Shown in pieces: positions 1-64,000 of a stretch of DNA of 64,000 nucleotides. The position numbers and the translations under genes are program-made. Positions within the stretch are counted from its first letter, which is position 1. Every line of letters begins with the position of its first letter. Location of the stretch: NCBI GenBank assembly GCA_964389365.1, contig CAYMDO010000008.1, forward strand, positions 5,231-69,230, in the 5' to 3' direction. The stretch is from an uncultured Syntrophomonadaceae bacterium (lineage in GTDB: Bacteria > Bacillota > Dethiobacteria > DTU022). The notes below the pieces were generated by a model. The model had not been told where the DNA came from, searched no databases, and saw only the letters and a list, made by a program, of their open reading frames with translations.

Positions 1-771
1 GTCGTCATTGACGCCGGCGGTTATCAAACGCGGTCATACACCGCCTGCGGACGTCATGCCCTGTGTGTCTTTGAGTTTATTTATTTTGCCCGCCCCGACA
101 GCAACCTGTACGGTCGCAACGTCCACCTGGTACGTAAAGAACTTGGCCGGCGCCAGGCGCGGGAACACCCGGTTGCCGCCGATATCGTGATCGGCGTGCC
201 GGACTCCTCCCTTTCCGCGGCCTCTGGTGTGGCCGAACAACTGCAACTGCCGTACGAAATGGGCTTTGTCAAGAATCGTTATATAGGCAGGACTTTTATC
301 CAGCCTACTCAGCAGATGCGCTCCCTTGGCGTCAGGCTGAAACTCAACCCGTTGCGGCAGCTGATCAGCGGCAAGCGCATTTGCCTGGTGGACGACTCCA
401 TCGTGCGGGGCACCACCTCCCTGCGCATAGTGGAAATGCTGCGCAATGCCGGTGCGCGCGAGGTGCACGTCCTGATCAGTTCGCCTCCGGTTATTTCGCC
501 CTGTTATTATGGAATAGACACCTCAGTTGCCGGTGAACTGGTGGCCGCGCGCCTCCCCGCAGGGGAAATCGCGAAAGCAATTGGCGCTGATTCCCTTGGC
601 TACCTCAGCATGGAGGGGATGATGGAGTCCGTCGGCCTGCCGGCCGGGGACGGCTGCAACGCCTGTTTTTCCGGCAGCTACCCGGCCGATGTGCCGCCTG
701 TTGGTGCGGGGAAACACCTGGTAGACCCGTGTGACCCGGATGTAGAAGATAATGGGGGGTGCTGCGGCTGA
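1..771 (+). CDS. purF: amidophosphoribosyltransferase, C-terminal part (5' end lies outside the window)
   Basis: Frame 1 is open from nt 1. The translation (..[60 protein letters not shown]) matches PurF core and PRTase motifs. purM and purN follow. Confidence 0.9.
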
Positions 772-1799
772 TGAGTTTCACTTATAAGCAGGCCGGCGTG
801 GACATTGCCGCCGGCAATGAGGCCGTCAGGCTGATGCGCTCCGCGGTGCGGAGCACTTTCCGCCCGGAAGTATTGGCCGATATTGGCGGCTTTGGCGGAC
901 TGTTTGCCCTTGACACCGCGAAGTACCGGGAGCCGGTGCTGGTGGCCGGGGCGGACGGAGTCGGCACGAAGCTGAAAATCGCTTTCCTGATGGATAAACA
1001 CGATACCGTCGGCCAGGACGCCGTGGCCATGTGTGTAAACGATATAATCGTCCAGGGAGCGGAACCGCTTTTTTTCCTTGACTACCTGGCGGTGGGTTCG
1101 CTTAACCCGGTGAAAGTAGCCGAGATCGTCGGCGGCGTTGCGGCCGGCTGCCGTCTGGCCGGTTGTGCGCTGCTGGGAGGGGAGACGGCCGAAATGCCTG
1201 GAATTTATGCGGACCAGGAATACGACCTAGCCGGCTTTGCCGTTGGCGTGGCCGAACGCGGTAGAGTCATTGACGGGTCAGGCGTGCGGGCCGGCGATGT
1301 GTTGGTCGGACTCCCTTCCTCCGGGCTGCACAGCAACGGCTATTCCCTGGCGCGCCATGTTTTTCTGACCAAGGCAGGCTGGACGGTGGGACGCTTCGTG
1401 CCGGAATTTGGCCGGACGCTGGGAGAGGAACTGCTGGCGCCCACCAGGATTTATGCCCTTCCGGTGCTGGCTGTGAGCGCAGGGGTACCACTCCGCGGGA
1501 TGGCCCATATTACAGGAGGCGGCCTGGTGGAGAACCTGCCGCGCTGTCTGCCCGCCGGGCTCGGCGCTGTTCTGGATCGTTCGGCCTGGGAGGTGCCGCC
1601 GGTGTTTTCCATAGTGCAGTCCCTGGGTAACGTAGCGGAGCAGGAAATGCTGCAGACTTTTAACATGGGTCTTGGCCTGGTGCTGGTTGTGCCGGACAGC
1701 GAAGCTGATTTGGCTGTGCGCCTGCTGCGCGAGGCGGGGGAGAGGCCGCTTGTCGTCGGGGAAGTGGTGCCCGGGGCGGGCGTCAGTTTCAGGGACTAA
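771..1799 (+). CDS. purM: phosphoribosylformylglycinamidine cyclo-ligase (AIR synthetase)
   Basis: ORF 759..1799. The likely ATG at 771 ([19 protein letters not shown]) overlaps the purF stop. PurM-like along its full length and sits in the pur operon. Confidence 0.93.
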
Positions 1800-1809
1800 A
1801 GGAGTGACT

Positions 1810-2430
1810 GTGCCAGTGTTGAAACGAATCGCCGTGCTGGCTTCAGGCCGTGGCAGCAATCTGCAGGCTATTATTGACGCCGTCGAAAGCGGCATAATTC
1901 AGGGCGCCGCGGTGGCGCTGGTCGTGAGCGACAGGAAAAACGCTTATGCCCTGGATCGGGCTAGGCAGAAAAAAATACCTACCGCCTACTTAAACCCACG
2001 CCTGTATGTTTCCCGCGAGGAGTATGACCGGGAACTGATGGCCTACCTTGAGGAACAACAAACAGACTTGGTGGTGCTGGCCGGGTTTATGCGCCTGCTC
2101 ACCCCTTATTTTGTGCTTGCCTTCCAGCACAGGATATTAAACATCCATCCCTCGCTGCTACCTGCTTTCCCGGGGAAAAACGGCGTAGCCGACGCGCTGG
2201 CCTATGGCGTAAAAGTTACCGGTTGTACCGTCCATTTTGTTGACGAAGGACTGGACACTGGACCCATCATCCTGCAGGAAGCGCTGACGGTAGCCGCAAA
2301 CGACACGGTGGAAAGCCTGCACCGGCGTATTCATGCCTTAGAGCACCGGCTTTACTCGCAGGCCATCAACCTGTGGGTGAATGGCAAGCTAAGGATACAG
2401 GGAAGAAGGTGTTCAATCGATGAAGAGTAA
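1810..2430 (+). CDS. purN: phosphoribosylglycinamide formyltransferase
   Basis: GTG at 1810 lies 6-8 nt after [41 protein letters not shown] is typical of PurN. Confidence 0.9.
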
Positions 2431-3935
2431 ACCGGCCTGGTCGAATTTGCCCGTGGCCTGGTAAAGCTGGGCTATACTGTCATCTTCACCGGAGGAACCA
2501 AAAAACGCTGCAGGAAGCCGGCCTGCCGGTAACCGGTGTTTCGGAGGTGACCGGGTTCCCGGAAATCCTGGACGGCCGTGTCAAGACACTGCACCCGCTG
2601 ATCCACGGCGGTATCCTGGCCCGCCGTGACTAGGAGGTGCACAGGCAGCAACTTGACGCGCACGGTATCGGCGCCATTGACTTGGTGGCAGTTAATCTTT
2701 ACCCGTTTGCGCAAACGGTGGCGAAGCTTAATGTCACGCTGGAGGAAGCTGTAGAAAACATAGACATCGGCGGCCCGGCCATGGTACGGGCGGCGGCCAA
2801 AAACTACTGCCATGTGGCGGTAGTGGTTAACCCGGCCCGCTACGGGGAGGTCCTGTCAGAGCTCACGCAGCACGGGTCGATAAGCGAAGCTGTACGTTTT
2901 GCCCTTTCCGTGGAGGCGTTTACCCACACGGCCGAATACGCTGCAATGATCAGCGGTTGGCTGCAGCGGCAGTTACCCGGTGCCCCGGCATTCCCGCAAA
3001 CGCTGGTGCTGCCTTTTACCCTGCAGCAGGCGTTGCGCTACGGGGAAAATCCGCAAGTCGAGGCCGCTTTTTACCGGGAAGCGGCCCCCTCACCCGGCAG
3101 CATAGGCGCCGCACGTCAGTTGCACGGACGGGAACTGTCCTTTAACAACCTGAACGACTTAAACGCCGCCTGGGACCTGGTGCGGGAATTTGCCGAGCCG
3201 GCGGCGGTGGCCGTCAAGCATACCAACCCCTGCGGCGTGGCTGTGGGGTGGGACCTCTTCAGTGCGTACGCGGCAGCTTATGATGCTGACCTGGTTTTCA
3301 TCTTCGAAGGCATCGTGGCTGTCAACCGGACGTTAGACGCCCATACGGCGGCCAGGATGAGCGAAATTTTCCTGGAAGTGATTATCGCCCCGGAGTATGA
3401 ACCGGAGGCGTTGGAGATGTTGACGGCCAAAGCTGACCTGCGCCTGCTTTCGTGCCCGCTTGACCCTGCTTCCCGACAGACCATAGACTTTAAGAAAGTC
3501 TCCGGGGGGCTGCTGATCCAGGAGGCGGACAATCAGCCGGTCGAGCCAGCCGTCTGGAAACAGGTCAGTAAAGCGGGCGCGAGCGCTCAAATGCTGGCTG
3601 ACATGGTCTTTGCCATGAAGGTAGTCAAACACGTTAAGTCCAACGCCATTGTACTGGCTGCAAACGGCCAGACGGTCGGTATCGGCGCCGGGCAGATGAA
3701 TCGTGTCGGAGTTGCCCGCATCGCAGTTGCCCAGGCCGGGCAAAAGGCCCGCGGCTCTGTCCTGGCGTCAGACGCTTTCTTCTTGTTCCGCGATACGGTT
3801 GACGAGGCGGCGGCAGCCGGAGTGGCCGGCATCGTCCAGCCGGGCGGCTCCCTGAAGGACCAGGAATCGGTTGCGGCAGCCGATGAGTACGGCCTAGTCA
3901 TGCTGATGACCGGCAGACGCTTCTTTAAACACTAG
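2428..3935 (+). pseudogene. purH: bifunctional AICAR transformylase / IMP cyclohydrolase, disrupted
   Basis: PurH-like text ([25 protein letters not shown] / [42 protein letters not shown] / EVHRQQLDAHGIGAIDLVAVNLYPF..) is spread over two frames. There is no start upstream of TGLVEF (a TAA at 2428-2430 occupies that position), a -1 shift in the A6 run near 2496-2501, and an in-frame TAG at 2631-2633. Only 2637..3935 remains as an ORF. Conserved C-terminal motifs are also altered (FFLFRD, RRFFKH). Confidence 0.8.
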
Positions 3936-3947
3936 GAGGGAATTCCT

Positions 3948-5225
3948 GTGCGGATTATGATCGTTGGCAGCGGCGGTCGGGAGCATGCCCTGGCCTGGAA
4001 ACTGAGCATGAGTCCACGGGTGCAAAAAATCTATTGTGTTCCGGGAAACGCCGGCATCGCGCAGGCAGCCAAATGCCTGCCGGCTGACCTTGAGGACTCC
4101 GACAGGTTTGTTCATCTGGCCGTGCAAAACGAAGTGGACCTGGTGGTAGTCGGACCGGAGGCGCCACTGGCGACAGGCCTGGTCGATGCCCTTACCGCCG
4201 CCGGGGTGCCGGCTTTCGGTCCCGGCAAGCTTGCCGCTCAACTGGAAAGCAGCAAGGTCTTTGCCAAGCAGTTGATGGAGAGGTACCAGATCCCGACCGC
4301 TGCCGGCAGTGTTTTTACCGGTTCGGCAGCCGCACTCGCTGAGATTGAAAAGAGAGGTGTCCCCATTGTCGTTAAGGCAGATGGCCTGGCTGCCGGCAAA
4401 GGAGTAATTGTAGCCGCCACCAGGGAAGAAGCGGCACGTGCCGTCCGACTGATCATGGAGGAGCGCGCCTTTGGCTCTGCCGGTAACAAGGTTCTTCTTG
4501 AATAATACCTGGCGGGAGAGGAACTTTCTGTTTTGGCGTTTACCGATGGCGAAACGGTCGTCCCGATGGCCTCCGCCCAGGACCATAAGGCCGTCTTTGA
4601 CGGCGATACCGGCCCTAACACCGGCGGCATGGGAGCGTATTCCACGGCGCCTTTGCTGACGCCGGAACTGCTTGCAGAAGTGCAGGAGGAAATCCTGCTG
4701 CCCACCGTCCGCGCCCTGCGTCGTGAAGGCATCGTTTTCCGGGGCGTTCTCTACGCCGGGCTGATGATCACGGCCGGCGGCCCTAAAGTAATGGAATTCA
4801 ACGTACGCTTTGGCGATCCGGAATGCCAGGTAATCCTGCCCCGTTTAAAGAGTGACCTAGGAGCGGTAATGTTAGCCACGATTAACGGCAACCTAGGCGA
4901 GCAGGACCTGCACTGGCACAACTACCATACTGCCTGTGTAGTTATGGCTTTAGGCGGCTACCTGGGACCTTACGAAAAAGGTCACTCTATTTCCGGACTG
5001 GAGCAAGCAGCAGCTATGCCTGATGTCCAGGTCTTTCACAGCGGCACGGTACTTCAGGACGGTAAAACGGTGACCAACGGTGGCCGCGTTCTTTCCGTTA
5101 CGGCCTGGGGCGCTTCCCTGCCGGCGGCCCTGGACAAAGCTTACGCCGCCTGCCGGGTCATATCTTTTACCAGTGCATACTACCGGAAAGACATCGGCCA
5201 CCGTGCCCTGCGCCGGGAAGTTTAA
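3948..5225 (+). pseudogene. purD: phosphoribosylamine-glycine ligase interrupted by an in-frame TAA
   Basis: ORFs 3948..4505 and 4533..5225 are in the same frame. The sequence reads ..GNKVLLE-TAA(4503-4505)-YLAGEELSVLAFTDGETVVPMASAQDHKAVFDGDTGPNTGGMGAYS, so continuous PurD similarity runs across the stop. Confidence 0.85.
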
Positions 5226-5301
5226 GGATTCTTAAAACTCGACATAACATTTCCTTAAATGAGAGAGCGTATAATCATAGAAAAATGAGGGGGTAGGCAA
5301 T

Positions 5302-5403
5302 GTGAACAAGTGGCTTGTCCCGATGCTGCTACTGATGGTAATAACCCTGACAGCCGGCTGCCCGCGCCGGGCATCGTGGACGCCGACCGTCAGGAAATCC
5401 TGA
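5302..5403 (+). pseudogene. remnant of a lipoprotein gene (signal peptide plus lipobox only)
   Basis: GAGGGGG lies 8 nt before GTG 5302. VNKWLVPMLLLMVITLTAGC is a lipobox ending at Cys 5359-5361. The frame then runs into unrelated sequence and stops at 5401-5403. Confidence 0.4.
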
Positions 5404-5597
5404 ACCGCTCGGAGGTGTACAGTGGCGTATACGGCAGGGCGAGCGTGAACTTCTGCGCCTTCAACTCAAACGGCAACAAGGGCATCGCCTGTGGACTGAA
5501 CAACCTGCAGAAAATCCGCGACGGCGAACCGCTCGGCGGCAAATCCCGCGCGGAGGACGACTTCGCCACCTACGACGAAGAGAACTTCCTGTCGTGA
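5365..5597 (+). pseudogene. 3' fragment of a phage DUF2815-like (ssDNA-binding-like) gene
   Basis: PGIVDADRQEILNRSEVYSGVYGRASVNFCAFNSNGNKGIACGLNNLQKIRDGEPLGGKSRAEDDFATYDEENFLS matches, from memory, the C-terminal ~75 aa of DUF2815 phage proteins. The N-terminal two-thirds are absent. Confidence 0.5.
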
Positions 5598-6082
5598 GGT
5601 CAAAGGAAAAAGCTACCGGGGGAGTGTTGTCTGCTCTCTCGGCTGCAACTTTTGAAACAGAGGTTTGGAAAGACGTCCCTGGTTACGAAAATCGGTATCA
5701 AGCCAGTAATTTCGGACGGATAAAGAACCTTTAACGCATAATTATTCGCCAGCATCCGAAATCAAAGATTCTCACTGAATACCGGATTCGTGAGCGGCTT
5801 ATGAATACAGTTTTAAATTCTCACGGCTATCTCGTCATTGGGCTTGGTCAACACAACGCTCAGAAAGTTCACCGCCTTATCGCGCTTACGTTCTTAGGCG
5901 AGTGCTCTTCCAATATGGAGGTTCGACACCTTAATGGTTGCAGAAGCGACAACTGTATTGAAAATCTAAGTTATGGCACTCGAAGTGAAATCATATCGAC
6001 AGATACGGTTATGGCGGGCGTATGGGTACCCTAGCGATTACTGATGTCGTCGAAATACGAAGGTTGATAGACCGCTCTTGAG
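5594..6082 (+). pseudogene. NUMOD4/HNH_3-type homing endonuclease, disrupted
   Basis: EVWKDVPGYENRYQASNFGRIKNL (NUMOD4-like) is followed by an in-frame TAA at 5732-5734. The same frame then reads ..GYLVIGLGQHNAQKVHRLIALTFLGECSSNMEVRHLNGCRSDNCIENLSYGTRSE (HNH_3-like). The tail ..DRYGYGGRMGTLAITDVVEIRRL continues in another frame, so there is a frameshift near 5990. Confidence 0.6.
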
Positions 6083-6376
6083 TTAGTCCGCCATGGCATA
6101 CGCGCGCATCATCAGGTTCGCATGTTTGAGTATAGCGTTGACTTTGTGCTGCCGGAGTACAAGGTTGCGCTTGAAGTTGACGGAACAATATTTCACGGCA
6201 AAGAAAAATTACGGCAACAGCAATTGCGCGATGAGGCCGTTATATGGAAATTAGGCTGCGGGTGGGAAGTCATAAGAATTTCGACTGATAATATCAACAC
6301 CAACATCACAAAGATAGTTCCTGCAATTGAGGCTGTCATTGAAAAAAGAGCAAAGCAAAAAAGCCAAAAGCAATAA
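6071..6376 (+). pseudogene. DUF559/Vsr-like endonuclease-domain fragment
   Basis: The frame is open from 6071 without a start codon. ..HQVRMFEYSVDFVLPEYKVALEVDGTIFHG..RDEAVIWKLGCGWEVIRIS resembles the DUF559 core. It is N-terminally incomplete, with the first ATG only at 6122. Confidence 0.4.
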
Positions 6377-6453
6377 AAGGACTGCACATTAATTCACTTG
6401 CATTCTTTTTTGTAGATGGTATAGTGGCATTAGTAAAAGTGTGCCAATTGGTA

Positions 6454-6488
6454 AAAAGCCTTTGCGGGCTAAACCTGCGGGGGCTTTT
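6454..6488 (+). terminator. hairpin followed by a T-run
   Basis: aaaagcc-tttgcggg-ctaaa-cctgcggg-ggctttt gives nested stems, followed by tcttat. Confidence 0.45.
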
Positions 6489-6513
6489 CTTATGCCAAAA
6501 ATGAGGTGACCCG

Positions 6514-6879
6514 ATGCCTTTTAAGCCTAAACGTCCCTGTTCCCATTTCAGCTGTCCGAAGCTGACGGACGATAGGTTTTGCGCAGAACACGCCAAAGAG
6601 GAAGCAAAACGGTACGAACGTTACCAGCGCGACCCGGCGACGCGCAAGCTCTACGGCCGGACGTGGCGGAAGGTGCGCGACCGCTACCGCGCGGCGCATC
6701 CGCTCTGCGAACGCTGCTTAGAGCAGGGAAGGATTACGCCGACGCAGGAAGTCCACCACGTCAAGCCGCTCGCGCAAGGCGGCACCAACGATGACGATAA
6801 TCTCACGGCGTTGTGTACTTCCTGCCACTCGGAGATCACCGCGCGTGAAGGCGGACGCTGGCAGAGACGCTTAGAATAA
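6514..6879 (+). CDS. HNH endonuclease (phage type)
   Basis: 121 aa, apparently intact. ..HPLCERCLEQGRITPTQEVHHVKPLAQGGTNDDDNLTALCTSCHSEIT carries the HNH motif and Cys pairs. Confidence 0.85.
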   Translation: MPFKPKRPCSHFSCPKLTDDRFCAEHAKEEAKRYERYQRDPATRKLYGRTWRKVRDRYRAAHPLCERCLEQGRITPTQEVHHVKPLAQGGTNDDDNLTALCTSCHSEITAREGGRWQRRLE

Positions 6880-7146
6880 ATCACTGTGGGTACCCGTGCG
6901 GGTCAGCGTAAGGATTAGAACATCGTTCTCAATACGATAGATAAGCAGCCAATCGGGCTGGATATGACATTCCCGATGCCCGACATAGGTGCCGGTCAAT
7001 TCATGGTCGCGGTTACTCGAAGGAAGCGGGATGCCCTGCGCCAGCTTCGCAATGATTTTGTCAAGCAAGGAAATATCCAAGTTGCGTTTTCCCATCAGCT
7101 TGTAGTCCTTGCGGAATCTGCTTGTTAGTTTGACGGTATATTTCAT
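6871..7146 (-). CDS. type II toxin, YafQ/RelE family
   Basis: 91 aa. MKYTVKLTSRFRKDYKLM...HELTGTYVGHRECHIQPDWLLIYR is typical of YafQ-like mRNA interferases. It overlaps the upstream antitoxin gene by 4 nt. Confidence 0.85.
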   Translation of the reverse strand: MKYTVKLTSRFRKDYKLMGKRNLDISLLDKIIAKLAQGIPLPSSNRDHELTGTYVGHRECHIQPDWLLIYRIENDVLILTLTRTGTHSDLF

Positions 7147-7415
7147 GCTTTCAAATCCTTAAACAGCGCGTCAAGATCGGTATAACCCCTAACGTTCGGG
7201 TCGCGGGCAATGGTTTCCGCTTCTCTCATTGCCGCGATTGTTTCTGCATTCGGAACACGGGAAATCTTAAACGGGATTCCTTGGAACCGTACAGCCTGCC
7301 GAAGGAACATGGTCATGGCTGTGGTCATATTGAGACCCAAGTCCGAGAAGAGTTCTTCGGCCTGCTTCTTAAGTTGAACATCCATCCGGATGCTGACATT
7401 TGTGGTTTCATTCAT
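7143..7415 (-). CDS. type II antitoxin, DinJ/RelB family
   Basis: 90 aa. VSIRMDVQLKKQAEELFSDLGLNMTTAMTMFLRQAV is a DinJ-like ribbon-helix-helix N-terminus. Confidence 0.85.
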   Translation of the reverse strand: MNETTNVSIRMDVQLKKQAEELFSDLGLNMTTAMTMFLRQAVRFQGIPFKISRVPNAETIAAMREAETIARDPNVRGYTDLDALFKDLKA

Positions 7416-7439
7416 GGCATTACACTCCTTTCATTGCTT

Positions 7440-7477
7440 AGTATATTCAATATACTGCATGATATTTACGTTGTCAA
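7440..7477 (-). promoter_or_regulatory. sigma-A-type promoter with overlapping palindromic operator for the TA operon
   Basis: On the minus strand: TTGACA (7477-7472), a 17-nt spacer, then TATATT (7454-7449). A perfect palindrome agtatat-tca-atatact at 7440-7456 overlaps the -10, about 25 nt upstream of the antitoxin ATG. Confidence 0.55.
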
Positions 7478-7611
7478 TGCAAAAGCAAAATGTGTGCGTC
7501 CGGTAGGGGCGGTCAAAATCTCTGCAACCTTCGCCCAGGGCAACGGGCGGCGGGTCACGCGCGAAAAAATCACGGTTCAAACAGGGGATTAAGCCCCGCC
7601 GCGGCAAGGAG

Positions 7612-8283
7612 GTGAGGGCGTGTGGCAAAAGACGGAATAACCCGTGGCTGCGGCGCTACGTCAGCCCGGACGACGGGCTATTGGGCAGGAACCGGCATAA
7701 CAACCACTGGAACCAGGACAGGCCCGACGGACGGCTGGTTTGTGTCCATGCCTTTATCGGGAGGCTTGCGGATGGCTCAATTGCCACTTACCAGACTTTG
7801 CCGTGGAACCATCGCGGCTGGCACTGCGGCAGATGCGTGAGAGGCTCCGGCAACGACACGCATATCTCCTTCGAGATCAGCGAGGATAACCTGACCGACG
7901 CTGCCTATTTCAACGCCGTGTACAAGGAAGCCGCAGAACTTTGCGCTTTCCTCTGCAAAGAGTACACCCTTGATCCAATGGCTGACGGCATTATCATCGG
8001 GCATTATGAAGGGCATAGGCGCGGCATCGCTTCCAACCACGCAGACCCCGGTCACTGGTTTCTAAGGCACGGGAAGTCGATGGACACCTTCCGCGCCGAG
8101 GTCAAGTGGCTACTCACGTCGGGCGAAACGCCGAAGCCACCCGCTCCCGCGCCTGCGCCTACCGAGTCGAAAAAGCTGTACCGCGTTCAGGTCGGGGCGT
8201 TCAGCTCCAAGGCAAATGCCAACGCGATGCTCGCCCGGGTAAAGGCGGCGGGGTTTGTCGACGCTTTCATCAAAACCGAATAA
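7612..8283 (+). CDS. N-acetylmuramoyl-L-alanine amidase (Amidase_2) with C-terminal SPOR domain, probably N-terminally truncated
   Basis: NNPWLRRYVSPDDGLLGRNRHNNHWNQ..LVCVHAFIG..YQTLPWNHRGWHCG..THISFEISE..IIGHYEGH..SNHADPGHWF, then a PAPAPAP linker and KLYRVQVGAFSSKANANAMLARVKAAGF (SPOR). The segment that normally precedes NNPW, which holds the first Zn-ligand His, is missing. The only good SD (AAGGAGGTG) feeds GTG 7622 in a different frame. Confidence 0.7.
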   Translation: MRACGKRRNNPWLRRYVSPDDGLLGRNRHNNHWNQDRPDGRLVCVHAFIGRLADGSIATYQTLPWNHRGWHCGRCVRGSGNDTHISFEISEDNLTDAAYFNAVYKEAAELCAFLCKEYTLDPMADGIIIGHYEGHRRGIASNHADPGHWFLRHGKSMDTFRAEVKWLLTSGETPKPPAPAPAPTESKKLYRVQVGAFSSKANANAMLARVKAAGFVDAFIKTE

Positions 8284-8310
8284 TTCGCACGTTTCGGTTG
8301 CCAACTTACA

Positions 8311-8350
8311 CCCCTCCCTGTCCTGTGGATAGTGAGGGGTTTTCCTTTTT
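8311..8350 (+). terminator. possible terminator after the amidase gene
   Basis: cccctc (8311-8316) pairs with gagggg (8334-8339) and is followed by ttttccttttt. The loop is large (17 nt). Confidence 0.35.
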
Positions 8351-8375
8351 CCACTCCGAAACGGAGGAATAGCCT

Positions 8376-8780
8376 ATGACCACATTACAAAAAGAACGAA
8401 TAGTTCATCTGCGCTCGCAAGGCGAAAGCTATGCGAGAATTGCCAACGAACTTAGAATATCGGAAAACACCGTTAAGTCTTGCTGTCGCAGAAACAATGT
8501 CAGCGTTGGTACAAAACAAGAACAGTACACTTCTAAGGATGTCTGCGACAACTGCGAATGTCCGCTCTTACACACGCCGGGGGCGAAGCGGAAACGCTTC
8601 TGCTCCGACAAATGCCGTATGATGTGGTGGAAGGCTCACCCCGAAGCCGTAAACCGCAAGGCAGTCTACCGTTTCGCCTGCCCGGCCTGCGGAGCGGAAT
8701 TTGAAGCTTGCGGGAACACGCATCACAAATACTGCTCGCGGTCTTGCTTCGGGGCGGCGAGGAGGACTTCCGATGAGTAA
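8376..8780 (+). CDS. HTH (sigma-70 region-4-like) plus Cys-rich zinc-ribbon protein
   Basis: 134 aa. LRSQGESYARIANELRISENTVKSCCRRN is a helix-turn-helix. Several CxxC pairs follow downstream. From memory, this gene type commonly precedes serine recombinases in clostridial elements. Confidence 0.6.
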   Translation: MTTLQKERIVHLRSQGESYARIANELRISENTVKSCCRRNNVSVGTKQEQYTSKDVCDNCECPLLHTPGAKRKRFCSDKCRMMWWKAHPEAVNRKAVYRFACPACGAEFEACGNTHHKYCSRSCFGAARRTSDE

Positions 8781-9012
8781 AGACGAGGCAATCCCACGCT
8801 ACAAAGCGTCAATGTCCGTGTTCAAGAAATGGCTTGATGGCGGCGTTATCACCCAGGCTGACCTGAGATCAATTGATACAATGCTCGCTTTGAAATACGG
8901 TTTATCCTCGTGCAGCATATTCCTCGAAAAAGACTTGCTATGTAAGGAAAGCAGAGTGATAGATGGTACTGCGAAAGAAGGCCGTTATGGGCAGAAAGAT
9001 AACGAAAATTGA
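8773..9012 (+). CDS. small hypothetical protein of the recombinase module
   Basis: ATG 8773 overlaps the upstream stop. 79 aa (MSKDEAIPRYKASMSVFKKWLDGGVITQADLRSIDTMLALKYGL..). Function unknown. Confidence 0.4.
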   Translation: MSKDEAIPRYKASMSVFKKWLDGGVITQADLRSIDTMLALKYGLSSCSIFLEKDLLCKESRVIDGTAKEGRYGQKDNEN

Positions 9013-10303
9013 ATCTACGGCACAGATGCCAACCAGACAACGGGTCGCGGCGTATGCCCGTGTTTCCTGCGGGAAGGACGAGATACTCCACTCCCTTGCC
9101 GCTCAGGTCAGCTTTTACAGTAACCTGATACAAAGCAATCCCGAATGGGAGTATATCGGCGTATACGCAGATGAAGCTGAAACCGGCACAAAGGGTTCAA
9201 GACCTGAATTTCAGCGACTGCTTGCCGACTGCCGTGCGGGGCGCATCGACCTTATCCTAACAAAGTCAATCAGCCGTTTTGCAAGGAACACGGTCATGCT
9301 ACTTGAAACTATCCGAGAGTTGAAAGGCATCGGCGTTGGCGTGTTTTTCGAGGAGCAGAATCTGCACTCGCTTTCGGGCGATGGGGAGTTGATGCTCACT
9401 ATCCTCGCAAGCTACGCACAGGAAGAAAGCCGCTCGGTCAGCGAAAACTGCAAATGGCGTATCCGCAAGGACTTTAAGGAGGGCAGGCCCGGGGGCAACA
9501 TCCGCATTTACGGATTCGACTACAAGGACGGCAGACTGACCGTCATTCCGGAGGAAGCCGAGGTCGTGCGGATGATATACGCCGACTATTTGTCGGGGCT
9601 TGGCAAGAACGCCATTATGAAGAAACTGGTCAGGCTCGGAGTGCCGACGAAATGCGGCGGCCGATGGTCGGAAAGCACAGTGGGTTCAATCCTTAAGAAT
9701 GAAAAGTACATCGGTGATATGTACCTGCAAAAAGGCTTTATTTCCGACCACATCACAAAGAATTGGAAGCCAAACAACGGCGAGTTGCCTAAATACTATG
9801 TCGAGGGCAACCATGAAGCGATTATCGACCGTGAGACCTTTGAGTCTGTTCAGGCTGAAATAGCACGGCGGGCAGAAAATGCAAACCACCCTCGCAAACG
9901 GACATTCAGTGAATTTTCAGGACTTATCACTTGCGGTCGGTGCGGTGCAAAATTTCGCAAAAAGATAAACTCAATCAACACAAAATATGCTGCGGTGACA
10001 TGGGCTTGCGCTACTTTCACTTATAAGGGTAAGCACGAATGTGCTGCGAAACGTATACGCGAAGATATCCTTAAAGAAAAGTGCGCCGAGGTGTTGGGGC
10101 TTTCCGAGTATGACCCCGCCGTGTTCACGGCAAAGGTAGCCTCAATTAGAGTCCCTGACGACGGCGTTCTGATATTCACATTAAAAGACGGCACGGAGCA
10201 GACGATTAACTGGGAGAACCGCTCCCGCCGTGAAAGCTGGACGGATATGAGGAAGCAAACCGCCCGTGAAAAGGCTTTGACGGGAGACGGTCGAAATGGC
10301 TAA
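8987..10303 (+). CDS. large serine recombinase
   Basis: [13 protein letters not shown] (catalytic Ser region), [31 protein letters not shown], a recombinase domain and a Cys-rich zinc beta-ribbon (CGRCGAKF..C). 438 aa, apparently intact. Confidence 0.9.
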
Positions 10304-11543
10304 TGTACGGGTAATCCCCGCCACTGCCCCTGTCGTTTCGGCCCAAGAGAGAAATTCAGCAGCCAGACGCAGAGTAGCCGCCTACGCAAGGGTCAGCACC
10401 GACAGCGACGAGCAGCTCACCAGCTACGAAGCTCAAGTTGACTACTACACAAAGCTAATTTAAGGGCGGTCGGATTGGAAATTTGTCACAGTTTATACGG
10501 ACGAGGGCATTTCAGCAGTGAACATGAAACGACGTGAGGGCTTCAAGCAGATGGTTGCCGACGGCTTGGCGGGTAAGTTTGATTTACTCGTTACCAAGTC
10601 GGTGAGCCGTTTCGCCCGAAACACGGTTGACAGTCTGATCACTGTCCGTAAGCTTAAAGATGTCGGTTGCGAGGTCTGGTTTGAAAAGGAAAACATCTTC
10701 ACACTCGACAGCAAGGGCGAACTGCTGATTACGATAATGTCCTCGCTGGCACAGGAGGAAAGCCGCTCCATTTCAGAAAACGAGACGTGGGGTCAGCGCA
10801 AGCGCATGGCCGACGGCAAGGTCAGCCTTCCGTATGCCCAGTTCCTCGGTTACGAGAAGGGCGAGGACGGTTTGCCAAAGGTAGTCCCCGCCGAAGCGGA
10901 GATTGTGCGGCCGATATTCAGGCTATATATGGAGGGCAAGACATTCTCGGCAATCGCCAAGTACCTCGGCAGTTATGACCTCCCTTCGCCGGCGGGCAAG
11001 AAAACATGGCAGACGGCGGTGGTGCGGTCAATCCTGACCAATGAAAAATACAAAGGCCACGCGCTTTTGCAAAAGACCTACTGCTCGGACTTCCTCACCA
11101 AGAAGATGGTCAAGAATACTGGCCAGGTACAGCAATATTACGTCGAGGACAGCCATCCCGCCATCATCGAGCCGGACGAATTTGACGCGGTTCAGGTAGA
11201 GATAGAGCGCCGCCGCTCGATTGGCAAACCGACAAGCTGCACGAGCATTTTCGCAGCGAAGATTGTTTGCGCCGACTGCGGCGGGTGGTTTGGCAAAAAG
11301 GTCTGGGGCAGTTACAAGGGCGATAAGACCTACCGAAAGGAAGTCTGGCAGTGCAACTACAAGTACAAACGGCTCTGCAAAGCGAAGATTATCGAGGGCT
11401 TCATTCGGGACATCGAGAGCCGACCGCTCGCCATCACCGAGTTCGACGAAAAGTTATGGCTCGCCGTCATTGACCAAGCGATCGTCAGCAGAGACGGCAC
11501 GATGACATTCAGGCTCAGGAACGGCTCTGAAGTCGTCGCATAA
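10296..11543 (+). pseudogene. large serine recombinase with premature in-frame TAA
   Basis: ATG 10296 gives [39 protein letters not shown], then TAA (10461-10463), then the same frame continues [42 protein letters not shown]... The C-terminal part looks shorter than in typical family members. Confidence 0.85.
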
Positions 11544-11559
11544 CATCTGAAAATCCACG

Positions 11560-11586
11560 GCTCGCCTTCGGGCGGGCTGTTTTTTT
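11560..11586 (+). terminator. rho-independent terminator after the recombinase genes
   Basis: gctcgcc-ttcg-ggcgggc forms a 7-bp stem, followed by T7 (after a 2-nt tg spacer). Confidence 0.65.
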
Positions 11587-11610
11587 GCCTGTGTTTGTGT
11601 GTGTGAAAGA

Positions 11611-11698
11611 GCTATCTTTTAACGGGTCGGTGTATCGTTAAAAGATAGCCCGATTTTCGGTGCAAATTTTAACGATTTGCTTTCTTTTAACGATTTGC
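11611..11698. repeat. cluster of four TTTTAACG-core repeats (one inverted pair plus one direct pair)
   Basis: gctatcttttaacg (11611-11624) and its exact reverse complement cgttaaaagatagc (11636-11649). ttttaacgatttgc occurs at 11667-11680 and again at 11685-11698. Confidence 0.8.
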
Positions 11699-11886
11699 CT
11701 GTGTGCCTGCCCTGAAAACCGCCACGGTTCAAGTCAAGTGTCCTCCAAAAACAGCAAAACAAAGCTGCCATAAAATAATAAAAGCCGTTCTGCAAACCCG
11801 CGAGAATGGCTTAAATACAGCACTTTCAAGTAAAACAAAAACCACCCACCGATAAAAATCTTTTTATCAATAGATGGTAGATTATC

Positions 11887-12239
11887 TGGTGGAGGCGGCG
11901 GGAATCGAACCCGCGTCCGAAGGCACAGCTGCAGAAGTTTCTACAAGTTTAGTTCCGGATTTGTTTCTCGCGCCCCCGGCTCCCCGGAACGGGATCTTTC
12001 GGCGCCAGCCCCGTTTGTTTTCCCTCGGCAGCGAAGAGGCAGCCGCTATCGAAGTAGGCCGGATTAGTGACGCCCCTGCTCCTTCCCCCGGCCGGGGTGG
12101 GGAGGGACGCGCTACTTTAGATTAAGCAGCGAGTGCTAATTTAGGTTTGGCGTTTATAGCCGTTCCATGTTTTAACCAGGCCATGGTCCTGGACCTGCCT
12201 CTTCTGCTTCCAAAACCCCCGTCGAATCCTTACGCCCCC
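11887..12239 (-). ncRNA. ssrA: tmRNA (transfer-messenger RNA)
   Basis: On the minus strand the 5' end is GGGGGCGTAAGGATTCGACGGGGG (12239 downward) and the 3' end is ..GGTTCGATTCCCGCCGCCTCCACCA (to 11887). An internal tag frame reads ..AAA CCT AAA TTA GCA CTC GCT GCT TAA (..KPKLALAA, stop at 12122-12124). It lies directly downstream of smpB. Confidence 0.92.
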
Positions 12240-12244
12240 AAACT

Positions 12245-12718
12245 TTATTCATTCCTCTGCCTATCCCTGAAAACTCTTTCCATCTCGCGCTTGCTGTCCC
12301 GTTCGGCAATATCGCGCCTTTTGTCGTACAACTTCTTACCGCGGGCTAGGCCAAGCTCAATTTTTACCAGCCCCCTGACCAGGTAAATTTTCAGGGGAAT
12401 CAGGGAGTAACCCTTTTCTTTTATTTTACCGCTCAGCCTGCTGATCTCGATTTTTCTCATCAGCAGTTTCCTGATCCTCAGCGGTTCATGGTTAAAGCGG
12501 TTGCCCTGCTCGTAGGGGCTTATATGCATATTATACAGGAAAAGTTCGTTTCCTTCAACCTTGGCAAAGCTGTCTTTTAAATTAACCCTCGCATTGCGGA
12601 CAGATTTCACTTCGGTGCCGGTCAACACAATACCCGCCTCGAATGAATCCTCTATATGGTAATCATGCCGCGCTTTACGATTGGTGCTAATTACTTTATC
12701 CACAGTTTCATACTCCAT
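12245..12718 (-). CDS. smpB: SsrA-binding protein
   Basis: ..[33 protein letters not shown].. is the SmpB signature. ATG 12718 was chosen by N-terminal length comparison; the ORF itself extends to 12751. Confidence 0.92.
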
Positions 12719-12728
12719 TAAAATCGTG

Positions 12729-13292
12729 TCATACCCCCGTCCCCTTGTCACGAAATTTCAGGGGGTTGTCCCATTTTTCGCTGAAAACGATTTCGTGCAG
12801 GCTTTTGCGGGGGCGGGCACCGGGTGCTGCATTGGGATAGCCGAGGGGCGAAAGGGCCACCACCCGGTAATCATGCGGCACTCCGCAGGCTGCCCGCGCC
12901 TTCTCTTGATCAAAGTATGCCACCCAGCAAGTGCCGAGACCTTCGGCATGGGCGGCCAGCATCAGCTGCTGCATAGCCAAACCGGCATCAAGCAGGTAAT
13001 ATTCCTTGCGATCATGTACGCCCGACTCTTTCGGATCGGCACACAGGACCAGCACCAGCGGCGCCGTTTCACCAACCGCCTTACGGGCCGGGTTGCTGAC
13101 AGGCATACTCTCGGCCAGGGCCTCTTTAACCAACACATCTCTCACAACAATAAAACGCCAGCACTGGAGGTTGCTCCAGGAGGGAGCAGCACGGGCCGCT
13201 TCCAGTATCCGTTCCAGTTTTTCAACCGGCACCGGATCAGGCTTATACTTTCTGATACTGCGCCGACTATATATAGCATGGTATAGATCCAT
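12729..13292 (-). CDS. nitroreductase family protein
   Basis: [37 protein letters not shown] is a nitroreductase-fold N-terminus. GGAGG precedes ATG 13292. Confidence 0.85.
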
Positions 13293-13328
13293 CTTTACCT
13301 CCAAATAAATCACTGTGTCAATATTTTT

Positions 13329-15485
13329 TTACCCTGCAGGGGCAAAGGAAACCTTGCCTTCTTCCCGGTCCACCCCTTTTACAACTATATCAATCTGATC
13401 CCCCAGCCGGTAGATCCTGCGGGTTCTCTCACCGGTCAGGGAAGCCGCCTTATCGTTATAAAAATAATAATCATCTTTCAGTTCACTAATCGGGGTCAAC
13501 CCTTCCACCGTGTTATCAAGCTCCACGAAAAGGCCGAAGTTGGTTACGCCGTTGATGATACCGCTGTACGTTTCGCCGATCTTTTTTTCCATATATTGGG
13601 CTTTTTTCATCTCAGTACTGGCTCTTTCCGCCTCAACTGCTGCCCGCTCCCGTTCAGAAGACTGCTGCGCGATCCCCGGCAGGCGGGCCTGCAAACTATT
13701 TATTTTATCCCCTTTCAGGCCGCCAGGTGCCAGCTGCTGTTTCAGGATCCGGTGTACGATCAGGTCGGGATAACGCCTGATCGGAGAGGTAAAGTGACAG
13801 TAACATTGTGAAGCCAGGCCAAAGTGCCCTTCGTTGGCAGAGCTGTACAACGCCTGGGGCAGGGAACGCAGGACAAGGTAGCGAACCAGCCTTTCTGCCT
13901 TTTCTCCCCTCGTTTGCTCCAGCAGCTGCTTTAAATGCTTCGCTTTCAGCTCTTTTTGTTTTGCCAGGGCGGCAACGCCCATTAAGGAAAGGGTTTCTCT
14001 CAGCGCCGCCAGTTTTTCGGCCGTCGGCAGAGAGTGCACCCTGTAAACACAGGGCAGCTTGCGCTTAAATAAATAACCGGCAACCGCTTCATTGCAGTAA
14101 ACCATGAATTCTTCAATGAGCGATTCCGACTGCCCCATCGTTCGCCTGGTGATCGCTAGCGGCACCCCCTGATCGTCGACTTCGATACGTGCCTCGGGCA
14201 GATCCAGGTCGAGAGCCCCCCGTTCCATACGGCGTTTCCGCAGGATCCCGGAGAGTTCCCGCATCCGGTCCAGCATCTCAGTCAGCCCTTCGGCCCTAAA
14301 GACCGGCTGCGGCTCTTCCCCGCTGAGATAAGCTTCTACCTGCTGGTAAGTCAACCGCTCGGTTACCCTGATCACGCTGGCCGTATAACGGGCATCAAGC
14401 AGCTCGCCCAGCCGATCAATATCCATAATTACACTGAGCGCCAAACGGTCTTTGCCGGCCTGCAGGCTGCAGAGGTTTTCCGACAAAAGCGGGGGAAGCA
14501 TGTGAATTACTTTTTCGACAAGGTAAATGCTGGTTCCGCGCTTTAAGGCCTCACGGTCAAGGGCCTTGCCCTGTCGGACGTAGTGCGAAACATCGGCTAT
14601 ATGCACCCCAAGCCGGTAAACTCCATCTCCCGGCAGTTCCAGCGAGACTGCATCATCAAAATCACGGGCGCTCAGATCATCTATTGTAACCATCGGCAGG
14701 TGCCGCAGGTCAGCCCGCCCTTCTTCCCCGGCTGCCCGGGCAATCACCTCCTCGCCAGGCAGCTCCCCAAGCATTTTGGTCACTGCAGGTGGGAATTCGT
14801 CCGGCAGGTCAAAACGGTATTTGAAAATGAGCCGGTCTGTGCAGTGACTGCCCGGTGGCCCGATGCGCTCGGCAACCACTCCCCTCGCCGCACGGCTGCC
14901 CCTGGCCCACTTTGCTATTTCAACAACAACTTTTTCTCCCGGCCTGGCCCTGCTCAAATCAGCAGGGGCAACATGCACTGCGCCTGGGAAACGGTCGTCG
15001 TCAGGCACGACAAAAAACCATTTCCGGTCGCGGTACAGGGTCCCGACGTGCCGGTTTCGGCCTCTCTCGATTATATTAACAACCACTCCCTCGCGGCGGC
15101 GTCCTTTCTGCTGCCCGACACGAACCACCACCCGGTCACCATGAACGGCGTTATTTAGATTCGTGGCGCTGATATAGACATCTTCAGTTTTCTGTTCCGG
15201 TACCAGAAAAGCAAACCCTTTCCGGTTACCGCGCAGGATACCGGTCAGCAGCCCCAGTTTTTCCGGCAGCCCGAAACGATCCTGTTCGCTCCTGATCAGA
15301 GCACCTTCATCCTGCATCTTCTTTATTACATTCTGCAGAATCGCCCGATCCTGTTCATGCAAAGCAAGCCCGGCAAGTATTTGGCCCACAGACAGGGCTT
15401 TCTGCCGGCTCACCTTTAAAAGCTGCCTTATACCGGTGCGCAGCTGGTCGATATTGTTTCTCCTGGTCACGATATAACCTTTCAA
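13329..15485 (-). CDS. rnr: ribonuclease R
   Basis: 718 aa with cold-shock/OB, RNB (..DFDDAVS..) and C-terminal S1 (GIINGVTNFGLFVEL) regions. Confidence 0.93.
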   Translation of the reverse strand: MKGYIVTRRNNIDQLRTGIRQLLKVSRQKALSVGQILAGLALHEQDRAILQNVIKKMQDEGALIRSEQDRFGLPEKLGLLTGILRGNRKGFAFLVPEQKTEDVYISATNLNNAVHGDRVVVRVGQQKGRRREGVVVNIIERGRNRHVGTLYRDRKWFFVVPDDDRFPGAVHVAPADLSRARPGEKVVVEIAKWARGSRAARGVVAERIGPPGSHCTDRLIFKYRFDLPDEFPPAVTKMLGELPGEEVIARAAGEEGRADLRHLPMVTIDDLSARDFDDAVSLELPGDGVYRLGVHIADVSHYVRQGKALDREALKRGTSIYLVEKVIHMLPPLLSENLCSLQAGKDRLALSVIMDIDRLGELLDARYTASVIRVTERLTYQQVEAYLSGEEPQPVFRAEGLTEMLDRMRELSGILRKRRMERGALDLDLPEARIEVDDQGVPLAITRRTMGQSESLIEEFMVYCNEAVAGYLFKRKLPCVYRVHSLPTAEKLAALRETLSLMGVAALAKQKELKAKHLKQLLEQTRGEKAERLVRYLVLRSLPQALYSSANEGHFGLASQCYCHFTSPIRRYPDLIVHRILKQQLAPGGLKGDKINSLQARLPGIAQQSSERERAAVEAERASTEMKKAQYMEKKIGETYSGIINGVTNFGLFVELDNTVEGLTPISELKDDYYFYNDKAASLTGERTRRIYRLGDQIDIVVKGVDREEGKVSFAPAG

Positions 15486-15609
15486 CCCCTTCAGTTTCCT
15501 GATAAACCGGTACCAGGTTATCGGGAAGTTTAACGCTGTTATGGTTCCTATACCCTACCTGGCCGGAAGATGCAGCCCTCATAAAATAATTATAATGCGT
15601 CGCACTGCA

Positions 15610-15645
15610 AATTAAAAGGCAGGGGCTTGATAAAGAGCCCCTGCC
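15610..15645 (-). terminator. rho-independent terminator downstream of secG
   Basis: ggcaggggct (15618-15627) pairs with agcccctgcc (15636-15645). A TTTTAA run follows on the minus strand. Confidence 0.65.
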
Positions 15646-15669
15646 TCGCTGTTTCAGCCTAAATCCCTA

Positions 15670-15903
15670 TTAGTTGTTGATCACCACAAGGGCAATGGTA
15701 AAGAGCATAAAACTAACTGCCAGGTAAGTTGTTAACTGCCCCAGCTTCTCGTCAAGCCCTTTTTTCTTTCCGACCAGCGACTGCGCGCCACCGGCAATAG
15801 CCCCCAGGCCTGCACTGCGTCCGGACTGCAGCAAAACCGTGGCAATAAGGGCCAGGCATAATACCAGATAGATTATAGTTAAAACTGTTCCGAGCATCGA
15901 CAA
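15670..15903 (-). CDS. secG: preprotein translocase subunit SecG
   Basis: 77 aa with two TM segments. LLQSGRSAGLGAIAGG is the SecG motif. Confidence 0.85.
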   Translation of the reverse strand: MSMLGTVLTIIYLVLCLALIATVLLQSGRSAGLGAIAGGAQSLVGKKKGLDEKLGQLTTYLAVSFMLFTIALVVINN

Positions 15904-15990
15904 CTACCTCCAGTAACCCTTCATACTTAACCAAGCAAGCGTTATTGTAACATATCTGGTTCTACTTGACAAATTTTTATGATTCCCGTT

Positions 15991-17337
<1,347 letters not shown>

Positions 17338-17343
17338 TCAAAT

Positions 17344-18870
17344 TTACCCCAATAAGCTCGAACCGGTCATCGCCGCCGGTTTTTCCAGGCCTGCCAGAGC
17401 CAGGACAGTCGGGGCCACATCGGCGAGGATTCCATTTTCGCGCAGCGCCCTCATCTCCCTGCCGACAATTACAAAAGGCACCGGGTTTGCACTGTGTGCT
17501 GTTAACGTTTCGCCTGAGCCGTTCATCATCAGTTCGGCGTTGCCATGGTCGGCGGTGACAATCATCTCCCAGCCGCCGGCCAAAACCCCCGCTTCAATAG
17601 CACCCAAGCCGCGATCAACGGCCTCAACCGCTTTAACCGCCGCCCCGATGTTCCCGGTATGGCCTACCATATCGGCATTGGCAAAGTTGGCCACTATCAG
17701 GCGATGTTTGTTCCGGGTGACAGATTCAATTATTTCCCGGGTAACCTGCGGTGCGCTCATCTCCGGCTGCAGATCATAAGTGGCCACCTGCGGGGATGGA
17801 ACGAGAATCCGGTCTTCCAGGTAAAAGGGTTCCTCCCTGCCGCCGCTGAAGAAAAAAGTGACGTGGGCATATTTCTCCGTTTCGGCAATTCGTACCTGGG
17901 TTAACCCCTGATCAGCGTAAACCTCGCCCAGCGTCGCCAGGACATCCTCATTGCAAAAAACGATCGGAACCGGCAGGGACCGGTCGTACTCGGTCATGGT
18001 CACACAATGGGGAAGCGGTGGATCATCACCGCGGTCGAAATACTCAAAATCACGATCGGTAAAAGCCCGGACCATCTGACGCATCCGGTCCGGACGAAAG
18101 TTGAAAAATATAACGCTGTCACCGCCGGCAATTGTTGTGACCGGTTTCCCGTCGCCGGTCGTGATGACCGACGGCTGGACAAATTCGTCTCCTTTGCCCC
18201 GGTCGTATGATTCTTTCAACGCCTGCAAAGCATTGCAGGCATGCAGGCCAACACCTTTTGTGTAGGCGTCGTACGCTTTCCTGACCCGATCCCAGCGCCG
18301 ATCCCGGTCCATGGCATAGTAACGGCCGCAAACTGTTGCCACCCTGCCTGTTCCATGATGCCTGCATAATCGCTCCAATTCGGCCAAAAAAGGCTCTGCG
18401 CCGAAAGGAACCGTATCCCTTCCATCTAAAATAGCATGAATAAAAAGGCGATCCACTTTTTGCCGGCGGGCCATCTCCATCAGCCCCAGCAGGTGCTCAA
18501 AGTGGCTGTGCACCCCGCCGTCAGAGACAAGACCAACCAGGTGCAGGGCTCCGGAGCCATTCCGGACCCGCCCCATCGCCTCCAACAACACTGTATTGGC
18601 AAAGAATTCACCGGATTCCAGGTACCTGCTGATCCTCGTCAGGCCCTGGTAGACAATCCTTCCCGCACCCAAATTCAAATGACCCACCTCAGAATTGCCC
18701 ATCTGGCCCGGCGGCAAACCGACCGCTTCTCCCGAAGCGTCGAGCAGGGTCCGGGGATACCGGCGGCAAAAGCGATCCATATTGGGCGTGGAAGCCAGAT
18801 CTACGGCATTGCCCGCACCGGGCGCGGCGTAACCCCAGCCGTCAAGAATTAACAGCAATACATTTTTCAA
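17344..18870 (-). CDS. gpmI: 2,3-bisphosphoglycerate-independent phosphoglycerate mutase
   Basis: 508 aa. MKNVLLLILDGWGY..NSEVGHLNLGAGR.. is typical of iPGM. Confidence 0.95.
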   Translation of the reverse strand: MKNVLLLILDGWGYAAPGAGNAVDLASTPNMDRFCRRYPRTLLDASGEAVGLPPGQMGNSEVGHLNLGAGRIVYQGLTRISRYLESGEFFANTVLLEAMGRVRNGSGALHLVGLVSDGGVHSHFEHLLGLMEMARRQKVDRLFIHAILDGRDTVPFGAEPFLAELERLCRHHGTGRVATVCGRYYAMDRDRRWDRVRKAYDAYTKGVGLHACNALQALKESYDRGKGDEFVQPSVITTGDGKPVTTIAGGDSVIFFNFRPDRMRQMVRAFTDRDFEYFDRGDDPPLPHCVTMTEYDRSLPVPIVFCNEDVLATLGEVYADQGLTQVRIAETEKYAHVTFFFSGGREEPFYLEDRILVPSPQVATYDLQPEMSAPQVTREIIESVTRNKHRLIVANFANADMVGHTGNIGAAVKAVEAVDRGLGAIEAGVLAGGWEMIVTADHGNAELMMNGSGETLTAHSANPVPFVIVGREMRALRENGILADVAPTVLALAGLEKPAAMTGSSLLG

Positions 18871-19634
18871 TGGAGAACCGCCTTCCTGGCAGCCTGGATT
18901 AAGGCGCTGAAAGACCTGGCATCCAGGCTGGCCCCACCCACCAACGCCCCTGATACTGATGGTAACGCCATGTAAGATCCGATATTTTCTGTATTAACAG
19001 ATCCCCCGTACTGCACCCTTAACCCTTTCGCGCTAGCAGCCCCGAACTGCTCGGCTGTCAGCCGGTACACGAGAGAAGCCGCATCTTCGACATCATCAGC
19101 CGAAGCCGCCCTGCCGGAGCCGATCGCCCAGACTGGCTCGTAGGCCACGACCAGGTTTGAAAAGTCTTGAACCGCCAGGCCTTCCAGGGCAGCAAACAGC
19201 TGCCTTTTAATGACCGCCGCAGTCTCTTCCCGATCCCTTTCGCTTTCTGTTTCACCGAGGCATAAAATTGGTGTCAGCCCGGCTGCCAGGGCTGCTTTTA
19301 CTTTCAAACTTGTCTGCTGATCTGTTTCACCCATCTGGTGGCGCCGTTCGGAATGCCCGATTATCACGAATCTGACACCGTATTCCAAAAGCATCAAAGC
19401 GGAAATTTCCCCGGTGTAAGCCCCCTGTTCTTCCCAGTGCATATTCTGGGAACCGATTTTTACCACACTGCCTTTAAAACCGTCCGCAGCAGCCGCCAGG
19501 GAGGTAAAAGGCGGGCAGGCAACTACATCAACCCCTTCAAAAAGGGCTTCGCCCCGGCGCAGCTCCTGACAAAAAGCAGCCGTTTCGGCTGCAGTTTTAT
19601 GCATCTTCCAGTTTGCCGCTATAATCAGTCTCAT
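18867..19634 (-). CDS. tpiA: triose-phosphate isomerase
   Basis: MRLIIAANWKMHKT..IIGHSERR..VAYEPVWAIGSG. Confidence 0.93.
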   Translation of the reverse strand: MRLIIAANWKMHKTAAETAAFCQELRRGEALFEGVDVVACPPFTSLAAAADGFKGSVVKIGSQNMHWEEQGAYTGEISALMLLEYGVRFVIIGHSERRHQMGETDQQTSLKVKAALAAGLTPILCLGETESERDREETAAVIKRQLFAALEGLAVQDFSNLVVAYEPVWAIGSGRAASADDVEDAASLVYRLTAEQFGAASAKGLRVQYGGSVNTENIGSYMALPSVSGALVGGASLDARSFSALIQAARKAVLH

Positions 19635-19666
19635 AGTTACCTCCCGCAAGATATTATCGACAATAA

Positions 19667-20845
19667 CTAGCGCAATACGCTGATGCCGGGCAGTTCTTTG
19701 CCTTCCCAAAACTCCAGGGTAGCGCCGCCCCCGGTCGAAATAAAGCTGACCTGATCAGCCAGCCCGAAGGATTCAACAGCAGCGACCAGGTCGCCTCCGC
19801 CTATAACCGAGTAAGCCCGGCCGACGGCAATCGCCCTGGCCACAGCAGCAGTCCCCTGCTCAAATGGCGGGATTTCGAACACCCCGAGCGGACCGTTCCA
19901 GACCACCATACCGGCCTGATTGACCACTTCACTGAAAAGCGCCGCCGTCTGCGGGCCGATATCAACAGCTTTCCAGTCCCCGTCAACTACCTGCGGTTCC
20001 ATCACCGCACGGGGGCTGCCCGCTTCAAGCTTGCGGGCAACAACAAGATCAACCGGCAAAACCAGGCGGCAGGTGCTCTTTTCTGCCTCAGCCAACAGTT
20101 TGGAGGCGTTCTGAAGCTGTTCTTTTTCAACAAAAGAATCTCCGAGGTGGTAACCTTTTGCCGCAAGTAAGGTGTTTGCCATGCCCCCGCCGACAAGCAG
20201 CGTATCGGCCAGTTCCAGGAAACGGCTGACCACGCCGATTTTATCGGATACTTTGGCCCCGCCCAGGATTGCAACCAGGGGACGCCCCGGCGCCTCGAGG
20301 CAGCGGGAAAGTTCTTCTATTTCCTTCTGCATCAATAACCCGGCGTAAGCTGGAATAAATGAAGCCACCCCGACCGTGGAAGCGTGGGCGCGATGGGCAG
20401 TACCGAAAGCATCATTGACAAAAAGGTCAAAAGGGGCCGCCAGGTCACGGGCAAAACCGGGGTCGTTCTTCTCCTCGCCCTTTTCGAAACGTACATTTTC
20501 GAGCAGCAGCAGCTCGCCCTCGGCCAGGGAGAAAAGCGCCGCCTTCACTTCAGGGCCGGTTACAACATCCAGCTTTTTAACCGGCCGGCCCAGCAGTTCG
20601 CCCAGTTTTTCAGCCACCGGGTCGAGTTTCAGGCCCGGGTCCGGTTCCCCTTTCGGGCGCCCGAGATGCGAAACAAGGGCCAGCCGGGCACCGTTCTCCA
20701 GCAGCAGTCTGATCGTCGGCAGGGCCGCCCTGATACGGGTATCGTCGCGAACGGCACCGCCCTCCAGGGGCACATTGAAATCAACCCTCATCAGCACATT
20801 CTGTCCTTTAACATCGATCTTTTTGATACTCCCGGTTTTTATCAA
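19667..20845 (-). CDS. pgk: phosphoglycerate kinase
   Basis: TTG start. ..VLMRVDFNVPL.. plus PGK similarity along the full length. Stop codon is TAG. Confidence 0.95.
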   Translation of the reverse strand: MIKTGSIKKIDVKGQNVLMRVDFNVPLEGGAVRDDTRIRAALPTIRLLLENGARLALVSHLGRPKGEPDPGLKLDPVAEKLGELLGRPVKKLDVVTGPEVKAALFSLAEGELLLLENVRFEKGEEKNDPGFARDLAAPFDLFVNDAFGTAHRAHASTVGVASFIPAYAGLLMQKEIEELSRCLEAPGRPLVAILGGAKVSDKIGVVSRFLELADTLLVGGGMANTLLAAKGYHLGDSFVEKEQLQNASKLLAEAEKSTCRLVLPVDLVVARKLEAGSPRAVMEPQVVDGDWKAVDIGPQTAALFSEVVNQAGMVVWNGPLGVFEIPPFEQGTAAVARAIAVGRAYSVIGGGDLVAAVESFGLADQVSFISTGGGATLEFWEGKELPGISVLR

Positions 20846-20865
20846 CTCAGCCTACCCCCAACCTT

Positions 20866-22302
20866 TCAAGATCGTCGGCGTTTATATGAAGCAGGCAACG
20901 CCAGCTCTTCCCTGTACTTGGCAACCGTTCTTCTAGAAATATTGATCCCCTTATCCTGCAGCAGCTCGGCCAGGTTTTGATCGCTAAGCGGCCGGTCTGC
21001 ATCTTCGGCATCGATCAATTCCCTCATGTAGGTCTTGATGCTGTGCGAAGAGTAATCTACCCCGCCTGCTCCGGTAAGGCCGCTGGAGAAGAAAAACTTC
21101 AAGGGGAACAGGCCCCTGGGGGTCTGGATATACTTGCCGGCACTGGCACGGCTCACTGTTGACTCGTGAACTCCGATGTTGGTAGCCACTTCTTTTAAGG
21201 TAAGAGGTTTAAGGTTCTTAATGCCCAGCTCCAAAAAGGCTTCCTGAATGCGGACGATTTCCTGGGCAACCTTAAAAAGGGTAATCCTTCTTTGTTCGAT
21301 GCTGCGGATCAGCCAGTATGCTTTTTCAATCTTTGCCTTGACATAGCTTGAAAGCTGCTCATCGCCGGCGCCGTCTCTCAGGATCTGCTGGTAAAACGGG
21401 CTGATAACCAGGTGCGGGATTCTGCTGTCGTTAGCCGTCACAAGATACTGACCGTCAATTTTTTCAACCAGAATATCGGGTACGATGTAGCGTGTCTCTT
21501 CACCCTCGCCGAAAATACTGCCCGGCTTTGGATTTAGCGTGCGGATGAAATCAACCGCTTCTTTCACCTGCTCTTCCGTGCAACCGAGCCGGCCGGTCAG
21601 AAAACGGTAACGGCCGTCCGCGGCGGCAGGTAGGTAGTGGGTGACAACAGCTACTGCCAGCTGAGGAGGATCGTCCAGGCGCTGCAGCTGCAGTAAAAGG
21701 CATTCCTGCAGATTGCGGCAGCCAATACCGGCGGGCTCAAGCTTTTGAATAACTTTTAACGCATCTTCGGTTTCAGCAGGTTCGGCACCGATCGCTTCGG
21801 TCAGATCTTCAAGTTCACCCTGCAGGTACCCGTTGTGATCCAGGTTTCCTGCCAGGTAAGCGGCAACGTTAAACTGATGCGGCGAAAGGTTAAGCATCCG
21901 CAGCTGCGCGCAAAGATCTTCCTGCATGGAGCCGGTCATACCGGCACAATTTTCTACAGTTGGCTGATGTTCAGCATCCTCGCGCGAACGGACCGGAGCA
22001 TAATAGCTGCTGTCAAGGTCCATGTCGCGAAAATACTCTTCCCAGGGCAGATCGTCTGCGGAAGCTGCTGCTGCCGCTTCGCCGGCTGCTGCCGCTTCTT
22101 CGTTTTCCGATTCTTTATCCTGCTCTTTTTCCGGTTCGGGGTTATCCTGAATCTCCAGGACCGGGTTGTCCAGCAACTCCTGCTCGATATGTTCGATCAG
22201 CTCGAGCGAGGAGTACTGCAAAAGGGTAATTGCCAGCTTCAGCTCAGGTGTGATAATTAGTTTTTGGCTTTGTTCAAGCTTTAAGTTATAATCGATTTTC
22301 AT
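20866..22302 (-). CDS. rpoN: RNA polymerase sigma-54 factor
   Basis: MKIDYNLKLEQSQKLIITPELKLAITLLQ (region I), an acidic region II, and a C-terminal HTH and RpoN box (ISRRTVAKYREEL). Confidence 0.9.
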   Translation of the reverse strand: MKIDYNLKLEQSQKLIITPELKLAITLLQYSSLELIEHIEQELLDNPVLEIQDNPEPEKEQDKESENEEAAAAGEAAAAASADDLPWEEYFRDMDLDSSYYAPVRSREDAEHQPTVENCAGMTGSMQEDLCAQLRMLNLSPHQFNVAAYLAGNLDHNGYLQGELEDLTEAIGAEPAETEDALKVIQKLEPAGIGCRNLQECLLLQLQRLDDPPQLAVAVVTHYLPAAADGRYRFLTGRLGCTEEQVKEAVDFIRTLNPKPGSIFGEGEETRYIVPDILVEKIDGQYLVTANDSRIPHLVISPFYQQILRDGAGDEQLSSYVKAKIEKAYWLIRSIEQRRITLFKVAQEIVRIQEAFLELGIKNLKPLTLKEVATNIGVHESTVSRASAGKYIQTPRGLFPLKFFFSSGLTGAGGVDYSSHSIKTYMRELIDAEDADRPLSDQNLAELLQDKGINISRRTVAKYREELALPASYKRRRS

Positions 22303-22399
22303 ATAACCGGCTCCCGCCAAACCATATTCATTCCGGCCCTGTGGTCTAAAAGCCTATTTCGACAACAGAAGCTGCATTTCCTGCCTTTAATTACCCGGC

Positions 22400-22414
22400 T
22401 GGCATGATATTTGC
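22400..22414 (+). promoter_or_regulatory. sigma-54-like -24/-12 element (TGGCAT-N5-TTGC), antisense to whiA
   Basis: tggcatgatatttgc, with GG at 22401-22402 and GC at 22413-22414 (canonical spacing). It overlaps the whiA stop codon and points into whiA on the opposite strand. It may be a chance match. Confidence 0.25.
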
Positions 22415-23358
22415 TACGGTTTGGTTTTACCGGTTTTACGGCTGATCTGCTCCAGCTGCCGGAAACGGTGACTGATACCTGACTTTGTTAGCGGAGGGTT
22501 TGACAATTCGCCTAACTCTTTAAAAGACGCTTCGGGATATTTGCGGCGCAGCAGGACAATCTCTTTCAATGACGGGGAAAGAGTATTAAGGCCGAAGGTG
22601 CGGTCAATTTCGTCGATCAGGTCCAGCTGGTGCTGGGCTGAAGCCACTACTTTTCCGAGGTTGGCTGTTTCACAGTTCACCAGGCGGTTAACCCTGTTGC
22701 GCATGCTCTTGACCACGCGCTGGCTTTCCAACTGCAGCAGGGCGCTTCCGGCGCCGATTATCCTCAGGAAGTCGGCAACGGCCTCGGCATTTTTAAAATA
22801 GAGATATGCTGTATCGTTTCTGATCCTTAATAGCGGATCAAGGTGGTAGAAATGGAGCAACTGCTGATATACCCCCGTATCTTCGGGGCTGCCGCAGTTT
22901 ATTTCCAGGTGGTAGCCTGAGCGCCTGGAAACAGAAATACTGCCACCGGCCAGAAATGCGCCTTTTAAAAAAGCCCTGCGGCAGCAGCTTCGCCTTGGAA
23001 CAGCACCATAGCGGCGCGACAGGGTTAAAAAACGGCCGGCTTCTTTCAGGTCAAGATAGACCAGCAGCGCATCTACCTGCCCGCTGCCGTAGACCTGGAC
23101 TACAAACTGGCTTCTGCGCAGCCGTACCTCCTGCCGCCGATAAATCAGCGGCGCTTCCACCCCCGCTTGACGAAGCAGGTTAAACAGGCGGCGGGCAACG
23201 GAAATATGGTCAACCATGACACTGAGGCTGTAATCCTTCTGCCTGAAAGTGTAATAGCCGCTTTTAAGCAAAAGTGCTTTCAGCTCCCAGGAACTGCAGC
23301 ATTGAGAACCGGCTTCCTGCCTGGTCAGCTCTTCCTTGACCTGCCTGGTTAAAGACAA
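22414..23358 (-). CDS. whiA: DNA-binding protein WhiA
   Basis: 314 aa. The LAGLIDADG-like middle and C-terminal HTH (..ELGELSNPPLTKSGISHRFRQL) are typical of WhiA. Downstream of rapZ. Confidence 0.9.
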   Translation of the reverse strand: MSLTRQVKEELTRQEAGSQCCSSWELKALLLKSGYYTFRQKDYSLSVMVDHISVARRLFNLLRQAGVEAPLIYRRQEVRLRRSQFVVQVYGSGQVDALLVYLDLKEAGRFLTLSRRYGAVPRRSCCRRAFLKGAFLAGGSISVSRRSGYHLEINCGSPEDTGVYQQLLHFYHLDPLLRIRNDTAYLYFKNAEAVADFLRIIGAGSALLQLESQRVVKSMRNRVNRLVNCETANLGKVVASAQHQLDLIDEIDRTFGLNTLSPSLKEIVLLRRKYPEASFKELGELSNPPLTKSGISHRFRQLEQISRKTGKTKP

Positions 23359-23376
23359 GGGATTCCCTCCCGGTTC

Positions 23377-24237
23377 CTATTTTTCGATGTCGCGGTGTTC
23401 CACCGCTACGTTGTAACGGGAGCCCAAAAACCGCCCCAGATCTTCCGCGAGCACCACCGATCGATGTTTCCCCCCGGTACAGCCGATACTGATCACAAGG
23501 TTAGACTTTCCTTCCTTAATATAAAAAGGAATCGAAAATTCGAGCAGGTCTTTAACCTTATCGAAGTAACGCCCCGTCTCCGACCACTTCCAGACAAACT
23601 CCCTGACCCGGTTATCTTCGCCCGTCAGCTGTTTAAATTCTTCAACATAGTAAGGGTTGGGCAAAAAGCGAACATCAAATACCAGGTCCGAGTCCGGCGG
23701 CAAACCATGCTTGAAGCCAAAAGAAAGCAGCTGAATCCGCATATTTTTATCACGCTGTTCCGGTTCATAGATATCAACTATCTTTGCTTTAAGTTCCCAG
23801 GGCTTGAGGGCGGTAGTATCGATTTCCCGGCTCGCTTTACCGCGCAGGGCGCTTAGCGCCTCCTGCTCCCTGCCGATCGCCTCCGGCAGGCTGAGCCCAC
23901 CCAGGGGATGCCGACGGCGTGTCTCCTTGTAGCGTCGAATCAGCGTTTCATCTGAGGCAACAAGAAAGAGAATCTCGTAATCGACATTATAGCCCTCCAA
24001 CTCCTGTAAAGCCTTGAACAGGTCATTGAAGAAAGCCGCCCCGCGCATGTCGCAGACTAATGCCACTTTTTTGTTTTCCGACTGCAAAATAAGGTCGGCA
24101 AACTTCGAGATCAAAGTAGGCGGCATATTGTCTACGCAGTAGTAGCCCAGGTCCTCAAAACAATCCAGGGCATGGCTCTTGCCTGCGCCTGACAGCCCGG
24201 TGATCAAAATCATCCTGATCGCAACAGCCCTCTCCAT
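23377..24237 (-). CDS. rapZ: RNase adapter / nucleotide-binding protein RapZ (YvcJ)
   Basis: ILITGLSGAGKS Walker A. ..GCTGGKHRSV.. C-terminal motif. AGGAGGG lies 7 nt before the ATG. Confidence 0.9.
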   Translation of the reverse strand: MERAVAIRMILITGLSGAGKSHALDCFEDLGYYCVDNMPPTLISKFADLILQSENKKVALVCDMRGAAFFNDLFKALQELEGYNVDYEILFLVASDETLIRRYKETRRRHPLGGLSLPEAIGREQEALSALRGKASREIDTTALKPWELKAKIVDIYEPEQRDKNMRIQLLSFGFKHGLPPDSDLVFDVRFLPNPYYVEEFKQLTGEDNRVREFVWKWSETGRYFDKVKDLLEFSIPFYIKEGKSNLVISIGCTGGKHRSVVLAEDLGRFLGSRYNVAVEHRDIEK

Positions 24238-24240
24238 CCG

Positions 24241-25074
24241 CTATCCCTCCTGCTCCAGAATAAAGCGCTCGATTATCTCCGCAACCCCGTCATCTTCATT
24301 TGAAGCGGCCACATAATCGGCAGCCGCTTTAACTTCGGGGCGGGCATTGCCCACCGCCACGCCCAGCCCGGCGAAAGCAAGCATATCTATGTCATTCGGG
24401 CCGTCACCGACAGCAATCACCTGCTCGGGCCTGATCCCCTGCTGTTCTGTAAACCAGCTGAGCGTCTGCCCCTTGGTCGCCAGTCGATCCGTAATCTCCA
24501 GGAAATACGGCCTAGATTGCAGGATGGCCAGCCGGTCATTAAAATCAGCCCGCAGGGTTTCCTCGATATCCTCAATTGTGCCGTCCCAGTGGATAATGCT
24601 CATTTTCGTCGGGCAGCTGCCGTTGCGCATAAGAAATCTGCTTAGGCTGCCGACCGGCTGCAGTTCGATGCCGGTCATAGCCTGGTAGTAGCGGGACTGC
24701 TCGCTTTCTTCCCTGATGAATAGCTGATCCTCGAGGAAAACGGAGATGTGGTACCCGGTTTTTTCTGCCCGTTCCAGCACATCAACTGCAACCTGGTTTG
24801 GAATCGGCCGGTGCAGCAGCGTTTCCATGCTGCGGGCCTTTTTGACCAGGGCGCCGTGGTAATTGATCAACGGGCAGTCTTCTTTAAACCCCAGCTCTTC
24901 CAGGTAACCGACAGATGTTTTGAACATCCGCCCGGTAACAATTAGGAATTTAACCCCCGCTAAAACAGCCCGGCGGATTGATACCCGGTTGCGCTCCGAA
25001 ATGGACGAGCTGCTGTTCAACAGCGTATCGTCAAGATCGACGGCCAGCAGGCGATATTCCATAACCTGATCCAC
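24241..25074 (-). CDS. Cof-type HAD-IIB hydrolase
   Basis: LLAVDLDDTLL (DxD motif), ..TGR.., ..GDGPNDIDM... Confidence 0.85.
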   Translation of the reverse strand: MDQVMEYRLLAVDLDDTLLNSSSSISERNRVSIRRAVLAGVKFLIVTGRMFKTSVGYLEELGFKEDCPLINYHGALVKKARSMETLLHRPIPNQVAVDVLERAEKTGYHISVFLEDQLFIREESEQSRYYQAMTGIELQPVGSLSRFLMRNGSCPTKMSIIHWDGTIEDIEETLRADFNDRLAILQSRPYFLEITDRLATKGQTLSWFTEQQGIRPEQVIAVGDGPNDIDMLAFAGLGVAVGNARPEVKAAADYVAASNEDDGVAEIIERFILEQEG

Positions 25075-25134
25075 CTCGGTTATACTATACCATACAGTGC
25101 ATGCCCGGTTTTACCGGCCGGCGCAAAAACCCCT

Positions 25135-26991
25135 TTATTTAAGCCCGGCACGGCCGGCCGCGTAGATTTTTTCCGCCAGGGCACGGTTAATGCCCGGCAC
25201 ACTGCAAAGCTCTTCAATGCCGGCCAAACGCACCTGCTCGATACTGCCAAATGCAGCTAGCAAAGCCGCCCTCTTTGCCGGGCCGACCCCCGGAATATTC
25301 TCAAGTCGCGATCGGATAGCGCTGCGGCCCTTCAGCGCCCGGTGGCCGCTTACAGCAAAACGGTGCGCCTCGTTCCTGATCCGCTGCAGCAGCTGCAGGG
25401 CGGCATTATCCGCCGGCAGCATCACCGGCAGTGACGACCCGGCCAGGTAGAGGCGATCCGGGTCTTTGGCCAGGGCCGCAAGAGGGACTTTTTCAAGCGG
25501 GCCGCCGTGCAGGGCTTCAGCTGCTGAGCTTAGCTGGCCTCTGCCCCCATCAATCAGGAGCAGGTCGGGCTGCGGCCCCCTGGCGGCGCCTGCCGCCATC
25601 CTCTGCAAAACCTCGGCCAGGGCCGCATAGTCATCGCCCGGTGCCGCTTTTTTAATATTAAAACGGCGGTACTCATCTTTACCGGCTTCGCCGTTAATGA
25701 AAACAACCATCGCCCCGACAGCAGCCCCGCCGCGCAGGTGTGAGATATCGTATGCTTCAATCCGCTCCGGGGGCTGTTCGGCACCAAGCAGGCGGCCCAG
25801 TTCGGCCAGCGGCTCTTCTGTGCGGCGTGATCTTGTTTCCGCCTCTTCTTCCAGTTTTAAGAGAGCGTTTTTCTCGGCCAGGTTAACCAGCTTGTGCAGA
25901 CTGCCCCACCGGGGTGACCGCAGTTTAACCCTGTAGCCGGCCTTATCGCCCAACCAGGCAGAAATCAGCTCTGCATCAGCAGGCTCAGTGCCGGACACTA
26001 TTTCCGGAGGAGGTTTTTCAACCCGGCTGTAGTAAGATTTAATAAATGAGGCCATAACCTCTGCGTCGTCAAGATCATCGGCTCCGGTCAGGTTAAAATG
26101 CTTCTGGCTGAGCAGCTTGCCATCGCGGACCATGAACAGGTGAACCGCAGCATATATATTAAGCCGGGCCAGGGCCAGGATGTCGCTGTCGGGCCTGCCC
26201 CCGGTGAACAGCATCTTCTGCTGCTGCCCGGTTACCTGCTGCAGGGCCAGGCAGCGATCCCGGATAGCGGCTGCCCTTTCAAATTGTTCGGCGGCTGCGG
26301 CTGCTTCCATATCGCGTATTAAACCTTTTTCCAGTTCGCCAAGCCGTCCCTCCAGGAAGAGTGCCGTCTGCTGAACAACCTGCATGTAGTCTTCGGGGCC
26401 GACCGCCTCATCTCCGCGGCAGGGCGCCAGGCAGCGCTTAATCTGGTAATTGAGGCAGGGCCTTTCAGCTGCCGGGCTGCCATCCAGCGGCTGACGGCAG
26501 CGGCGCAGGGGTAACAGAGTGCCGAGGAAATCCATCGTATCACGCACAGCGCCGACGTCGGTATATGGGCCAAAGCGGCGCTCGGACCTTCCCGGGTAAG
26601 CCTCAAAGCGCGCTTTGCGCGAGCTTTTCTGCGCAAGGCGCAGCAGCTCCAGGCGCGGGTATAACTCGGGGGTAATCAGCAGGTAAGGGTAATCCTTGTC
26701 ATCCTTCAGGTTAACGTTAAAACGGGGGCGGTGCTCCTTAATCAGGCTGCACTCAAGGATGAGCGCTTCGACTTCACTGTCAGTAACCAGGTAATCGATC
26801 GAGGCGAGCTGATTCAGGAGCGAACGCAGGCGCGGGGAAAAATCAACTTTGCCGGTCAGGTACGAACGGACCCTCTTGCGCAGCGAACCGGCTTTGCCGA
26901 CATAAATAATCCGGTCCTGCCTGTCCTTCAGCAGGTAAACGCCAGGCAGGTCGGGAAAACGGCTGACCTTATCCTTAAGCTCTTCCAACAC
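25135..26991 (-). CDS. uvrC: excinuclease ABC subunit C
   Basis: 618 aa with an N-terminal GIY-YIG (PGVYLLKD..IIYVGKA), a UVR domain and a C-terminal HhH. Confidence 0.95.
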   Translation of the reverse strand: MLEELKDKVSRFPDLPGVYLLKDRQDRIIYVGKAGSLRKRVRSYLTGKVDFSPRLRSLLNQLASIDYLVTDSEVEALILECSLIKEHRPRFNVNLKDDKDYPYLLITPELYPRLELLRLAQKSSRKARFEAYPGRSERRFGPYTDVGAVRDTMDFLGTLLPLRRCRQPLDGSPAAERPCLNYQIKRCLAPCRGDEAVGPEDYMQVVQQTALFLEGRLGELEKGLIRDMEAAAAAEQFERAAAIRDRCLALQQVTGQQQKMLFTGGRPDSDILALARLNIYAAVHLFMVRDGKLLSQKHFNLTGADDLDDAEVMASFIKSYYSRVEKPPPEIVSGTEPADAELISAWLGDKAGYRVKLRSPRWGSLHKLVNLAEKNALLKLEEEAETRSRRTEEPLAELGRLLGAEQPPERIEAYDISHLRGGAAVGAMVVFINGEAGKDEYRRFNIKKAAPGDDYAALAEVLQRMAAGAARGPQPDLLLIDGGRGQLSSAAEALHGGPLEKVPLAALAKDPDRLYLAGSSLPVMLPADNAALQLLQRIRNEAHRFAVSGHRALKGRSAIRSRLENIPGVGPAKRAALLAAFGSIEQVRLAGIEELCSVPGINRALAEKIYAAGRAGLK

Positions 26992-27012
26992 CTGACCATC
27001 CCCACCAGATTT

Positions 27013-29871
27013 TTAAGAGATACCTGAAATATTCCCGCCCTTTTTACTGCCGGCCCCGAGCACCCCGGCCAGCCACTGTCCGGTATACGACTGCTTACAT
27101 GCTGCCACTTCTTCGGGAGTGCCGGAGGCAACCACCCGGCCGCCGCCGTCTCCGCCTTCCGGGCCTAAATCAATTAAATAATCGGCCCTCTTCAGCACAT
27201 CTAAATTGTGCTCGATTACCACGACCGTGTTGCCGCTTTCCACCAGGCGGTCCAGTATGATCAGCAATTTATTGATATCATCAAGGTGCAGTCCCGTGGT
27301 CGGCTCGTCCAGGATATACATGCTGCGCCCGTTGCTGCGTCTCGACAGCTCGGTGGCAAGCTTGACCCGCTGCGCTTCTCCGCCGGACAGTGTGGTTGCC
27401 GACTGGCCAAGATGAATGTAGCCGAGGCCCACGTCGTAAAGCAGCTGCAGCTTACGCTGGATTTTCGGAATCGCCGAAAAAAAATCAAGCGCCTCCTCCA
27501 CAGTCATCTCCAGCACATCGGCAATATTCTTCTCTTTGTAACGCACCTCGAGAGTTTCACGGTTATAGCGTTTTCCGCCGCAAACCTCGCATGGTACATA
27601 TACGTCGGGCAGAAAGTGCATCTCGATCCGTAAGATACCGTCGCCGCGACAGGCTTCGCAGCGCCCGCCTTTAACATTAAAGCTAAACCGCCCCTGCTTA
27701 TAGCCGCGGCGACGCGATTCCGGGGTTTTGGCAAAAAGTTCGCGAATACCGTCAAAGAGGCCGGTGTAAGTGGCCGGGTTTGAGCGTGGCGTGCGGCCGA
27801 TCGGCGACTGGTCTATTTCAATAACCTTGTCAAGCTGTTCCGCGCCTTCCAGAGCGCGGTGTTCACCGGACTGTTCCCGCGAACGCTGCAGTTTACGGGC
27901 CAGCGCCCGGGCCAGGATCTCGTTAATCAGGGTGCTCTTGCCGGAACCGGAAACCCCCGCCACACAGACAAAGAGGCCCAGCGGTATACCCACATCAATA
28001 TTTTTCAGATTGTGCTCGCTGGCCCCGCGGATCCAGAGCCAGCGGTCGTTTGTGCTTCGCCTGGCTACCGGCAGGGGAACAACCCGCCTCCCTGCCAGAT
28101 AGTCGCCGGTTATCGATTCACGGGCAGCAACAATATCTTCAAGCGTGCCATCAGCTACAATCGAGCCGCCTCCGGCCCCAGCGCCCGGGCCGATATCGAC
28201 AATATGATCGGCGTTCCGGATCGTCTCTTCATCATGTTCGACCACCAGCACCGTATTGCCCAGATCCCGCAGCGCTTTCAGCGTTACGATCAGGCGGGCA
28301 TTATCGCGCTGGTGCAGGCCGATGCTTGGTTCATCAAGGATATAGATCACCCCGGTTAACCCGGAACCGATCTGGGTTGCCAGCCTGATTCGCTGTGCTT
28401 CACCGCCTGAAAGGGTCGCCGCCGCCCGATCAAGAGTCAGGTACTGCAGGCCAACGTTAAACAAAAAATTTAAGCGTTCGCCAATTTCTTTTAACACCTG
28501 GCGGGCAATATGTTGTTCCCTGGGTTTCAATTCCAGTTCCCCGAAAAAAAGCCCTGCCTCTTCAACGGTAAGGGCGGCCAGTTCGGCAATGTTACGCCCG
28601 CCCAGCAGCACAGCCAGGCTGGATGGTTTCAGGCGCCGGCCTTCACATGCAGGGCAAGGCCTTACCTGCATATAACGGGACAGCTCGGCACGCATATCCT
28701 CCGACTCAGTCGCCGCGTAGCGGCGGTCCATGAGCCGCAGCACACCGGGAAACGCCTTGCGGTAAGTACGTACCCGCTTGAACATATTTACATAGCGAAA
28801 ATTGATCAATTCAGTTGATCCGTAAAGAATCTTCCGCTGTTCCTCAGGCTCAAGATCTTTAAAAGGCTTGTCGAGATCGATGTTCCAGTCTTTTGCTGCC
28901 GATGCAAGAAACTGCATGTAGTAATTTTGCCCGGACCAGGGGTGAATAGCGCCTTCGCTGATGGATAGCTCGGGATAGGGAATTACCAGATCGACGGCAA
29001 ACTCGGCTTTCGTTCCGAGCCCGCTGCAATCAGGGCAGGCACCGTAAGGGCTGTTAAAGGAGAAAATACGCGGGCTGATCTCTTCAAAACTGAACCCGCA
29101 CTCGGCACAGGCAAAATTTTCGCTGAACAGCTGCTCCGTGCTGCCCACTTCCTCAACCAGGACCAGGCCCTCGCTCAACCTGAGCGCTGTTTCGATCGAA
29201 TCGGCCAGGCGGGTGCGAATATCCTCACGCAGCACCAGGCGGTCAACTACCACCTCGATATCGTGCTTCTTCTGCCTGTCGAGAATGATATCATCGTCCA
29301 GCTCCCGCACTTCCCCGTCGACTCGCGCGCGCACATAGCCTTTTCGGCGCATCTCTTCCAACAGCCGCGAATACTCGCCCTTACGGCTGCGTACCAGGGG
29401 GGCCATTACATGGATCTTGGTTTCTGCAGGCAAAGCCATCACCTGGTCAACCATTTGCTGGGCTGACTGCTGGCTGATCGGCTTTTCGCAAAACGGGCAG
29501 TAGGGATGCCCGATGCGCGCGTAAAGCAGGCGGATGTAATCATAAATCTCCGTCACCGTGCCGACAGTGGAACGCGGGTTCCGTGAAGCCGTCTTCTGGT
29601 CGATGGAGATCGCCGGGGAGAGCCCTTCGATCTGATCCAGATCCGGTTTATCCATCTGCCCCAAAAACTGGCGGGCATAAGCCGACAGCGATTCAACGTA
29701 GCGCCTCTGCCCCTCGGCGTAGATTGTATCAAAGGCCAGCGACGATTTGCCGGAGCCGCTCAGGCCTGTAAAAACAATCAGTTTATTGCGCGGCAGGGTC
29801 AGGTTGACGTTTTTCAGATTATGCTCCCTGGCCCCGCGTATTATGATTTCCCCTGCAGCCAACAGTTCCAC
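27013..29871 (-). CDS. uvrA: excinuclease ABC subunit A
   Basis: 952 aa. [10 protein letters not shown], two ABC modules (GLSGSGKSS / GVSGSGKST; LSGGEAQR twice) and zinc-finger Cys clusters. Confidence 0.96.
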
Positions 29872-29892
29872 CTCAATTACAGATCAATCTCC

Positions 29893-31875
29893 TCAAGCCT
29901 GTTTTTCCAGTTCAAAGATCAGGTCGCGCAGCTCTGCCGCTCTTTCAAAAGCCAGCTCTCTCGATGCCTGGAGCATCTCTTTGCGCAATTTTTCGATCGC
30001 TGAGCGGCGTTTGGCTGCGGGCATTTCCCTGAACTGTTCGTCAATGTAGCGCCCCTCTTCCTCGGCTACTGCTGTGGCCTCGATCAGCCCGTAAACCGGT
30101 TTGACGATCGTCTGCGGCACGATACCGTTTTTTTCGTTATAGGCAACCTGCCGGCTGCGGCGGCGTTCGGTTTCTTCGATCGCCCGCTGCATGGAGGGCG
30201 TTGTTTCCTCGGCGTACATGATTACCCGGCCTTCAACATTGCGGGCGGTGCGGCCGATGGTCTGGATCAGCGACCGGTCGGAGCGCAGAAACCCTTCCTT
30301 ATCCGCATCAAGGATCGCCACCAGGGTCACCTCCGGCAGATCCAGGCCTTCGCGCAGCAGGTTAATCCCGATCAAAACGTCAAATTTGCCGAGGCGCAGC
30401 CCCCTGAGGATCGCCATCCGTTCAAGCGCACCGATATCGGAATGCATGTAACGCACCCTGATACCCATATTGCAGTAATAATCTGTCAGGTCTTCAGCCA
30501 TCCGCTTGGTCATGGTCGTCACCAGCACCCGCTGGTTTTTTTCCGCCCGGGACCTGATCTCGCCGTACAGGTCATCAACCTGGCCGATGGCCGGACGAAC
30601 CTCAACCTCCGGGTCGACCAAACCTGTAGGGCGTATAATCTGTTCCACCACCGCAGCGCTGTGCTCCAGCTCCCAGGGCCCCGGCGTTGCAGAAACCAGG
30701 ATTGCCTGGCTAATTAGGTTTTCAAATTCATCAAAACGAAGAGGCCGGTTGTCGAGCGCCGATGGCAGCCTGAACCCGTACTCTACCAGGTTGTTCTTAC
30801 GCGAATAATCCCCGCGGTACATTCCGTTGATCTGGGGGATGGTGATATGCGATTCATCAATTACCACCAATAAATCATCCGGGAAATAATCGAGCAGGGT
30901 CGCAGGCCTGCTGCCGGGCGGGCGGCCGTCAAGATGACGCGAATAATTTTCAATGCCGCTGCAGTAGCCGATTTCCTGCAGCATCTCCAGGTCGTAATTT
31001 GTGCGCTGTTCAAGGCGCTGGGCTTCGAGCAGCCGGTCACGGCCGCGGTAATATGCCAGCCGCTCCTGCAGCTCGGCTTCAATGTCACCGATCGACCGCT
31101 GCAGATGATCAGGTGCCGTCACATAGTGGGTTGTCGGGAAAATGGCCACATGCTCTCTTTCGCCGCTGACCCTGCCGCTGACCAGGTCAATCTCACGCAG
31201 TTTCTCAATTTCATCGCCGAACAGCTCCACCCGGATCGCCGACTCGGAGTAAGACGAGGGGATAATTTCAACCACATCGCCCCTTACCCGGAATGTGCCC
31301 CGGTGAAAGTCGATCTCGTTGCGCGTGTACTGGATATCAACCAGTCGCTCAATAATGTTGTCGCGGCTGATCCGCATGCCCAGGCGCAGTGAAAGAACCT
31401 GTTCCAGGTATTCCCGCGGAGAACCGAGCCCGTATATGCAGGATACTGAAGCAACAATCACCACATCACGGCGCTCCAGCAGGGCGCTTGTTGCCGAGTG
31501 GCGCAGCTTGTCAATCTCGTCGTTAATCGATGAATCTTTTTCAATATAAACATCGCTGGAGGGTAAATAGGCTTCCGGCTGGTAATAATCGTAATAGCTT
31601 ATAAAATACTCAACCGCATTATCAGGCATAAGTTCTTTAAACTCGCTGCAGAGTTGGGCGGCGAGAATTTTGTTTGGCGCCATCACCAGCGTCGGGCGCT
31701 GAACTTTTTCGATAACATTGGCAATGGTGAATGTTTTGCCCGAGCCGGTTACCCCGAGCAGGGTCTGGTAATTACAGCCCCGGCGCAAATTTTGCACCAG
31801 GGCTTCTATTGCTTCAGGCTGATCTCCGGAGGGCCGGTAATCAGCCTTGATTTTGAAAACGCCGTCTCCGGCCAC
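29893..31875 (-). CDS. uvrB: excinuclease ABC subunit B
   Basis: 660 aa. [15 protein letters not shown], helicase motifs and a C-terminal UVR domain. Confidence 0.96.
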
Positions 31876-31943
31876 CGTCCCACCTCCAACAGCTTCTATT
31901 ATAGCACAGATTGGCCGCGCTTCTTAAGCGGTACGGCAGATAA

Positions 31944-32516
31944 TCAGCTGAAGAGGGCCGGGAGGGCTTCCCAAAAAATCATCACCAGGCCGACCAGGCA
32001 AAAGAGCGCGGCAGTGCCGATTCGCAGCCAGCGGGGATCAATCCTGGAGATCAAGCGGCTGCCGATATAGACGGCAATTAGGTGATTAAAGAACATAGCC
32101 AGCATCGCTCCGCCAAAGACGGCAACGGGATAACCGAACCCGGCAGCCAGGAATACGGCAGCCAGCTGGGTTTTATCACCGAACTCGGCCACAAAGACCA
32201 TTGCCATTGTACGGATAAAACCGTCGCGGCTGCTGCAGTCCTCCCGGGGCTGATCCGGGCGGCGGTAACTGAGGATGCCCATCACGATAAAGATCAGGCC
32301 GGATATAACAGCGATCAGGGCATGGGGCAGGTAAGCAGCTATAAAACCGCCTGCTGTTACCGCCATGCCGATCACTAAAGCCAGGGCAACCATAGCGCCG
32401 GCTAAGACCTGCAGCGGCGGGTAGCGGCAGGCCATAGAGAGGGAAACCAGCTGGGTTTTATCGCCGAACTCGGCCACAAATACTGTAATAAAAGCGGCTA
32501 ATGCTGCAGCAAACAT
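31944..32516 (-). CDS. UPF0016 (GDT1/TMEM165) family membrane protein, putative Mn2+/Ca2+ transporter
   Basis: 190 aa, polytopic, with two copies of the E-x-G-D-K-T motif (AEFGDKTQL twice). Confidence 0.8.
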   Translation of the reverse strand: MFAAALAAFITVFVAEFGDKTQLVSLSMACRYPPLQVLAGAMVALALVIGMAVTAGGFIAAYLPHALIAVISGLIFIVMGILSYRRPDQPREDCSSRDGFIRTMAMVFVAEFGDKTQLAAVFLAAGFGYPVAVFGGAMLAMFFNHLIAVYIGSRLISRIDPRWLRIGTAALFCLVGLVMIFWEALPALFS

Positions 32517-32556
32517 GATATGCCTCCGATCGGCAACCGGCTGAATTTTGATGTTA

Positions 32557-33942
32557 TCAACGCATAGCCTTCAGGAACAAAGCCTTTACACGATTTAACA
32601 GCAGCTTCGGGTGCTTCATAAGGTCGGGTTTTTTGATTTCTGCATAAACCTGCGAATCGGCGGCCGGAACCGGGATCATCCCCAGCGCCGCCGCGTGGTG
32701 CAGCGGGTTATTTTCAGCTTTTTCCTGCCCCCGCGGCACAGGTGGATAATCGGCCTTTCCGGTTTCAGCGGGCTTTTTCTTCAAAACATATGAAAACTGA
32801 CCAACTCCCCTTTTGCCTTCGATCAGCACCAGGAAATAACTGTCTTCGATGGCCTGCAGCAAATCGGTGCTGCTGCGGACAGGATTGCCGTTTACCCGGC
32901 AGATCAGGTCATCTGCGGACAGCCCCGCTTCAGCGGCAGCGCTGCCCCGGATAACATGCATCAACGGCACACCCTCCGTCGCCTGCCCGTATCGTGGCAC
33001 TGCTTTTTCTTCCCGCATATTGCCAAGCAAAATCAGCATTTCATGGCCCAGCGGCGCAAATATGACACCGGGGACAACTAACAACGGCAGGTATTCTGCG
33101 GCAATGGCCATCGCCAGGAGGATGACGCTGTAAAGGGCCAGCCATCTAGCGGAAAAAGCGCTGCGTTCACGCGGGGTTGAGGTCAGCGCAAGATCGGCAT
33201 AGCCAAGCCCGGCAGCAACGGGAATCAACATATACTGCAAGCTCTGGCCCTCACCGGGCTGCAGGGTCGCTTTTAAGATCGGCCACCACTGCGGCATACT
33301 GACCCCGGCAAGCTCCGATTGCATGACCACCGTAACCATTAAAGCCACCAGGGGCAACGGCCAGAAGCGCTGCAGGGAAAAGGCGCCCACAATCGTGCCG
33401 TTTTTGCGCTTCAGGTAAAGCGGGCTGCTGCCGAGGTGCCCCCCGAAAAAGATCAGTGCCGCCTCGACCAAGTGCAGAAGGCCGACCAAGACCAGCAGTG
33501 CGGGTATATGTATCTGCAGCAGGCTGTCAACAACGCTGTTGGCTGCCAGCCCGGGCGCCTGCGGCACGATCAGGTGGCGAACAGCCAAAACAGCTGTTGC
33601 GACAATGCCCCCGGCATAGGAAAAGCAGAGATAACGCGGGTTGATCAAAAGCAGCATCAACGCTACGGGCCATACAAAATAAAGCCCGATCTGTTCCAGG
33701 GAAAGGCCTAATAAAAGTAAAACCGCGCTCGCCAAAAGCCCGCCGGGCAGGCCGAGGCCGATCGAAATCAGCACCTGCCGGCCAGTTTTGTTGAGCGGAC
33801 GGCCAAACAGTTTCACCTCCAGCGCCGCCACCCTCCTGTACTGCATCATGATCAGGAAAAGTACGACCCAGAAGATCGGCGTGAATAACGAAACCAGAAA
33901 GGTGGCCAGGAAAATACTGCCAACATCAATAAGGCTCTGCAT
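32557..33942 (-). CDS. polytopic membrane protein with C-terminal PDZ domain (MinJ-like)
   Basis: 461 aa, multi-TM, followed by a PDZ-like segment (..GSAAAEAGLSADDLICRVNGNPV..). It occupies the same position relative to ctpB/ftsEX as B. subtilis minJ (synteny recalled from memory). Confidence 0.55.
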   Translation of the reverse strand: MQSLIDVGSIFLATFLVSLFTPIFWVVLFLIMMQYRRVAALEVKLFGRPLNKTGRQVLISIGLGLPGGLLASAVLLLLGLSLEQIGLYFVWPVALMLLLINPRYLCFSYAGGIVATAVLAVRHLIVPQAPGLAANSVVDSLLQIHIPALLVLVGLLHLVEAALIFFGGHLGSSPLYLKRKNGTIVGAFSLQRFWPLPLVALMVTVVMQSELAGVSMPQWWPILKATLQPGEGQSLQYMLIPVAAGLGYADLALTSTPRERSAFSARWLALYSVILLAMAIAAEYLPLLVVPGVIFAPLGHEMLILLGNMREEKAVPRYGQATEGVPLMHVIRGSAAAEAGLSADDLICRVNGNPVRSSTDLLQAIEDSYFLVLIEGKRGVGQFSYVLKKKPAETGKADYPPVPRGQEKAENNPLHHAAALGMIPVPAADSQVYAEIKKPDLMKHPKLLLNRVKALFLKAMR

Positions 33943-33945
33943 CGG

Positions 33946-35421
33946 TTAATCACTGCCTCCGGTAATATTCCTGAGTCCCGGTTTTTTGATCAGTTCCACG
34001 GCATAATTCAGCTGTTCATCATTATCCCTGGCTGCCAGGTCAAGCGCCTCCCGCAGTTCGACCCAGGTCAGGTCGTCGAACTTGCCGCTGCCGGGCAGGC
34101 CTGAGGCAATCTGAAAATTGGTCAGGGCAATACCGGTTGAAAGATCAAAATATCCGCTCGCTTCCACCGGAAAGCCAATCTGGTCAAGCATCAGCTGCAG
34201 CATCTCCACTTCAAGCCCGTAATCGCCCTGCTCCAGGCTTCCCGGGAAAAAGTAATTGTAATAAAGCAGAATCTCGGGCATCTCCACCTCGAAATCCGGC
34301 ACGATCCCGTTTTCGTGAATGTCATGGCCTGAAGGGGTAAAGTAGCGGGCGATGGTCAGTAAAATGCCGCTGCCGCCGGTCAGGTTGGCCAACTGCTGCA
34401 CCGAAGCTTTGCCGTAGGTGGTTTTGCCCACCAGGAGGGCGGCATCCCGATCCTGCAGCGCCCCAGCCAACAGCTCGGACGAGCTGGCTGAATCTTCATT
34501 GATCAGTACTACAACCGGGTAAGGTTTCTTTACCGCGCTTGAATAGTAAGTATTGTGCACAACTCCGTCCCTGCCTACCAGCCTGACGATCTCCCCTTCA
34601 GGCACGAGCAGCTTGGCAATCTCAACAGCCTGATCAACCAAGCCGCCCGGATTGTTGCGCAGGTCCAGTATTAACCCCACCCCGAGGCCGCGCTTTTCCA
34701 TTTCGTGGAACTGGGAGCGGAATTCATCCGCAGTATGACTGTCAAAACTGCTGATCCGGATATAGCCGAGGCCGTCGTCCAGCATTTCACTAAATACTGT
34801 TGCTACTTTTATTTCAGCCCGGTCGACGGTTAATTTAACCGGTTCATCCGCACCCGGCCTTTTAACCAGCATTTCAACAGGCACCCGTGCCGGGCCGCGC
34901 AGCAGCTCAACTGCCCGGCTCACCCCCTGGTTAGTCAGCTCGACGCCGTCAGCTTCCAGCAGGAAATCCCCCGGGGCTATGCCGCTCTGCTGGGCCGGAG
35001 AATCGGGAAAAACTTCGAAGACTACAATCAAGCCGTTGCTCTCCACGATCCTCACCCCAATGCCGCTGTAAGAGCCTTCAGTGTCGGTCATGAATGCATC
35101 AAGTTCCCCGGGGTCGAAAAAGCGGACCTGGGGATCGCCGATGCTGTCAATCATGCCCCTGAGGGCCCCTTCAATCAGTACTTCTTTCTCAACCGGCGAG
35201 AAATAATATTCCGTGATGGTATAGAGCGCCTCCTGGACCACCGTCAGCCCCGCGTCAAAATCGCGCCGGGGAGGCTCGTACTTGATCACTGTCGGCTCAG
35301 TGCCGGTCCCCTGTCCTGCCCGGCCTGAAGCCAGGTAATATGTCGCCAGGTTGGTACCGATCAGCACCAGCAGGCTGATGATCAGCACCCGCAAGATTAA
35401 CTTTTTATTGATTTCAACCAT
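33946..35421 (-). CDS. S41 carboxy-terminal processing protease with C-terminal peptidoglycan-binding repeat
   Basis: N-terminal anchor, PDZ (..SPAQQSGIAPGDFLLEADG..), S41 core (..SASSSELLAGAL..TYGK..) and a PG_binding_1-like tail (..TNFQIASGLPGSGKFD..). Confidence 0.9.
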   Translation of the reverse strand: MVEINKKLILRVLIISLLVLIGTNLATYYLASGRAGQGTGTEPTVIKYEPPRRDFDAGLTVVQEALYTITEYYFSPVEKEVLIEGALRGMIDSIGDPQVRFFDPGELDAFMTDTEGSYSGIGVRIVESNGLIVVFEVFPDSPAQQSGIAPGDFLLEADGVELTNQGVSRAVELLRGPARVPVEMLVKRPGADEPVKLTVDRAEIKVATVFSEMLDDGLGYIRISSFDSHTADEFRSQFHEMEKRGLGVGLILDLRNNPGGLVDQAVEIAKLLVPEGEIVRLVGRDGVVHNTYYSSAVKKPYPVVVLINEDSASSSELLAGALQDRDAALLVGKTTYGKASVQQLANLTGGSGILLTIARYFTPSGHDIHENGIVPDFEVEMPEILLYYNYFFPGSLEQGDYGLEVEMLQLMLDQIGFPVEASGYFDLSTGIALTNFQIASGLPGSGKFDDLTWVELREALDLAARDNDEQLNYAVELIKKPGLRNITGGSD

Positions 35422-35496
35422 CTATGTCAGCTCCCGCAATCAATATTAGATTATACGTTCATTTAAAACAGGGCTACCGGAATTTATCATAACATA

Positions 35497-35517
35497 AAAA
35501 AACCGTCATGGAGACGG
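35497..35517 (-). terminator. possible terminator downstream of the M23 peptidase gene
   Basis: On the minus strand ccgtc-tccat-gacgg is followed by T7. The stem is short (5 bp). Confidence 0.4.
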
Positions 35518-35590
35518 GCGTTCCCATAATAAGCCCTCCCCGGGGGAAGGCCTGATCAGGTTTTGTTCAAACTGTTCAATAAAAAAAACT

Positions 35591-36793
35591 TTAAAAGTAG
35601 CTCATCGGGTTGTAGCGGTGATCGTAGCCGCCGCCGGGGTAGCTGCGCACCGAAGGCTTGTTGTATTCCCTGACCTCGAAGTGCAGGTGGACGCCTGTGC
35701 TGTAACCGGTTGTTCCGGCGCGGGCGATACGCTGTCCCCGGGTGACCACCTCTCCAACCACGACGGACAGGCTGCTCATGTGCGCATATAGTGTTACAGT
35801 ACCATTACCGTGATCGATCATCAGGCAGTTGCCATAACCGCCGTTCCAACCGGCAAAGATAACCTGCCCTTCGGCCGCCGCCAGGATGTAATTGGCCGCG
35901 CCGTTGTGCGGCGCAATATCGACCCCGCCATGCCAGGCCTGGGCCCCGCTGAACGGGTCGCGGCGCCAGCCGTAATTGGAGCTGATCCAGGTCGGGGGTT
36001 CAATCGGCCACTGCAGCGCTCCCTGCAGGCCTGAAAACTTACTGGCTGCTTCGGCGATCAGCTTGCGGATCAGGGCATCAAGCTGCTGCGCCTCACGCTC
36101 CAGGTCGTTGATCGCTTTCAGGTTGGCGGCGATTTCAACTTCCAGTGACCCGAGGATCACCACTCTCTCCCCGGCAGCACTCTCCAGCGCCTGCTCATTC
36201 TCCGCAACCTGGCGCCGCATATTCTCCAGCTTCGCTTTCTTTAGCTCCAGCTCTTCTTTGCGAGCCTGAATTATGTCGCGCTCCCGCTTAATCTCTTCGA
36301 TCAGGTCCAGATCGTTGCCGGCTATAGTGCTTAGACTGTGCAGGCGGGTCAGGAAATCCGGAAAGCTGATCGATTCGAAGAGTACTTCGAGGTAAGATAC
36401 AACACCTTGCTGCTGAATCGCCCGTAAGCGGAGCTTAAGCAGGTCTTCCTGTTTTTTCAGCTGCGCTTCAGCAGCAGCCAGCTCCGCTTCGGCCTGCTCG
36501 ATATCCTGCCTGACTGCAGCAATTTGCACAGCCAGCTTTTCCTGCTCCAGGCGCAGCTCTTCGACCCTGTATTCCAGTTGCTTTAGCTCTTCTTTAAGCG
36601 CTGCCTCGCGGTTCAGGCGCAGTTCGAGGGCGTTTTTCTGATCCCGGCGCCGCTTTTCGATCTCTTCCAGTTCCTGCTGTTTTGCCTTAATTTCTTCGGT
36701 TGCCACGGCAAAAACCGGGGCTGCAAGAGAAAAGATCAGCAAAGCCGCACACAGCATGATCACCGCGCGAACCAGGTTCCATCTTTTCATCAT
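35591..36793 (-). CDS. coiled-coil M23 family metallopeptidase (EnvC/PcsB-like partner of FtsEX)
   Basis: Signal anchor, about 230 aa of heptad-rich coiled coil, and a C-terminal LytM domain (HGGVDIAP .. GYSTGVHLHFEV). GGAGGA lies 5 nt before ATG 36793. It is immediately downstream of ftsX. Confidence 0.85.
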   Translation of the reverse strand: MMKRWNLVRAVIMLCAALLIFSLAAPVFAVATEEIKAKQQELEEIEKRRRDQKNALELRLNREAALKEELKQLEYRVEELRLEQEKLAVQIAAVRQDIEQAEAELAAAEAQLKKQEDLLKLRLRAIQQQGVVSYLEVLFESISFPDFLTRLHSLSTIAGNDLDLIEEIKRERDIIQARKEELELKKAKLENMRRQVAENEQALESAAGERVVILGSLEVEIAANLKAINDLEREAQQLDALIRKLIAEAASKFSGLQGALQWPIEPPTWISSNYGWRRDPFSGAQAWHGGVDIAPHNGAANYILAAAEGQVIFAGWNGGYGNCLMIDHGNGTVTLYAHMSSLSVVVGEVVTRGQRIARAGTTGYSTGVHLHFEVREYNKPSVRSYPGGGYDHRYNPMSYF

Positions 36794-36895
36794 GCGAATC
36801 CTCCAGACAAGGGGACGTTTCATTCGTCTTCCCTCCGGACATTAGCTGCGCTGCGTTGATGCTTGAACCGTCCAAATAGACACCGCTTATTTCAA

Positions 36896-37783
36896 TTATA
36901 CCTTCAAAAACCGGCCGATCGAAAAGACGCTGCCCAGAATACCCAGCCCGATACCAAGAGGCAGGAGGTACCTGCCCACTTCAATAATTACTTCCCGCAG
37001 GGGAAGCATGCTGATAAAAGCGAGGTTATTGATCGCCACCCAATCCAGGGCATACTGGTACAGGTAATAAAGCGCAACCAGGGGGATAATGGCCCCCACC
37101 AATCCCATCAACAGCCCTTCAAGGATAAAGGGCCAGCGTATAAACCAGTTCGTGGCTCCCACATATTTCATAATCGCAATTTCTTTCTTTCGCATCATTA
37201 CCGTCAGGCCGATAGTATGCGAAATCAGGAAAACTGCCGCTGCCGATAAACCGATCATTAAAGCCAGGCCCAGAAGCTGTAAAACCCTGGCTACTGAAAA
37301 AAGGTCCTCAATATAATCCTGACCGTAAAAAACCTCGCTCACGCCGGGGTAGCGCTCAATCTCAGCCGCCAGGGCTGAGATATTTTCCGGTACGGCCGCA
37401 CGCACCTCGAAGGAGGCCAGGAGCGGGTTATCCAGCTCGGTATCGTAACCCTCGAGCACGCCGCCCAGCTGACGGCGCAAGCGTTCCATATGTTCCTCGC
37501 TCGAAACGTAACGGGCTTCAAGCACCCCGGGGTTTTCCTCAAGCTTTTGCCGGAGGCCGGCCACCATAGTGCTGTCGGCCTGATCATCAATGTAAGCAAC
37601 TATTTCGACCTGCTCTTTGGCCATCCCGGTGATGTGGGCTACATTCAGGCTGAGCAGCATAAAGATCCCCAGCATCAGCAGGGTAACCGCCACCGACCCG
37701 GTCGAAGTGACGCACATCCAGCGGTTGCGGAAAAGCCCTTTAAAAGATTCACGCAGCACATAACCAATACCGCTAATGAACAT
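36896..37783 (-). CDS. ftsX: cell division ABC transporter permease FtsX
   Basis: FtsX topology (TM1, large extracellular loop, three C-terminal TMs). The start is uncertain: ATG 37783 or 37807, both overlapping the end of ftsE. Confidence 0.85.
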   Translation of the reverse strand: MFISGIGYVLRESFKGLFRNRWMCVTSTGSVAVTLLMLGIFMLLSLNVAHITGMAKEQVEIVAYIDDQADSTMVAGLRQKLEENPGVLEARYVSSEEHMERLRRQLGGVLEGYDTELDNPLLASFEVRAAVPENISALAAEIERYPGVSEVFYGQDYIEDLFSVARVLQLLGLALMIGLSAAAVFLISHTIGLTVMMRKKEIAIMKYVGATNWFIRWPFILEGLLMGLVGAIIPLVALYYLYQYALDWVAINNLAFISMLPLREVIIEVGRYLLPLGIGLGILGSVFSIGRFLKV

Positions 37784-38462
37784 GGGTATAAAACCCTTTC
37801 TGTTCATCCCCGACCATCCGCCCACCATCAAGGTAGATAACCCGTTTCTTGAAGAGATTAACGATCTCACGGTTATGAGTGGCCACCAGCACAGTGGTTC
37901 CCCGCAGATTGATACTGCGCAGCAGGTTCATAATATCGAGGGTGGTCCCGGGGTCAAGGTTGCCTGTTGGTTCATCGGCCACGATCAACGCCGGCCTGTT
38001 TGCCAGGGCCCTGGCTAGGCCTACACGCTGCTGCTCCCCTCCGGAGAGATCGCAGACCTTTGCTTTGGCTTTGTCTTCGAGCCCGACCAGGGTCAGCACC
38101 TGGGGCACTCTTTTATGGATTTCCCGCTGGGGAGAGCCGGTGACCATCATCGCAAATGCCACATTGTCATGAACCGTACGGCCTTCAATCAGGCGGAAGT
38201 CCTGAAAGACCATACCAATATTACGGCGCAGAAAGGGGAGTTTGCGCTGCGGCAGGCGCCCAACATCGCGGTTAAATACTTTCAGGCTGCCGGTTGAAGG
38301 GGTCAGCTCGCGGATAATCAGCTTAAGCAAAGTTGATTTGCCCGCACCGCTCGAGCCGACAAAAAAAGCAAACTCGCCCCGATCGATGAAGAAAGATATG
38401 TCGCTGAGGGCGTACAGCCCGTTTTTGCTATATTTCATACACACGTTCTTAGCTTCAATCAT
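37773..38462 (-). CDS. ftsE: cell division ATP-binding protein FtsE
   Basis: [30 protein letters not shown]. 229 aa. Confidence 0.93.
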
Positions 38463-38594
38463 CTCAGTCAGCCTTCCCGTGTATTAATCTTTAACCATTT
38501 ATTAAATATCTTCTCAGTGCAGGAAAAATAATCCTGCTCACTATTTTATTCTATTTTTACTTTTTTTGCAAATCATTGAACGGCGCGTTGGACT

Positions 38595-39467
38595 TTACCC
38601 CTGCTGCATCTTTTGGAAACCCTCGCCGTGAACTTCCGTTGCGTTGCCGATAATGACAAAGGCGTCGGGGTCAATATCCCTGATAATCGCCTTTAAGCTG
38701 GCTATCTGCTGACGGGTTACCACACAGAGCAGCACTTCCCTCGCCTGCCCGGTATACCCGCCGTGGCCTTCCAGCCAGGTAACGCCCCGGCCCAGCTCGT
38801 AGAGCAGTTTTTCGTTAATCGCCTCACCGTTCCCGGTAATAATGATCACGGACTTGGCCAAACCGAGGCCTTCAAGGATACCGTCCACCACTTTTACGCT
38901 TACAAAAAGGGCCACCGCCGCATACATTGCCGCCTCGCTGCCAAAGACAAAGATTGCCGCTGCCAAAACCACAAGATCGCCCCACAGCATTGCCTGGCCG
39001 GGTGAAATGCCCCTGGCCTTTGCCAAAATCAGCGAGAGCAGCCCGGTGCCGCCGGTTGACCCACGGTAGCGGAAAACCAGGCCGACCCCCACACCCATCA
39101 CCACTCCGCCGTAAACCGAAGCCAGCAGCAGATCATCGGTGGCTGCCGGCAGATAGGGTGCAGATAATTCAACTGCAATCGAGAAAAGAAAAGTGCCAAG
39201 CAGGCTCTGGATCACTATCCGCGGCCCGAGCACCAGGTAGCCGGCAATAAAAAGCGGTATGTTAAGCAGAATTATAGTCGCGCCTACAGGCAGGCGGAAG
39301 AGGTGGTAAAGCACTACGGCCAGGCCGCTGATCCCCCCCGGTGCCAGCATGTTGGGGATCATGAACATATTCATACCTACGGCCAGGATCACCGACCCGA
39401 CCAGGATGCCTGAAAAATCGATCAGCGCTGTTCTGATGGAAGCACGGCTGGGTTTTTGTATTTTCAT
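38595..39467 (-). CDS. YitT-family membrane protein (DUF2179 C-terminal domain; YvjA-like)
   Basis: 290 aa. Five or six TM segments, then a soluble C-terminal domain. It occupies the same position as B. subtilis yvjA upstream of... next to prfB. Confidence 0.8.
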   Translation of the reverse strand: MKIQKPSRASIRTALIDFSGILVGSVILAVGMNMFMIPNMLAPGGISGLAVVLYHLFRLPVGATIILLNIPLFIAGYLVLGPRIVIQSLLGTFLFSIAVELSAPYLPAATDDLLLASVYGGVVMGVGVGLVFRYRGSTGGTGLLSLILAKARGISPGQAMLWGDLVVLAAAIFVFGSEAAMYAAVALFVSVKVVDGILEGLGLAKSVIIITGNGEAINEKLLYELGRGVTWLEGHGGYTGQAREVLLCVVTRQQIASLKAIIRDIDPDAFVIIGNATEVHGEGFQKMQQG

Positions 39468-39479
39468 CTTTCGCTGCTC

Positions 39480-40620
39480 CTATTTCTTCAGAGGAATCAT
39501 CCCGCGCGCTTTCCAGCGCAGGTACGCTTCGATAAATGGATCAAGCAGGCCGTCCATAACCGCCTCGACCTGCCCCACCTCGGTGCCGGTCCTGTGATCC
39601 TTAACCAGGGTAAAGGGGTGGAAAGTATAGGTACGGAACTGGCTGCCAAAACCAATTTCACGTTGCTGGCCTCTCTCGGCGTTAATCTCTTCAGCCTGTT
39701 CGCGCCGCGCTATCTCAGCCAGGCGAGCCTGCAGCACATGCATCGCCTGCTGGCGGTTGGCATGCTGGGAGCGGTCATTCTGGCAGCTTACGACAGTACC
39801 GGTAGGCAGGTGGGTAATGCGCACTGCCGAATCGGTTTTATTCACATGCTGGCCGCCGGCCCCGCTGGCCCTGAAAGTGTCGATCTTCAAGTCTTCCGGG
39901 TTAATAACAAAATCTTCTTCTTCAACTTCCGGAATCACGTCGACCGAGGCAAAAGATGTATGACGCCGCTTAGAGGTGTCAAAAGGCGAAATGCGGATCA
40001 TGCGGTGAACCCCTTTTTCAGCCTGCAGGTAGCCGTATGCAGCATGGCCGCGCACGATAAAGGTGGCGCTTTTAATACCGGCTTCATCGTCGGTTAAAAG
40101 ATCCACCAGTTCGACCGTGAAGCCTTTCTGCTCGCACCAGCGCATGTACATCCTGAGCAGCATTTCCGCCCAGTCCTGCGACTCAAGCCCTCCGGCGCCG
40201 GGATGCAGGGCCACAATCGCATCATTTAAATCATAGCTGCCGCTGAAGAGGGTTTCCAGTTCCAGCTGATCCAGCTTTTCAGCAATCTCGCGCAGGATCG
40301 GGTCTGCTTCCCGGACAGCTTCCTGTTCGGCGGCTTCTTCTTCAGCAGCTAGCTCGAGAAAGATTTCCGCCTCCCCGATCAGTTTATCCAGATCCTGCAC
40401 CGGGCGCACCTGTTCGCGCAGGGCCCCCATTTTTTTCATCTGTTCCTGGGCCCGGGCGCTGTCCTCCCAAAATTCGGGCTTGACCGTTTCCGCTTCCAGG
40501 GCTGCCAGATCGTGCAGTTTCAGTTCAAATTCAAAGAGAAACCCTCATTTCTTCCAGCCGCTCCCGGTGGAGGGCCAGTTGTTCAAGATTTTCCTTCAGC
40601 ATTTGATCACCATCTTTCAT
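39480..40620 (-). CDS. prfB: peptide chain release factor 2, requiring a programmed +1 frameshift
   Basis: ORF0 runs ATG 40620 .. CTT TGA (TGA at 40531-40533), giving 29 codons ending ..RVSL. The +1 frame continues EFELKLHDLAALEAETVKPEFWED.. into ORF 39480..40439, which carries the SPF and GGQ (RASGAGGQHVN) motifs. An SD-like GAGGG lies upstream of CTT TGA. Confidence 0.93.
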
Positions 40621-40630
40621 AATCTAAAGA

Positions 40631-43600
40631 TCAGCTGCCGCCGCAGCATTTCTTGTACTTTTTGCCGCTGCCGCAGGGGCACGGCTCGTTACGGCCGATC
40701 TTCTCCACGCTGGCCGGCTCAGGCCGGGGCGCTCTGCCCCCATGGCCCTCCCCCTCTTCCCGGCGGGCAGCCTGCGGACGGGACTGGGCCGGGGCCGGTC
40801 TGCCTGAAGCCTGGCCGCCACTCATAGCCGCTATCCGTGGCTGATAGCCTGTCGCCCCGCTGGTAACAGCTTTGCGCTGCGGGGCAGCTGCCACGTGTGC
40901 CCTGTATACGGCCCGCACCACATCGGTTTGCACCTGTTGGATCATATCTTCAAACATATCGGCGCTCTGCAGCCGGTATTCCACGAGCGGGTCGCGCTGG
41001 CCAAAAGCCTGCAGGTGGATTTCATGACGCAGTTGGTGCATCACATCGATAAAAAGCATCCAGTGGCGGTCAACAGTTCGCAGCAGCACAACCCGTTCCA
41101 GTTCGCGCATTACTTCCGGCGTCAGATCGCTTTCTCGCTGATCATATGCAATGCGGGCTTCCTGCAGCAACAGTTCGCGCAGGTCGTCTTTTTCGCTGTC
41201 TTCAAGGTTTTTTACACTCAGCTGACCACGGCGGGAAAACAGGTCCTCAACCTGGCTGTGCAGGGCCCTGGCATTCACGTCATCGAGAAACCCTCTTTCA
41301 ATGGTAAATTCACCCACCAGGCGGTCAACGATTTCTTCAACCATGTCAAGGACAGGCTCTTTCATGTTTTCACCTTCCAGCACCCTCCGGCGCTGGCTGT
41401 ATATTATCTCGCGCTGCTGGTTGAGAACATCGTCATAATCAAGCAGGTTGCGCCTGATTTCAAAGTTGCGCGCCTCCACTTTTTTCTGGGCATTTTCAAT
41501 GCCCCTGCTGACCAGGGGATGATCAATCGGAATATCCTCGTCGAGGCCGAACCGGTCCATCAGCGCGGCGATATTCTCGCCGCCGAAAAGCCGCATCAGG
41601 TCGTCTTCCAGCGATACAAAAAACCGGGACGACCCGGGATCGCCCTGGCGGCCGGAACGGCCGCGCAGCTGGTTGTCAATCCTGCGGCTCTCATGCCTTT
41701 CAGTGCCTAAAACATGAAGGCCTCCGAGCTTCAGCACTTCTAGGCGCTGGTTTTCGGTCTCTTCTAGGGCCCGCGGGTACAGTTCATCATACTGCCGGTG
41801 CCAGTGGGCCTTCGTTTCGGGATCGAGCGCCGAATCCTCCGCCCCAAAATTTTTCAGCAGCCGTTCCCGGACCAGGAATTCAGGGTTACCGCCCAAAATA
41901 ATATCGGTTCCCCGACCGGCCATATTGGTTGAGATCGTTACCGCGCCGCGACGTCCGGCTTGGGCGATAATATAGGCTTCACGGCTGTGGTTAACCGCAT
42001 TTAATACTTCATGATCAACTTCCTGCCGCTTTAACATCTTGCTGAGCATTTCAGATTTTTCAACCGAGATAGTTCCCACAAGCACGGGCTGGCCGTGCTC
42101 TTTAAGCCTGATAATCTCATCAACAACCGCCTTGAACTTGGCCCGCTCGGTTTTGTAGATCAGATCGGGTTCTTCTTCCCGGATCAACGGCCTGTTGGTG
42201 GGGATAGATACTACGTCCATGCCGTAAATCTTACGGAATTCTTCTTCTTCGGTTGCCGCCGTACCGGTCATGCCGGCAATTTTTGCGTACATCCGGAAAT
42301 AATTCTGGAAGGTTACCGACGCAACTGTACGGGTAGCCGCCTGAACCTCGACACCCTCCTTGGCCTCGATCGCCTGGTGCAGACCATCCGAGTAGCGACG
42401 GCCGGGCTGCAGGCGCCCGGTGAACTCGTCGACAATAATCACCCTGCCATCCTGAACTATATAGTCAACGTCGCGCTCAAAAAGTGAGTAAGCTTTGATC
42501 AGCTGATCAAAATAGTGGCGGTGCTCGGAGGCAACTTCCGAATCGCGGTCGTCATGATCATCTTCTTCGCCGACCCGGCCATGCCCAAGCCGTAAAAGCT
42601 TCAGCAGGCCGGGGTTGATTTTCTCCAGCTCGCGGTACCCTTTGTCTTTAATATCTGCCAGGCGGGTAGCTTCATCGATAATGTAATAGAGCTCTTCGTC
42701 GAACTGGTTTAGCCGTTTCTCCGTCATCAAGCGCTGCTTGGTCCGCTCAACCAGCTTTTCGATACCCGGCTCTTTCAGGATCTTTAACAGTTTCTTGTTT
42801 TTCGGCGACCCGCGCCTGACCAGCAGCAACCTCTCCGCTGCCGCTTCCTTCTCTTCGGCATCCAAATCCTCGCGGGCGGCAGTCAACAGGTCGTTTGCCA
42901 GCCGCCCCTGTTTTTTTATTAACTGCTCAACTTCATTTTTCCAGCGGCCGTAATCTTCCTGCGATTCAACACGGCTGCTGATAATCAGCGGGGTTCGCGC
43001 TTCATCAATGAGGATGCTGTCAACTTCGTCAACAATGGCATAGTTAATGTCCCGCTGCACCATCTCTTCCCGGTAGATAACCATGTTGTCGCGCAGGTAA
43101 TCAAAACCAAGTTCGTTGTTGGTTGCATAGGTGATGTCGCAGGCATAGTTCCTGCGGCGTTCAGCGGGCTCCATCCCCTGCACGATCAGGCCCACGCTCA
43201 AACCGAGAAATTCGAAGATCGCACCCATCCATTCGCGGTCCCGGCGGGCAAGGTAATCGTTAACTGTAACAATATGCACACCCCTGCCGTCCAGGGCATT
43301 CAGGTATGCAGGCAGGGTGGCCACCAGGGTTTTCCCTTCACCGGTTTTCATCTCGGCAATGCGGCCCTGGTGCAGCACAACAGCACCCAATATTTGGACA
43401 TCAAATGGCCGGAGGCCAATCTTCCGCTCGGCCGCCTCCCGGACCAGGGCAAATGCCTCCGGCAGCAGGTCGTCCAAACTTTCGCCTTCGGACAGCCGCT
43501 TCTTAAACTTTTCCGTCTGGCGGGGAAAATCATCATCTTTGAGATCGGCAGCCCATTCGGCCAGCCCGTTTACCCCAGCTACAACTTTCTCCAGGCGTTT

Positions 43601-43651
43601 AACTTCCTTTTCGTTTGAATCCCCGAATAAATATTTTATAAATCCAGCCAT
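40631..43651 (-). CDS. secA: preprotein translocase ATPase SecA (long form, 1006 aa)
   Basis: MAGFIKYLFGDSNEKEVKRL.., DEAD motor motifs and a C-terminal zinc finger (CPCGSGKKYKKCCG). There is extra sequence in the PPXD/NBD2 area and a long Pro/Ala/Gly/Arg-rich linker. Confidence 0.95.
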   Translation of the reverse strand: MAGFIKYLFGDSNEKEVKRLEKVVAGVNGLAEWAADLKDDDFPRQTEKFKKRLSEGESLDDLLPEAFALVREAAERKIGLRPFDVQILGAVVLHQGRIAEMKTGEGKTLVATLPAYLNALDGRGVHIVTVNDYLARRDREWMGAIFEFLGLSVGLIVQGMEPAERRRNYACDITYATNNELGFDYLRDNMVIYREEMVQRDINYAIVDEVDSILIDEARTPLIISSRVESQEDYGRWKNEVEQLIKKQGRLANDLLTAAREDLDAEEKEAAAERLLLVRRGSPKNKKLLKILKEPGIEKLVERTKQRLMTEKRLNQFDEELYYIIDEATRLADIKDKGYRELEKINPGLLKLLRLGHGRVGEEDDHDDRDSEVASEHRHYFDQLIKAYSLFERDVDYIVQDGRVIIVDEFTGRLQPGRRYSDGLHQAIEAKEGVEVQAATRTVASVTFQNYFRMYAKIAGMTGTAATEEEEFRKIYGMDVVSIPTNRPLIREEEPDLIYKTERAKFKAVVDEIIRLKEHGQPVLVGTISVEKSEMLSKMLKRQEVDHEVLNAVNHSREAYIIAQAGRRGAVTISTNMAGRGTDIILGGNPEFLVRERLLKNFGAEDSALDPETKAHWHRQYDELYPRALEETENQRLEVLKLGGLHVLGTERHESRRIDNQLRGRSGRQGDPGSSRFFVSLEDDLMRLFGGENIAALMDRFGLDEDIPIDHPLVSRGIENAQKKVEARNFEIRRNLLDYDDVLNQQREIIYSQRRRVLEGENMKEPVLDMVEEIVDRLVGEFTIERGFLDDVNARALHSQVEDLFSRRGQLSVKNLEDSEKDDLRELLLQEARIAYDQRESDLTPEVMRELERVVLLRTVDRHWMLFIDVMHQLRHEIHLQAFGQRDPLVEYRLQSADMFEDMIQQVQTDVVRAVYRAHVAAAPQRKAVTSGATGYQPRIAAMSGGQASGRPAPAQSRPQAARREEGEGHGGRAPRPEPASVEKIGRNEPCPCGSGKKYKKCCGGS

Positions 43652-43777
43652 AGAAAGACCCCTTTCAAGCTCTTCAAGCAAAAAAGAACCCCTGCGGTTC
43701 CATAAATTACAGGCTGCACCCCACAAGGGGCAGCCACTGCGCTAATATTATCACCTTAAGCCACCTAAAACAAGGAT

Positions 43778-44899
43778 TTAACAGCGGCCGGCGCCGGCTG
43801 CAAGTTCGTCGCAGACAGCCCAGAGGCTGCCGGCGACCAGCGAGTGACCGCCGAGCAAAACCGGTATTTTGCAGTCTGCGGCAGCACGGGTAAATTCGCG
43901 CAGCCAGGGGTTCTCCAGCTCTCTCCAACAGCCGAGGTCGGACAAAAAGCGTTCCTCGTCTGAAAGGTCAAGCCGGTAATGATAGAAGAGCACCCGGCTG
44001 TCAATAAAGGCACAGCGGGCCACCCGGGCCAGGTAATCAAAAAAAGCCGTGATCCCGGCATGATCAAGCAGCAGCCCCAGCAGCGAGATTACCTCACCGG
44101 ACCCGATCCGCCCCAGCGATTTCATTCCCCGCTCCTCGGAAAAGACCCTCAGCCTCAGCTTCAGATCGGCATTGAGCCGGGCAATTACCGGCGCCCCCAC
44201 CCGGCCAATCAGGGCTACATCTTCATACTCGGCGCTCAAAACCGCCTTGGCGGCGATGAGTTTACTGTAATCAAGCTTCAGTTCACCAAGAGCTTCCCTG
44301 GTCCGGGGCCCGCCAAAAGGCCCGGCCCCCAACACCAGCAGGTCCGAAGGGGTATCGATATCGAAGAGCAGGCCTAGGGTGTGAGGCATCAGTTCCATCT
44401 CAAGATCAAGCTGGTCGCGCAGTGTCAAGGCCAGGCTGTTATCCATCTCCGGCAGCTGCGCCGCCAGAAACCCTTCCGTAACTGTAAAAGCCGTCATATC
44501 GGATGATTGGGTATTATTGGTATAAACATAATTATCGCGCTCCATCAGCCTGCAGGCCACCATCTGTAGTTCCTGATGCGTGATCAACGGACAACCAGCG
44601 CCGCTGAGGCAAAAAACCCTTTTCAGCCCGTGATCTGAAACGGCACTTTTCAGGGTATCGCCAAAATGAAACTCCTGCGGGCCAATGTCATTAAGAAAAA
44701 CCTGCGCCCCCAGGAGGGAAGCAGGTTTTTGAAGTTCCGGACGATTGGTATAGAGGTAGTAATCCTTTATTTCGGAAACCCGGGTCAGCTTTTCAAGATT
44801 ATCCAGCAGGGCGGCCTGCCTCACCCGCGTCATCATCCCTTCCACCGGGGAAAGTGGAGCCGATCCCTCAAAAATAACAGCGCTGACCCCTCTGCTCAT
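43778..44899 (-). CDS. hypothetical two-domain protein
   Basis: 373-aa ORF with local codon usage, between secA and hpf. The N-terminal half ends in ..LLFDIDTPSDL, reminiscent of MobA/CofC-type nucleotidyltransferase folds. I do not recognise the C-terminal half (..FIDSRV..LLGGHSLVAG..). Confidence 0.5.
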   Translation of the reverse strand: MSRGVSAVIFEGSAPLSPVEGMMTRVRQAALLDNLEKLTRVSEIKDYYLYTNRPELQKPASLLGAQVFLNDIGPQEFHFGDTLKSAVSDHGLKRVFCLSGAGCPLITHQELQMVACRLMERDNYVYTNNTQSSDMTAFTVTEGFLAAQLPEMDNSLALTLRDQLDLEMELMPHTLGLLFDIDTPSDLLVLGAGPFGGPRTREALGELKLDYSKLIAAKAVLSAEYEDVALIGRVGAPVIARLNADLKLRLRVFSEERGMKSLGRIGSGEVISLLGLLLDHAGITAFFDYLARVARCAFIDSRVLFYHYRLDLSDEERFLSDLGCWRELENPWLREFTRAAADCKIPVLLGGHSLVAGSLWAVCDELAAGAGRC

Positions 44900-44944
44900 C
44901 GGTAAAACCTCGTCTCGCTTCCAGCCCGGCGGAGGCTTATTTCT

Positions 44945-45481
44945 TTATTCGGGCTCGATCAGGCCGTAGTGGCCATCACGGCGCTTGTAGATCACATTTA
45001 CAGCCTCGCTTTCGGCATTGGAAAAGACGAAAAAGCTGTGGCCCAGCAGATCCATCTGCAAAATAGCTTCATCCACGGTCATCGGTTTCAGGGTAAAGCG
45101 CTTGGTCCTGACAACACGCGGCTCTTCGCTGGCCCTCTCCTCGGCTTCCAGGGCCGCATGTTTTTCACTGATTACCCTCACACCGCGCTGGCGCAGCGTC
45201 CTGGTCCACCTTGTTTTGTACTTCTTGATCTGGCGATCCAGTTTTTCAACCACCAAATCAATTGAGGCATACATATCGCCGGTAGATTCTTCCGCCCTCA
45301 GCATCAGGCCATCTACATTCACAGTCACTTCAACTATATGATCTTCGCGGATAACACTTAAGGCAACCTGCACATCGGTATTATCGTCAAAATGTTTGTC
45401 AAGTTTACTCAGCCTTTTTTCCGCGTAATCGATCAGAGCCGGTGTTGCTTCGATATTCTTGCCGCGCACATTAACCCTCAT
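44945..45481 (-). CDS. hpf: ribosome hibernation promoting factor (long HPF)
   Basis: MRVNVRGKNIEATPALIDYAEKRLSKLDKHF.. plus the C-terminal dimerisation domain. AGGAGG lies 9 nt before ATG 45481. Confidence 0.9.
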   Translation of the reverse strand: MRVNVRGKNIEATPALIDYAEKRLSKLDKHFDDNTDVQVALSVIREDHIVEVTVNVDGLMLRAEESTGDMYASIDLVVEKLDRQIKKYKTRWTRTLRQRGVRVISEKHAALEAEERASEEPRVVRTKRFTLKPMTVDEAILQMDLLGHSFFVFSNAESEAVNVIYKRRDGHYGLIEPE

Positions 45482-45571
45482 GTTCAACAACCTCCTGTTG
45501 ATTGATGCAGAACATAACTTACTATCTATTATACACCAGTTTTATATAATTTCCTTCCCGCCGATATTTCT

Positions 45572-46324
45572 TTAAACGTGCTTCCGCGGCGGGTTATAAG
45601 CAACAACAGCCCCGTAAATAATGGCTCCGCCGCGCTTGAGGCAGCCGGCAGCCTCTTTCATTGTTGCCCCGGTAGAAAATATATCATCAATCAACAATAT
45701 CCTTGTCCCCGCTTCGATCCCGGACGGGCAGGAAAAAGCGCCCCTTACATTTATCACTCTTTCACGGCGTGAAATTTTAGTCTGCGATACGGTTTCCCTG
45801 TTTCTAACCAGCAGTTCGGCTGAAGGTACCTGCAGCTCTTTGGCTACCCGGCGGGCCAGCAGGGCGCTCTGGTTAAACCCGCGTTCCTTCTCACGGCTGC
45901 GGTGCAGGGGAACCGGCACAACCAGCTGCGGCCGAAAACCGGCTTGCCGCTGCAGCTCCCCGGCCAGCCAGCGGCCCAGCGGATGGGCCAAGCTGCGCCT
46001 GCCCCGGTATTTAAGATCGTGCAGCAGGTTCCGCCAGCGCCCCTCGTATAAGCACAGCGCAAACAGCCCCTGCAGCGCGGACCAGGATTGCGAACAGCTG
46101 CATACGGGATTGCCCCCGCTCCGGAGATTGCCGCAGTGGGGGCAGACAAACCCAACCGGCCGGGCTGAAGTGTCACATTCAGGGCAAAATGGCCTGGCGG
46201 CATCCGGCGGAAGCAGGGCGCGGCAGAGCAAACAGCGTTCGGGGAAAAGCAGCTTCAGGATATTTTCATAAAACAGAGAAACGCCAGAAAGTAATAACCG
46301 ATCTTCTGCCCGCTGTTTTGTCAC
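45572..46324 (-). CDS. comFC: ComF family protein (ComFC-like phosphoribosyltransferase-fold)
   Basis: N-terminal Cys pairs (CLLC..CPEC..CPHC) and a C-terminal PRT motif (ILLIDDIFSTGAT). The GTG start overlaps the recD2 stop. Confidence 0.8.
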   Translation of the reverse strand: MTKQRAEDRLLLSGVSLFYENILKLLFPERCLLCRALLPPDAARPFCPECDTSARPVGFVCPHCGNLRSGGNPVCSCSQSWSALQGLFALCLYEGRWRNLLHDLKYRGRRSLAHPLGRWLAGELQRQAGFRPQLVVPVPLHRSREKERGFNQSALLARRVAKELQVPSAELLVRNRETVSQTKISRRERVINVRGAFSCPSGIEAGTRILLIDDIFSTGATMKEAAGCLKRGGAIIYGAVVAYNPPRKHV

Positions 46325-48519
46325 TACCGGTTTCCGTCAGCCTGCAGACGCACATCAAGCAGGCTGTAGCGGCTTTCGGCTTTGTTGTTGCGTACAGCGA
46401 TGGCCAGCGCTTTTTTGCTGCCCACCAGCACGGCCAGTTTCCTGGCCCGCGTGATGCCGGTGTAAAGCAGGTTACGCTGCAGCAGCATGTAATGCTGTGT
46501 CAAAACAGGCATAATAATCACCGGGTATTCACTGCCCTGGCTTTTATGTACCGACACTGCATAGGATAAAACCAGCTCATCTGCCTCGGAAAAATCGTAA
46601 ATCACCGGGCGTGGCTGCAGCAGGTCCCTGAAAGTAACAACCAGTTCGGCTTCCTCCCGGTCGATCGCGGTAATAACACCGATATCGCCGTTATAGACCT
46701 CTTTCTGGTAGTTGTTGCGGATCTGCATCACCTTGTCACCCAGGCGGAAAAGGGTGCCCTTGCCGGTGATTTCTACTTTATTGCGGGCCGGCGGATTCAG
46801 GGCCTGCTGCAGCAGCAGGTTCAGGCGGTCTACACCGGCTGCCGTTTTGCGCATCGGCGTCAACACCTGGATATCCAACAGCGGATCATAGGGGCCGAAG
46901 TTGGGCAGGCGCTCGCGACATAGCTGCACCACTTTGGCGGCTGCCGCTTCTGCATCCTCTTCCAATATAAAGAAAAAGTCTTTATTCTTAACGTTGAGAT
47001 AGGGCATATCCCCCTGGTTTACACGGTGCGCGTTGACGATAATCATGCTTTCGCGGGCCTGGCGAAAGATATGTTTCAGACGGATACAGGCTACTGCCCC
47101 GGAGCTGATCAAATCACGCAGGACATTGCCGGCACCAACCGCCGGCAGCTGATCGACATCACCAACCATGACCAGGCGGCAGCCTGCGGGCAAGGCTTTC
47201 AGCAGATTGTACATCAGAAGCAGGTCAACCATCGAAGCCTCATCCACGATCACCACATTGGCTTCGATCGGGTTTTTATCGTTGCGCAAAAAACGAAAGC
47301 CTTCACCCTCACTGTAATTGTACTCAAGCAAGCGGTGAATGGTAAAAGCATCGGCCGCGGTGGCCTCGGTGACCCGCTTGGCCGCCCTGCCTGTTGGCGC
47401 GGCCAGCAGTACTTTCTGGCGCATCAAGCGAAAGAGGCTGAGCAGCGCTTTTATCGTGGTCGTCTTGCCGGTACCCGGGCCGCCGGTTACCACAAGCACC
47501 CCGTTTTCCAGCGCCCCGATTAGTGATTCGAGCTGTTCGGTGTTCAGGTGCCTGTTTTCCTGGCCGACCCTGGCCAGAACCTGCTCAGCTTCGATAGCCG
47601 TATAGCGATAGGCCAGCTCGCCAATTTTCTTTAAGAGATAAGCCGTACCCTGCTCGGCCTGGAAGAAAGGGGCATAATAAACAGCGTCCCCTTCACCGCG
47701 CGTTTCGCAATAAACCCGCCTCTGCCCGGCCATCAACTGCAGTTCACGTAAAAAAATTTCCTTCTGAAGGCGTTCACCGGTGGTTTCAAGCAGGTCGCGC
47801 ACCTTCTCCAGAAGCTCTTCGCCGGGCAGGTAGACATGGCCCTGCTCGGCGGCCCTGCTCAAAGTGTAGGTAATTGACGCCTGCACTCTTTCAGGCGCAT
47901 CTTCGGGCAAACCAAACTGGCGGGCAATTTTATCGGCGGTTTTAAAACCGATGCCGAATACATCTTCAGCCATGCTGTACGGATTCTCTTTGACCTGCCG
48001 TACCGTATCGGGGCCGTAGCGGCGGTACAGTCGCATCGCCTGGCCGATACCGACACCGTAACCCTGCAGAAAGACCAGCACGTTCTGAACATCTTTATAC
48101 TGGCCGTAACTCCTGATGATGCCTGCTGCCTTAACTGTGCCGATGCCCTCGATTTCCTGCAGGCGGTGCGGTTCCCGCTCCAAAACCTCCAGTGTTTTAA
48201 GGCCAAAGCGGCCTACAATTTTTTCGGCTGTGACCGGCCCGATACCCTTAATCAAGCCCGATGCAAGGTAGCGCTTCAGGCCGGCTTCGGTTGCCGGCAT
48301 CAGCCTATCCCACTGTTCGACCGCCAGCTGTCTGCCGTAGCGATTGTGGAGCTGCCAGCTGCCGCAGATCACCAGGTTTTCGCCCTGCTGCAGGGGCGGA
48401 AAGTTACCGACGATGGTCATTGTGTTATTGTCGCGCAGACGAAAACTGCCGACAAGGTAGCCGTTGTCTTCGTTGTAAAACCTGATCTTTTCCAGTATGC
48501 CTTCATATTTTTCCGGCAT
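46324..48519 (-). CDS. recD2: RecD2-type ATP-dependent DNA helicase (YrrC-like)
   Basis: 731 aa with N-terminal HhH repeats, GGPGTGKTT Walker A, VIVDEASMVD, and a C-terminal SH3/UvrD_C-like region (SVHKSQGSE). Confidence 0.9.
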   Translation of the reverse strand: MPEKYEGILEKIRFYNEDNGYLVGSFRLRDNNTMTIVGNFPPLQQGENLVICGSWQLHNRYGRQLAVEQWDRLMPATEAGLKRYLASGLIKGIGPVTAEKIVGRFGLKTLEVLEREPHRLQEIEGIGTVKAAGIIRSYGQYKDVQNVLVFLQGYGVGIGQAMRLYRRYGPDTVRQVKENPYSMAEDVFGIGFKTADKIARQFGLPEDAPERVQASITYTLSRAAEQGHVYLPGEELLEKVRDLLETTGERLQKEIFLRELQLMAGQRRVYCETRGEGDAVYYAPFFQAEQGTAYLLKKIGELAYRYTAIEAEQVLARVGQENRHLNTEQLESLIGALENGVLVVTGGPGTGKTTTIKALLSLFRLMRQKVLLAAPTGRAAKRVTEATAADAFTIHRLLEYNYSEGEGFRFLRNDKNPIEANVVIVDEASMVDLLLMYNLLKALPAGCRLVMVGDVDQLPAVGAGNVLRDLISSGAVACIRLKHIFRQARESMIIVNAHRVNQGDMPYLNVKNKDFFFILEEDAEAAAAKVVQLCRERLPNFGPYDPLLDIQVLTPMRKTAAGVDRLNLLLQQALNPPARNKVEITGKGTLFRLGDKVMQIRNNYQKEVYNGDIGVITAIDREEAELVVTFRDLLQPRPVIYDFSEADELVLSYAVSVHKSQGSEYPVIIMPVLTQHYMLLQRNLLYTGITRARKLAVLVGSKKALAIAVRNNKAESRYSLLDVRLQADGNR

Positions 48520-48661
48520 GTAACACTGCTCCCCGAAGCGGCTTTTTGCACAGCCAAGGTCTGTTTTACCCGGCGCCGCCGGTCAACCCAAACACCTGTC
48601 TGCCCATTTATACCACAAACAACCGCTTAATCCCTGCTGAATGAATATAAAAGCAGCAGGA

Positions 48662-48699
48662 TGCGAAAAGCCCCCGCCCCCTCTTATGGAGGGGGCGGG
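48662..48699 (-). terminator. rho-independent terminator downstream of metK
   Basis: cccgccccctc (48673-48683) pairs with gagggggcggg (48689-48699) around a 5-nt loop. A CTTTTCG run follows on the minus strand. Confidence 0.7.
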
Positions 48700-48768
48700 A
48701 GTGATATAGGTTTTCAGACAGGGCGGAATAATACCAAAATTAATTTAGATGCCGTTAATAAATATTTT

Positions 48769-49956
48769 TTACAGCGCCTCTTTTAACAGTTCAACCTTAT
48801 CCAACCTTTCCCAGGGCAGGTCAAGCTCAGGCCGCCCGAAGTGGCCATAGGCCGCCAGCTGCTGATAAATGGGACGGCGCAGGTTTAAGTTCTCAATGAT
48901 CGCCGCCGGGCGCAGGTCAAAATGTTTGCGGATCAATTCTTCAATAACCGCAACGGGAATTTTTTCAGTGCCGAAAGTTTCGACCATCAGTGAAACAGGC
49001 TTTGACACCCCGATAGCGTAGGCCACCTGGAACTGGCACTTCGAGGCCAAGCCCGCCGCGACAATATTCTTCGCCACGTGCCTGGCTGCATAAGATGCCG
49101 AGCGATCTACCTTGGTCGGGTCCTTGCCGGAAAAGGCCCCTCCGCCGTGCGCGGCATAACCGCCATAAGTATCGACAATTATTTTGCGGCCGGTGAGCCC
49201 TGCGTCGCCCTGCGGGCCGCCGACCACAAAACGGCCGGTCGGGTTGATCAGGAACCGCGTTTCCGGCAGCAGCATATCGCCGGGCACAATTTTGGCGATC
49301 ACCTGCTCTACCAGGTCTTCTTCAATCTGGGCCAGTGTTACGCTGTCACTGTGCTGGGCTGAAATTACGATGGTCTGGACATGCGAGGGCCGTCCATTGC
49401 TGTAAGCAATGCTGACCTGGGTTTTCCCATCCGGCCTCAGATATTTTAGCTGCCCGCTCTTGCGCACACGAGCCAGCTGCTGGGCCAGCCTGTGGGCCAG
49501 CGAAATCGGCAGCGGCATTAACTCCGGAGTTTCATCGCAGGCAAAACCGAACATCAGCCCCTGGTCGCCGGCGCCTATCAGGTCGTAACCGTTCAAAACA
49601 TCTTTTCCCCGCACCTCCAAAGCCTGGTCGACTCCCAGGGCAATATCGGGCGACTGTTCGTCTATGGAGCTAAGTACGGCGCAGGTATCGCCATCAAACC
49701 CGTACTTGGCCCTCGTATAGCCAATCTCCTTGATCTTGTTACGAACCAACCTGGGGATATCGACATAACAGCTTGTAGTGATCTCGCCGCAAACCAGGAC
49801 CAGCCCGGTGGTGACCATGGTCTCTGCCGCAACCCTGGCCACCGGATCCTGCTCGATAATGGCGTCGAGAATAGCATCTGAAATCTGGTCGGCCAGCTTA
49901 TCGGGATGGCCCTCTGTTACCGATTCGGATGTAAAAAGATAATTGTTCTGGTGCAT
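48769..49956 (-). CDS. metK: S-adenosylmethionine synthetase
   Basis: [39 protein letters not shown]... AAGGAGG precedes ATG 49956. Confidence 0.96.
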
Positions 49957-50053
49957 CGTCTGTTCCTCCTTGATCGTGACTTGGGCTGGAAACTGCAAAT
50001 AAACGCAAAAAACTCTTCTGATTTAATGGTTTAAGGGGTCTTTCCAGCGCCTC

Positions 50054-50740
50054 TTATCTCCCGGGGTCTGGTGGCCACCCCCGGCCGGGGCTGCCTTCAG
50101 GCTGGGCCCGCTGCAGGATAGCAATCACCTCGTCGTCGCCGACCTGCTCAAAATTCCTGTAGAACTGGCCGACAGCGGCAAAATCAACCGGCGCTTCGAG
50201 ATAAACAAGGGCGCTGACCTCTTTCTTCAGGCGGGCAAAGGTTTCAGGCGGGCCAACCGGAACAGCGAGAGCCAGCTCAGCCGGCCCCTGCTGCCTGATG
50301 GAGCCAAGCGCAGCCAGCATGGTATATCCGGTAGCCACGCCGTCATCGACTACGACAACCAGGCGCCCTTCAACTTGCGGCAGCTTCTTTTCACCGCGGT
50401 AGAGCTGCAGGCGGCGGGCAATTTCGGTTTGCTCTTTGGCTGCCTCTTTTTTTACATAGTCGGGGAAAACCCCCAGCCGGGAAATCAGTTCATCGTTAAG
50501 CATTACCACCCCGTTACTGCCGGTAGCGCCGATGGCCAGTTCGCTCCGGTGGGGGGCCCCAATCTTCCGGGTTATGATCAGGTCAAGTTCGCCGCCCAGC
50601 TTGTTGTGAATCTGTTCAGCCACAACAACCCCGCCGCGGGGCACGGCCAGGACCAGCGGGTCACGCCCCTTGTATATTTCAAGTCTTTCTGCAAGCATCT
50701 CTCCGGCTTCACGGCGATCTTTAAATAACATATGCATCAT
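50054..50740 (-). CDS. phosphoribosyltransferase-family protein (predicted)
   Basis: FKDRREAGEMLAERL..LVLAVPRGGVVVA..LVVVVDDGVATGYT is a PRT fold. Substrate unknown. Confidence 0.8.
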   Translation of the reverse strand: MMHMLFKDRREAGEMLAERLEIYKGRDPLVLAVPRGGVVVAEQIHNKLGGELDLIITRKIGAPHRSELAIGATGSNGVVMLNDELISRLGVFPDYVKKEAAKEQTEIARRLQLYRGEKKLPQVEGRLVVVVDDGVATGYTMLAALGSIRQQGPAELALAVPVGPPETFARLKKEVSALVYLEAPVDFAAVGQFYRNFEQVGDDEVIAILQRAQPEGSPGRGWPPDPGR

Positions 50741-50778
50741 CTCCCGTTTTTACTCAGGTTTAAGGTTATTAGCCCGGT

Positions 50779-51534
50779 TTACAGCCCCAGGCCCTTAAAA
50801 AGCCTATGGGCGGCCAAAACTGCCGGTGAATCCGCCGGCAGGCCGAAGAGGGCCTTTGCGTTAAGATCGTATTCGGCAACGCCGGAATCATAAGGTATTT
50901 CACCGTATAACTCCAACCCCGTGCTTTCCACCTCCCGGCCCAGCTGTTCGGTATCGCCCTCGCGGCTGCGGCCGATCACCAGTCCCATTCGGGAGACGGA
51001 TATCTGCACGTTGTCAACAATCTCTTTTACCCTGCCGGCGGAGCGAACACCGCGGGCTGAAGAGTCGCTGGTAACCAACAGCAGGTCAAGCATCGGCAGC
51101 AAGCGGCGGCTCAGGTGCTCAAGACCGGCTTCATTATCGATAACCATGTAATCATAACTTTTGCTTAGTTTTTCGAGGTACCCCTTAAGCAGGTCATTGG
51201 GGTAACAGTAGCAGCCCGGCCCCTGGGGGTTCCCCATCACCAGCAGATCAAAAGCGTCCTCTTCCACCATTGCCCGCATCAGACGCGATTCGATAAATAT
51301 ATCTTTTGTCATACCTGTGGGCACTGCGTTTGGCTTCTTGGTTTCTTCAATAATAGTACCGATCGTATCATGGACAGTAACGCCCAAAGCCTCGTTTAAG
51401 TTGGCGTTGGCGTCGGCATCAACAGCCAGGATGCTTTTGCCCGGGTTACTTTCGATCAGGTAGCGGATCAGCAAGGCTGAAAGAGTTGTTTTTCCGGTAC
51501 CGCCTTTGCCTGCAACTGCTATACGTTTGGTCAT
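50779..51534 (-). CDS. CooC/AcsF-like MinD-family P-loop NTPase (metal-centre maturation ATPase type)
   Basis: MTKRIAVAGKGGTGKTT deviant Walker A, ..AVDADANANL.., ..GCYCYPN.. (a CxC metal-binding-like motif, as in CooC). Confidence 0.75.
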   Translation of the reverse strand: MTKRIAVAGKGGTGKTTLSALLIRYLIESNPGKSILAVDADANANLNEALGVTVHDTIGTIIEETKKPNAVPTGMTKDIFIESRLMRAMVEEDAFDLLVMGNPQGPGCYCYPNDLLKGYLEKLSKSYDYMVIDNEAGLEHLSRRLLPMLDLLLVTSDSSARGVRSAGRVKEIVDNVQISVSRMGLVIGRSREGDTEQLGREVESTGLELYGEIPYDSGVAEYDLNAKALFGLPADSPAVLAAHRLFKGLGL

Positions 51535-51592
51535 CTACGGTTTGTCCCCTTTCAATTACTGCACCTGTCCATCAGTTTCCTGGCAAAACCGG

Positions 51593-52921
51593 CTAGAGCC
51601 TGCCGGCCAGAACCTCTTCCAGCTGGGCGATTGTGCTGCATGGCCACATTTCAGCCAACTCCGATACCATGACAACGGAGCGGTAGTCGGCCCAGCGATC
51701 AGGCGGCAGCGGGTTGAGCCAGATTACCCGCCTGACGCGCTCTTTAATTTTAGCCAGTTCTTTTATCGATTGATCTAGCGCTACAGTTTTCGTATCGCTG
51801 ACTATGATCAGCGTGGTTTTCATATTGACCCGGTCGGGGTAATCAGTCATCAACCTGCCGAGAGCCCGGCTGATATCAGTTCCCCCGCCCCAGTTGCCGC
51901 TGCGCCGGATCACCCTGTCCAGCAGGTTGTTTAAGACTATCTTACCCTTAATCCCGGCATCTAGGTTTTCAAGGTTATCAGAAAAGCTGAAGCAGGAAAG
52001 ATCCCTGACTGCCTCGTGCAGGCCGTAAAGAAAATGGATAACAAAAGAGCTGTAGCTTTTCATTGACGCCGATACATCACAGAGCAATAAAATCTGCTCC
52101 CTGGTGCGCCGTTTCGGCCTGCGCCTGATCTTAAAAAGAAGCCCGCCGTACTGCATGTTGTCGCGAATCGAACGACGGAAGTCCAACGGCCCGCTGCGCG
52201 GGCCGCAGCGGCGGCGGCGCAGGATTTTTACAGCCAGCTTCCTGGACAGTCTTTGCATAAGAAGTTCAGCTGCCGGCAGGTCTGAGGCCGCTATGGCGGC
52301 AATATCTATTTCGCGCAGGTAATCACCGGCATCCCCGACGCTGCCGGTGCCATCAGCCGCGCCGGAGAATTCTGCGCGGTTGTGTTTTTCAGCATCGCGG
52401 TTGCGGCAGTAGCGCAAATGGCTTTTTACTACCGTTTCCAAAACCGGTTTAAAGCGCTGCTCGACATTTTTGCCGTTTTCAGTTTTCTGCATAAACTCTT
52501 TCAGCTGACTGCGCTGATCGGCAGAAAGGGAGCTGTACTGCTGCAGTTCCTCGAGGCTCAGCTGCAGTGCCTCGCCCTTGAACCGCAAATCCCGGTTGGC
52601 TTCTTCCAACCGTCTCTTAAACTCATACTCCCGGCGGCCGAGCTCTTCTTTGCGCAATAACTGCTCTTCAGGAGTCAGGAAAAATTGATCAAAAACCCTG
52701 GTAAATACTGCCTGGTCGCGCCTGCTTTTCACCATTGCAGCCTGCAGGGTTGACTTAAACTGCGCCCGCGATGCGAGGTCAATCAGCTCAAGCGCCTTCA
52801 AGGCATCGATCACTTCAGCCGTGCCCACGGGCAGGCCCTCATTGCGAAGCAGGCCGGTAAAAATGGTTAGATTCATCTCAAAGCGGCCAGGCCCCTGTTT
52901 GCCTGTCAGCTGCAGCTGCAC
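51593..52921 (-). CDS. VWA domain protein, CoxE-like
   Basis: The C-terminal VWA has a MIDAS motif (LLLCDVSASM), ..WGGGTDI.., ..IIVSDTK.., ..VIWLNPLPPDRW.., which I recall as the CoxE-type pattern. The start is uncertain (52921 or ATG 52876). Confidence 0.8.
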   Translation of the reverse strand: MQLQLTGKQGPGRFEMNLTIFTGLLRNEGLPVGTAEVIDALKALELIDLASRAQFKSTLQAAMVKSRRDQAVFTRVFDQFFLTPEEQLLRKEELGRREYEFKRRLEEANRDLRFKGEALQLSLEELQQYSSLSADQRSQLKEFMQKTENGKNVEQRFKPVLETVVKSHLRYCRNRDAEKHNRAEFSGAADGTGSVGDAGDYLREIDIAAIAASDLPAAELLMQRLSRKLAVKILRRRRCGPRSGPLDFRRSIRDNMQYGGLLFKIRRRPKRRTREQILLLCDVSASMKSYSSFVIHFLYGLHEAVRDLSCFSFSDNLENLDAGIKGKIVLNNLLDRVIRRSGNWGGGTDISRALGRLMTDYPDRVNMKTTLIIVSDTKTVALDQSIKELAKIKERVRRVIWLNPLPPDRWADYRSVVMVSELAEMWPCSTIAQLEEVLAGRL

Positions 52922-53832
52922 GCTTCACCGCCACACTTCTTGTCGATTATAGCCTGCTCAATCCCCTCAGGACCGATCTGGACGGCAAACAGCTGTTGGT
53001 CAGCCCTGGTTTTAAGCAGCAAATTGAGGGTATCGGTAACGACCTTGCCGTCCAGGTGGCTGCGGTCCAGCGCCTGCAGGGCTCTGGTCCAGTCCAGGGT
53101 CTCGGCAATCGAAGGCTTTTTACGCAGGTCCGGCAGACGGCGCAGCCTGGCAACCACCCGGGCGATCTCCCAGGCCAGGCGGTCGGCGATTCCCGGCACC
53201 CTGGCTTTGATAATCTCCACCTCTTTTTCAACCGCGGGGAAATCGAGGTATAAATATAGGCAGCGGCGCTTAAGCCCGTCTGAGAGCTCGCGCTCATTAT
53301 TGCTGGTTAAAACCACTACCGGTATGTTCCTGGCCGGTATCGTGCCCAGCTCCGGAATTGAAACCTGAAAATCGGAGAGCACTTCAAAAAGAAAAGCTTC
53401 AAATTCGGGATCGCACTTGTCAACTTCATCGATCAGCAGCACAGCCTGCCTGTCGGCACGGATTGCCCGCAGGAGCGGACGCTCCAGCAGATAGCGGTCG
53501 GAGAAGAGGTCCTCTTCACGGATTTCCGCCTCTTCCAGGTTGCGGTTCATCTGGATCTTAAGCAGCTGGCGCTGGTAGTTCCACTCGTAGAGCGCTTTTG
53601 TTTCATCCAGACCTTCGTAGCACTGCAGACGGATTAGTTCAGAACCGATGGCCCGGGCCAGCACTTTGCCCATTTCCGTTTTGCCCACTCCCGGCGCCCC
53701 TTCAATCAGCAGCGGTTTCTTCAGTTCCAGGGCTAGAAAGACCGTAAGCACGGTTTGCTCTTCACAGATATAGCCGGCCTCTTTAAAACTGTTCCTTAGT
53801 TCACCCAGGGATAAACCCATAAATGCCATCAT
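52906..53832 (-). CDS. MoxR-class AAA+ ATPase, CoxD-like
   Basis: LLIEGAPGVGKT Walker A, VLLIDEVDK Walker B, about 308 aa. Paired with the downstream VWA gene. Confidence 0.85.
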   Translation of the reverse strand: MMAFMGLSLGELRNSFKEAGYICEEQTVLTVFLALELKKPLLIEGAPGVGKTEMGKVLARAIGSELIRLQCYEGLDETKALYEWNYQRQLLKIQMNRNLEEAEIREEDLFSDRYLLERPLLRAIRADRQAVLLIDEVDKCDPEFEAFLFEVLSDFQVSIPELGTIPARNIPVVVLTSNNERELSDGLKRRCLYLYLDFPAVEKEVEIIKARVPGIADRLAWEIARVVARLRRLPDLRKKPSIAETLDWTRALQALDRSHLDGKVVTDTLNLLLKTRADQQLFAVQIGPEGIEQAIIDKKCGGEACSCS

Positions 53833-54000
53833 TCCTTCTAGTTGTTTTTCAATTAAAAATGTCTCTTACAATGCCGTTTTAATGATACTACAAAGCAGGG
53901 AGGCGGGCAAACAATAAACGCGGGTACTGCCGATATATTTATTGCAATATGATAAAATACAATCGTTCCTGAAGCAATTCCAAAAATGGGAGGTTCTATC

Positions 54001-54876
54001 GTGAAATATAGCGGTCAGTCGGAAACCGGCAGGATTGAAGCAATTTTGATGAAAAAACCGGAGGCGGCCTGGATCAGCCAGCAGAATACTGACAGCCAGT
54101 GGCGGCAGCTTAATTATCCGTCAGCCCCCGATTATGAAAAAGCACTCGACGAATACAGCCGGTTTGCCGCAATTATCGAAAACCATGTCGGGGAGGTGCA
54201 CTACCTGCCCGAAGACGGCAGTGTCGGCCTCGATTCAATCTACACCCACGACCCGGTGATTATAACCCAAAAAGGGGCCATCCTCTGCAGCATGGGCAAA
54301 AAAGAGCGTGTACCGGAACCGCAGGCCGCCGCACGATATCTGCAGGGCATTGGTATGCCGGTAATCGGAGAAATTAAAGCCCCCGGCAGAGTCGAGGGCG
54401 GCGATATCGTCTGGTTTGACGATGATACAGTTGCGGTCGGGATTGGCTACCGCACCAACCGCGAAGGGATTGCCCAGCTGCGGAAGCTGACAGAAGGCCT
54501 AGTCAGGGAAGTTATAGAGGTGCCGCTGCCGCACGGTAACGGGCCTGCTGAGTGCCTGCACCTGATGTCGATGATCAGCCCGATAGACCGCGACCTGGCC
54601 GTGGTCTATTCACCGCTGATGGTGGTACCGTTCCGCGAGCTGCTGATTGAAAAGGGAATCAGGTTTGTCGAGGTGCCGGCTGAAGAATACGACACATTCG
54701 GCTGCAACGTGCTGGCGCTGGCCCCGCGCAAATGCGTGATCATCGCCGGCAACCCGAAGACCAAAGCCGGCCTGGAAGAAGCCGGAGCCACCGTGTACGA
54801 ATACCCGGGCGAGGATGTTTCAATCAAGGGGGGCGGCGGCCCGACCTGCCTCACCCGCCCGCTGCTGCGCACCTGA
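54001..54876 (+). CDS. amidinotransferase-superfamily hydrolase (dimethylarginine dimethylaminohydrolase / arginine deiminase-like)
   Basis: GGGAGG lies 7 nt before GTG 54001. ..DSIYTHDP.., ..GGDIVWFDD.. and C-terminal ..IKGGGGPTCLTRPL (catalytic Cys motif of the guanidino-modifying fold). The size (~291 aa) fits DDAH better than ADI. Confidence 0.7.
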   Translation: MKYSGQSETGRIEAILMKKPEAAWISQQNTDSQWRQLNYPSAPDYEKALDEYSRFAAIIENHVGEVHYLPEDGSVGLDSIYTHDPVIITQKGAILCSMGKKERVPEPQAAARYLQGIGMPVIGEIKAPGRVEGGDIVWFDDDTVAVGIGYRTNREGIAQLRKLTEGLVREVIEVPLPHGNGPAECLHLMSMISPIDRDLAVVYSPLMVVPFRELLIEKGIRFVEVPAEEYDTFGCNVLALAPRKCVIIAGNPKTKAGLEEAGATVYEYPGEDVSIKGGGGPTCLTRPLLRT

Positions 54877-55023
54877 AATTTGACACAGGACAGTTGAAGC
54901 CGATGCCAGCCGGTGCTAAAGATCCGAGTATGCCCTGACCAGCTTCCCCCGGCTTCCAACCTTTTGCCTCTATATATCGAGTCCCCCACCTGCCGGCAGG
55001 CGTGATTTTTATCACCACTACTA

Positions 55024-56493
55024 TTACCTTATGCCCAGTTCTTCCTCCCTGGCAGCAATAACCGCCAGCAGTTCTTCGTGCACCCCGCCCGGCAGGGGAT
55101 CGGGCCGGTGAGTCTCCAGGATCTCCCGTGCCTTCTCATCACATACGGCAGCAAGATCCTTTGCGCCCTTTTCGTTCCAAAACTGCCGCATCCGCCGGTC
55201 GATATATAGCGGGCTGGACAGTTTGCGCATATGATGATAAGTATGATCCTCGGCTAAAAAGTGGCCACGCGCGCCTACGCTTTTGATCACGTCAACAGCC
55301 AGGGTATCATCGGTAACAGGGATCCCCTCCAGCACCTTCCTGGTCATGGCAATAATCTCGTTATCCATGACCAGCTGGCCGAAACTCATCGTCAGGCCCA
55401 TCTCAAGCATCCCCCCGCCGTAAATCATATTGGCACCTGCCAGGGCCGGCAACAGGGTGGTGAGTGTCTTTTCATGGCCCGACTGAGCATCGGATAGTTT
55501 CGAATCGCCCTACGTGCCCGCCACATAGCTGGGCAGCAGGTACATCTGGGCCAGCTTGGCTACAGCCGCGCTGATCAAGCCAAGCTCCGGGCAGCCAACT
55601 GTTGCCGTGGTCTGTTTCAGGTCGATCATCGAAGTCGAACTGCCGTACATTACCGGGGCTCCTTTCCTGGTTAACTGGGCGAGCACAATGCCGCCGAGTA
55701 CCTCCGCATTGTGGGTAACCAGCGTCCCGGCCAGCGTGACCGGCGAGGTGGCGCCTGCAAGTGCCATCGAGAGTATGTTCTGGGGCAGGTTGGCCCGGGC
55801 ATATTCGATGATCGGGTCGGCGCAGCCTTCCGAAATGGTTAAAGGGCTCTGTGGGCAGGTGCAGCCGGAGACAATCGGCCGCTCTTTTAACTGTTCACGC
55901 CCCCCCGCCACCGCTGCCGCCATTTCGATCAGCAGCTGTGCCGAGCGCTTATCATGACAGGGCTGGGGCACATGCTTGGTTGTATTCGACACCGTAACCT
56001 CGTAGTTGTGCAGGCTTTCCATCTCGGGGTGCACGTCGCGGGGGGCAACAGTATTTTCAAGCATGTCGTACTGGTCGAGGGCATCGACCAGGCGGGCCAC
56101 ATCGCCCTTATCCTTCTTGGTCGATTTGCGGTATTCTCCGCTGTACGGATCGATAACCATCACCCCTTCGCCGAAGGGGCAGAAATTGACGCGGCCGCTC
56201 TCCAGCACAATATCGTGCTTCGGGTCGCGCCCGGCAAGAAAGACCTTTTTCGGGGCGCTGCCGATCGCTTCCTCCACAATATGGGCCGGTATTTTAACGA
56301 TCCGGCTGTCCCGATCCACATTGCAACCCCCGCCCTCGTAAATATCTATGGCGTTGTTGCTCTGGACAAAAAGCCCGGTATATTCCAGCACCTCCAGCGT
56401 AGCGTCATGGATCATCTCTAAATCCGAATCGGAAAACAGGCTGAGGCTGCAGCCCAAAAAAGAGCTTCTGCCGGCTATCCGGTTTCTTTTCAT
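55024..56493 (-). CDS. mttB: trimethylamine:corrinoid methyltransferase with in-frame UAG (predicted pyrrolysine)
   Basis: ORFs 55510..56493 and 55024..55452 are in the same frame. The only stop between them is TAG at 55510-55512: ..[48 protein letters not shown]... The joined length is 489 codons with the UAG at codon 328. From memory, Methanosarcina MttB is ~495 aa with Pyl at ~334. Confidence 0.88.
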
Positions 56494-56517
56494 TTACAAT
56501 CACCTGCCTTTAACTGG

Positions 56518-57909
56518 TTATTTTAAGCCGGTCTTCGCTTTAAACCGTTCCACCGAATTGATGCTGATTCCCAGGATCCCTGCAATCCTGATCTTGGCCT
56601 CAATGCCTTTTGCCGCCCCGGGTTCGGGCATCGGGTAGCCGATATCGAGGGACTGCCTCAGTTCGCGCATCACCGAGCAATCACCCAGGTCAAACGGCGT
56701 TACCCCCAATTTGGCGGCAACATAATCTTTTGCCCGGTCGATCTTCAGGCCGCGGGCCAGCTGCATCCTCAACACCAGATCTCCGGCAGTGCGGATACCG
56801 CCCATCCCGACAGCAACTTCCTGTGTAGCCTCGTTGCCGAAAGGATCACCGGAGCCCACCTATAAACCGTCGGCCTTGCCAATCTCGACCAGCGACTTTG
56901 CCGCCCGCGATACAGCATCGACCGGCGGCACCGGCGACAAAGGCGTTGCCCCCACGCCCATGCCTACATTGGCATGGACCGGGATAGAAGCCGCTTCAGC
57001 ACAAGCTTTGACAAAGGTGACCGCCCGTGCCAGGTTCCAGGGAAAAGTCTTATTGCTGTTGGTATTGATCACCGGCCCGAAAATGCTGACCCCGGCTTTC
57101 GCAGCCAGCTCGGCCTGCCGGTGGGGATAGAGCCCGGCCAAACGCTGCCCATCAAACTCAAGTTTACCGTGCATGCCAAGAATAAATTCGCCTGCCATAC
57201 CCATCTCGATCCCCAGGCCGGGGTACTTTTGTTTAATTTCCCTCGCTGCCAGCAGCGCGGCCAGGATATCGGCATCGCCTGAAGCGCCGCAGGTGTCGAG
57301 GTTAATGCCGTCGGCGCCGGCAGCATACATACCCCCGGCTATATAGACTATATCCCTGACAGCCAACTCGACAGCTTTTTCCTGCGCCTCCCGCGCCTCC
57401 ATAATTTTACCAAGCGGCAACAGCTCCGACCAGTTCTCGACCGGGCCGTCAGGTTTGGTGTAGAGGCCCAGGTTGGGCATCGCCCCGTAAAGAACCGGCA
57501 TAATCGAGTTCACCTGCACATTTTCCATTACCTTGGCTTCATCGTGCAGGATTGCTTTCACCGATTTAAAACTGTAGTCTATGTTGCCCAGGTCAAGCGA
57601 GTCGGCCGCGAGCACCTTTTCATGGACCTGGATCGCCGTGGCCCGGTCAAGCGAAATATTAGCCTGGTAGTTAATCTTGAAAGCCCCTGAATCAGAAGAG
57701 GTAACAATCTCTTTCCCCCTGACCACACTGGCCACATTAACCGGTGAAGTAACTATCTCAAACAGGTAATCGAGCTCATCGGCATTAAGCTCCGGGATCT
57801 TTCCCCGGTCGGCCGCATCGCGAGTGCCGCTTTCAAGCTCATCCTTAATCTCTGCAGCGCTTAAGCGCACCGCTGATCCGTCGCCCATGCGGGTTAAAAA
57901 TGATTCCAA
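56518..57909 (-). CDS. mtbB: dimethylamine:corrinoid methyltransferase with in-frame UAG (predicted pyrrolysine)
   Basis: ORFs 56860..57963 and 56518..56859 abut in the same frame across TAG 56860-56862: ..EIGKADGL-TAG-(V)GSGDPFGNEATQ... The likely start is TTG 57909, 8 nt after AGAGGTG, giving MESFLTRMGDGS... The joined product is 463 codons with the UAG at codon ~350. From memory, archaeal MtbB is ~467 aa with Pyl at ~356. Confidence 0.88.
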
Positions 57910-58136
57910 AACAGCAACACCTCTTTCAGCTATCATGCCCAGACGGCAGCTAAAGTAAACCACTCTAATAATTCATGATCAACTGCCGTTCTCCTCTAAC
58001 AAAAAAAGATCGGCAGGATGATGTTCAGGCCGGCAAAAGAGGTGGCTGCGGGAAATCCACCCCGGGCAGGGTAATCCTGAGTTTGCAGGAACCTGCCTTG
58101 GGCAATAATAACTTGATAACCTTACAGACAGAGTTT

Positions 58137-58163
58137 TATACGTTCTATACGTTCTATACGTTC
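58137..58163. repeat. three perfect tandem copies of a 9-bp unit (tatacgttc) upstream of mtbB
   Basis: tatacgttc tatacgttc tatacgttc, about 230 nt upstream of the mtbB start, in the only sizeable non-coding stretch before the operon. Confidence 0.85.
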
Positions 58164-58251
58164 TGCTTCAGATTACAAAGAAAGCAGTTACAATGACTAT
58201 ATACAACCGCGTAAAGGCCAGATAACGGATACAGAATTTGCTTTAAGTCTG

Positions 58252-58515
58252 ATGAGCAGAAAGCAGTTTGCAGAATACCACAATGAGGGTGGCGACGAGA
58301 AGTGCTTGGATATACGGGATGTGAAGAGGGTCGGTGACAGCAAGGCTCAGGCTATACTTCAGGCTGTCAGCCAATGTGGTGATGCATCCGAGTTTCAGGG
58401 ATTGCCGCGTGAGAAGAGGGACCGGTATTTGGTTCACTTGAAAGAGAAGGGGTTATCTGTGAGCCAGATCGAAAGATTGACAGGTGTAAACAGGGGAGTT
58501 GTACGGAAGGCATAA
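58252..58515 (+). pseudogene. orphan C-terminal fragment of a transposase-like protein (HTH tail)
   Basis: 87 aa. ..AQAILQAVSQCGDASEFQGLPREKRDRYLVHLKEKGLSVSQIERLTGVNRGVVRKA resembles, from memory, the C-terminal tail of IS200-like/REP-associated Y1 transposase-like proteins of Firmicutes. No catalytic domain is present. Confidence 0.35.
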
Positions 58516-58534
58516 TCGTGTTGTCAAACCCCCG

Positions 58535-58564
58535 TCCCCCCGGCACGCTTCCCCCCGGCACGCT
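58535..58564. repeat. perfect tandem duplication of a 15-bp unit (tccccccggcacgct)
   Basis: Copies at 58535-58549 and 58550-58564, directly downstream of the transposase-like fragment. Confidence 0.85.
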
Positions 58565-58689
58565 ATTATTCATGCCCTCTTCATCGCATTATTTAATTCA
58601 TTCTTAAAAGTTTGCCATAAGAAAGGATTCTGACAACTTGCCAGCGAATTGATTAGCTGTTTATACAATCAGTAGGAGGAGGATTTGAG

Positions 58690-60147
58690 ATGATTGGCAC
58701 AATTGATTTGGTTGTTTTTCTGGTTTATTTTTTAGCTGTCATCATTATTGGTTTTGTCACCTACGGCAAGGTCAAAGGGGGCTCTGATTACGCCCTCGCC
58801 GGGCGCTCCCTAGGCTGGCCGGTTACGATCGGCACCCTGGTGGCCACGATGATCGGTTCATCAGCTGCCATGGGCAAAGCAGGAACTGCCTTCGAATATG
58901 GCATCGGTATCATGTGGTCTCCGATTGCCATCTTCATTGGCTACATAGTGTTCAGTATTTTCATTGCCCATAAACTACGCCGGGCCAAAGCCTGGACAGT
59001 GCCTGATGTCCTCGAAAGACGGTTTGGCAGGGGCGTAAGAAGGCTGTCGGCAATAGTACTAGTTCTAGCTGTAATATCTATTTTTGGCGCCCAGCTGATC
59101 GCTATGGGTATTGTATTTCAACTGGCCGGCGAACCAATGGGCATAAACTACCAGCTTGCGATTTTGATTGCCGGCTTTATTTTGGTTCTCTACACAACTT
59201 TAGGAGGTCTCTATGCTGTTGCATTTACCGATTTGCTCCAGTTCGGGATCATGATTCCGGTTATTGCCATCGTTCTACCAATCCTGGTTTTCGGCAGCAG
59301 CGATATCAGTTTTGCCAACCTGACCAATCAACTGGAACCAAGGATGTTCAACCTCTTCACCGGGGTCCCCTTTACCCTGATCCTCGGCCTGCTTTTTACG
59401 TACATTCCGGGTGTAATTATCGATCAATCGATCTGGCAGAGAGTTATGTCCGCCAAAAATGTGCAGGTAGCCCGCTGGAGCCCGGTGATCAGCGGCGCTA
59501 TCTATTTTTACTTTAGCATTATTGTTGTCTTGATTGGCATGGTCGGTGCGATCCTTTACCCCAATATTGTCGCTGAACAAGGAAATGCCGACGGTATTCT
59601 CCCAATGATGATCGCCCACTTCCTCCCCAAAGGAGTTACCGGTTTAGGCCTGACTGCACTTTTTGCCGTTGCCATGTCTACAGCCAGCACCTGTCTTTTG
59701 GTTGCCGCTGTTATCGTTGCCAAAGACCTAGTCCCGGCTTTCTCAAAGAAAACATACACTGAAGGCGACGAGCTTCGCATTTCAAGAATCGCATCCGGAG
59801 TAATCGGTATTGCCGGGATTATCTTTGCCCTCACCTTCAGCGGCATATTCTGGATCATGCTGATTGCCTATGGTATTTTCGTCTCCGCTCTCTTCTTCCC
59901 GGTAATCGCCGCCCTCTTCTGGAAGAAAGCAACGAAAAAAGCGGCCATCATCAGTATAATTGCCAGCACTATTGTAATGGTAGTCTTCCTGGTTATTCCG
60001 ACTAACCTGGAGGCAGTTATACCGGCCGGGATTACAAGTTTTGTTTTAATGGTTGGAATCAGCCTGGCCACTTACCATAAGGAAGATCTAACCCCGCCTG
60101 TATTAAGTGACGAAGAACTGCAAAAGGCAAACAACGAAGCAACGTAG
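58690..60147 (+). CDS. sodium:solute symporter (SSS) family transporter
   Basis: 485 aa, about 12-13 TM segments, SSS-like N-terminus (..GGSDYALAGRSLGWPV..). AGGAGGAGG precedes the ATG. Confidence 0.85.
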   Translation: MIGTIDLVVFLVYFLAVIIIGFVTYGKVKGGSDYALAGRSLGWPVTIGTLVATMIGSSAAMGKAGTAFEYGIGIMWSPIAIFIGYIVFSIFIAHKLRRAKAWTVPDVLERRFGRGVRRLSAIVLVLAVISIFGAQLIAMGIVFQLAGEPMGINYQLAILIAGFILVLYTTLGGLYAVAFTDLLQFGIMIPVIAIVLPILVFGSSDISFANLTNQLEPRMFNLFTGVPFTLILGLLFTYIPGVIIDQSIWQRVMSAKNVQVARWSPVISGAIYFYFSIIVVLIGMVGAILYPNIVAEQGNADGILPMMIAHFLPKGVTGLGLTALFAVAMSTASTCLLVAAVIVAKDLVPAFSKKTYTEGDELRISRIASGVIGIAGIIFALTFSGIFWIMLIAYGIFVSALFFPVIAALFWKKATKKAAIISIIASTIVMVVFLVIPTNLEAVIPAGITSFVLMVGISLATYHKEDLTPPVLSDEELQKANNEAT

Positions 60148-60161
60148 GAGGTGATTTAATC

Positions 60162-61022
60162 GTGATTATCGATTTTGGCCTAACACCACCGCATCCGGCA
60201 TTTATGGAGCTGTACCGCAATCCACCCAAGTATCTCGAAGGCTATAAGAATCTCTATGTGTCTCAACTCGATGACCTCTTTGAGCATATTGACAAGCCGG
60301 TGGATGATTTCATCGGTTACCTGGATACAGTCGGGGTAACCAAGGCGGTTGTCAAAGCAAAAGATATTGAAACAACTTACCAGCGCAAGGTGAAAAATGA
60401 AGTTGTGGCCGGACTTGTTCAGGCCTACCCGGATCGGTTTGTCGGTTTTGCCGGCGTAGATCCATATAAAGGGATGGATGCTGTCCGGGAACTTGAATAT
60501 GCAGTGCGTGATCTTGGTCTGCGCGGCCTGGCCATGGAACCGTTTGAATACCACTTGCCGGCCAATGATCGCCGCTATTATCCCCTCTACAGCAAGTGTG
60601 TGGAACTGAACATCCCGGTAAACCTGCATTGCTCCATTAACTTCTCAACCATGTCGCGTATGGATCATGGCCGACCAATCTATTTAGACGATGTTGCCGT
60701 CGACTTTCCGGAGCTGAAAATTGTAGCGATGACATCGGGCTGGCCCTGGGTGAGCGAACTAATCGGTGTAGCCTGGCGCCACCCCAATGTTTATATTGAA
60801 ATAGCCGCCGTCCGACCGCGCTATTTTGCCATGCCAAACACCGGCTGGGGTGAACTGATGCATTACGGTAATACTGTCATTCAGGATAAAATACTTTATG
60901 CTTCCTCGTGGCCACTTCTGCCAATTGAACGAACAATCCAGGAAATCAGGGAACTGCCCTTAAAGGAAGCAGTTGTTGAAAAATGGCTCTATGGAAACGC
61001 AGCCCGGTTGCTCGAACTGTAA
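60162..61022 (+). CDS. amidohydrolase-2 (ACMSD-like TIM-barrel metallo-hydrolase/decarboxylase) family protein
   Basis: 286 aa. GGAGGTG precedes GTG 60162. Its size and the ..NLHCS.., ..YASSWPL.. pattern suggest the amidohydrolase_2 fold. The assignment is tentative. Confidence 0.6.
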   Translation: MIIDFGLTPPHPAFMELYRNPPKYLEGYKNLYVSQLDDLFEHIDKPVDDFIGYLDTVGVTKAVVKAKDIETTYQRKVKNEVVAGLVQAYPDRFVGFAGVDPYKGMDAVRELEYAVRDLGLRGLAMEPFEYHLPANDRRYYPLYSKCVELNIPVNLHCSINFSTMSRMDHGRPIYLDDVAVDFPELKIVAMTSGWPWVSELIGVAWRHPNVYIEIAAVRPRYFAMPNTGWGELMHYGNTVIQDKILYASSWPLLPIERTIQEIRELPLKEAVVEKWLYGNAARLLEL

Positions 61023-61036
61023 AGGAGAGATACAAC

Positions 61037-62641
61037 ATGAACGATGACAGCATCTACGATTGGACAACAGCGCAGAATTTAAGGCTCCTTCTCGAGCAGG
61101 CAGTCGCCAAATACCCGGATAAAGAGCTGCTGACCATTGAGGACGAGGGCACCTACAGCTTTACCAAATTCAAAGAAGAGGTTGACCGCGTCGCCGATGT
61201 TTTGACCGGCTCAGGTATAAAAAAAGGAGACCTGGTTGGGGTAATGCTGCCCAATACCCTGCTCTTCCCGGTAACCACTTATGCCTGCTTCTCCTTCGGC
61301 GCCGTGATGATTCCGATCAATATCACCTACCGCTCTGAAGACGCACGCTATGTGCTGAACTACACCGAACTGGCCACCCTGGTCACCACAGACCAGCTAT
61401 ACCGCGATACTATCGCTCCGATTAGGGAAGGTTGTCCTCACCTGAAACAGGTGCTGGTTACCGGAGATGCTGGCCGGAACGACCCGACAGTTCTTAACCT
61501 TAAAAACCTAGTCAAGGATGAACCTCCTGCACCACCGGCACTTGAGATCAAGGCAACAGATCTGGCCACCATCCTCTTCACCTCCGGCACAACCGGGTAC
61601 CCGAAAGGGTGCATGCATGATCAAACCTACTGGCTCTACCTGGCCAAAAAAGTAGTTAACTACGCCGGGTTAACCGATCAAGACATTCTCCTCACCGCGC
61701 AACCCTTCTATTACATGGATCCGCAGTGGAACCTGGTGGCCTGCTTTATGTCCGGGGCAAAACTGATTATGATGAAAAGGTTTAGCCCCACCCGCTTCTG
61801 GGAACACCTGATCAATTACAAGGTAACCTGGTGCAATGCGATCATGGCCAACTTACTGCACCAAACCATGCCTCCCAATATTAAGGAAAAGCACAGCCTG
61901 CGCCTGATGGCCTGCACCATCATTCCGACAACGCTTCATCAGGATCTTGAAGAAAAAACCGGCGTTGTCTGGCGGGCAAATTTTGGGATGACGGAAACCG
62001 GTTGCGACCTGATGGTGCCAATTGAAGCAGAACATCTTGTCGGCAGCGGTTGTATCGGCAGGGCCGTCTGGGGCCGTGAAGTACGAGTTGTTGATGAAAA
62101 AGATCGAGATGTTGAACCCGGTCAGGTCGGAGAAATGCTGCTGCGGGGAAAAGGCATCATGCAGGGCTACTATAAGAACCAGGAAGCAACTGATGAAGCT
62201 TTTCGCGGCGGCTGGTTCCATACAGGTGACCTGGTGACCATGGATCAAGACGGCTGGGTCTACTTTAAAGGGCGCAAAAAAGATATGGTCAGGCGCAGCG
62301 GTGAGAATATCTCAACTCTTGAAGTTGAAAACATCTTAGTTTCGCACCCGAAAGTTAAGGATACCGCAGTGCTGGCCGTGCCCGATGATGTCCGAGGCGA
62401 AGAAGTTAAAGCTTATATCATCCCGGCTAATGGTGAATCGGTTGAAACAATCCCACCACAGGAAATAGCTGAATACTGTGCTGAGCGCCTGGCACCGTTT
62501 AAAGTGCCCCGCTATTATGAGTACGTTGATGACATGCCCAGAACTTCTGCTTCAGAAAAAGTGGAAAAATATAAACTGAAAGAACAAAAAGAGGATTTAC
62601 GTTTAGGCAGTTATGACCGGGTCGATAAAGTCTGGCGTTGA
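61037..62641 (+). CDS. AMP-dependent synthetase/ligase (acyl- or aryl-CoA ligase)
   Basis: ILFTSGTTGYPKGCMH (AMP-binding motif I), ..WFHTGDL.., ..GRKKDMVRRSGENIS... AAGGAGA precedes ATG 61037. Confidence 0.88.
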   Translation: MNDDSIYDWTTAQNLRLLLEQAVAKYPDKELLTIEDEGTYSFTKFKEEVDRVADVLTGSGIKKGDLVGVMLPNTLLFPVTTYACFSFGAVMIPINITYRSEDARYVLNYTELATLVTTDQLYRDTIAPIREGCPHLKQVLVTGDAGRNDPTVLNLKNLVKDEPPAPPALEIKATDLATILFTSGTTGYPKGCMHDQTYWLYLAKKVVNYAGLTDQDILLTAQPFYYMDPQWNLVACFMSGAKLIMMKRFSPTRFWEHLINYKVTWCNAIMANLLHQTMPPNIKEKHSLRLMACTIIPTTLHQDLEEKTGVVWRANFGMTETGCDLMVPIEAEHLVGSGCIGRAVWGREVRVVDEKDRDVEPGQVGEMLLRGKGIMQGYYKNQEATDEAFRGGWFHTGDLVTMDQDGWVYFKGRKKDMVRRSGENISTLEVENILVSHPKVKDTAVLAVPDDVRGEEVKAYIIPANGESVETIPPQEIAEYCAERLAPFKVPRYYEYVDDMPRTSASEKVEKYKLKEQKEDLRLGSYDRVDKVWR

Positions 62642-62873
62642 TAAATCAAGAAATGCAGCGCTCTGTTTTTGACATCAGGGCGCTGCTAAACCTTAATGTA
62701 GAATGCTGGCTAACGAATTTTAATAATGTTGAACAGACAAAAAAGAGCTATAACCACTTAATTAGGGAATAAGTTGATAGATTAATGATCTATCTTGAAA
62801 TTTCCTTTAAAAATTAAGTGTGCAGAAAATAAAAACTAACAAAATGTGACTGTTGATGCAACACAAAAGAACC

Positions 62874-62907
62874 GTCCCCTAGTGTTTTTTGTCCCCTAGT
62901 GTTTTTT
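62874..62907. repeat. perfect tandem duplication of a 17-bp unit (gtcccctagtgtttttt)
   Basis: Copies at 62874-62890 and 62891-62907, in the AT-rich spacer just upstream of a TG-n-TATAAT element. Confidence 0.8.
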
Positions 62908-62917
62908 AAAAGAGACT

Positions 62918-62926
62918 TGATATAAT
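62918..62926 (+). promoter_or_regulatory. possible extended -10 promoter (TGaTATAAT) for the methyltransferase gene
   Basis: tgatataat at 62918-62926, about 60 nt upstream of ATG 62988. No convincing -35 was seen. Confidence 0.35.
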
Positions 62927-62987
62927 CTTATAGGGTCAACTGCGATTAATTTATAGCTTTGGCCTTTTTGCACCAAATAAGAATTAT

Positions 62988-64000
62988 ATGAGCAATGTGC
63001 TTCGGAAGGAGCAGGTAGAAATATTGATCGAACAAGCAAGAAAGGTAATAGACTACTTAAAAGAATATACTTTCCAAGGAAATGATAACCTATCTCTATT
63101 TCCCACAGATAGCCGCACTATAATTGAGCCAATTGATATAAACGGAGTAAAAGTTAATAAATATATTAATGAATACTGGACTTCAAAACAGCGGCAATCA
63201 TCTTCAATTCACGAAATATCCTATCGCGCTTGCTTCAAAGCCCAATTGCCGCGATTCTTTATCAGACTTCTAACCGACCCGGGTGATACAGTATACGATC
63301 CTTTTAGTGGTCGTGGCACTACCGTTATAGAAGCAGGTATTCTTGGTAGAAAAGTTATTTCTAATGATATCAATCCTATAAGCAAGATTATTATCAGGCC
63401 TAGACTATCTAGCCCTGATGCAGAATTGATAGATCTAAGGCTTTCTGAGATTTCATTATATAAAAATATTAAGGCTGACATTGATTTGTCGATGTTTTAT
63501 CACCCTGAAACTGAAGCGGAGGTAGTATCTATAAAGCAATACCTGGATGGCAGAAACGAAGCCGGGGAAGAAGATGATCTAGACCGTTGGATTAGAATGG
63601 TTGCTACAAATCGCTTAACCGGACATTCATCTGGTTTCTTTTCTGTCTATACTTTACCGCCTAATCAAGCTGTTACCCAAGAAAGCCAAATTAAGATTAA
63701 TATTAAACGTAATCAAAAACCAGACTACCGGAATACAAAAAGGATTATAAAGCGCAAAACAGTAACGCTTTTAAAAAAAATGAAAGAGACGGAAGTTGTT
63801 AACTTGAGAAATGCAGCAAAAACTGTCTTGTTTATTGAAAAAGATGCCCGGGAAACAAGTGAAATTGAAACTAACAGCGTAAGCTTAACTGTAACTTCAC
63901 CTCCTTTTCTTGATATCGTGCAATATTCGCAGGATAATTGGCTGCGCTGCTGGTTTAATAGTATCAATACTGATGCCATAGAGAAAAAAATTACCATGTC
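62988..64000 (+). CDS. DNA methyltransferase (N4/N6 class), 3' end outside the window
   Basis: The frame is open from ATG 62988 to the window edge (translated by hand, no stops; it is absent from the ORF track because it is unterminated). It carries DPFSGRGTTVIEA (FxGxG AdoMet motif) and ..LTVTSPPF.. (catalytic SPPF/DPPY-type motif). The sequence is AT-rich, unlike its surroundings. Confidence 0.75.
   Translation, partial: MSNVLRKEQVEILIEQARKVIDYLKEYTFQGNDNLSLFPTDSRTIIEPIDINGVKVNKYINEYWTSKQRQSSSIHEISYRACFKAQLPRFFIRLLTDPGDTVYDPFSGRGTTVIEAGILGRKVISNDINPISKIIIRPRLSSPDAELIDLRLSEISLYKNIKADIDLSMFYHPETEAEVVSIKQYLDGRNEAGEEDDLDRWIRMVATNRLTGHSSGFFSVYTLPPNQAVTQESQIKINIKRNQKPDYRNTKRIIKRKTVTLLKKMKETEVVNLRNAAKTVLFIEKDARETSEIETNSVSLTVTSPPFLDIVQYSQDNWLRCWFNSINTDAIEKKITM

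Follow-up and report, generated by a model that had tools for sequence, protein, structure and literature searches.

In an uncultured Syntrophomonadaceae bacterium, the gene of a small guanidino-modifying hydrolase lies tail to tail with genes of pyrrolysine-containing methylamine methyltransferases, which raises the question whether both belong to one pathway. For the window analyzed here, a DNA stretch of 64,000 nucleotides, the initial annotation had suggested from adjacency that methylarginine or a related compound is hydrolyzed to dimethylamine (DMA), which then feeds the dimethylamine methyltransferase MtbB. Our comparative analysis indicates that the gene probably encodes a soluble pentein hydrolase of a clade of about 291 aa acting on an arginine-type substrate, and that the locus probably displays an inherited gene order and no dedicated methylarginine-to-DMA pathway.

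The hydrolase gene is real and intact (Table 1) and is present as a single copy in the source genome, a 2.04-Mb MAG that is 98% complete. The closest named relatives of this genome are Syntrophomonadaceae MAGs, two of which bear isolate names (CSSed165cm and B1Sed10) that suggest sediment samples. On the forward strand, the frame is open from either ATG 53986 or GTG 54001 through 54876. GTG 54001 is the likely start because of the GGGAGG box upstream of it and the length of most relatives, 291-292 aa, whereas ATG 53986 overlaps this box; position and length of the gene had therefore probably been called correctly from the beginning.

Table 1. Features of the hydrolase locus (window coordinates).
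Feature	Position	Strand	Remarks
DDAH-like pentein cysteine hydrolase gene, 291 aa	54001-54876	+	Based on ORF, Pfam, alignment and structure model
Shine-Dalgarno sequence GGGAGG	53988-53993	+	7 nt before GTG 54001; favors the 291-aa start over ATG 53986
Spacer between the convergent hydrolase and mttB stop codons, 147 nt	54877-55023		Site of a metallo-beta-lactamase (MBL)-fold gene in sister genomes
mttB, trimethylamine:corrinoid methyltransferase	55024-56493	-	In-frame TAG (pyrrolysine) at 55510-55512, codon 328; convergent with the hydrolase gene
mtbB, dimethylamine:corrinoid methyltransferase	56518-57963	-	In-frame TAG at 56860-56862, codon 368; upstream of mttB, same strand
Divergent block of 4 genes	50054-53832	-	With MetK and RecD2, conserved backbone beside the hydrolase across the bacterial family
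MadB-like AAA ATPase	52906-53832	-	Divergent block; 274 bits vs. a 475-bit cut-off
CoxE-type VWA protein	51593-52921	-	Divergent block
CbiA/MinD-like ATPase	50779-51534	-	Divergent block
Phosphoribosyltransferase	50054-50740	-	Divergent block

The convergent dimethylamine methyltransferase gene described in the initial annotation is indeed there, but the immediate tail-to-tail partner of the hydrolase gene is mttB, with mtbB located one gene beyond. A terminator scan yielded three sites, all inside the hydrolase ORF on the opposite strand, and no terminator-like hairpin within the spacer of 147 nt. Upstream of mtbB, the window (57964-62641) revealed no corrinoid-protein gene. This region carries an 87-aa ORF without a family match (58252-58515) and beyond it, on the forward strand, genes of a sodium:solute symporter, an Amidohydro_2 protein and an AMP-binding ligase. 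The divergent block, with metK and recD2 downstream of it, is reminiscent of a MoxR/CoxD-CoxE-type maturation module; its AAA and VWA genes are lost in one related genus (g35), and a literature search on MadB/MadC did not explain the NCBIfam names of these two genes.

Domain and structure comparisons identified the product as a pentein. It passes the gathering score of Pfam ADI (PF02274) with 85.3 bits against a cut-off of 22.8 bits and also exceeds the cut-off of DDAH_eukar with 36 bits. The AlphaFold (AF2) model (pLDDT 84.8) showed Pseudomonas aeruginosa dimethylarginine dimethylaminohydrolase (DDAH; PaDDAH, PDB 1h70) as the top Foldseek match, with an E value of 1.9e-19 and a TM score of 0.85 on the target, followed by arginine deiminase (ADI), NnhA, DDAH1 and the N-terminal domain of ArgZ, all top matches being penteins. 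PaDDAH is likewise the best solved relative by sequence (E 2e-14 in the single-sequence search, 89 bits with a profile of 37 sequences), while in the profile search ADI reached 64 bits in two pieces, mammalian DDAH1 reached 55 bits in the N-terminal half only, and ArgZ was marginal. The C-terminus GGGGPTCLTRPL comprises residues 277-288, and its Cys283 aligns with the catalytic Cys249 of PaDDAH. In the HMMER alignment, His187 and Glu132 correspond to His162 and Glu114 and complete the triad, and the predicted anchors Asp78, Asp84, Arg103 and Arg151 correspond to Asp60, Asp66, Arg85 and Arg132. All of these residues are invariant across 37 relatives. In the DDAH structures (PaDDAH, DDAH1), these positions form the catalytic triad and hold the substrate by its alpha-amino group, guanidino N-H and alpha-carboxylate, which makes an L-arginine-type compound in free form the likely substrate. 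Judged from the model, the protein has the alpha/beta propeller fold of penteins, with a C-terminal nucleophilic cysteine and a His-acid pair. The first description of the product as a DDAH-sized, pentein-fold enzyme with a guanidino-type nucleophile motif was thus confirmed, PaDDAH being the nearest solved structure.

The residues around these anchors are less conventional. The guanidino-binding Asp is preceded by His83, where PaDDAH has Glu65 and ADI, as we read its motif, presumably an Arg. Two residues past the catalytic His, at a position that is nearly invariant within the clade, lies Met189 (His187-Leu-Met189), where DDAH has Lys and ADI has Asp. In ADI, the aspartate of this His-x-Asp motif is the second Asp that binds the leaving NH2/guanidinium. 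By sequence comparison, Met189 argues against plain ADI chemistry and fits a substituted, hydrophobic leaving group. A PHxNGP..CLH segment ahead of the catalytic His is specific for the clade, while the N-terminal SExG..L motif and the C-terminal tail are closer to ADI than to DDAH.

These ADI-like features bear on another reading, which we regard as possible but tentative, namely that the enzyme is a short arginine deiminase or dihydrolase converting plain L-arginine to citrulline and NH3, or further on to ornithine, in nitrogen scavenging or pH homeostasis and unrelated to methylamines. The Pfam ADI model outscores the DDAH model, and the hhalign alignment to the genome's own ADI spans 282 columns, including the SExG..L and GGGP.C...P motifs, where a PaDDAH-type protein does not align; furthermore, AdiC/ArcD-like antiporters are the commonest neighbors in other phyla. 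On the other hand, the second guanidinium-binding Asp is replaced by the nearly invariant Met, the helical insertion of ADI is absent, the ArgZ profile match is weak, the NCBIfam arginine dihydrolase models (Arg_dihydro) gave no match at E 0.001 or better, and the source genome already encodes a canonical ADI of 408 aa (L002 1135-2361).

Curated family models do not claim the protein either. The bacterial DDAH equivalogs (EC 3.5.3.18) were missed by a wide margin, with 57 of the 450 bits of the cut-off for NF045658, 90 of 340 for NF045660 and 23 of 300 for NF045659, and so were the ADI (EC 3.5.3.6) models TIGR01078 (75 of 489 bits) and NF002381 (83 of 414 bits), both matched in two separate stretches. 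In a maximum-likelihood tree, the window protein nests deep in the 291-aa family, which a long branch of 2.4 changes per column (SH-aLRT 99) splits from the PaDDAH type; a long branch also separates the family from the 408-aa ADI of the same genome. This tree was a quick IQ-TREE run with eight Bacillales PaDDAH-type proteins and one ADI as outgroups. Of the clades proposed for a phylogenetic check, it covered the PaDDAH type and ADI, and the hydrolase is distant from both.

Taken by its sequence, the window hydrolase appears to belong to a large clade of proteins of about 291 aa that stands apart from curated DDAHs and ADIs. More than 8000 word-sharing candidates (at 90% clustering) were found, and 212 clusters at 50% identity reached an E value of 1e-30 or better. 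Identity within the clade is about 50% or more across many phyla, most of them not known to encode pyrrolysine. Annotations of its members vary between arginine deiminase, DDAH and amidinotransferase, and a full-text literature search on DDAH, guanidino-modifying and DDAH-like enzymes found no characterized member. Fusions among the 50% representatives, with HAD, GNAT and HhH domains, gave no consistent functional hint.

Comparison with sister genomes provided further insight into how the hydrolase gene came to lie beside mttB. The invariant backbone of the locus in the bacterial family (f1) consists of RecD2, MetK, phosphoribosyltransferase, CbiA and, with a loss in g35, the VWA-AAA pair on one strand, with the hydrolase gene divergent from them and a 223-aa MBL-fold gene convergent with the hydrolase gene. 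Four genera (g1, g3, g7 and g35) and two metagenome contigs also carry an mtbB-mttB pair here, located upstream of the MBL gene and encoded on its strand. At least eight related loci have no such pair at this place but retain the hydrolase gene and, usually, the MBL gene (G015, G009, G084, G052, G049 and contigs of P0015, P0030 and P0056). In all sister loci carrying the pair, the MBL gene separates the hydrolase gene from mttB (e.g., L015 2880-3554, L014 7078-7749 and L017 10788-11459, as compared with 54877-55023 of the window), and the window is the only locus without it. Alignment of the window spacer with the sister genomes holds until the hydrolase gene ends, resumes where mttB ends and shows nothing between these points. 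No close copy of the MBL gene was detected elsewhere in the source genome, only a 35%-identical paralogue (G000:C4). From these comparisons, the MBL-fold gene has been cleanly deleted in the source genome, and the direct tail-to-tail contact, given that the gene is missing from the window only and that the spacer matches cleanly, is a derived deletion. In a tree built from four concatenated locus proteins, the loci with the pair are scattered, which fits a presumably old arrangement in which mtbB-mttB was lost repeatedly while the hydrolase gene stayed. A recent insertion of mtbB-mttB in two genera was also considered; the class-wide search and the locus tree led us to reject it in favor of the older arrangement with repeated loss.

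The distribution of the genes was then compared over 149 genomes of the class. The hydrolase was found in 42 and mtbB in 29 of them; 20 genomes carry the two together, 22 carry only the hydrolase and 9 only mtbB. The two genes occur mainly in the family f1, within which their overlap is modestly above chance (20 observed, about 15 expected); since the genomes are related, this is weak evidence of coupling. Hydrolase and mtbB seem to be gained and lost independently. The proposed conservation of the adjacency proved to reach no further than four genera within a single family, the MBL gene always lying in between in the sister loci, and the suggested step from methylarginine via DMA to MtbB is left unsupported by these counts and by the wide distribution of the clade, with other gene contexts, in phyla not known to encode pyrrolysine. 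A methylarginine-to-DMA pathway fails as an inference from this locus because the synteny is restricted to a family, the convergent genes are normally split by an unrelated gene, and gain and loss are independent. The position of the hydrolase gene beside mttB-mtbB looks like a gene order inherited within one bacterial family, and not like a shared pathway, as far as sequence comparison can tell.

It is accordingly improbable, in our view, that the neighbors form a functional unit in which a true methylarginine hydrolase converts ADMA or MMA to citrulline and DMA or MMA, and the DMA is demethylated by MtbB. Such a unit would be in line with a DDAH as the nearest solved structure, with the missing ADI-type Asp after the catalytic His, and with the persistence of the hydrolase/MBL/mttB-mtbB arrangement in the four genera; the source genome has a PylS gene and three mtbB copies (two of them on the further contigs C13 and C24), so that any DMA released would find a consumer, and marinimicrobial relatives of the hydrolase adjoin genes of GcvT-like and amine-oxidase proteins. 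However, hydrolase and mttB-mtbB are convergent and not co-transcribed, the MBL gene intervenes in every sister genome, and the hydrolase is kept where the pair is lost. The Glu/Lys pair of DDAHs is replaced by His83/Met189, the DDAH cut-offs are far away, and for monomethylamine no MtmB gene was found in the 98%-complete genome. Elsewhere in the genome, beyond the window, a 448-aa APC-family permease frame contains one in-frame TAG (G000:C28:17592-18884, + strand); it may represent a broken gene, a pair of genes or a case of TAG read-through.

Gene contexts in other phyla are different. The commonest neighbor is a basic amino acid/polyamine antiporter (AdiC/ArcD/PotE-like). Its gene immediately precedes the clade gene, in the same orientation, in 32 of 74 loci, in phyla including Bacteroidota, Acidobacteriota, Gemmatimonadota, Chloroflexota, Marinimicrobia, Zixibacteria and Desulfobacterota, and in Bacillales. 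An ArgE/DapE deacylase adjoins the hydrolase in 10 of the 74 loci, and Lys/Arg/Orn-type ABC transporters follow it in Desulfobacteraceae and Caldilineaceae. These neighbors support the view that the enzyme may process a basic amino acid taken up from outside.

Two lineages showed more elaborate arrangements. In Scopulibacillus and Fictibacillus, a gene for a 253-aa PaDDAH-type protein (343-358 bits, cut-off 450) directly precedes the clade gene, and an amino-acid permease gene follows. The two pentein genes share one operon (L024 6647-8295 and L035 7216-8876), 11-20 nt apart on the same strand, and in Scopulibacillus an IclR regulator and an M20 peptidase were seen upstream of them. The Marinimicrobia-type loci (n = 8, being one lineage and hence one event: L047 5407-13235, L044, L050, L058, L061, L066, L071 and L100) display a co-directional cluster that comprises, in the fullest cases, genes of an antiporter, an M20 deacylase, the hydrolase, a GcvT-like aminomethyltransferase and two FAD amine oxidases. 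The best match of the GcvT-like protein is the C-terminal half of TMAO demethylase, below the cut-off, and the FAD amine oxidases are CrtI/CrtO-like. This cluster might serve the breakdown of a methylated guanidino amino acid, and both contexts give a hint of methylated substrates.

They also lead to two wider alternatives. It is unlikely, though slightly less so than a methylarginine-MtbB unit, that the substrate is another guanidino or ureido amino acid (N-acyl-arginine, homoarginine or citrulline), handled as a step in a wider salvage of basic amino acids. The adjoining ArgE/DapE-type deacylases and the GNAT and HAD fusions would suit such a step, and the Bacillales operon, with the clade gene after a PaDDAH-type enzyme, suggests a different, possibly sequential reaction; but the invariant anchors for a free alpha-amino group and alpha-carboxylate argue against N-alpha-acylated substrates at this step, and the window holds no such partner genes. 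With small probability, comparable to that of the MtbB unit, the whole clade may represent a second, unrecognized type of methylarginine hydrolase (for ADMA, MMA or SDMA, for example) whose methylamine would be harvested by lineage-specific C1 systems. In the Syntrophomonadaceae-like family, this would be the pyrrolysine-dependent MtbB/MttB, and in Marinimicrobia the GcvT-like aminomethyltransferase together with the FAD amine oxidases; in Bacillales, the enzyme would work alongside a classical DDAH.

In the explanation that we prefer, a pentein hydrolase in an inherited gene order, Asp78 would hold the alpha-amino group of a free L-arginine-type amino acid, Arg103 and Arg151 its alpha-carboxylate, and Asp84 the guanidino N-H. 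Cys283, helped by the His187-Glu132 pair, would attack the guanidino carbon and expel ammonia or a small (methyl)amine, and the resulting thiouronium intermediate would be hydrolyzed to a citrulline-type product. The gene would be transcribed on its own, its surroundings inherited in one Syntrophomonadaceae-like family, with mttB brought into direct contact only through the deletion of the MBL-fold gene. Substrate and product are those that we infer from the sequence. Whether the leaving group is ammonia (from arginine) or a methylamine (from methylarginine) is about evenly balanced. As the hydrolase seems to differ from plain ADIs and from curated DDAHs alike, methylamine release is conceivable, and methylarginine is a plausible substrate in view of the missing ADI aspartate, the separate canonical ADI of the genome, and the Bacillales and Marinimicrobia contexts.

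The window gene is thus another copy of a very common pentein hydrolase clade, and the methylarginine-to-DMA route has no comparative-genomic backing; if methylarginine were the substrate, MtbB would of course have access to any DMA set free. The wider value lies in the family itself, which occurs in many phyla and is often coupled to a basic-amino-acid antiporter. The function of one member would fix thousands of annotations and bears on the question whether a second bacterial route leads from arginine derivatives to ammonia or methylamines. Cultured carriers of a clade gene include Fictibacillus gelatini DSM 15865 and Scopulibacillus cellulosilyticus.

Among known systems, the window hydrolase shares with PaDDAH (PDB 1h70, 3rhy and 3bpb) a single pentein domain without the ADI insertion, the Cys-His-Glu triad and the Asp60/Asp66/Arg85/Arg132 anchors. 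It is, however, only 24-25% identical to PaDDAH and about 37 residues longer, possesses an extra N-terminal segment and the PHxNGP..CLH insert, and has His83 and Met189 in place of Glu65 and Lys164; in Bacillales, both types occur side by side. With ADI (ArcA; PDB 1rxx, 2a9g and 4bof), it has in common the superfamily, covalent cysteine chemistry, the N- and C-terminal motifs, the EGGD motif and the match to the Pfam ADI model. In contrast to ADI, it lacks the helical insertion of about 100 residues (291 versus 408 aa) and the His-x-Asp aspartate, which the genome's own ADI retains as His-Leu-Asp, and in the window it is not accompanied by arcB, arcC or arcD. The N-terminal domain of ArgZ/AgrE (PDB 6juy, 6jv0 and 6lrf) is a pentein domain of similar size and a structural match (Foldseek E about 1e-14), whereas the profile match of the window hydrolase to it is marginal, with E values of 0.002-0.04.

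Follow-up and report, generated by a model that had tools for sequence, protein, structure and literature searches.

The window, by which we mean the whole 64-kb stretch of DNA analyzed here, appeared as an ordinary Bacillota chromosomal region when all its large ORFs were scanned. It carries purine biosynthesis genes, two serine recombinases beside the tmRNA and SmpB, RNase R, eno-pgm-tpi-pgk, rpoN, whiA, rapZ, uvrCAB, ftsEX, prfB with its +1 frameshift site, secA, hpf, comF, recD2 and metK, a MoxR-type AAA ATPase with a VWA protein, a DDAH/arginine-deiminase-like amidinotransferase, the methyltransferase genes mttB and mtbB, a divergent cluster (SSF symporter, amidohydrolase and AMP-ligase) and a DNA methylase at the AT-rich right end. 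The purD gene has an in-frame TAA, a sign of at least one broken gene or error in this assembly.

Two methyltransferase genes with in-frame amber codons

The mttB gene (55024..56493, minus strand) starts at an ATG at 56493 and runs to a TAA at 55024-55026, and the only interruption of this frame is a TAG at 55510-55512, a predicted pyrrolysine (Pyl) codon. The ORF is 327 amino acids long up to the TAG and the same frame stays open beyond it, giving a joined length of 489 codons plus the stop, with the TAG as codon 328. The ORF called mechanically downstream of the TAG starts at a TTG (55452) located 19 codons after it. An earlier note on this DNA had described two ORFs in the same frame split by this single TAG, with 19 open codons merging into the downstream one; the sequence and its translation bear this out, and both figures given there (489 codons, UAG at codon 328) hold. 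A ribosome-binding site read from the sequence, AAGGCAGGTG (56501..56510, minus strand), lies 7 nt upstream of the ATG, within the 24-nt gap that follows mtbB. In public annotation the gene appears split or truncated, as products of 327 and 134–145 amino acids, and a 63-member cluster (90% identity level) of 327–330 amino acid products carries mttB truncated at the same codon.

Like in the case of mttB, an in-frame UAG was found in mtbB (56518..57909, minus strand), a Pyl-type dimethylamine:corrinoid methyltransferase gene. The mechanical ORF starts at a GTG (57963), but the likely true start is a TTG at 57909, which is preceded by GAAAGAGGTG; the relatives described below start the gene at the same codon, and a 349 amino acid product is called on the source contig. 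From this start, the UAG (56860..56862, minus strand) is codon 350, the second predicted pyrrolysine codon of the locus, and the frame ends at a TAA at 56518-56520. The joined MtbB scored 503.1 bits against the equivalog model TIGR02368 (cut-off 369.1) and 608.6 bits against PF09505. We searched for a solved structure of MtbB for comparison and found none. The earlier note had missed this gene, which is located 24 nt upstream of mttB and on the same strand.

Because the gap between them is short and a ribosome-binding site precedes mttB, mtbB and mttB are best regarded as one operon. No recognizable promoter was found upstream of mtbB, where the window has a degenerate spacer of 0.7 kb. A sigma-54 promoter was considered and discarded, with no match at two or fewer mismatches in 57900-58700. 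Sigma-54 activators are found near the locus in relatives.

The joined MttB matched the NCBIfam equivalog model TIGR02369 (trimeth_pyl) with 716.1 bits, well above the cut-off of 525, over profile positions 1-467 of 469, and the Pfam family PF06253 (MTTB) with 336.7 bits. Its best PDB match by phmmer was the Methanosarcina barkeri MttB (7XCL/7XCM, E = 3e-125, residues 2-481). In this alignment the UAG at codon 328 pairs exactly with X334, the pyrrolysine of 7XCL (YVAGT-UAG-GDSK vs. YVAGS-X-SDAK), while DhMtgB (2QNE), a relative without pyrrolysine, has Leu in this column. The M. barkeri residues Gly110, Met249 and Tyr364, which were described as activating the pyrrolysine and gating the pocket (PMC9842639), correspond to Gly108, Met243 and Tyr358 in the MttB of the window, all three conserved. 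By equivalog model, UAG column and catalytic residues, mttB is therefore classified as a Pyl-type MttB. This is what the earlier note had expected from the length of about 495 residues and the pyrrolysine at about position 334 of Pyl-type enzymes, and from the sense codon at this site in the non-Pyl members of the superfamily; compared with both types, the read-through product falls with the former (TIGR02369, 7XCL) and not with 2QNE.

Conservation beyond the UAG codons

We scanned the GTDB species genomes with the joined MttB and retrieved 19 loci, 18 of which hold the region of the Pyl codon. All these relatives are metagenome-assembled genomes of uncultured organisms, named Syntrophomonadaceae, Bacillota or Clostridia bacterium. 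They were obtained from sediments of soda lakes, a tar biofilm, digesters and the CROMO serpentinite aquifer, one being a 'K_DeepCast' MAG. Amino-acid identity to the MttB of the window was 81–93% at 17 of the 18 loci and 50% at the other one; none was identical, so the species of the window itself is not among them.

The TAG was present at the homologous codon of mttB in all 18 loci, and that of mtbB was kept in every one of the 15 relatives covering the gene. Finding the same codon in 18 related loci from other assemblies means that the mttB TAG is not the product of chance or of a sequencing error. The in-frame TAA of purD could suggest that this metagenome-assembled contig had suffered another error at mttB, but such an explanation is extremely improbable when the identical codon appears in 18 independent assemblies, in the 63-member cluster of 327–330 amino acid products and also in an independent Logan assembly of run SRR11582139.

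For each of the two genes, 15 related metagenome-assembled genomes were aligned at full length. Synonymous sites were saturated between the window and its relatives (dS of 1 or more). The dN/dS of mttB was 0.045–0.053 over the 161 codons after the TAG, compared to 0.026–0.068 before it, and the raw pN/pS of mtbB was equal upstream and downstream of its TAG. Neither frameshifts nor second stops were detected in the mttB of the 15 relatives. The 19 codons that follow the mttB TAG are particularly informative: over 16 genomes, DNA changes occur in 18 of them, but the encoded amino acid is the same throughout at 14 and changes conservatively at the other five, Ser331 being encoded by both AGY and TCN codons. 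Within this stretch, an in-frame start codon is absent in 14 of the 16 genomes. Conservation of the protein under synonymous variation, with no place to restart in 14 of 16 genomes, indicates that ribosomes pass through the mttB UAG. Over both genes, the comparative sequence data indicate that purifying selection is equally strong on the two sides of the TAG, i.e., that the UAG is translated.

These data also bear on the idea that the UAG terminates, leaving either a pseudogene or a split enzyme with its C-terminal part made from the TTG at 55452. The public calls of 327 and 134–145 amino acids read the locus in this way, and TAG is a working stop for other genes of the window. However, the 19 codons that precede the first possible restart would not be conserved in the protein while changing at synonymous positions, the dN/dS downstream would not be about 0.05 with 15 relatives free of frameshifts and second stops, and the 327 amino acid product would lose Tyr358 and the dimerization loop. 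We consider termination very unlikely. Together with the TIGR02369 match and the alignment to Pyl334, the comparative evidence of read-through supports the proposal of the earlier note that this is a genuine Pyl-dependent trimethylamine (TMA) methyltransferase.

Wholesale reassignment of TAG can be rejected as well. The stop codons of 47 window genes were TAA in 27 cases, TAG in 10 and TGA in 10, and six of the ten genes ending in TAG have a back-up stop within 9 codons. With TAG ending 10 of 47 genes, UAG must still be a stop codon in this organism.

We have also considered PYLIS elements as a recoding signal. The Rfam model PYLIS_3 (RF02510, mttB) matched the 100 nt counted from the mttB UAG (55413..55512, minus strand) with 72.8 bits (gathering score 38), and PYLIS_2 (RF02509) matched 56763-56862, minus strand, with 48.9 bits, above its gathering threshold, both models beginning exactly at the respective TAG. 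Several of the base pairs in the models are non-canonical in the window, and RNAalifold on 16 sequences gave a covariation term of only -0.35 kcal/mol. The authors that defined the PYLIS regions did not see a structure shared among mttB genes either (PMC3639795). Thus, neither the Rfam pairs nor RNAalifold support a conserved RNA fold 3' of the UAG, and with almost no covariation we take the Rfam matches to reflect homology of the coding sequence and reject PYLIS as a recoding signal here.

Pyrrolysine machinery, corrinoid partners and the predicted route

None of pylT, pylSc, pylSn, pylB, pylC and pylD was found in the 64-kb window by ARAGORN, Rfam, tblastn, or Pfam and NCBIfam run on all large ORFs, and no pyl genes were found in 237 kb of related loci (flanks of up to 10 kb in 18 relatives). 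As a positive control, ARAGORN detected tRNA-Pyl(CUA) in seven of seven bacterial pyl loci, so the absence of this tRNA from the window and from the related loci is reliable. The search for a corrinoid protein or B12-binding domain, an MtbA/MtqA-type methyltransferase and RamA was equally negative in the window; in the 237 kb of related loci, the sole exception for corrinoid protein, MtbA/MtqA-type enzyme and RamA was a weak MttC-like ORF located 3 kb from mttB in a single relative. An ORF of 223 amino acids downstream of mttB in relatives was examined as a candidate MttC and rejected, being a metallo-beta-lactamase-fold protein. The corrinoid partner of the MttB of the window may be encoded elsewhere in the genome.

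The gene order from mtbB-mttB to metK-recD2 is conserved in the relatives, indicating that the pair is a vertically inherited, stable feature of the chromosome and no recent island. The DDAH-like neighbor of the pair, encoded at 53986-54876 in the window, is conserved too, and five of the relatives carry a non-Pyl MttB paralogue.

We infer that the residue inserted at the UAG is pyrrolysine, and likewise which proteins act as partners and where the methyl groups go. A different residue has to be weighed: the UAG might be read through with a standard amino acid, by another suppressor tRNA or by near-cognate decoding, in a non-Pyl variant of the enzyme reached via leaky termination. The comparative data show translation and not the identity of the residue, and the window and the flanks of the relatives gave no pyl gene or tRNA-Pyl. 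Nevertheless, the codon sits exactly at Pyl334 with the pyrrolysine partners Gly110 and Tyr364 conserved, at a site that is a sense codon in the non-Pyl enzymes of this family (2QNE has Leu). A lineage independent of pyrrolysine would presumably have exchanged the TAG for another codon during a divergence that saturates synonymous sites, but 18 of 18 loci keep it, and two different Pyl enzyme families in one operon both retain TAG at their Pyl sites. We regard insertion of a standard amino acid as quite unlikely.

Pyrrolysine insertion being preferred, the locus is very probably a two-gene mtbB-mttB operon for Pyl-dependent dimethylamine (DMA) and TMA:corrinoid methyltransferases in an uncultured Dethiobacter-related member of the Bacillota. 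A tRNA(Pyl) charged by PylS, both presumably encoded elsewhere in the genome, would insert pyrrolysine at residue 328 of MttB and 350 of MtbB, giving full-length products of 489 and 463 residues, respectively. Like in other Pyl-using bacteria, read-through would probably depend on how much charged tRNA(Pyl) is available to compete with RF1. By analogy with the M. barkeri MttB, the pyrroline imine of Pyl328 would add and activate TMA, with a proton shuttle through Tyr358, water and Gly108, and Met243 would gate the pocket. The activated methyl would then pass to the Co(I) of the separately encoded corrinoid protein, and MtbB would act likewise on the DMA produced by MttB. From the methyl-corrinoid, the methyl group would most likely go to tetrahydrofolate and into the Wood-Ljungdahl pathway, complete genes for which were described in two abundant Syntrophomonadaceae/Dethiobacter-related populations of soda lakes (Vavourakis et al., 2018; PMC6146748).

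Our analysis assigns a predicted capacity for Pyl-dependent demethylation of TMA and DMA to a clade of uncultured Bacillota abundant in the sediments of soda lakes (Vavourakis et al., 2018; PMC6146748), a capacity hidden in public annotation by the truncated calls of 327 and 349 amino acids. Restoring the full mttB and mtbB genes alters metabolic reconstructions, as the Wood-Ljungdahl pathway could then receive methyl groups from methylamines. Besides, the locus bears on how bacteria limit unwanted read-through: its genes for Pyl enzymes would lie at a distance from the pyl cassette, and TAG still ends about one in five of the genes sampled in this genome. The present understanding of pyrrolysine is unchanged by these findings.

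A wider reading can be offered tentatively, and we think it rather improbable as a whole. The members of the clade live in soda-lake sediments, serpentinizing groundwater, deep lake water and digesters, and this widespread Dethiobacter-related group might possess a vertically inherited mtbB-mttB pair uncoupled from the pyl cassette and from a dedicated corrinoid protein, with a conserved DDAH-like amidinotransferase next to it as a possible source of dimethylamine. This would amount to an undescribed Pyl-dependent methylamine route of alkaline anoxic habitats, with a shared corrinoid protein encoded in trans and a regulated read-through of UAG while TAG is still a stop. If so, methylated arginine or another guanidino compound could, for example, yield DMA and then methyl-corrinoid.

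Comparison with known systems

The closest solved system, the M. barkeri MttB (7XCL/7XCM/7XCN), aligns over nearly the full length and shares the Pyl334 site and the motif YVAG[ST]-O-xD[SA]K...GHEKT. It differs in that the host of the window is a bacterium, Thr111 is replaced by Glu, and there is no adjacent mttC or mttP. To our knowledge, and unlike in M. barkeri, coenzyme M cannot be what takes the methyl group from the corrinoid protein in a bacterium. The non-Pyl MttB superfamily, represented by the glycine betaine methyltransferase DhMtgB (2QNE), has the same fold and belongs to the same family PF06253, but carries Leu at the Pyl position and scores far lower (238 vs. 421 bits).

Pyl-type mttB genes have been known in Firmicutes for about two decades, and bacterial loci of this kind are known from Desulfitobacterium hafniense and Acetohalobium arabaticum. 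In typical bacterial loci the genes are arranged either as mttC-mttB(UAG)-pylSc-pylB-(pylC)-pylD-pylSn or as pylT-pylSc-...-pylBCD-pylSn-mttC-mttB. The Firmicutes loci in JBFOMT01 and MCHG01 have the same single TAG site in a host that is also a member of the Bacillota, and the MttB of the window shows 43–57% protein identity to Firmicutes Pyl-type loci. The difference is that in these loci mttB has a corrinoid gene and the pyl cassette with pylT as neighbors, which were not found in the 64-kb window or in the flanks of the relatives. The PylSc-bearing assemblies JAGFXU01, DATAMH01, JBFOMT01, MCHG01, JADQBO01 and CAZGDI01 were without this mtbB-mttB pair.

Similar arrangements are those of Desulfitibacter sp. 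BRH_c19 and Zhaonella formicivorans (CP085524), with the same mtbB(UAG)-mttB(UAG) order and MtbB identities of 74–78%. Zhaonella has a corrinoid protein gene between the two methyltransferase genes, whereas BRH_c19, like the window, has none there. In BRH_c19 a non-Pyl MttB paralogue is located upstream, as in five of the window relatives, and also a sigma-54 activator, which the window lacks at that place. In Z. formicivorans the close MtbB relative and a PylSc are encoded on the same chromosome of 3,314,304 bp.

How widespread such genes are can be judged from the protein collection, in which the D. hafniense PylSc query retrieved 5156 PylSc-like clusters; with the M. mazei PylRS as query, the best 120 matches listed were of the Methanosarcina type only. 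There were 3857 MtbB-like clusters, and the closest 120 of these all had 323–370 amino acids, mostly 349–352, every named source being bacterial. Lengths of 349–352 fit calls that end at the TAG, as shown directly in the relatives of the window. In 2014 mtbB was described as almost exclusive to Methanosarcinales (PMC3941956). In the literature searched, we found nothing tying pyrrolysine to Syntrophomonadaceae, Dethiobacter, Dethiobacteria or Desulfitibacter for this clade, and no paper mentioning run SRR11582139. With thousands of PylSc and MtbB clusters, the suggestion of the earlier note that a bacterial Pyl-dependent TMA methyltransferase is uncommon was overstated. The mtbB-mttB pair of the window is a further example of a known and widespread bacterial Pyl trait, with two modest peculiarities, its separation from the pyl cassette and the corrinoid gene and its conserved DDAH-like neighbor.

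Neighbourhood of the methyltransferase genes

We have found a second predicted pyrrolysine gene, absent from the earlier note, which is separated from the start of mttB by 24 nt on its upstream side. This gene is a homologue of mtbB, the dimethylamine methyltransferase gene (56518-57909, minus strand), with its own in-frame TAG at 56860-56862. The region upstream of it (57964-58690) is a degenerate spacer, in which we detected a short tandem repeat (unit CGTATAGAA, near 58150-58180) and an ORF of 87 aa (58252-58515) that Pfam does not match. The spacer was also searched for sigma-70 and sigma-54 promoter candidates for mtbB, and none was found. Some of the related Bacillota loci that carry mtbB-mttB have a non-Pyl MttB paralogue where the window has the spacer, and in a few of these a GntR regulator (locus L008) or a sigma-54 activator (locus L013) is also found at this position.

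On the other side, convergent with mttB, is a DDAH/arginine-deiminase-like amidinotransferase gene (53986-54876, plus strand). The protein falls below the NCBIfam cut-offs (90 bits vs. 340 for dimethylargininase), and the adjacency of its gene to mttB is kept in at least eight related genomes. Were it a true DDAH, it would release dimethylamine, i.e., the substrate of MtbB.

Stop codons in other genes of the window

The gene purH (2637-3935, plus strand) ends in TAG and is in the same frame as purD, and the same coincidence with the next gene was seen for rapZ and whiA, for a HAD hydrolase gene and rapZ, and for prfB and a YitT-family gene. Since frames coincide, leaving read-through into the following gene open, in 4 of the 10 TAG-ended genes, these matches are probably due to chance. 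The RF2 gene itself (prfB, 39480-40600, minus strand) contains, at about 40528-40533, the sequence CTT TGA, which is the canonical site of programmed +1 frameshifting; the short upstream ORF begins near 40601. In purD (GAR synthetase, 3948-5225, plus strand) there is an in-frame TAA at 4503-4505, the context reading LLE*YLAGEE, where a sense codon is expected in relatives; this points either to a pseudogene or to an error of assembly.

Putative mobile and foreign regions

Genes for an HNH endonuclease, an amidase, a small HTH protein and two serine recombinases (8963-10303 and 10518-11543) adjoin the tmRNA gene (11887-12239, minus strand, tag AKPKLALAA), and the whole layout (6514-12239) looks like an element integrated at ssrA. 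At the right end (62650-64000) the GC content was 37-43% vs. about 55% elsewhere. This AT-rich stretch, with a 17-nt direct tandem repeat (GTCCCCTAGTGTTTTTT, two copies, 62874-62907) and an N6/N4 DNA methylase ORF that starts at 62988 and continues past the window end, is probably a foreign restriction-modification island.

Corrinoid protein and pyl clusters in other genomes

Across the 237 kb of related loci, the sole corrinoid candidate was a weak MttC-like ORF in locus L011 (SKOR01000021), which lies downstream of mttB at a distance of about 3 kb and precedes two further ORFs, of 353 and 492 aa (14330-17526 of that locus). Outside this set, one bacterial pyl-mttC-mttB cluster used for comparison (L028, MCHG01000164) carries two choline-kinase-like genes between pylSc and pylB (10893-12827), an arrangement reminiscent of the system for choline demethylation reported in PMC12155760.

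Follow-up and report, generated by a model that had tools for sequence, protein, structure and literature searches.

In-frame UAG codons of an mtbB-mttB gene pair in an uncultured Bacillota bacterium are predicted to encode pyrrolysine

The mtbB and mttB genes

In the 64-kb window (the whole stretch of DNA analysed in this study), two neighbouring genes on the minus strand resemble pyrrolysine (Pyl)-type methylamine methyltransferase genes, and each of them has a single in-frame UAG codon. The following features were assigned.

57909 to 56518, minus strand: mtbB, predicted dimethylamine:corrinoid methyltransferase gene of 463 codons, with a TTG start, a TAA stop codon (56518-56520) and one internal UAG
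57918 to 57925, minus strand: Shine-Dalgarno-like AAGAGGTG, 8 nt upstream of the mtbB TTG, read from the sequence
56860 to 56862, minus strand: predicted pyrrolysine codon of mtbB, the in-frame UAG at codon 350 (context ..ADGL-UAG-VGSGDP..); the peptide across it would be ADGL-X-VGSGDPFGNEATQEVAVGMGGIR, where X is the UAG-encoded residue
56518 to 56859, minus strand: segment of mtbB after the UAG, 113 codons and the stop codon, probably translated within the full-length protein, as selection and the conserved tail suggest
56493 to 55024, minus strand: mttB, predicted Pyl-type trimethylamine:corrinoid methyltransferase gene of 489 codons with one in-frame UAG
55510 to 55512, minus strand: predicted pyrrolysine codon of mttB, the in-frame UAG at codon 328 (context ..SYVAGT-UAG-GDSK..)

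In the ORF list, mtbB appears as two abutting minus-strand ORFs in one frame (56860-57963 and 56518-56859). An earlier note on this DNA had read the junction as ..GAC GGT TTA TAG GTG GGC TCC GGT GAT CC.. with the TAG at 56860-56862, and had joined the two ORFs into a product of 463 codons from TTG 57909. The junction is seen in the sequence exactly so, and the translation agrees with the joined product: 57909 to 56518 gives 464 codons, that is, 463 residues and the terminal TAA, with codon 350 as the sole internal stop and an N-terminus reading (TTG) ESFLTRMGDGS. TTG 57909 is also the start called for the identical database protein P0001 and the place where the orthologues begin, and an AAGAGG or AAGGGG motif precedes mtbB at the equivalent place in the orthologues. 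Farther upstream, no conservation of upstream regions or upstream genes was found among the orthologues, and the small ORFs of the 780-nt spacer upstream of mtbB had no family matches.

A profile alignment, proposed as a check in the earlier note, identified the joined product as a Dimeth_Pyl protein (Pfam PF09505, E = 7e-182, 605.5 bits with a cut-off of 25). The match runs unbroken across the UAG, from residue 4 to 458 of MtbB against profile positions 3-462 of 463. The NCBIfam equivalog TIGR02368 ([dimethylamine--corrinoid protein] Co-methyltransferase) gave 499.9 bits, above its cut-off of 369.1. Judged from these profiles, the split frame is no chance junction of ORFs, since the joined product is matched in one stretch, and mtbB is by its full-length match a member of the pyrrolysine-type dimethylamine methyltransferase family.

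The mttB gene, which had gone unmentioned in the earlier note, begins 25 nt downstream of the mtbB stop codon. Pfam MTTB matches both halves of its product, and the NCBIfam equivalog TIGR02369 (trimeth_pyl) gives 713.9 bits with a cut-off of 525. The window MttB aligns with Methanosarcina barkeri MttB (PDB 7XCM) over 480 residues (E = 3e-125), and the UAG-encoded residue X328 falls on residue 334, which is Pyl334 in the solved structure (PMC9842639). Positions 1-3 of the Rfam model RF02510 also lie on the mttB TAG. Among the mttB homologues of at least 45 % identity, 41 of 43 have kept the TAG. In the MttB-superfamily genes of these loci with less than 45 % identity, the Pyl column mostly holds a sense codon, which agrees with the non-Pyl branch. 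The alignments thus place the window mttB among the Pyl-type genes, with its UAG at the Pyl334 column.

A sequence search returned no solved structure of the MtbB family. As a proxy for the window protein, a fold model was made of P0004, a full-length homologue with 66 % identity. The model (pLDDT 79.6, pTM 0.83) is a (β/α)8 TIM barrel with a poorly modelled tail, and a β-strand closing the well-modelled core carries the Pyl column. Foldseek with this model found only generic TIM barrels with a TM of 0.39 or less (the MetH homocysteine domain, BHMT, and M. mazei MtaA among them). The modelled barrel agrees with a corrinoid-dependent methyltransferase without giving more specific information.

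The UAG codons, the pyrrolysine columns, and the sequence after the UAG

Is the mtbB UAG at the position where archaeal enzymes have pyrrolysine? I compared 81 homologous mtbB genes in 79 loci, taken from one genome per GTDB species and having 49-89 % identity. The aligned codon is TAG throughout this set of 81, and in no case TAA, TGA or a sense codon. The motif around it is DGL-TAG-(V/I)G.GD, and a conserved open tail of 110-118 codons follows the TAG in every homologue whose contig reaches so far. Archaeal entries were retrieved with an approximate Methanosarcina MtbB sequence that served as a bait only. The entries are named Methanohalophilus halophilus, Methanolapillus millepedarum, and Methanosarcinaceae archaeon, and all are 355 residues long, that is, stopped at codon 356. 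The 349-residue product of the window and the 355-residue products of the Methanosarcinaceae end in one and the same alignment column; the offset between codons 350 and 356 results from one 5-residue indel near residue 80 and from the N-terminus. These archaeal entries agree with M. barkeri MtbB1-3, in which pyrrolysine presumably is residue 356 of about 467. Moreover, positions 1-3 of the Rfam model RF02509 (the mtbB PYLIS), which represent the UAG, fall on the window TAG. On these alignments, the mtbB UAG sits in the archaeal pyrrolysine column. The earlier note had put the UAG at about codon 350, close to the ~356 of Methanosarcina, and had named the Pyl column as a point to check; the codon proved to lie flush with the ends of the archaeal products and on position 1 of RF02509, and its conservation in 81 of 81 homologues leads to the same answer.

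More than 3,600 MtbB homologues exist in the databases, and nearly all are stored as fragments of 349-352 residues cut at the UAG (355 in the archaeal entries). The rare full-length entries carry Q at the UAG column. Since other members of their clusters stop there, the Q stems from an alternative-code translation of TAG. One full-length homologue, the above-mentioned P0004, has TTG in this column, which differs from TAG by a single base.

Both UAG codons are also covered by matches to Rfam models of the PYLIS RNA element.

56763 to 56862, minus strand: match to RF02509 (PYLIS_2, mtbB), 48.9 bits with a gathering score of 36
55413 to 55512, minus strand: match to RF02510 (PYLIS_3, mttB), 72.8 bits with a gathering score of 38

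Although these scores pass the gathering thresholds, a PYLIS RNA element was rejected. Many of the modelled helix pairs are non-canonical in the window alignment, and the folding was not above the controls: the folding z after the mtbB UAG was -1.63, compared with -1.92 for an upstream control segment, and that after the mttB UAG was +1.84, that is, less stable than the shuffles. Neither the Rfam pairs nor folding against controls gave a stable or covarying RNA structure downstream of either UAG. The PYLIS matches are best read as a footprint of coding-sequence conservation, as far as the alignments tell.

The 47 window genes end in TAA (27), TAG (10) or TGA (10). UAG is a normal stop codon in this organism and not a reassigned one. 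Therefore, pyrrolysine decoding must compete with termination, and read-through may be conditional. Prat and colleagues reportedly described in 2012 that the pyl cassette is induced by the substrate in other Pyl-using bacteria, and the TAG usage here matches this. In Pyl-using methanogens, TAG is rarely used or avoided (PMC3941956).

The two parts of mtbB were assessed against eight orthologues, whose synonymous divergence is near-saturated. The dN/dS values were 0.04-0.06 in the part before the TAG and 0.05-0.12 in the tail. For mttB, both parts had values of about 0.03-0.07 where they could be measured. Purifying selection of this kind on the tails, kept up from species to species, presupposes that the UAG is regularly translated.

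Genomic neighbourhood and decoding of the UAG codons

Apart from mtbB and mttB, the window holds ordinary chromosomal DNA, with pur genes, tmRNA/smpB, rnr, eno-pgm-tpi-pgk, rpoN, whiA, rapZ, uvrABC, ftsEX, prfB, secA, hpf, recD2, and metK. Within the 64 kb, ARAGORN found no tRNA-Pyl (CUA) or pylT gene, and tblastn found no pylS, pylB, pylC or pylD. A corrinoid protein from another mtbB locus, L042, had no window match at E <= 1e-5 in tblastn over the same 64 kb, and no B12-binding domain was found among the scanned window ORFs. The same query matched a gene adjoining mtbB in about 40 other loci. Indeed, in most of the other mtbB loci fetched, a corrinoid gene adjoins mtbB, often together with pylT or pylSBCD; a tRNA-Pyl (CUA) gene lies within 10 kb of mtbB in 12 of the 79 loci. 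L042 has the complete textbook cluster of bacteria, with the order mttB(TAG)-mtbB(TAG)-corrinoid-pylT-pylSc-pylB-pylC-pylD-pylSn.

The closest relatives of the window locus are found in MAGs labelled Syntrophomonadaceae or Bacillota, and the closest mtbB loci in the one-per-species genome scan are 87-89 % identical to the window. Seven loci of such MAGs with 77-89 % identity (L001, L002, L004, L008-L010, and L012) have kept the gene order mtbB, mttB, a DDAH-like gene on the opposite strand, (an AAA/VWA pair), a ParA-like gene, a phosphoribosyltransferase gene, metK, and recD2. In the closest relatives (L001-L014), the orthologous mtbB-mttB pairs likewise have no pyl or corrinoid genes beside them. 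This clade-specific operon, lacking a corrinoid gene and lying inside a housekeeping block, is the one mildly unusual feature of the locus.

Three MAGs with a window-like locus also carry a second, L042-like mttB-mtbB-corrinoid locus (L035, L036, and L041), a type that is joined to pylT-pylScBCDSn in L042 and L027. Thus, the partner genes of the window mtbB-mttB pair are most likely encoded elsewhere in the genome, as this comparison of relatives suggests. Related MAGs of the Bacillota and Dethiobacteria commonly carry a pyl cassette. On the other hand, six relatives of the L042 PylSc could be traced to the MAGs JAABTH01, JAWSUH01, and JBLRXJ01 or to other runs; none was in SRR11582140, the run with an identical MtbB protein, and none in the assemblies holding window-like loci.

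It was therefore considered whether mtbB and mttB are intact while the genome has lost, or never had, a pyl cassette. The two genes would then be non-functional relics or a differently decoded pair, whose UAG codons terminate translation, are read by another suppressor, or rely on pyrrolysine or Pyl machinery from outside. The bare mtbB-mttB pairs of the window and of L001-L014, as well as the absence of the traced PylS relatives from the same sample and from the relatives' assemblies, would agree with this. However, several facts speak against it: the sequence after the UAG is under strong purifying selection between species whose synonymous divergence is saturated, MAGs with window-like loci have a second mttB-mtbB-corrinoid locus, and pyl cassettes are frequent in the related MAGs. 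I regard it as very unlikely.

Even less credit can be given to the notion that the TAGs are inactivating nonsense mutations, leaving mtbB and mttB as pseudogenes cut to 349 and 327 residues. The window does hold one gene with a probable nonsense mutation, purD, with an in-frame TAA at 4503-4505, and it holds no Pyl machinery. However, the TAG occupies the identical column in 81 of 81 mtbB and 41 of 43 close mttB homologues, both tails are free of further stops and frameshifts, and the dN/dS after the TAG is about 0.05, the same as before it. Since TAG is kept in all 81 homologues and the tail is under purifying selection, a nonsense mutation is excluded. Both TAGs also match the experimentally established archaeal Pyl positions, and the pseudogene explanation is effectively refuted.

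Equally hard to sustain is a split mtbB, in which an N-terminal part of 349 residues and a C-terminal part of 113 residues are made separately, the second from a GTG codon, and assemble without pyrrolysine. The window codon after the TAG is indeed GTG, a possible start, but no Shine-Dalgarno sequence precedes it (..GCCGACGGTTTATAG GTG..). Among the 81 homologues, the codon following the TAG is a canonical start in only 15 and GTA, ATA, ATT, GTT, ATC or another codon in the rest; thus, separate initiation of the C-terminal part is not conserved. Furthermore, the residue at the UAG column is the catalytic one in archaeal methylamine methyltransferases. In archaeal MttB, its catalytic role has been described (PMC9842639).

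Finally, the chance that the mtbB TAG is a sequencing or assembly error in place of a sense codon, which the metagenomic origin of the contig and the TTG of P0004 might suggest, is practically negligible, since the independent Logan assembly of run SRR11582140 (where a 1.5-kb contig is the only other source of the identical MtbB protein) is 100 % identical over 1,480 nt (window 56567-58046) including the TAG and rules out an assembly artefact, the orthologues of other assemblies all have TAG, and two independent errors exactly on both Pyl columns are implausible.

It is thus very probable that mtbB and mttB form a two-gene operon of an uncultured Bacillota bacterium, in which each single in-frame UAG is decoded as pyrrolysine. 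The main claim of the earlier note, an in-frame amber codon in an MtbB homologue with a predicted pyrrolysine, is borne out by the profile match, the alignment column, the invariant TAG, and the selection on the tail. As in the homologous archaeal enzymes, the pyrroline imine of pyrrolysine would bind and activate dimethylamine in MtbB or trimethylamine in MttB. A partner protein with a Co(I) corrinoid would then take over the methyl group, which would go on into one-carbon metabolism. For this, tRNA-Pyl, PylS, PylBCD, a corrinoid protein, a second methyltransferase, and an activase would have to be encoded elsewhere in the genome, and the read-through might be conditional, as TAG also serves this organism as a regular stop codon. 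The pyrrolysine in the MtbB protein and the dimethylamine:corrinoid methyl transfer are thus predictions from sequence.

The DDAH-like amidinotransferase gene (53986-54876) lies tail-to-tail with mtbB-mttB; it is conserved and has kept its catalytic Cys motif. One may speculate that the window-type clade represents a distinct orphan mtbB-mttB arrangement that has lost the corrinoid gene usually found between or next to mtbB and mttB, with the DDAH-like neighbour possibly supplying dimethylamine. If the DDAH-like enzyme frees dimethylamine from dimethylarginine-like guanidino compounds, the breakdown of protein methylarginine would be linked to Pyl-dependent methylotrophy in subsurface or alkaline Bacillota, a route that is undescribed. 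I consider this very unlikely. The functional link between DDAH and MtbB is retained as no more than an improbable idea, since only the closest orthologue loci show this adjacency and the transcription of the genes converges, which fits plain synteny.

Bacterial mtbB genes and comparison with known systems

It was stated in 2014 that mtbB is found "almost exclusively" in Methanosarcinales (PMC3941956). The earlier note had supposed that bacterial mtbB genes are rarer than bacterial mttB genes, an impression of rarity that is explained by this statement. That older view is contradicted by the more than 3,600 database homologues, which are mostly bacterial and metagenomic: the best matches are mostly from bacteria, although clustering at 50 % identity reduces the sequences to only 433 clusters. 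The spread of Pyl-type mtbB in bacteria is thus much wider than older papers would have it. Several cases have been described. A dataset of Olavius symbionts from 2007 contained seven Pyl MtbB sequences, six of them from the δ1 symbiont (PMC1976440), Pyl MtbB is known in marine Desulfobacterota (PMC8318568), and 23 of the 96 methylamine methyltransferases of Peptococcaceae strain DCMF, 'Ca. Formimonas warabiya', have pyrrolysine (PMC6778437).

The window locus adds one case to a well-known gene type that has already been seen in many bacteria, and it leaves the understanding of pyrrolysine decoding and methylamine metabolism unchanged. It probably represents one more bacterial lineage using the 22nd amino acid. 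Its value lies rather in annotation: standard gene callers split both genes, and nearly all MtbB homologues are stored as fragments of 349-355 residues. Thus, the capacity of this uncultured Bacillota lineage to demethylate trimethylamine and dimethylamine would be missed or mislabelled.

Compared with the archaeal systems, the window MtbB shares its Pfam and NCBIfam family with M. barkeri MtbB1-3 over the full length and has about 47-50 % identity with the Methanosarcinaceae homologues. The UAG column, the motif DG(L/I)-Pyl-(I/V)G.GD, and a neighbouring mttB that also has a UAG are common to both. In contrast to the M. barkeri gene, the window mtbB has a bacterial host, its protein is 5 residues shorter with one indel near residue 80, and there is no adjacent mtbC corrinoid gene and no pyl gene in the 64 kb. 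TAG is a common stop codon in the window organism (10 of 47 genes), while it is rare in the Pyl-using methanogens (PMC3941956).

The window mttB resembles that of M. barkeri (PDB 7XCL and 7XCM; Pyl334) in the register of the UAG and scores above the TIGR02369 cut-off, but it has a bacterial host and lacks an adjacent mttC. The non-Pyl members of the MttB superfamily, such as Desulfitobacterium hafniense MtgB (PDB 2QNE and 4YYC), belong to the same Pfam MTTB fold family. However, their substrates are quaternary amines and their Pyl column is occupied by a sense codon, whereas the window mttB has TAG and groups with the Pyl-type clade.

Among bacteria, the described Pyl-MtbB systems of the Olavius algarvensis delta-1 symbiont, Desulfobacterota, and DCMF have an in-frame UAG and a Pyl-type mttB, as in the window. 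Three DCMF loci (L016, L031, and L040) are 59-72 % identical to the window mtbB, with the TAG at the same codon. In the described bacterial genomes, mtbB lies beside a corrinoid gene and often pylT/pylSBCD. In contrast, the window-type clade (L001-L014) has mttB directly after mtbB, no corrinoid gene, and a setting amid housekeeping genes.

Genes downstream of mttB

The Pyl-type trimethylamine methyltransferase gene (mttB, 56493 to 55024, minus strand) is followed in the window by these features:

53986-54876, plus strand: DDAH-like amidinotransferase gene, tail-to-tail with mttB
51593-53832, minus strand: gene pair, AAA_5 ATPase (MoxR/CoxD-like) with VWA protein (CoxE-like)

The top PDB matches of the DDAH-like product are Pseudomonas aeruginosa dimethylarginine dimethylaminohydrolase (E about 1e-14), and the GGGGPTC catalytic-Cys motif is retained at its C-terminus. 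NCBIfam equivalog cut-offs are missed by far. Dimethylamine is both the substrate of MtbB and the product set free by DDAH. The adjacency of mttB and the DDAH-like gene is kept in the closest relatives' loci (L001, L002, L004, L008-L010, and L012), and plain synteny may account for it.

In two of these loci, a gene for a metallo-beta-lactamase-fold protein of 223 amino acids lies between mttB and the DDAH-like gene (L002, 2927-3598; L010, 12926-13597). The corresponding interval of the window (54877-55023) is only about 150 nt long, which suggests that the gene was deleted in the window's lineage. As for the AAA_5/VWA pair, "MadB family AAA-type ATPase" and "MadC family VWA" rank highest in NCBIfam, with scores far short of the cut-off in each case. 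L002, L004, and L009 carry these two genes, which are missing from the corresponding position in L008, L010, and L012.

The spacer upstream of mtbB

57964-58689: spacer of about 730 nt between mtbB and a divergent sodium:solute symporter gene

An Rfam search of this spacer gave no match, and its small ORFs matched no family. With L001 the spacer has just one stretch of about 60 nt in common, and the gene upstream of mtbB is a different one in each orthologue. This makes mtbB a synteny breakpoint.

Other features of the window

3948-5225, plus strand: purD (GAR synthetase), with an in-frame TAA at 4503-4505
6514-11543, plus strand: HNH endonuclease, N-acetylmuramoyl-L-alanine amidase, small HTH protein, and two serine recombinases
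11887-12239, minus strand: tmRNA (ssrA), adjoining the preceding group
39480-40439, minus strand: prfB (release factor 2), an ORF of 319 amino acids without the N-terminal part
62934-64000, plus strand: open frame with an N6/N4 DNA methylase domain, at least 355 codons, continuing past the 3′ end of the window

The TAA of purD (..NKVLLE*YLAGEE..) separates two halves in the same frame, one matching GARS_N/GARS_A and the other GARS_A/GARS_C. This stop probably arose by nonsense mutation (GAA to TAA) or through a sequencing error; in other respects purD is a housekeeping gene. The group at 6514-11543 looks like the remnant of a phage or mobile element integrated at the tmRNA gene, and the missing N-terminal part of prfB presumably reflects the usual programmed +1 frameshift. 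The DNA methylase frame has no relation to the mtbB finding.

MtbB homologues with another residue at the pyrrolysine column

Some public full-length MtbB entries (P0072, P0180, and their cluster members) have Q at the pyrrolysine column. Real Gln variants were ruled out, since other members of the same 90% clusters stop at this column; the Q is TAG read under an alternative genetic code. A more distant representative of 463 amino acids (P0398, 38% identity) may be a non-Pyl MtbB, as may a closer one, P0004. The latter is a full-length homologue with 66% identity to the window's MtbB (L081, 10001-11401; GCA_016278615.1, JADQBM010000005.1), in which the pyrrolysine column is a genuine sense codon, TTG (Leu), in the context ..KIDGL-L-IGTGD... 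Its gene is isolated, as mttB, corrinoid, and pyl neighbours are all absent at the locus. P0004 is a possible non-Pyl representative of the MtbB family, of which the published descriptions cited present the amber codon form only.
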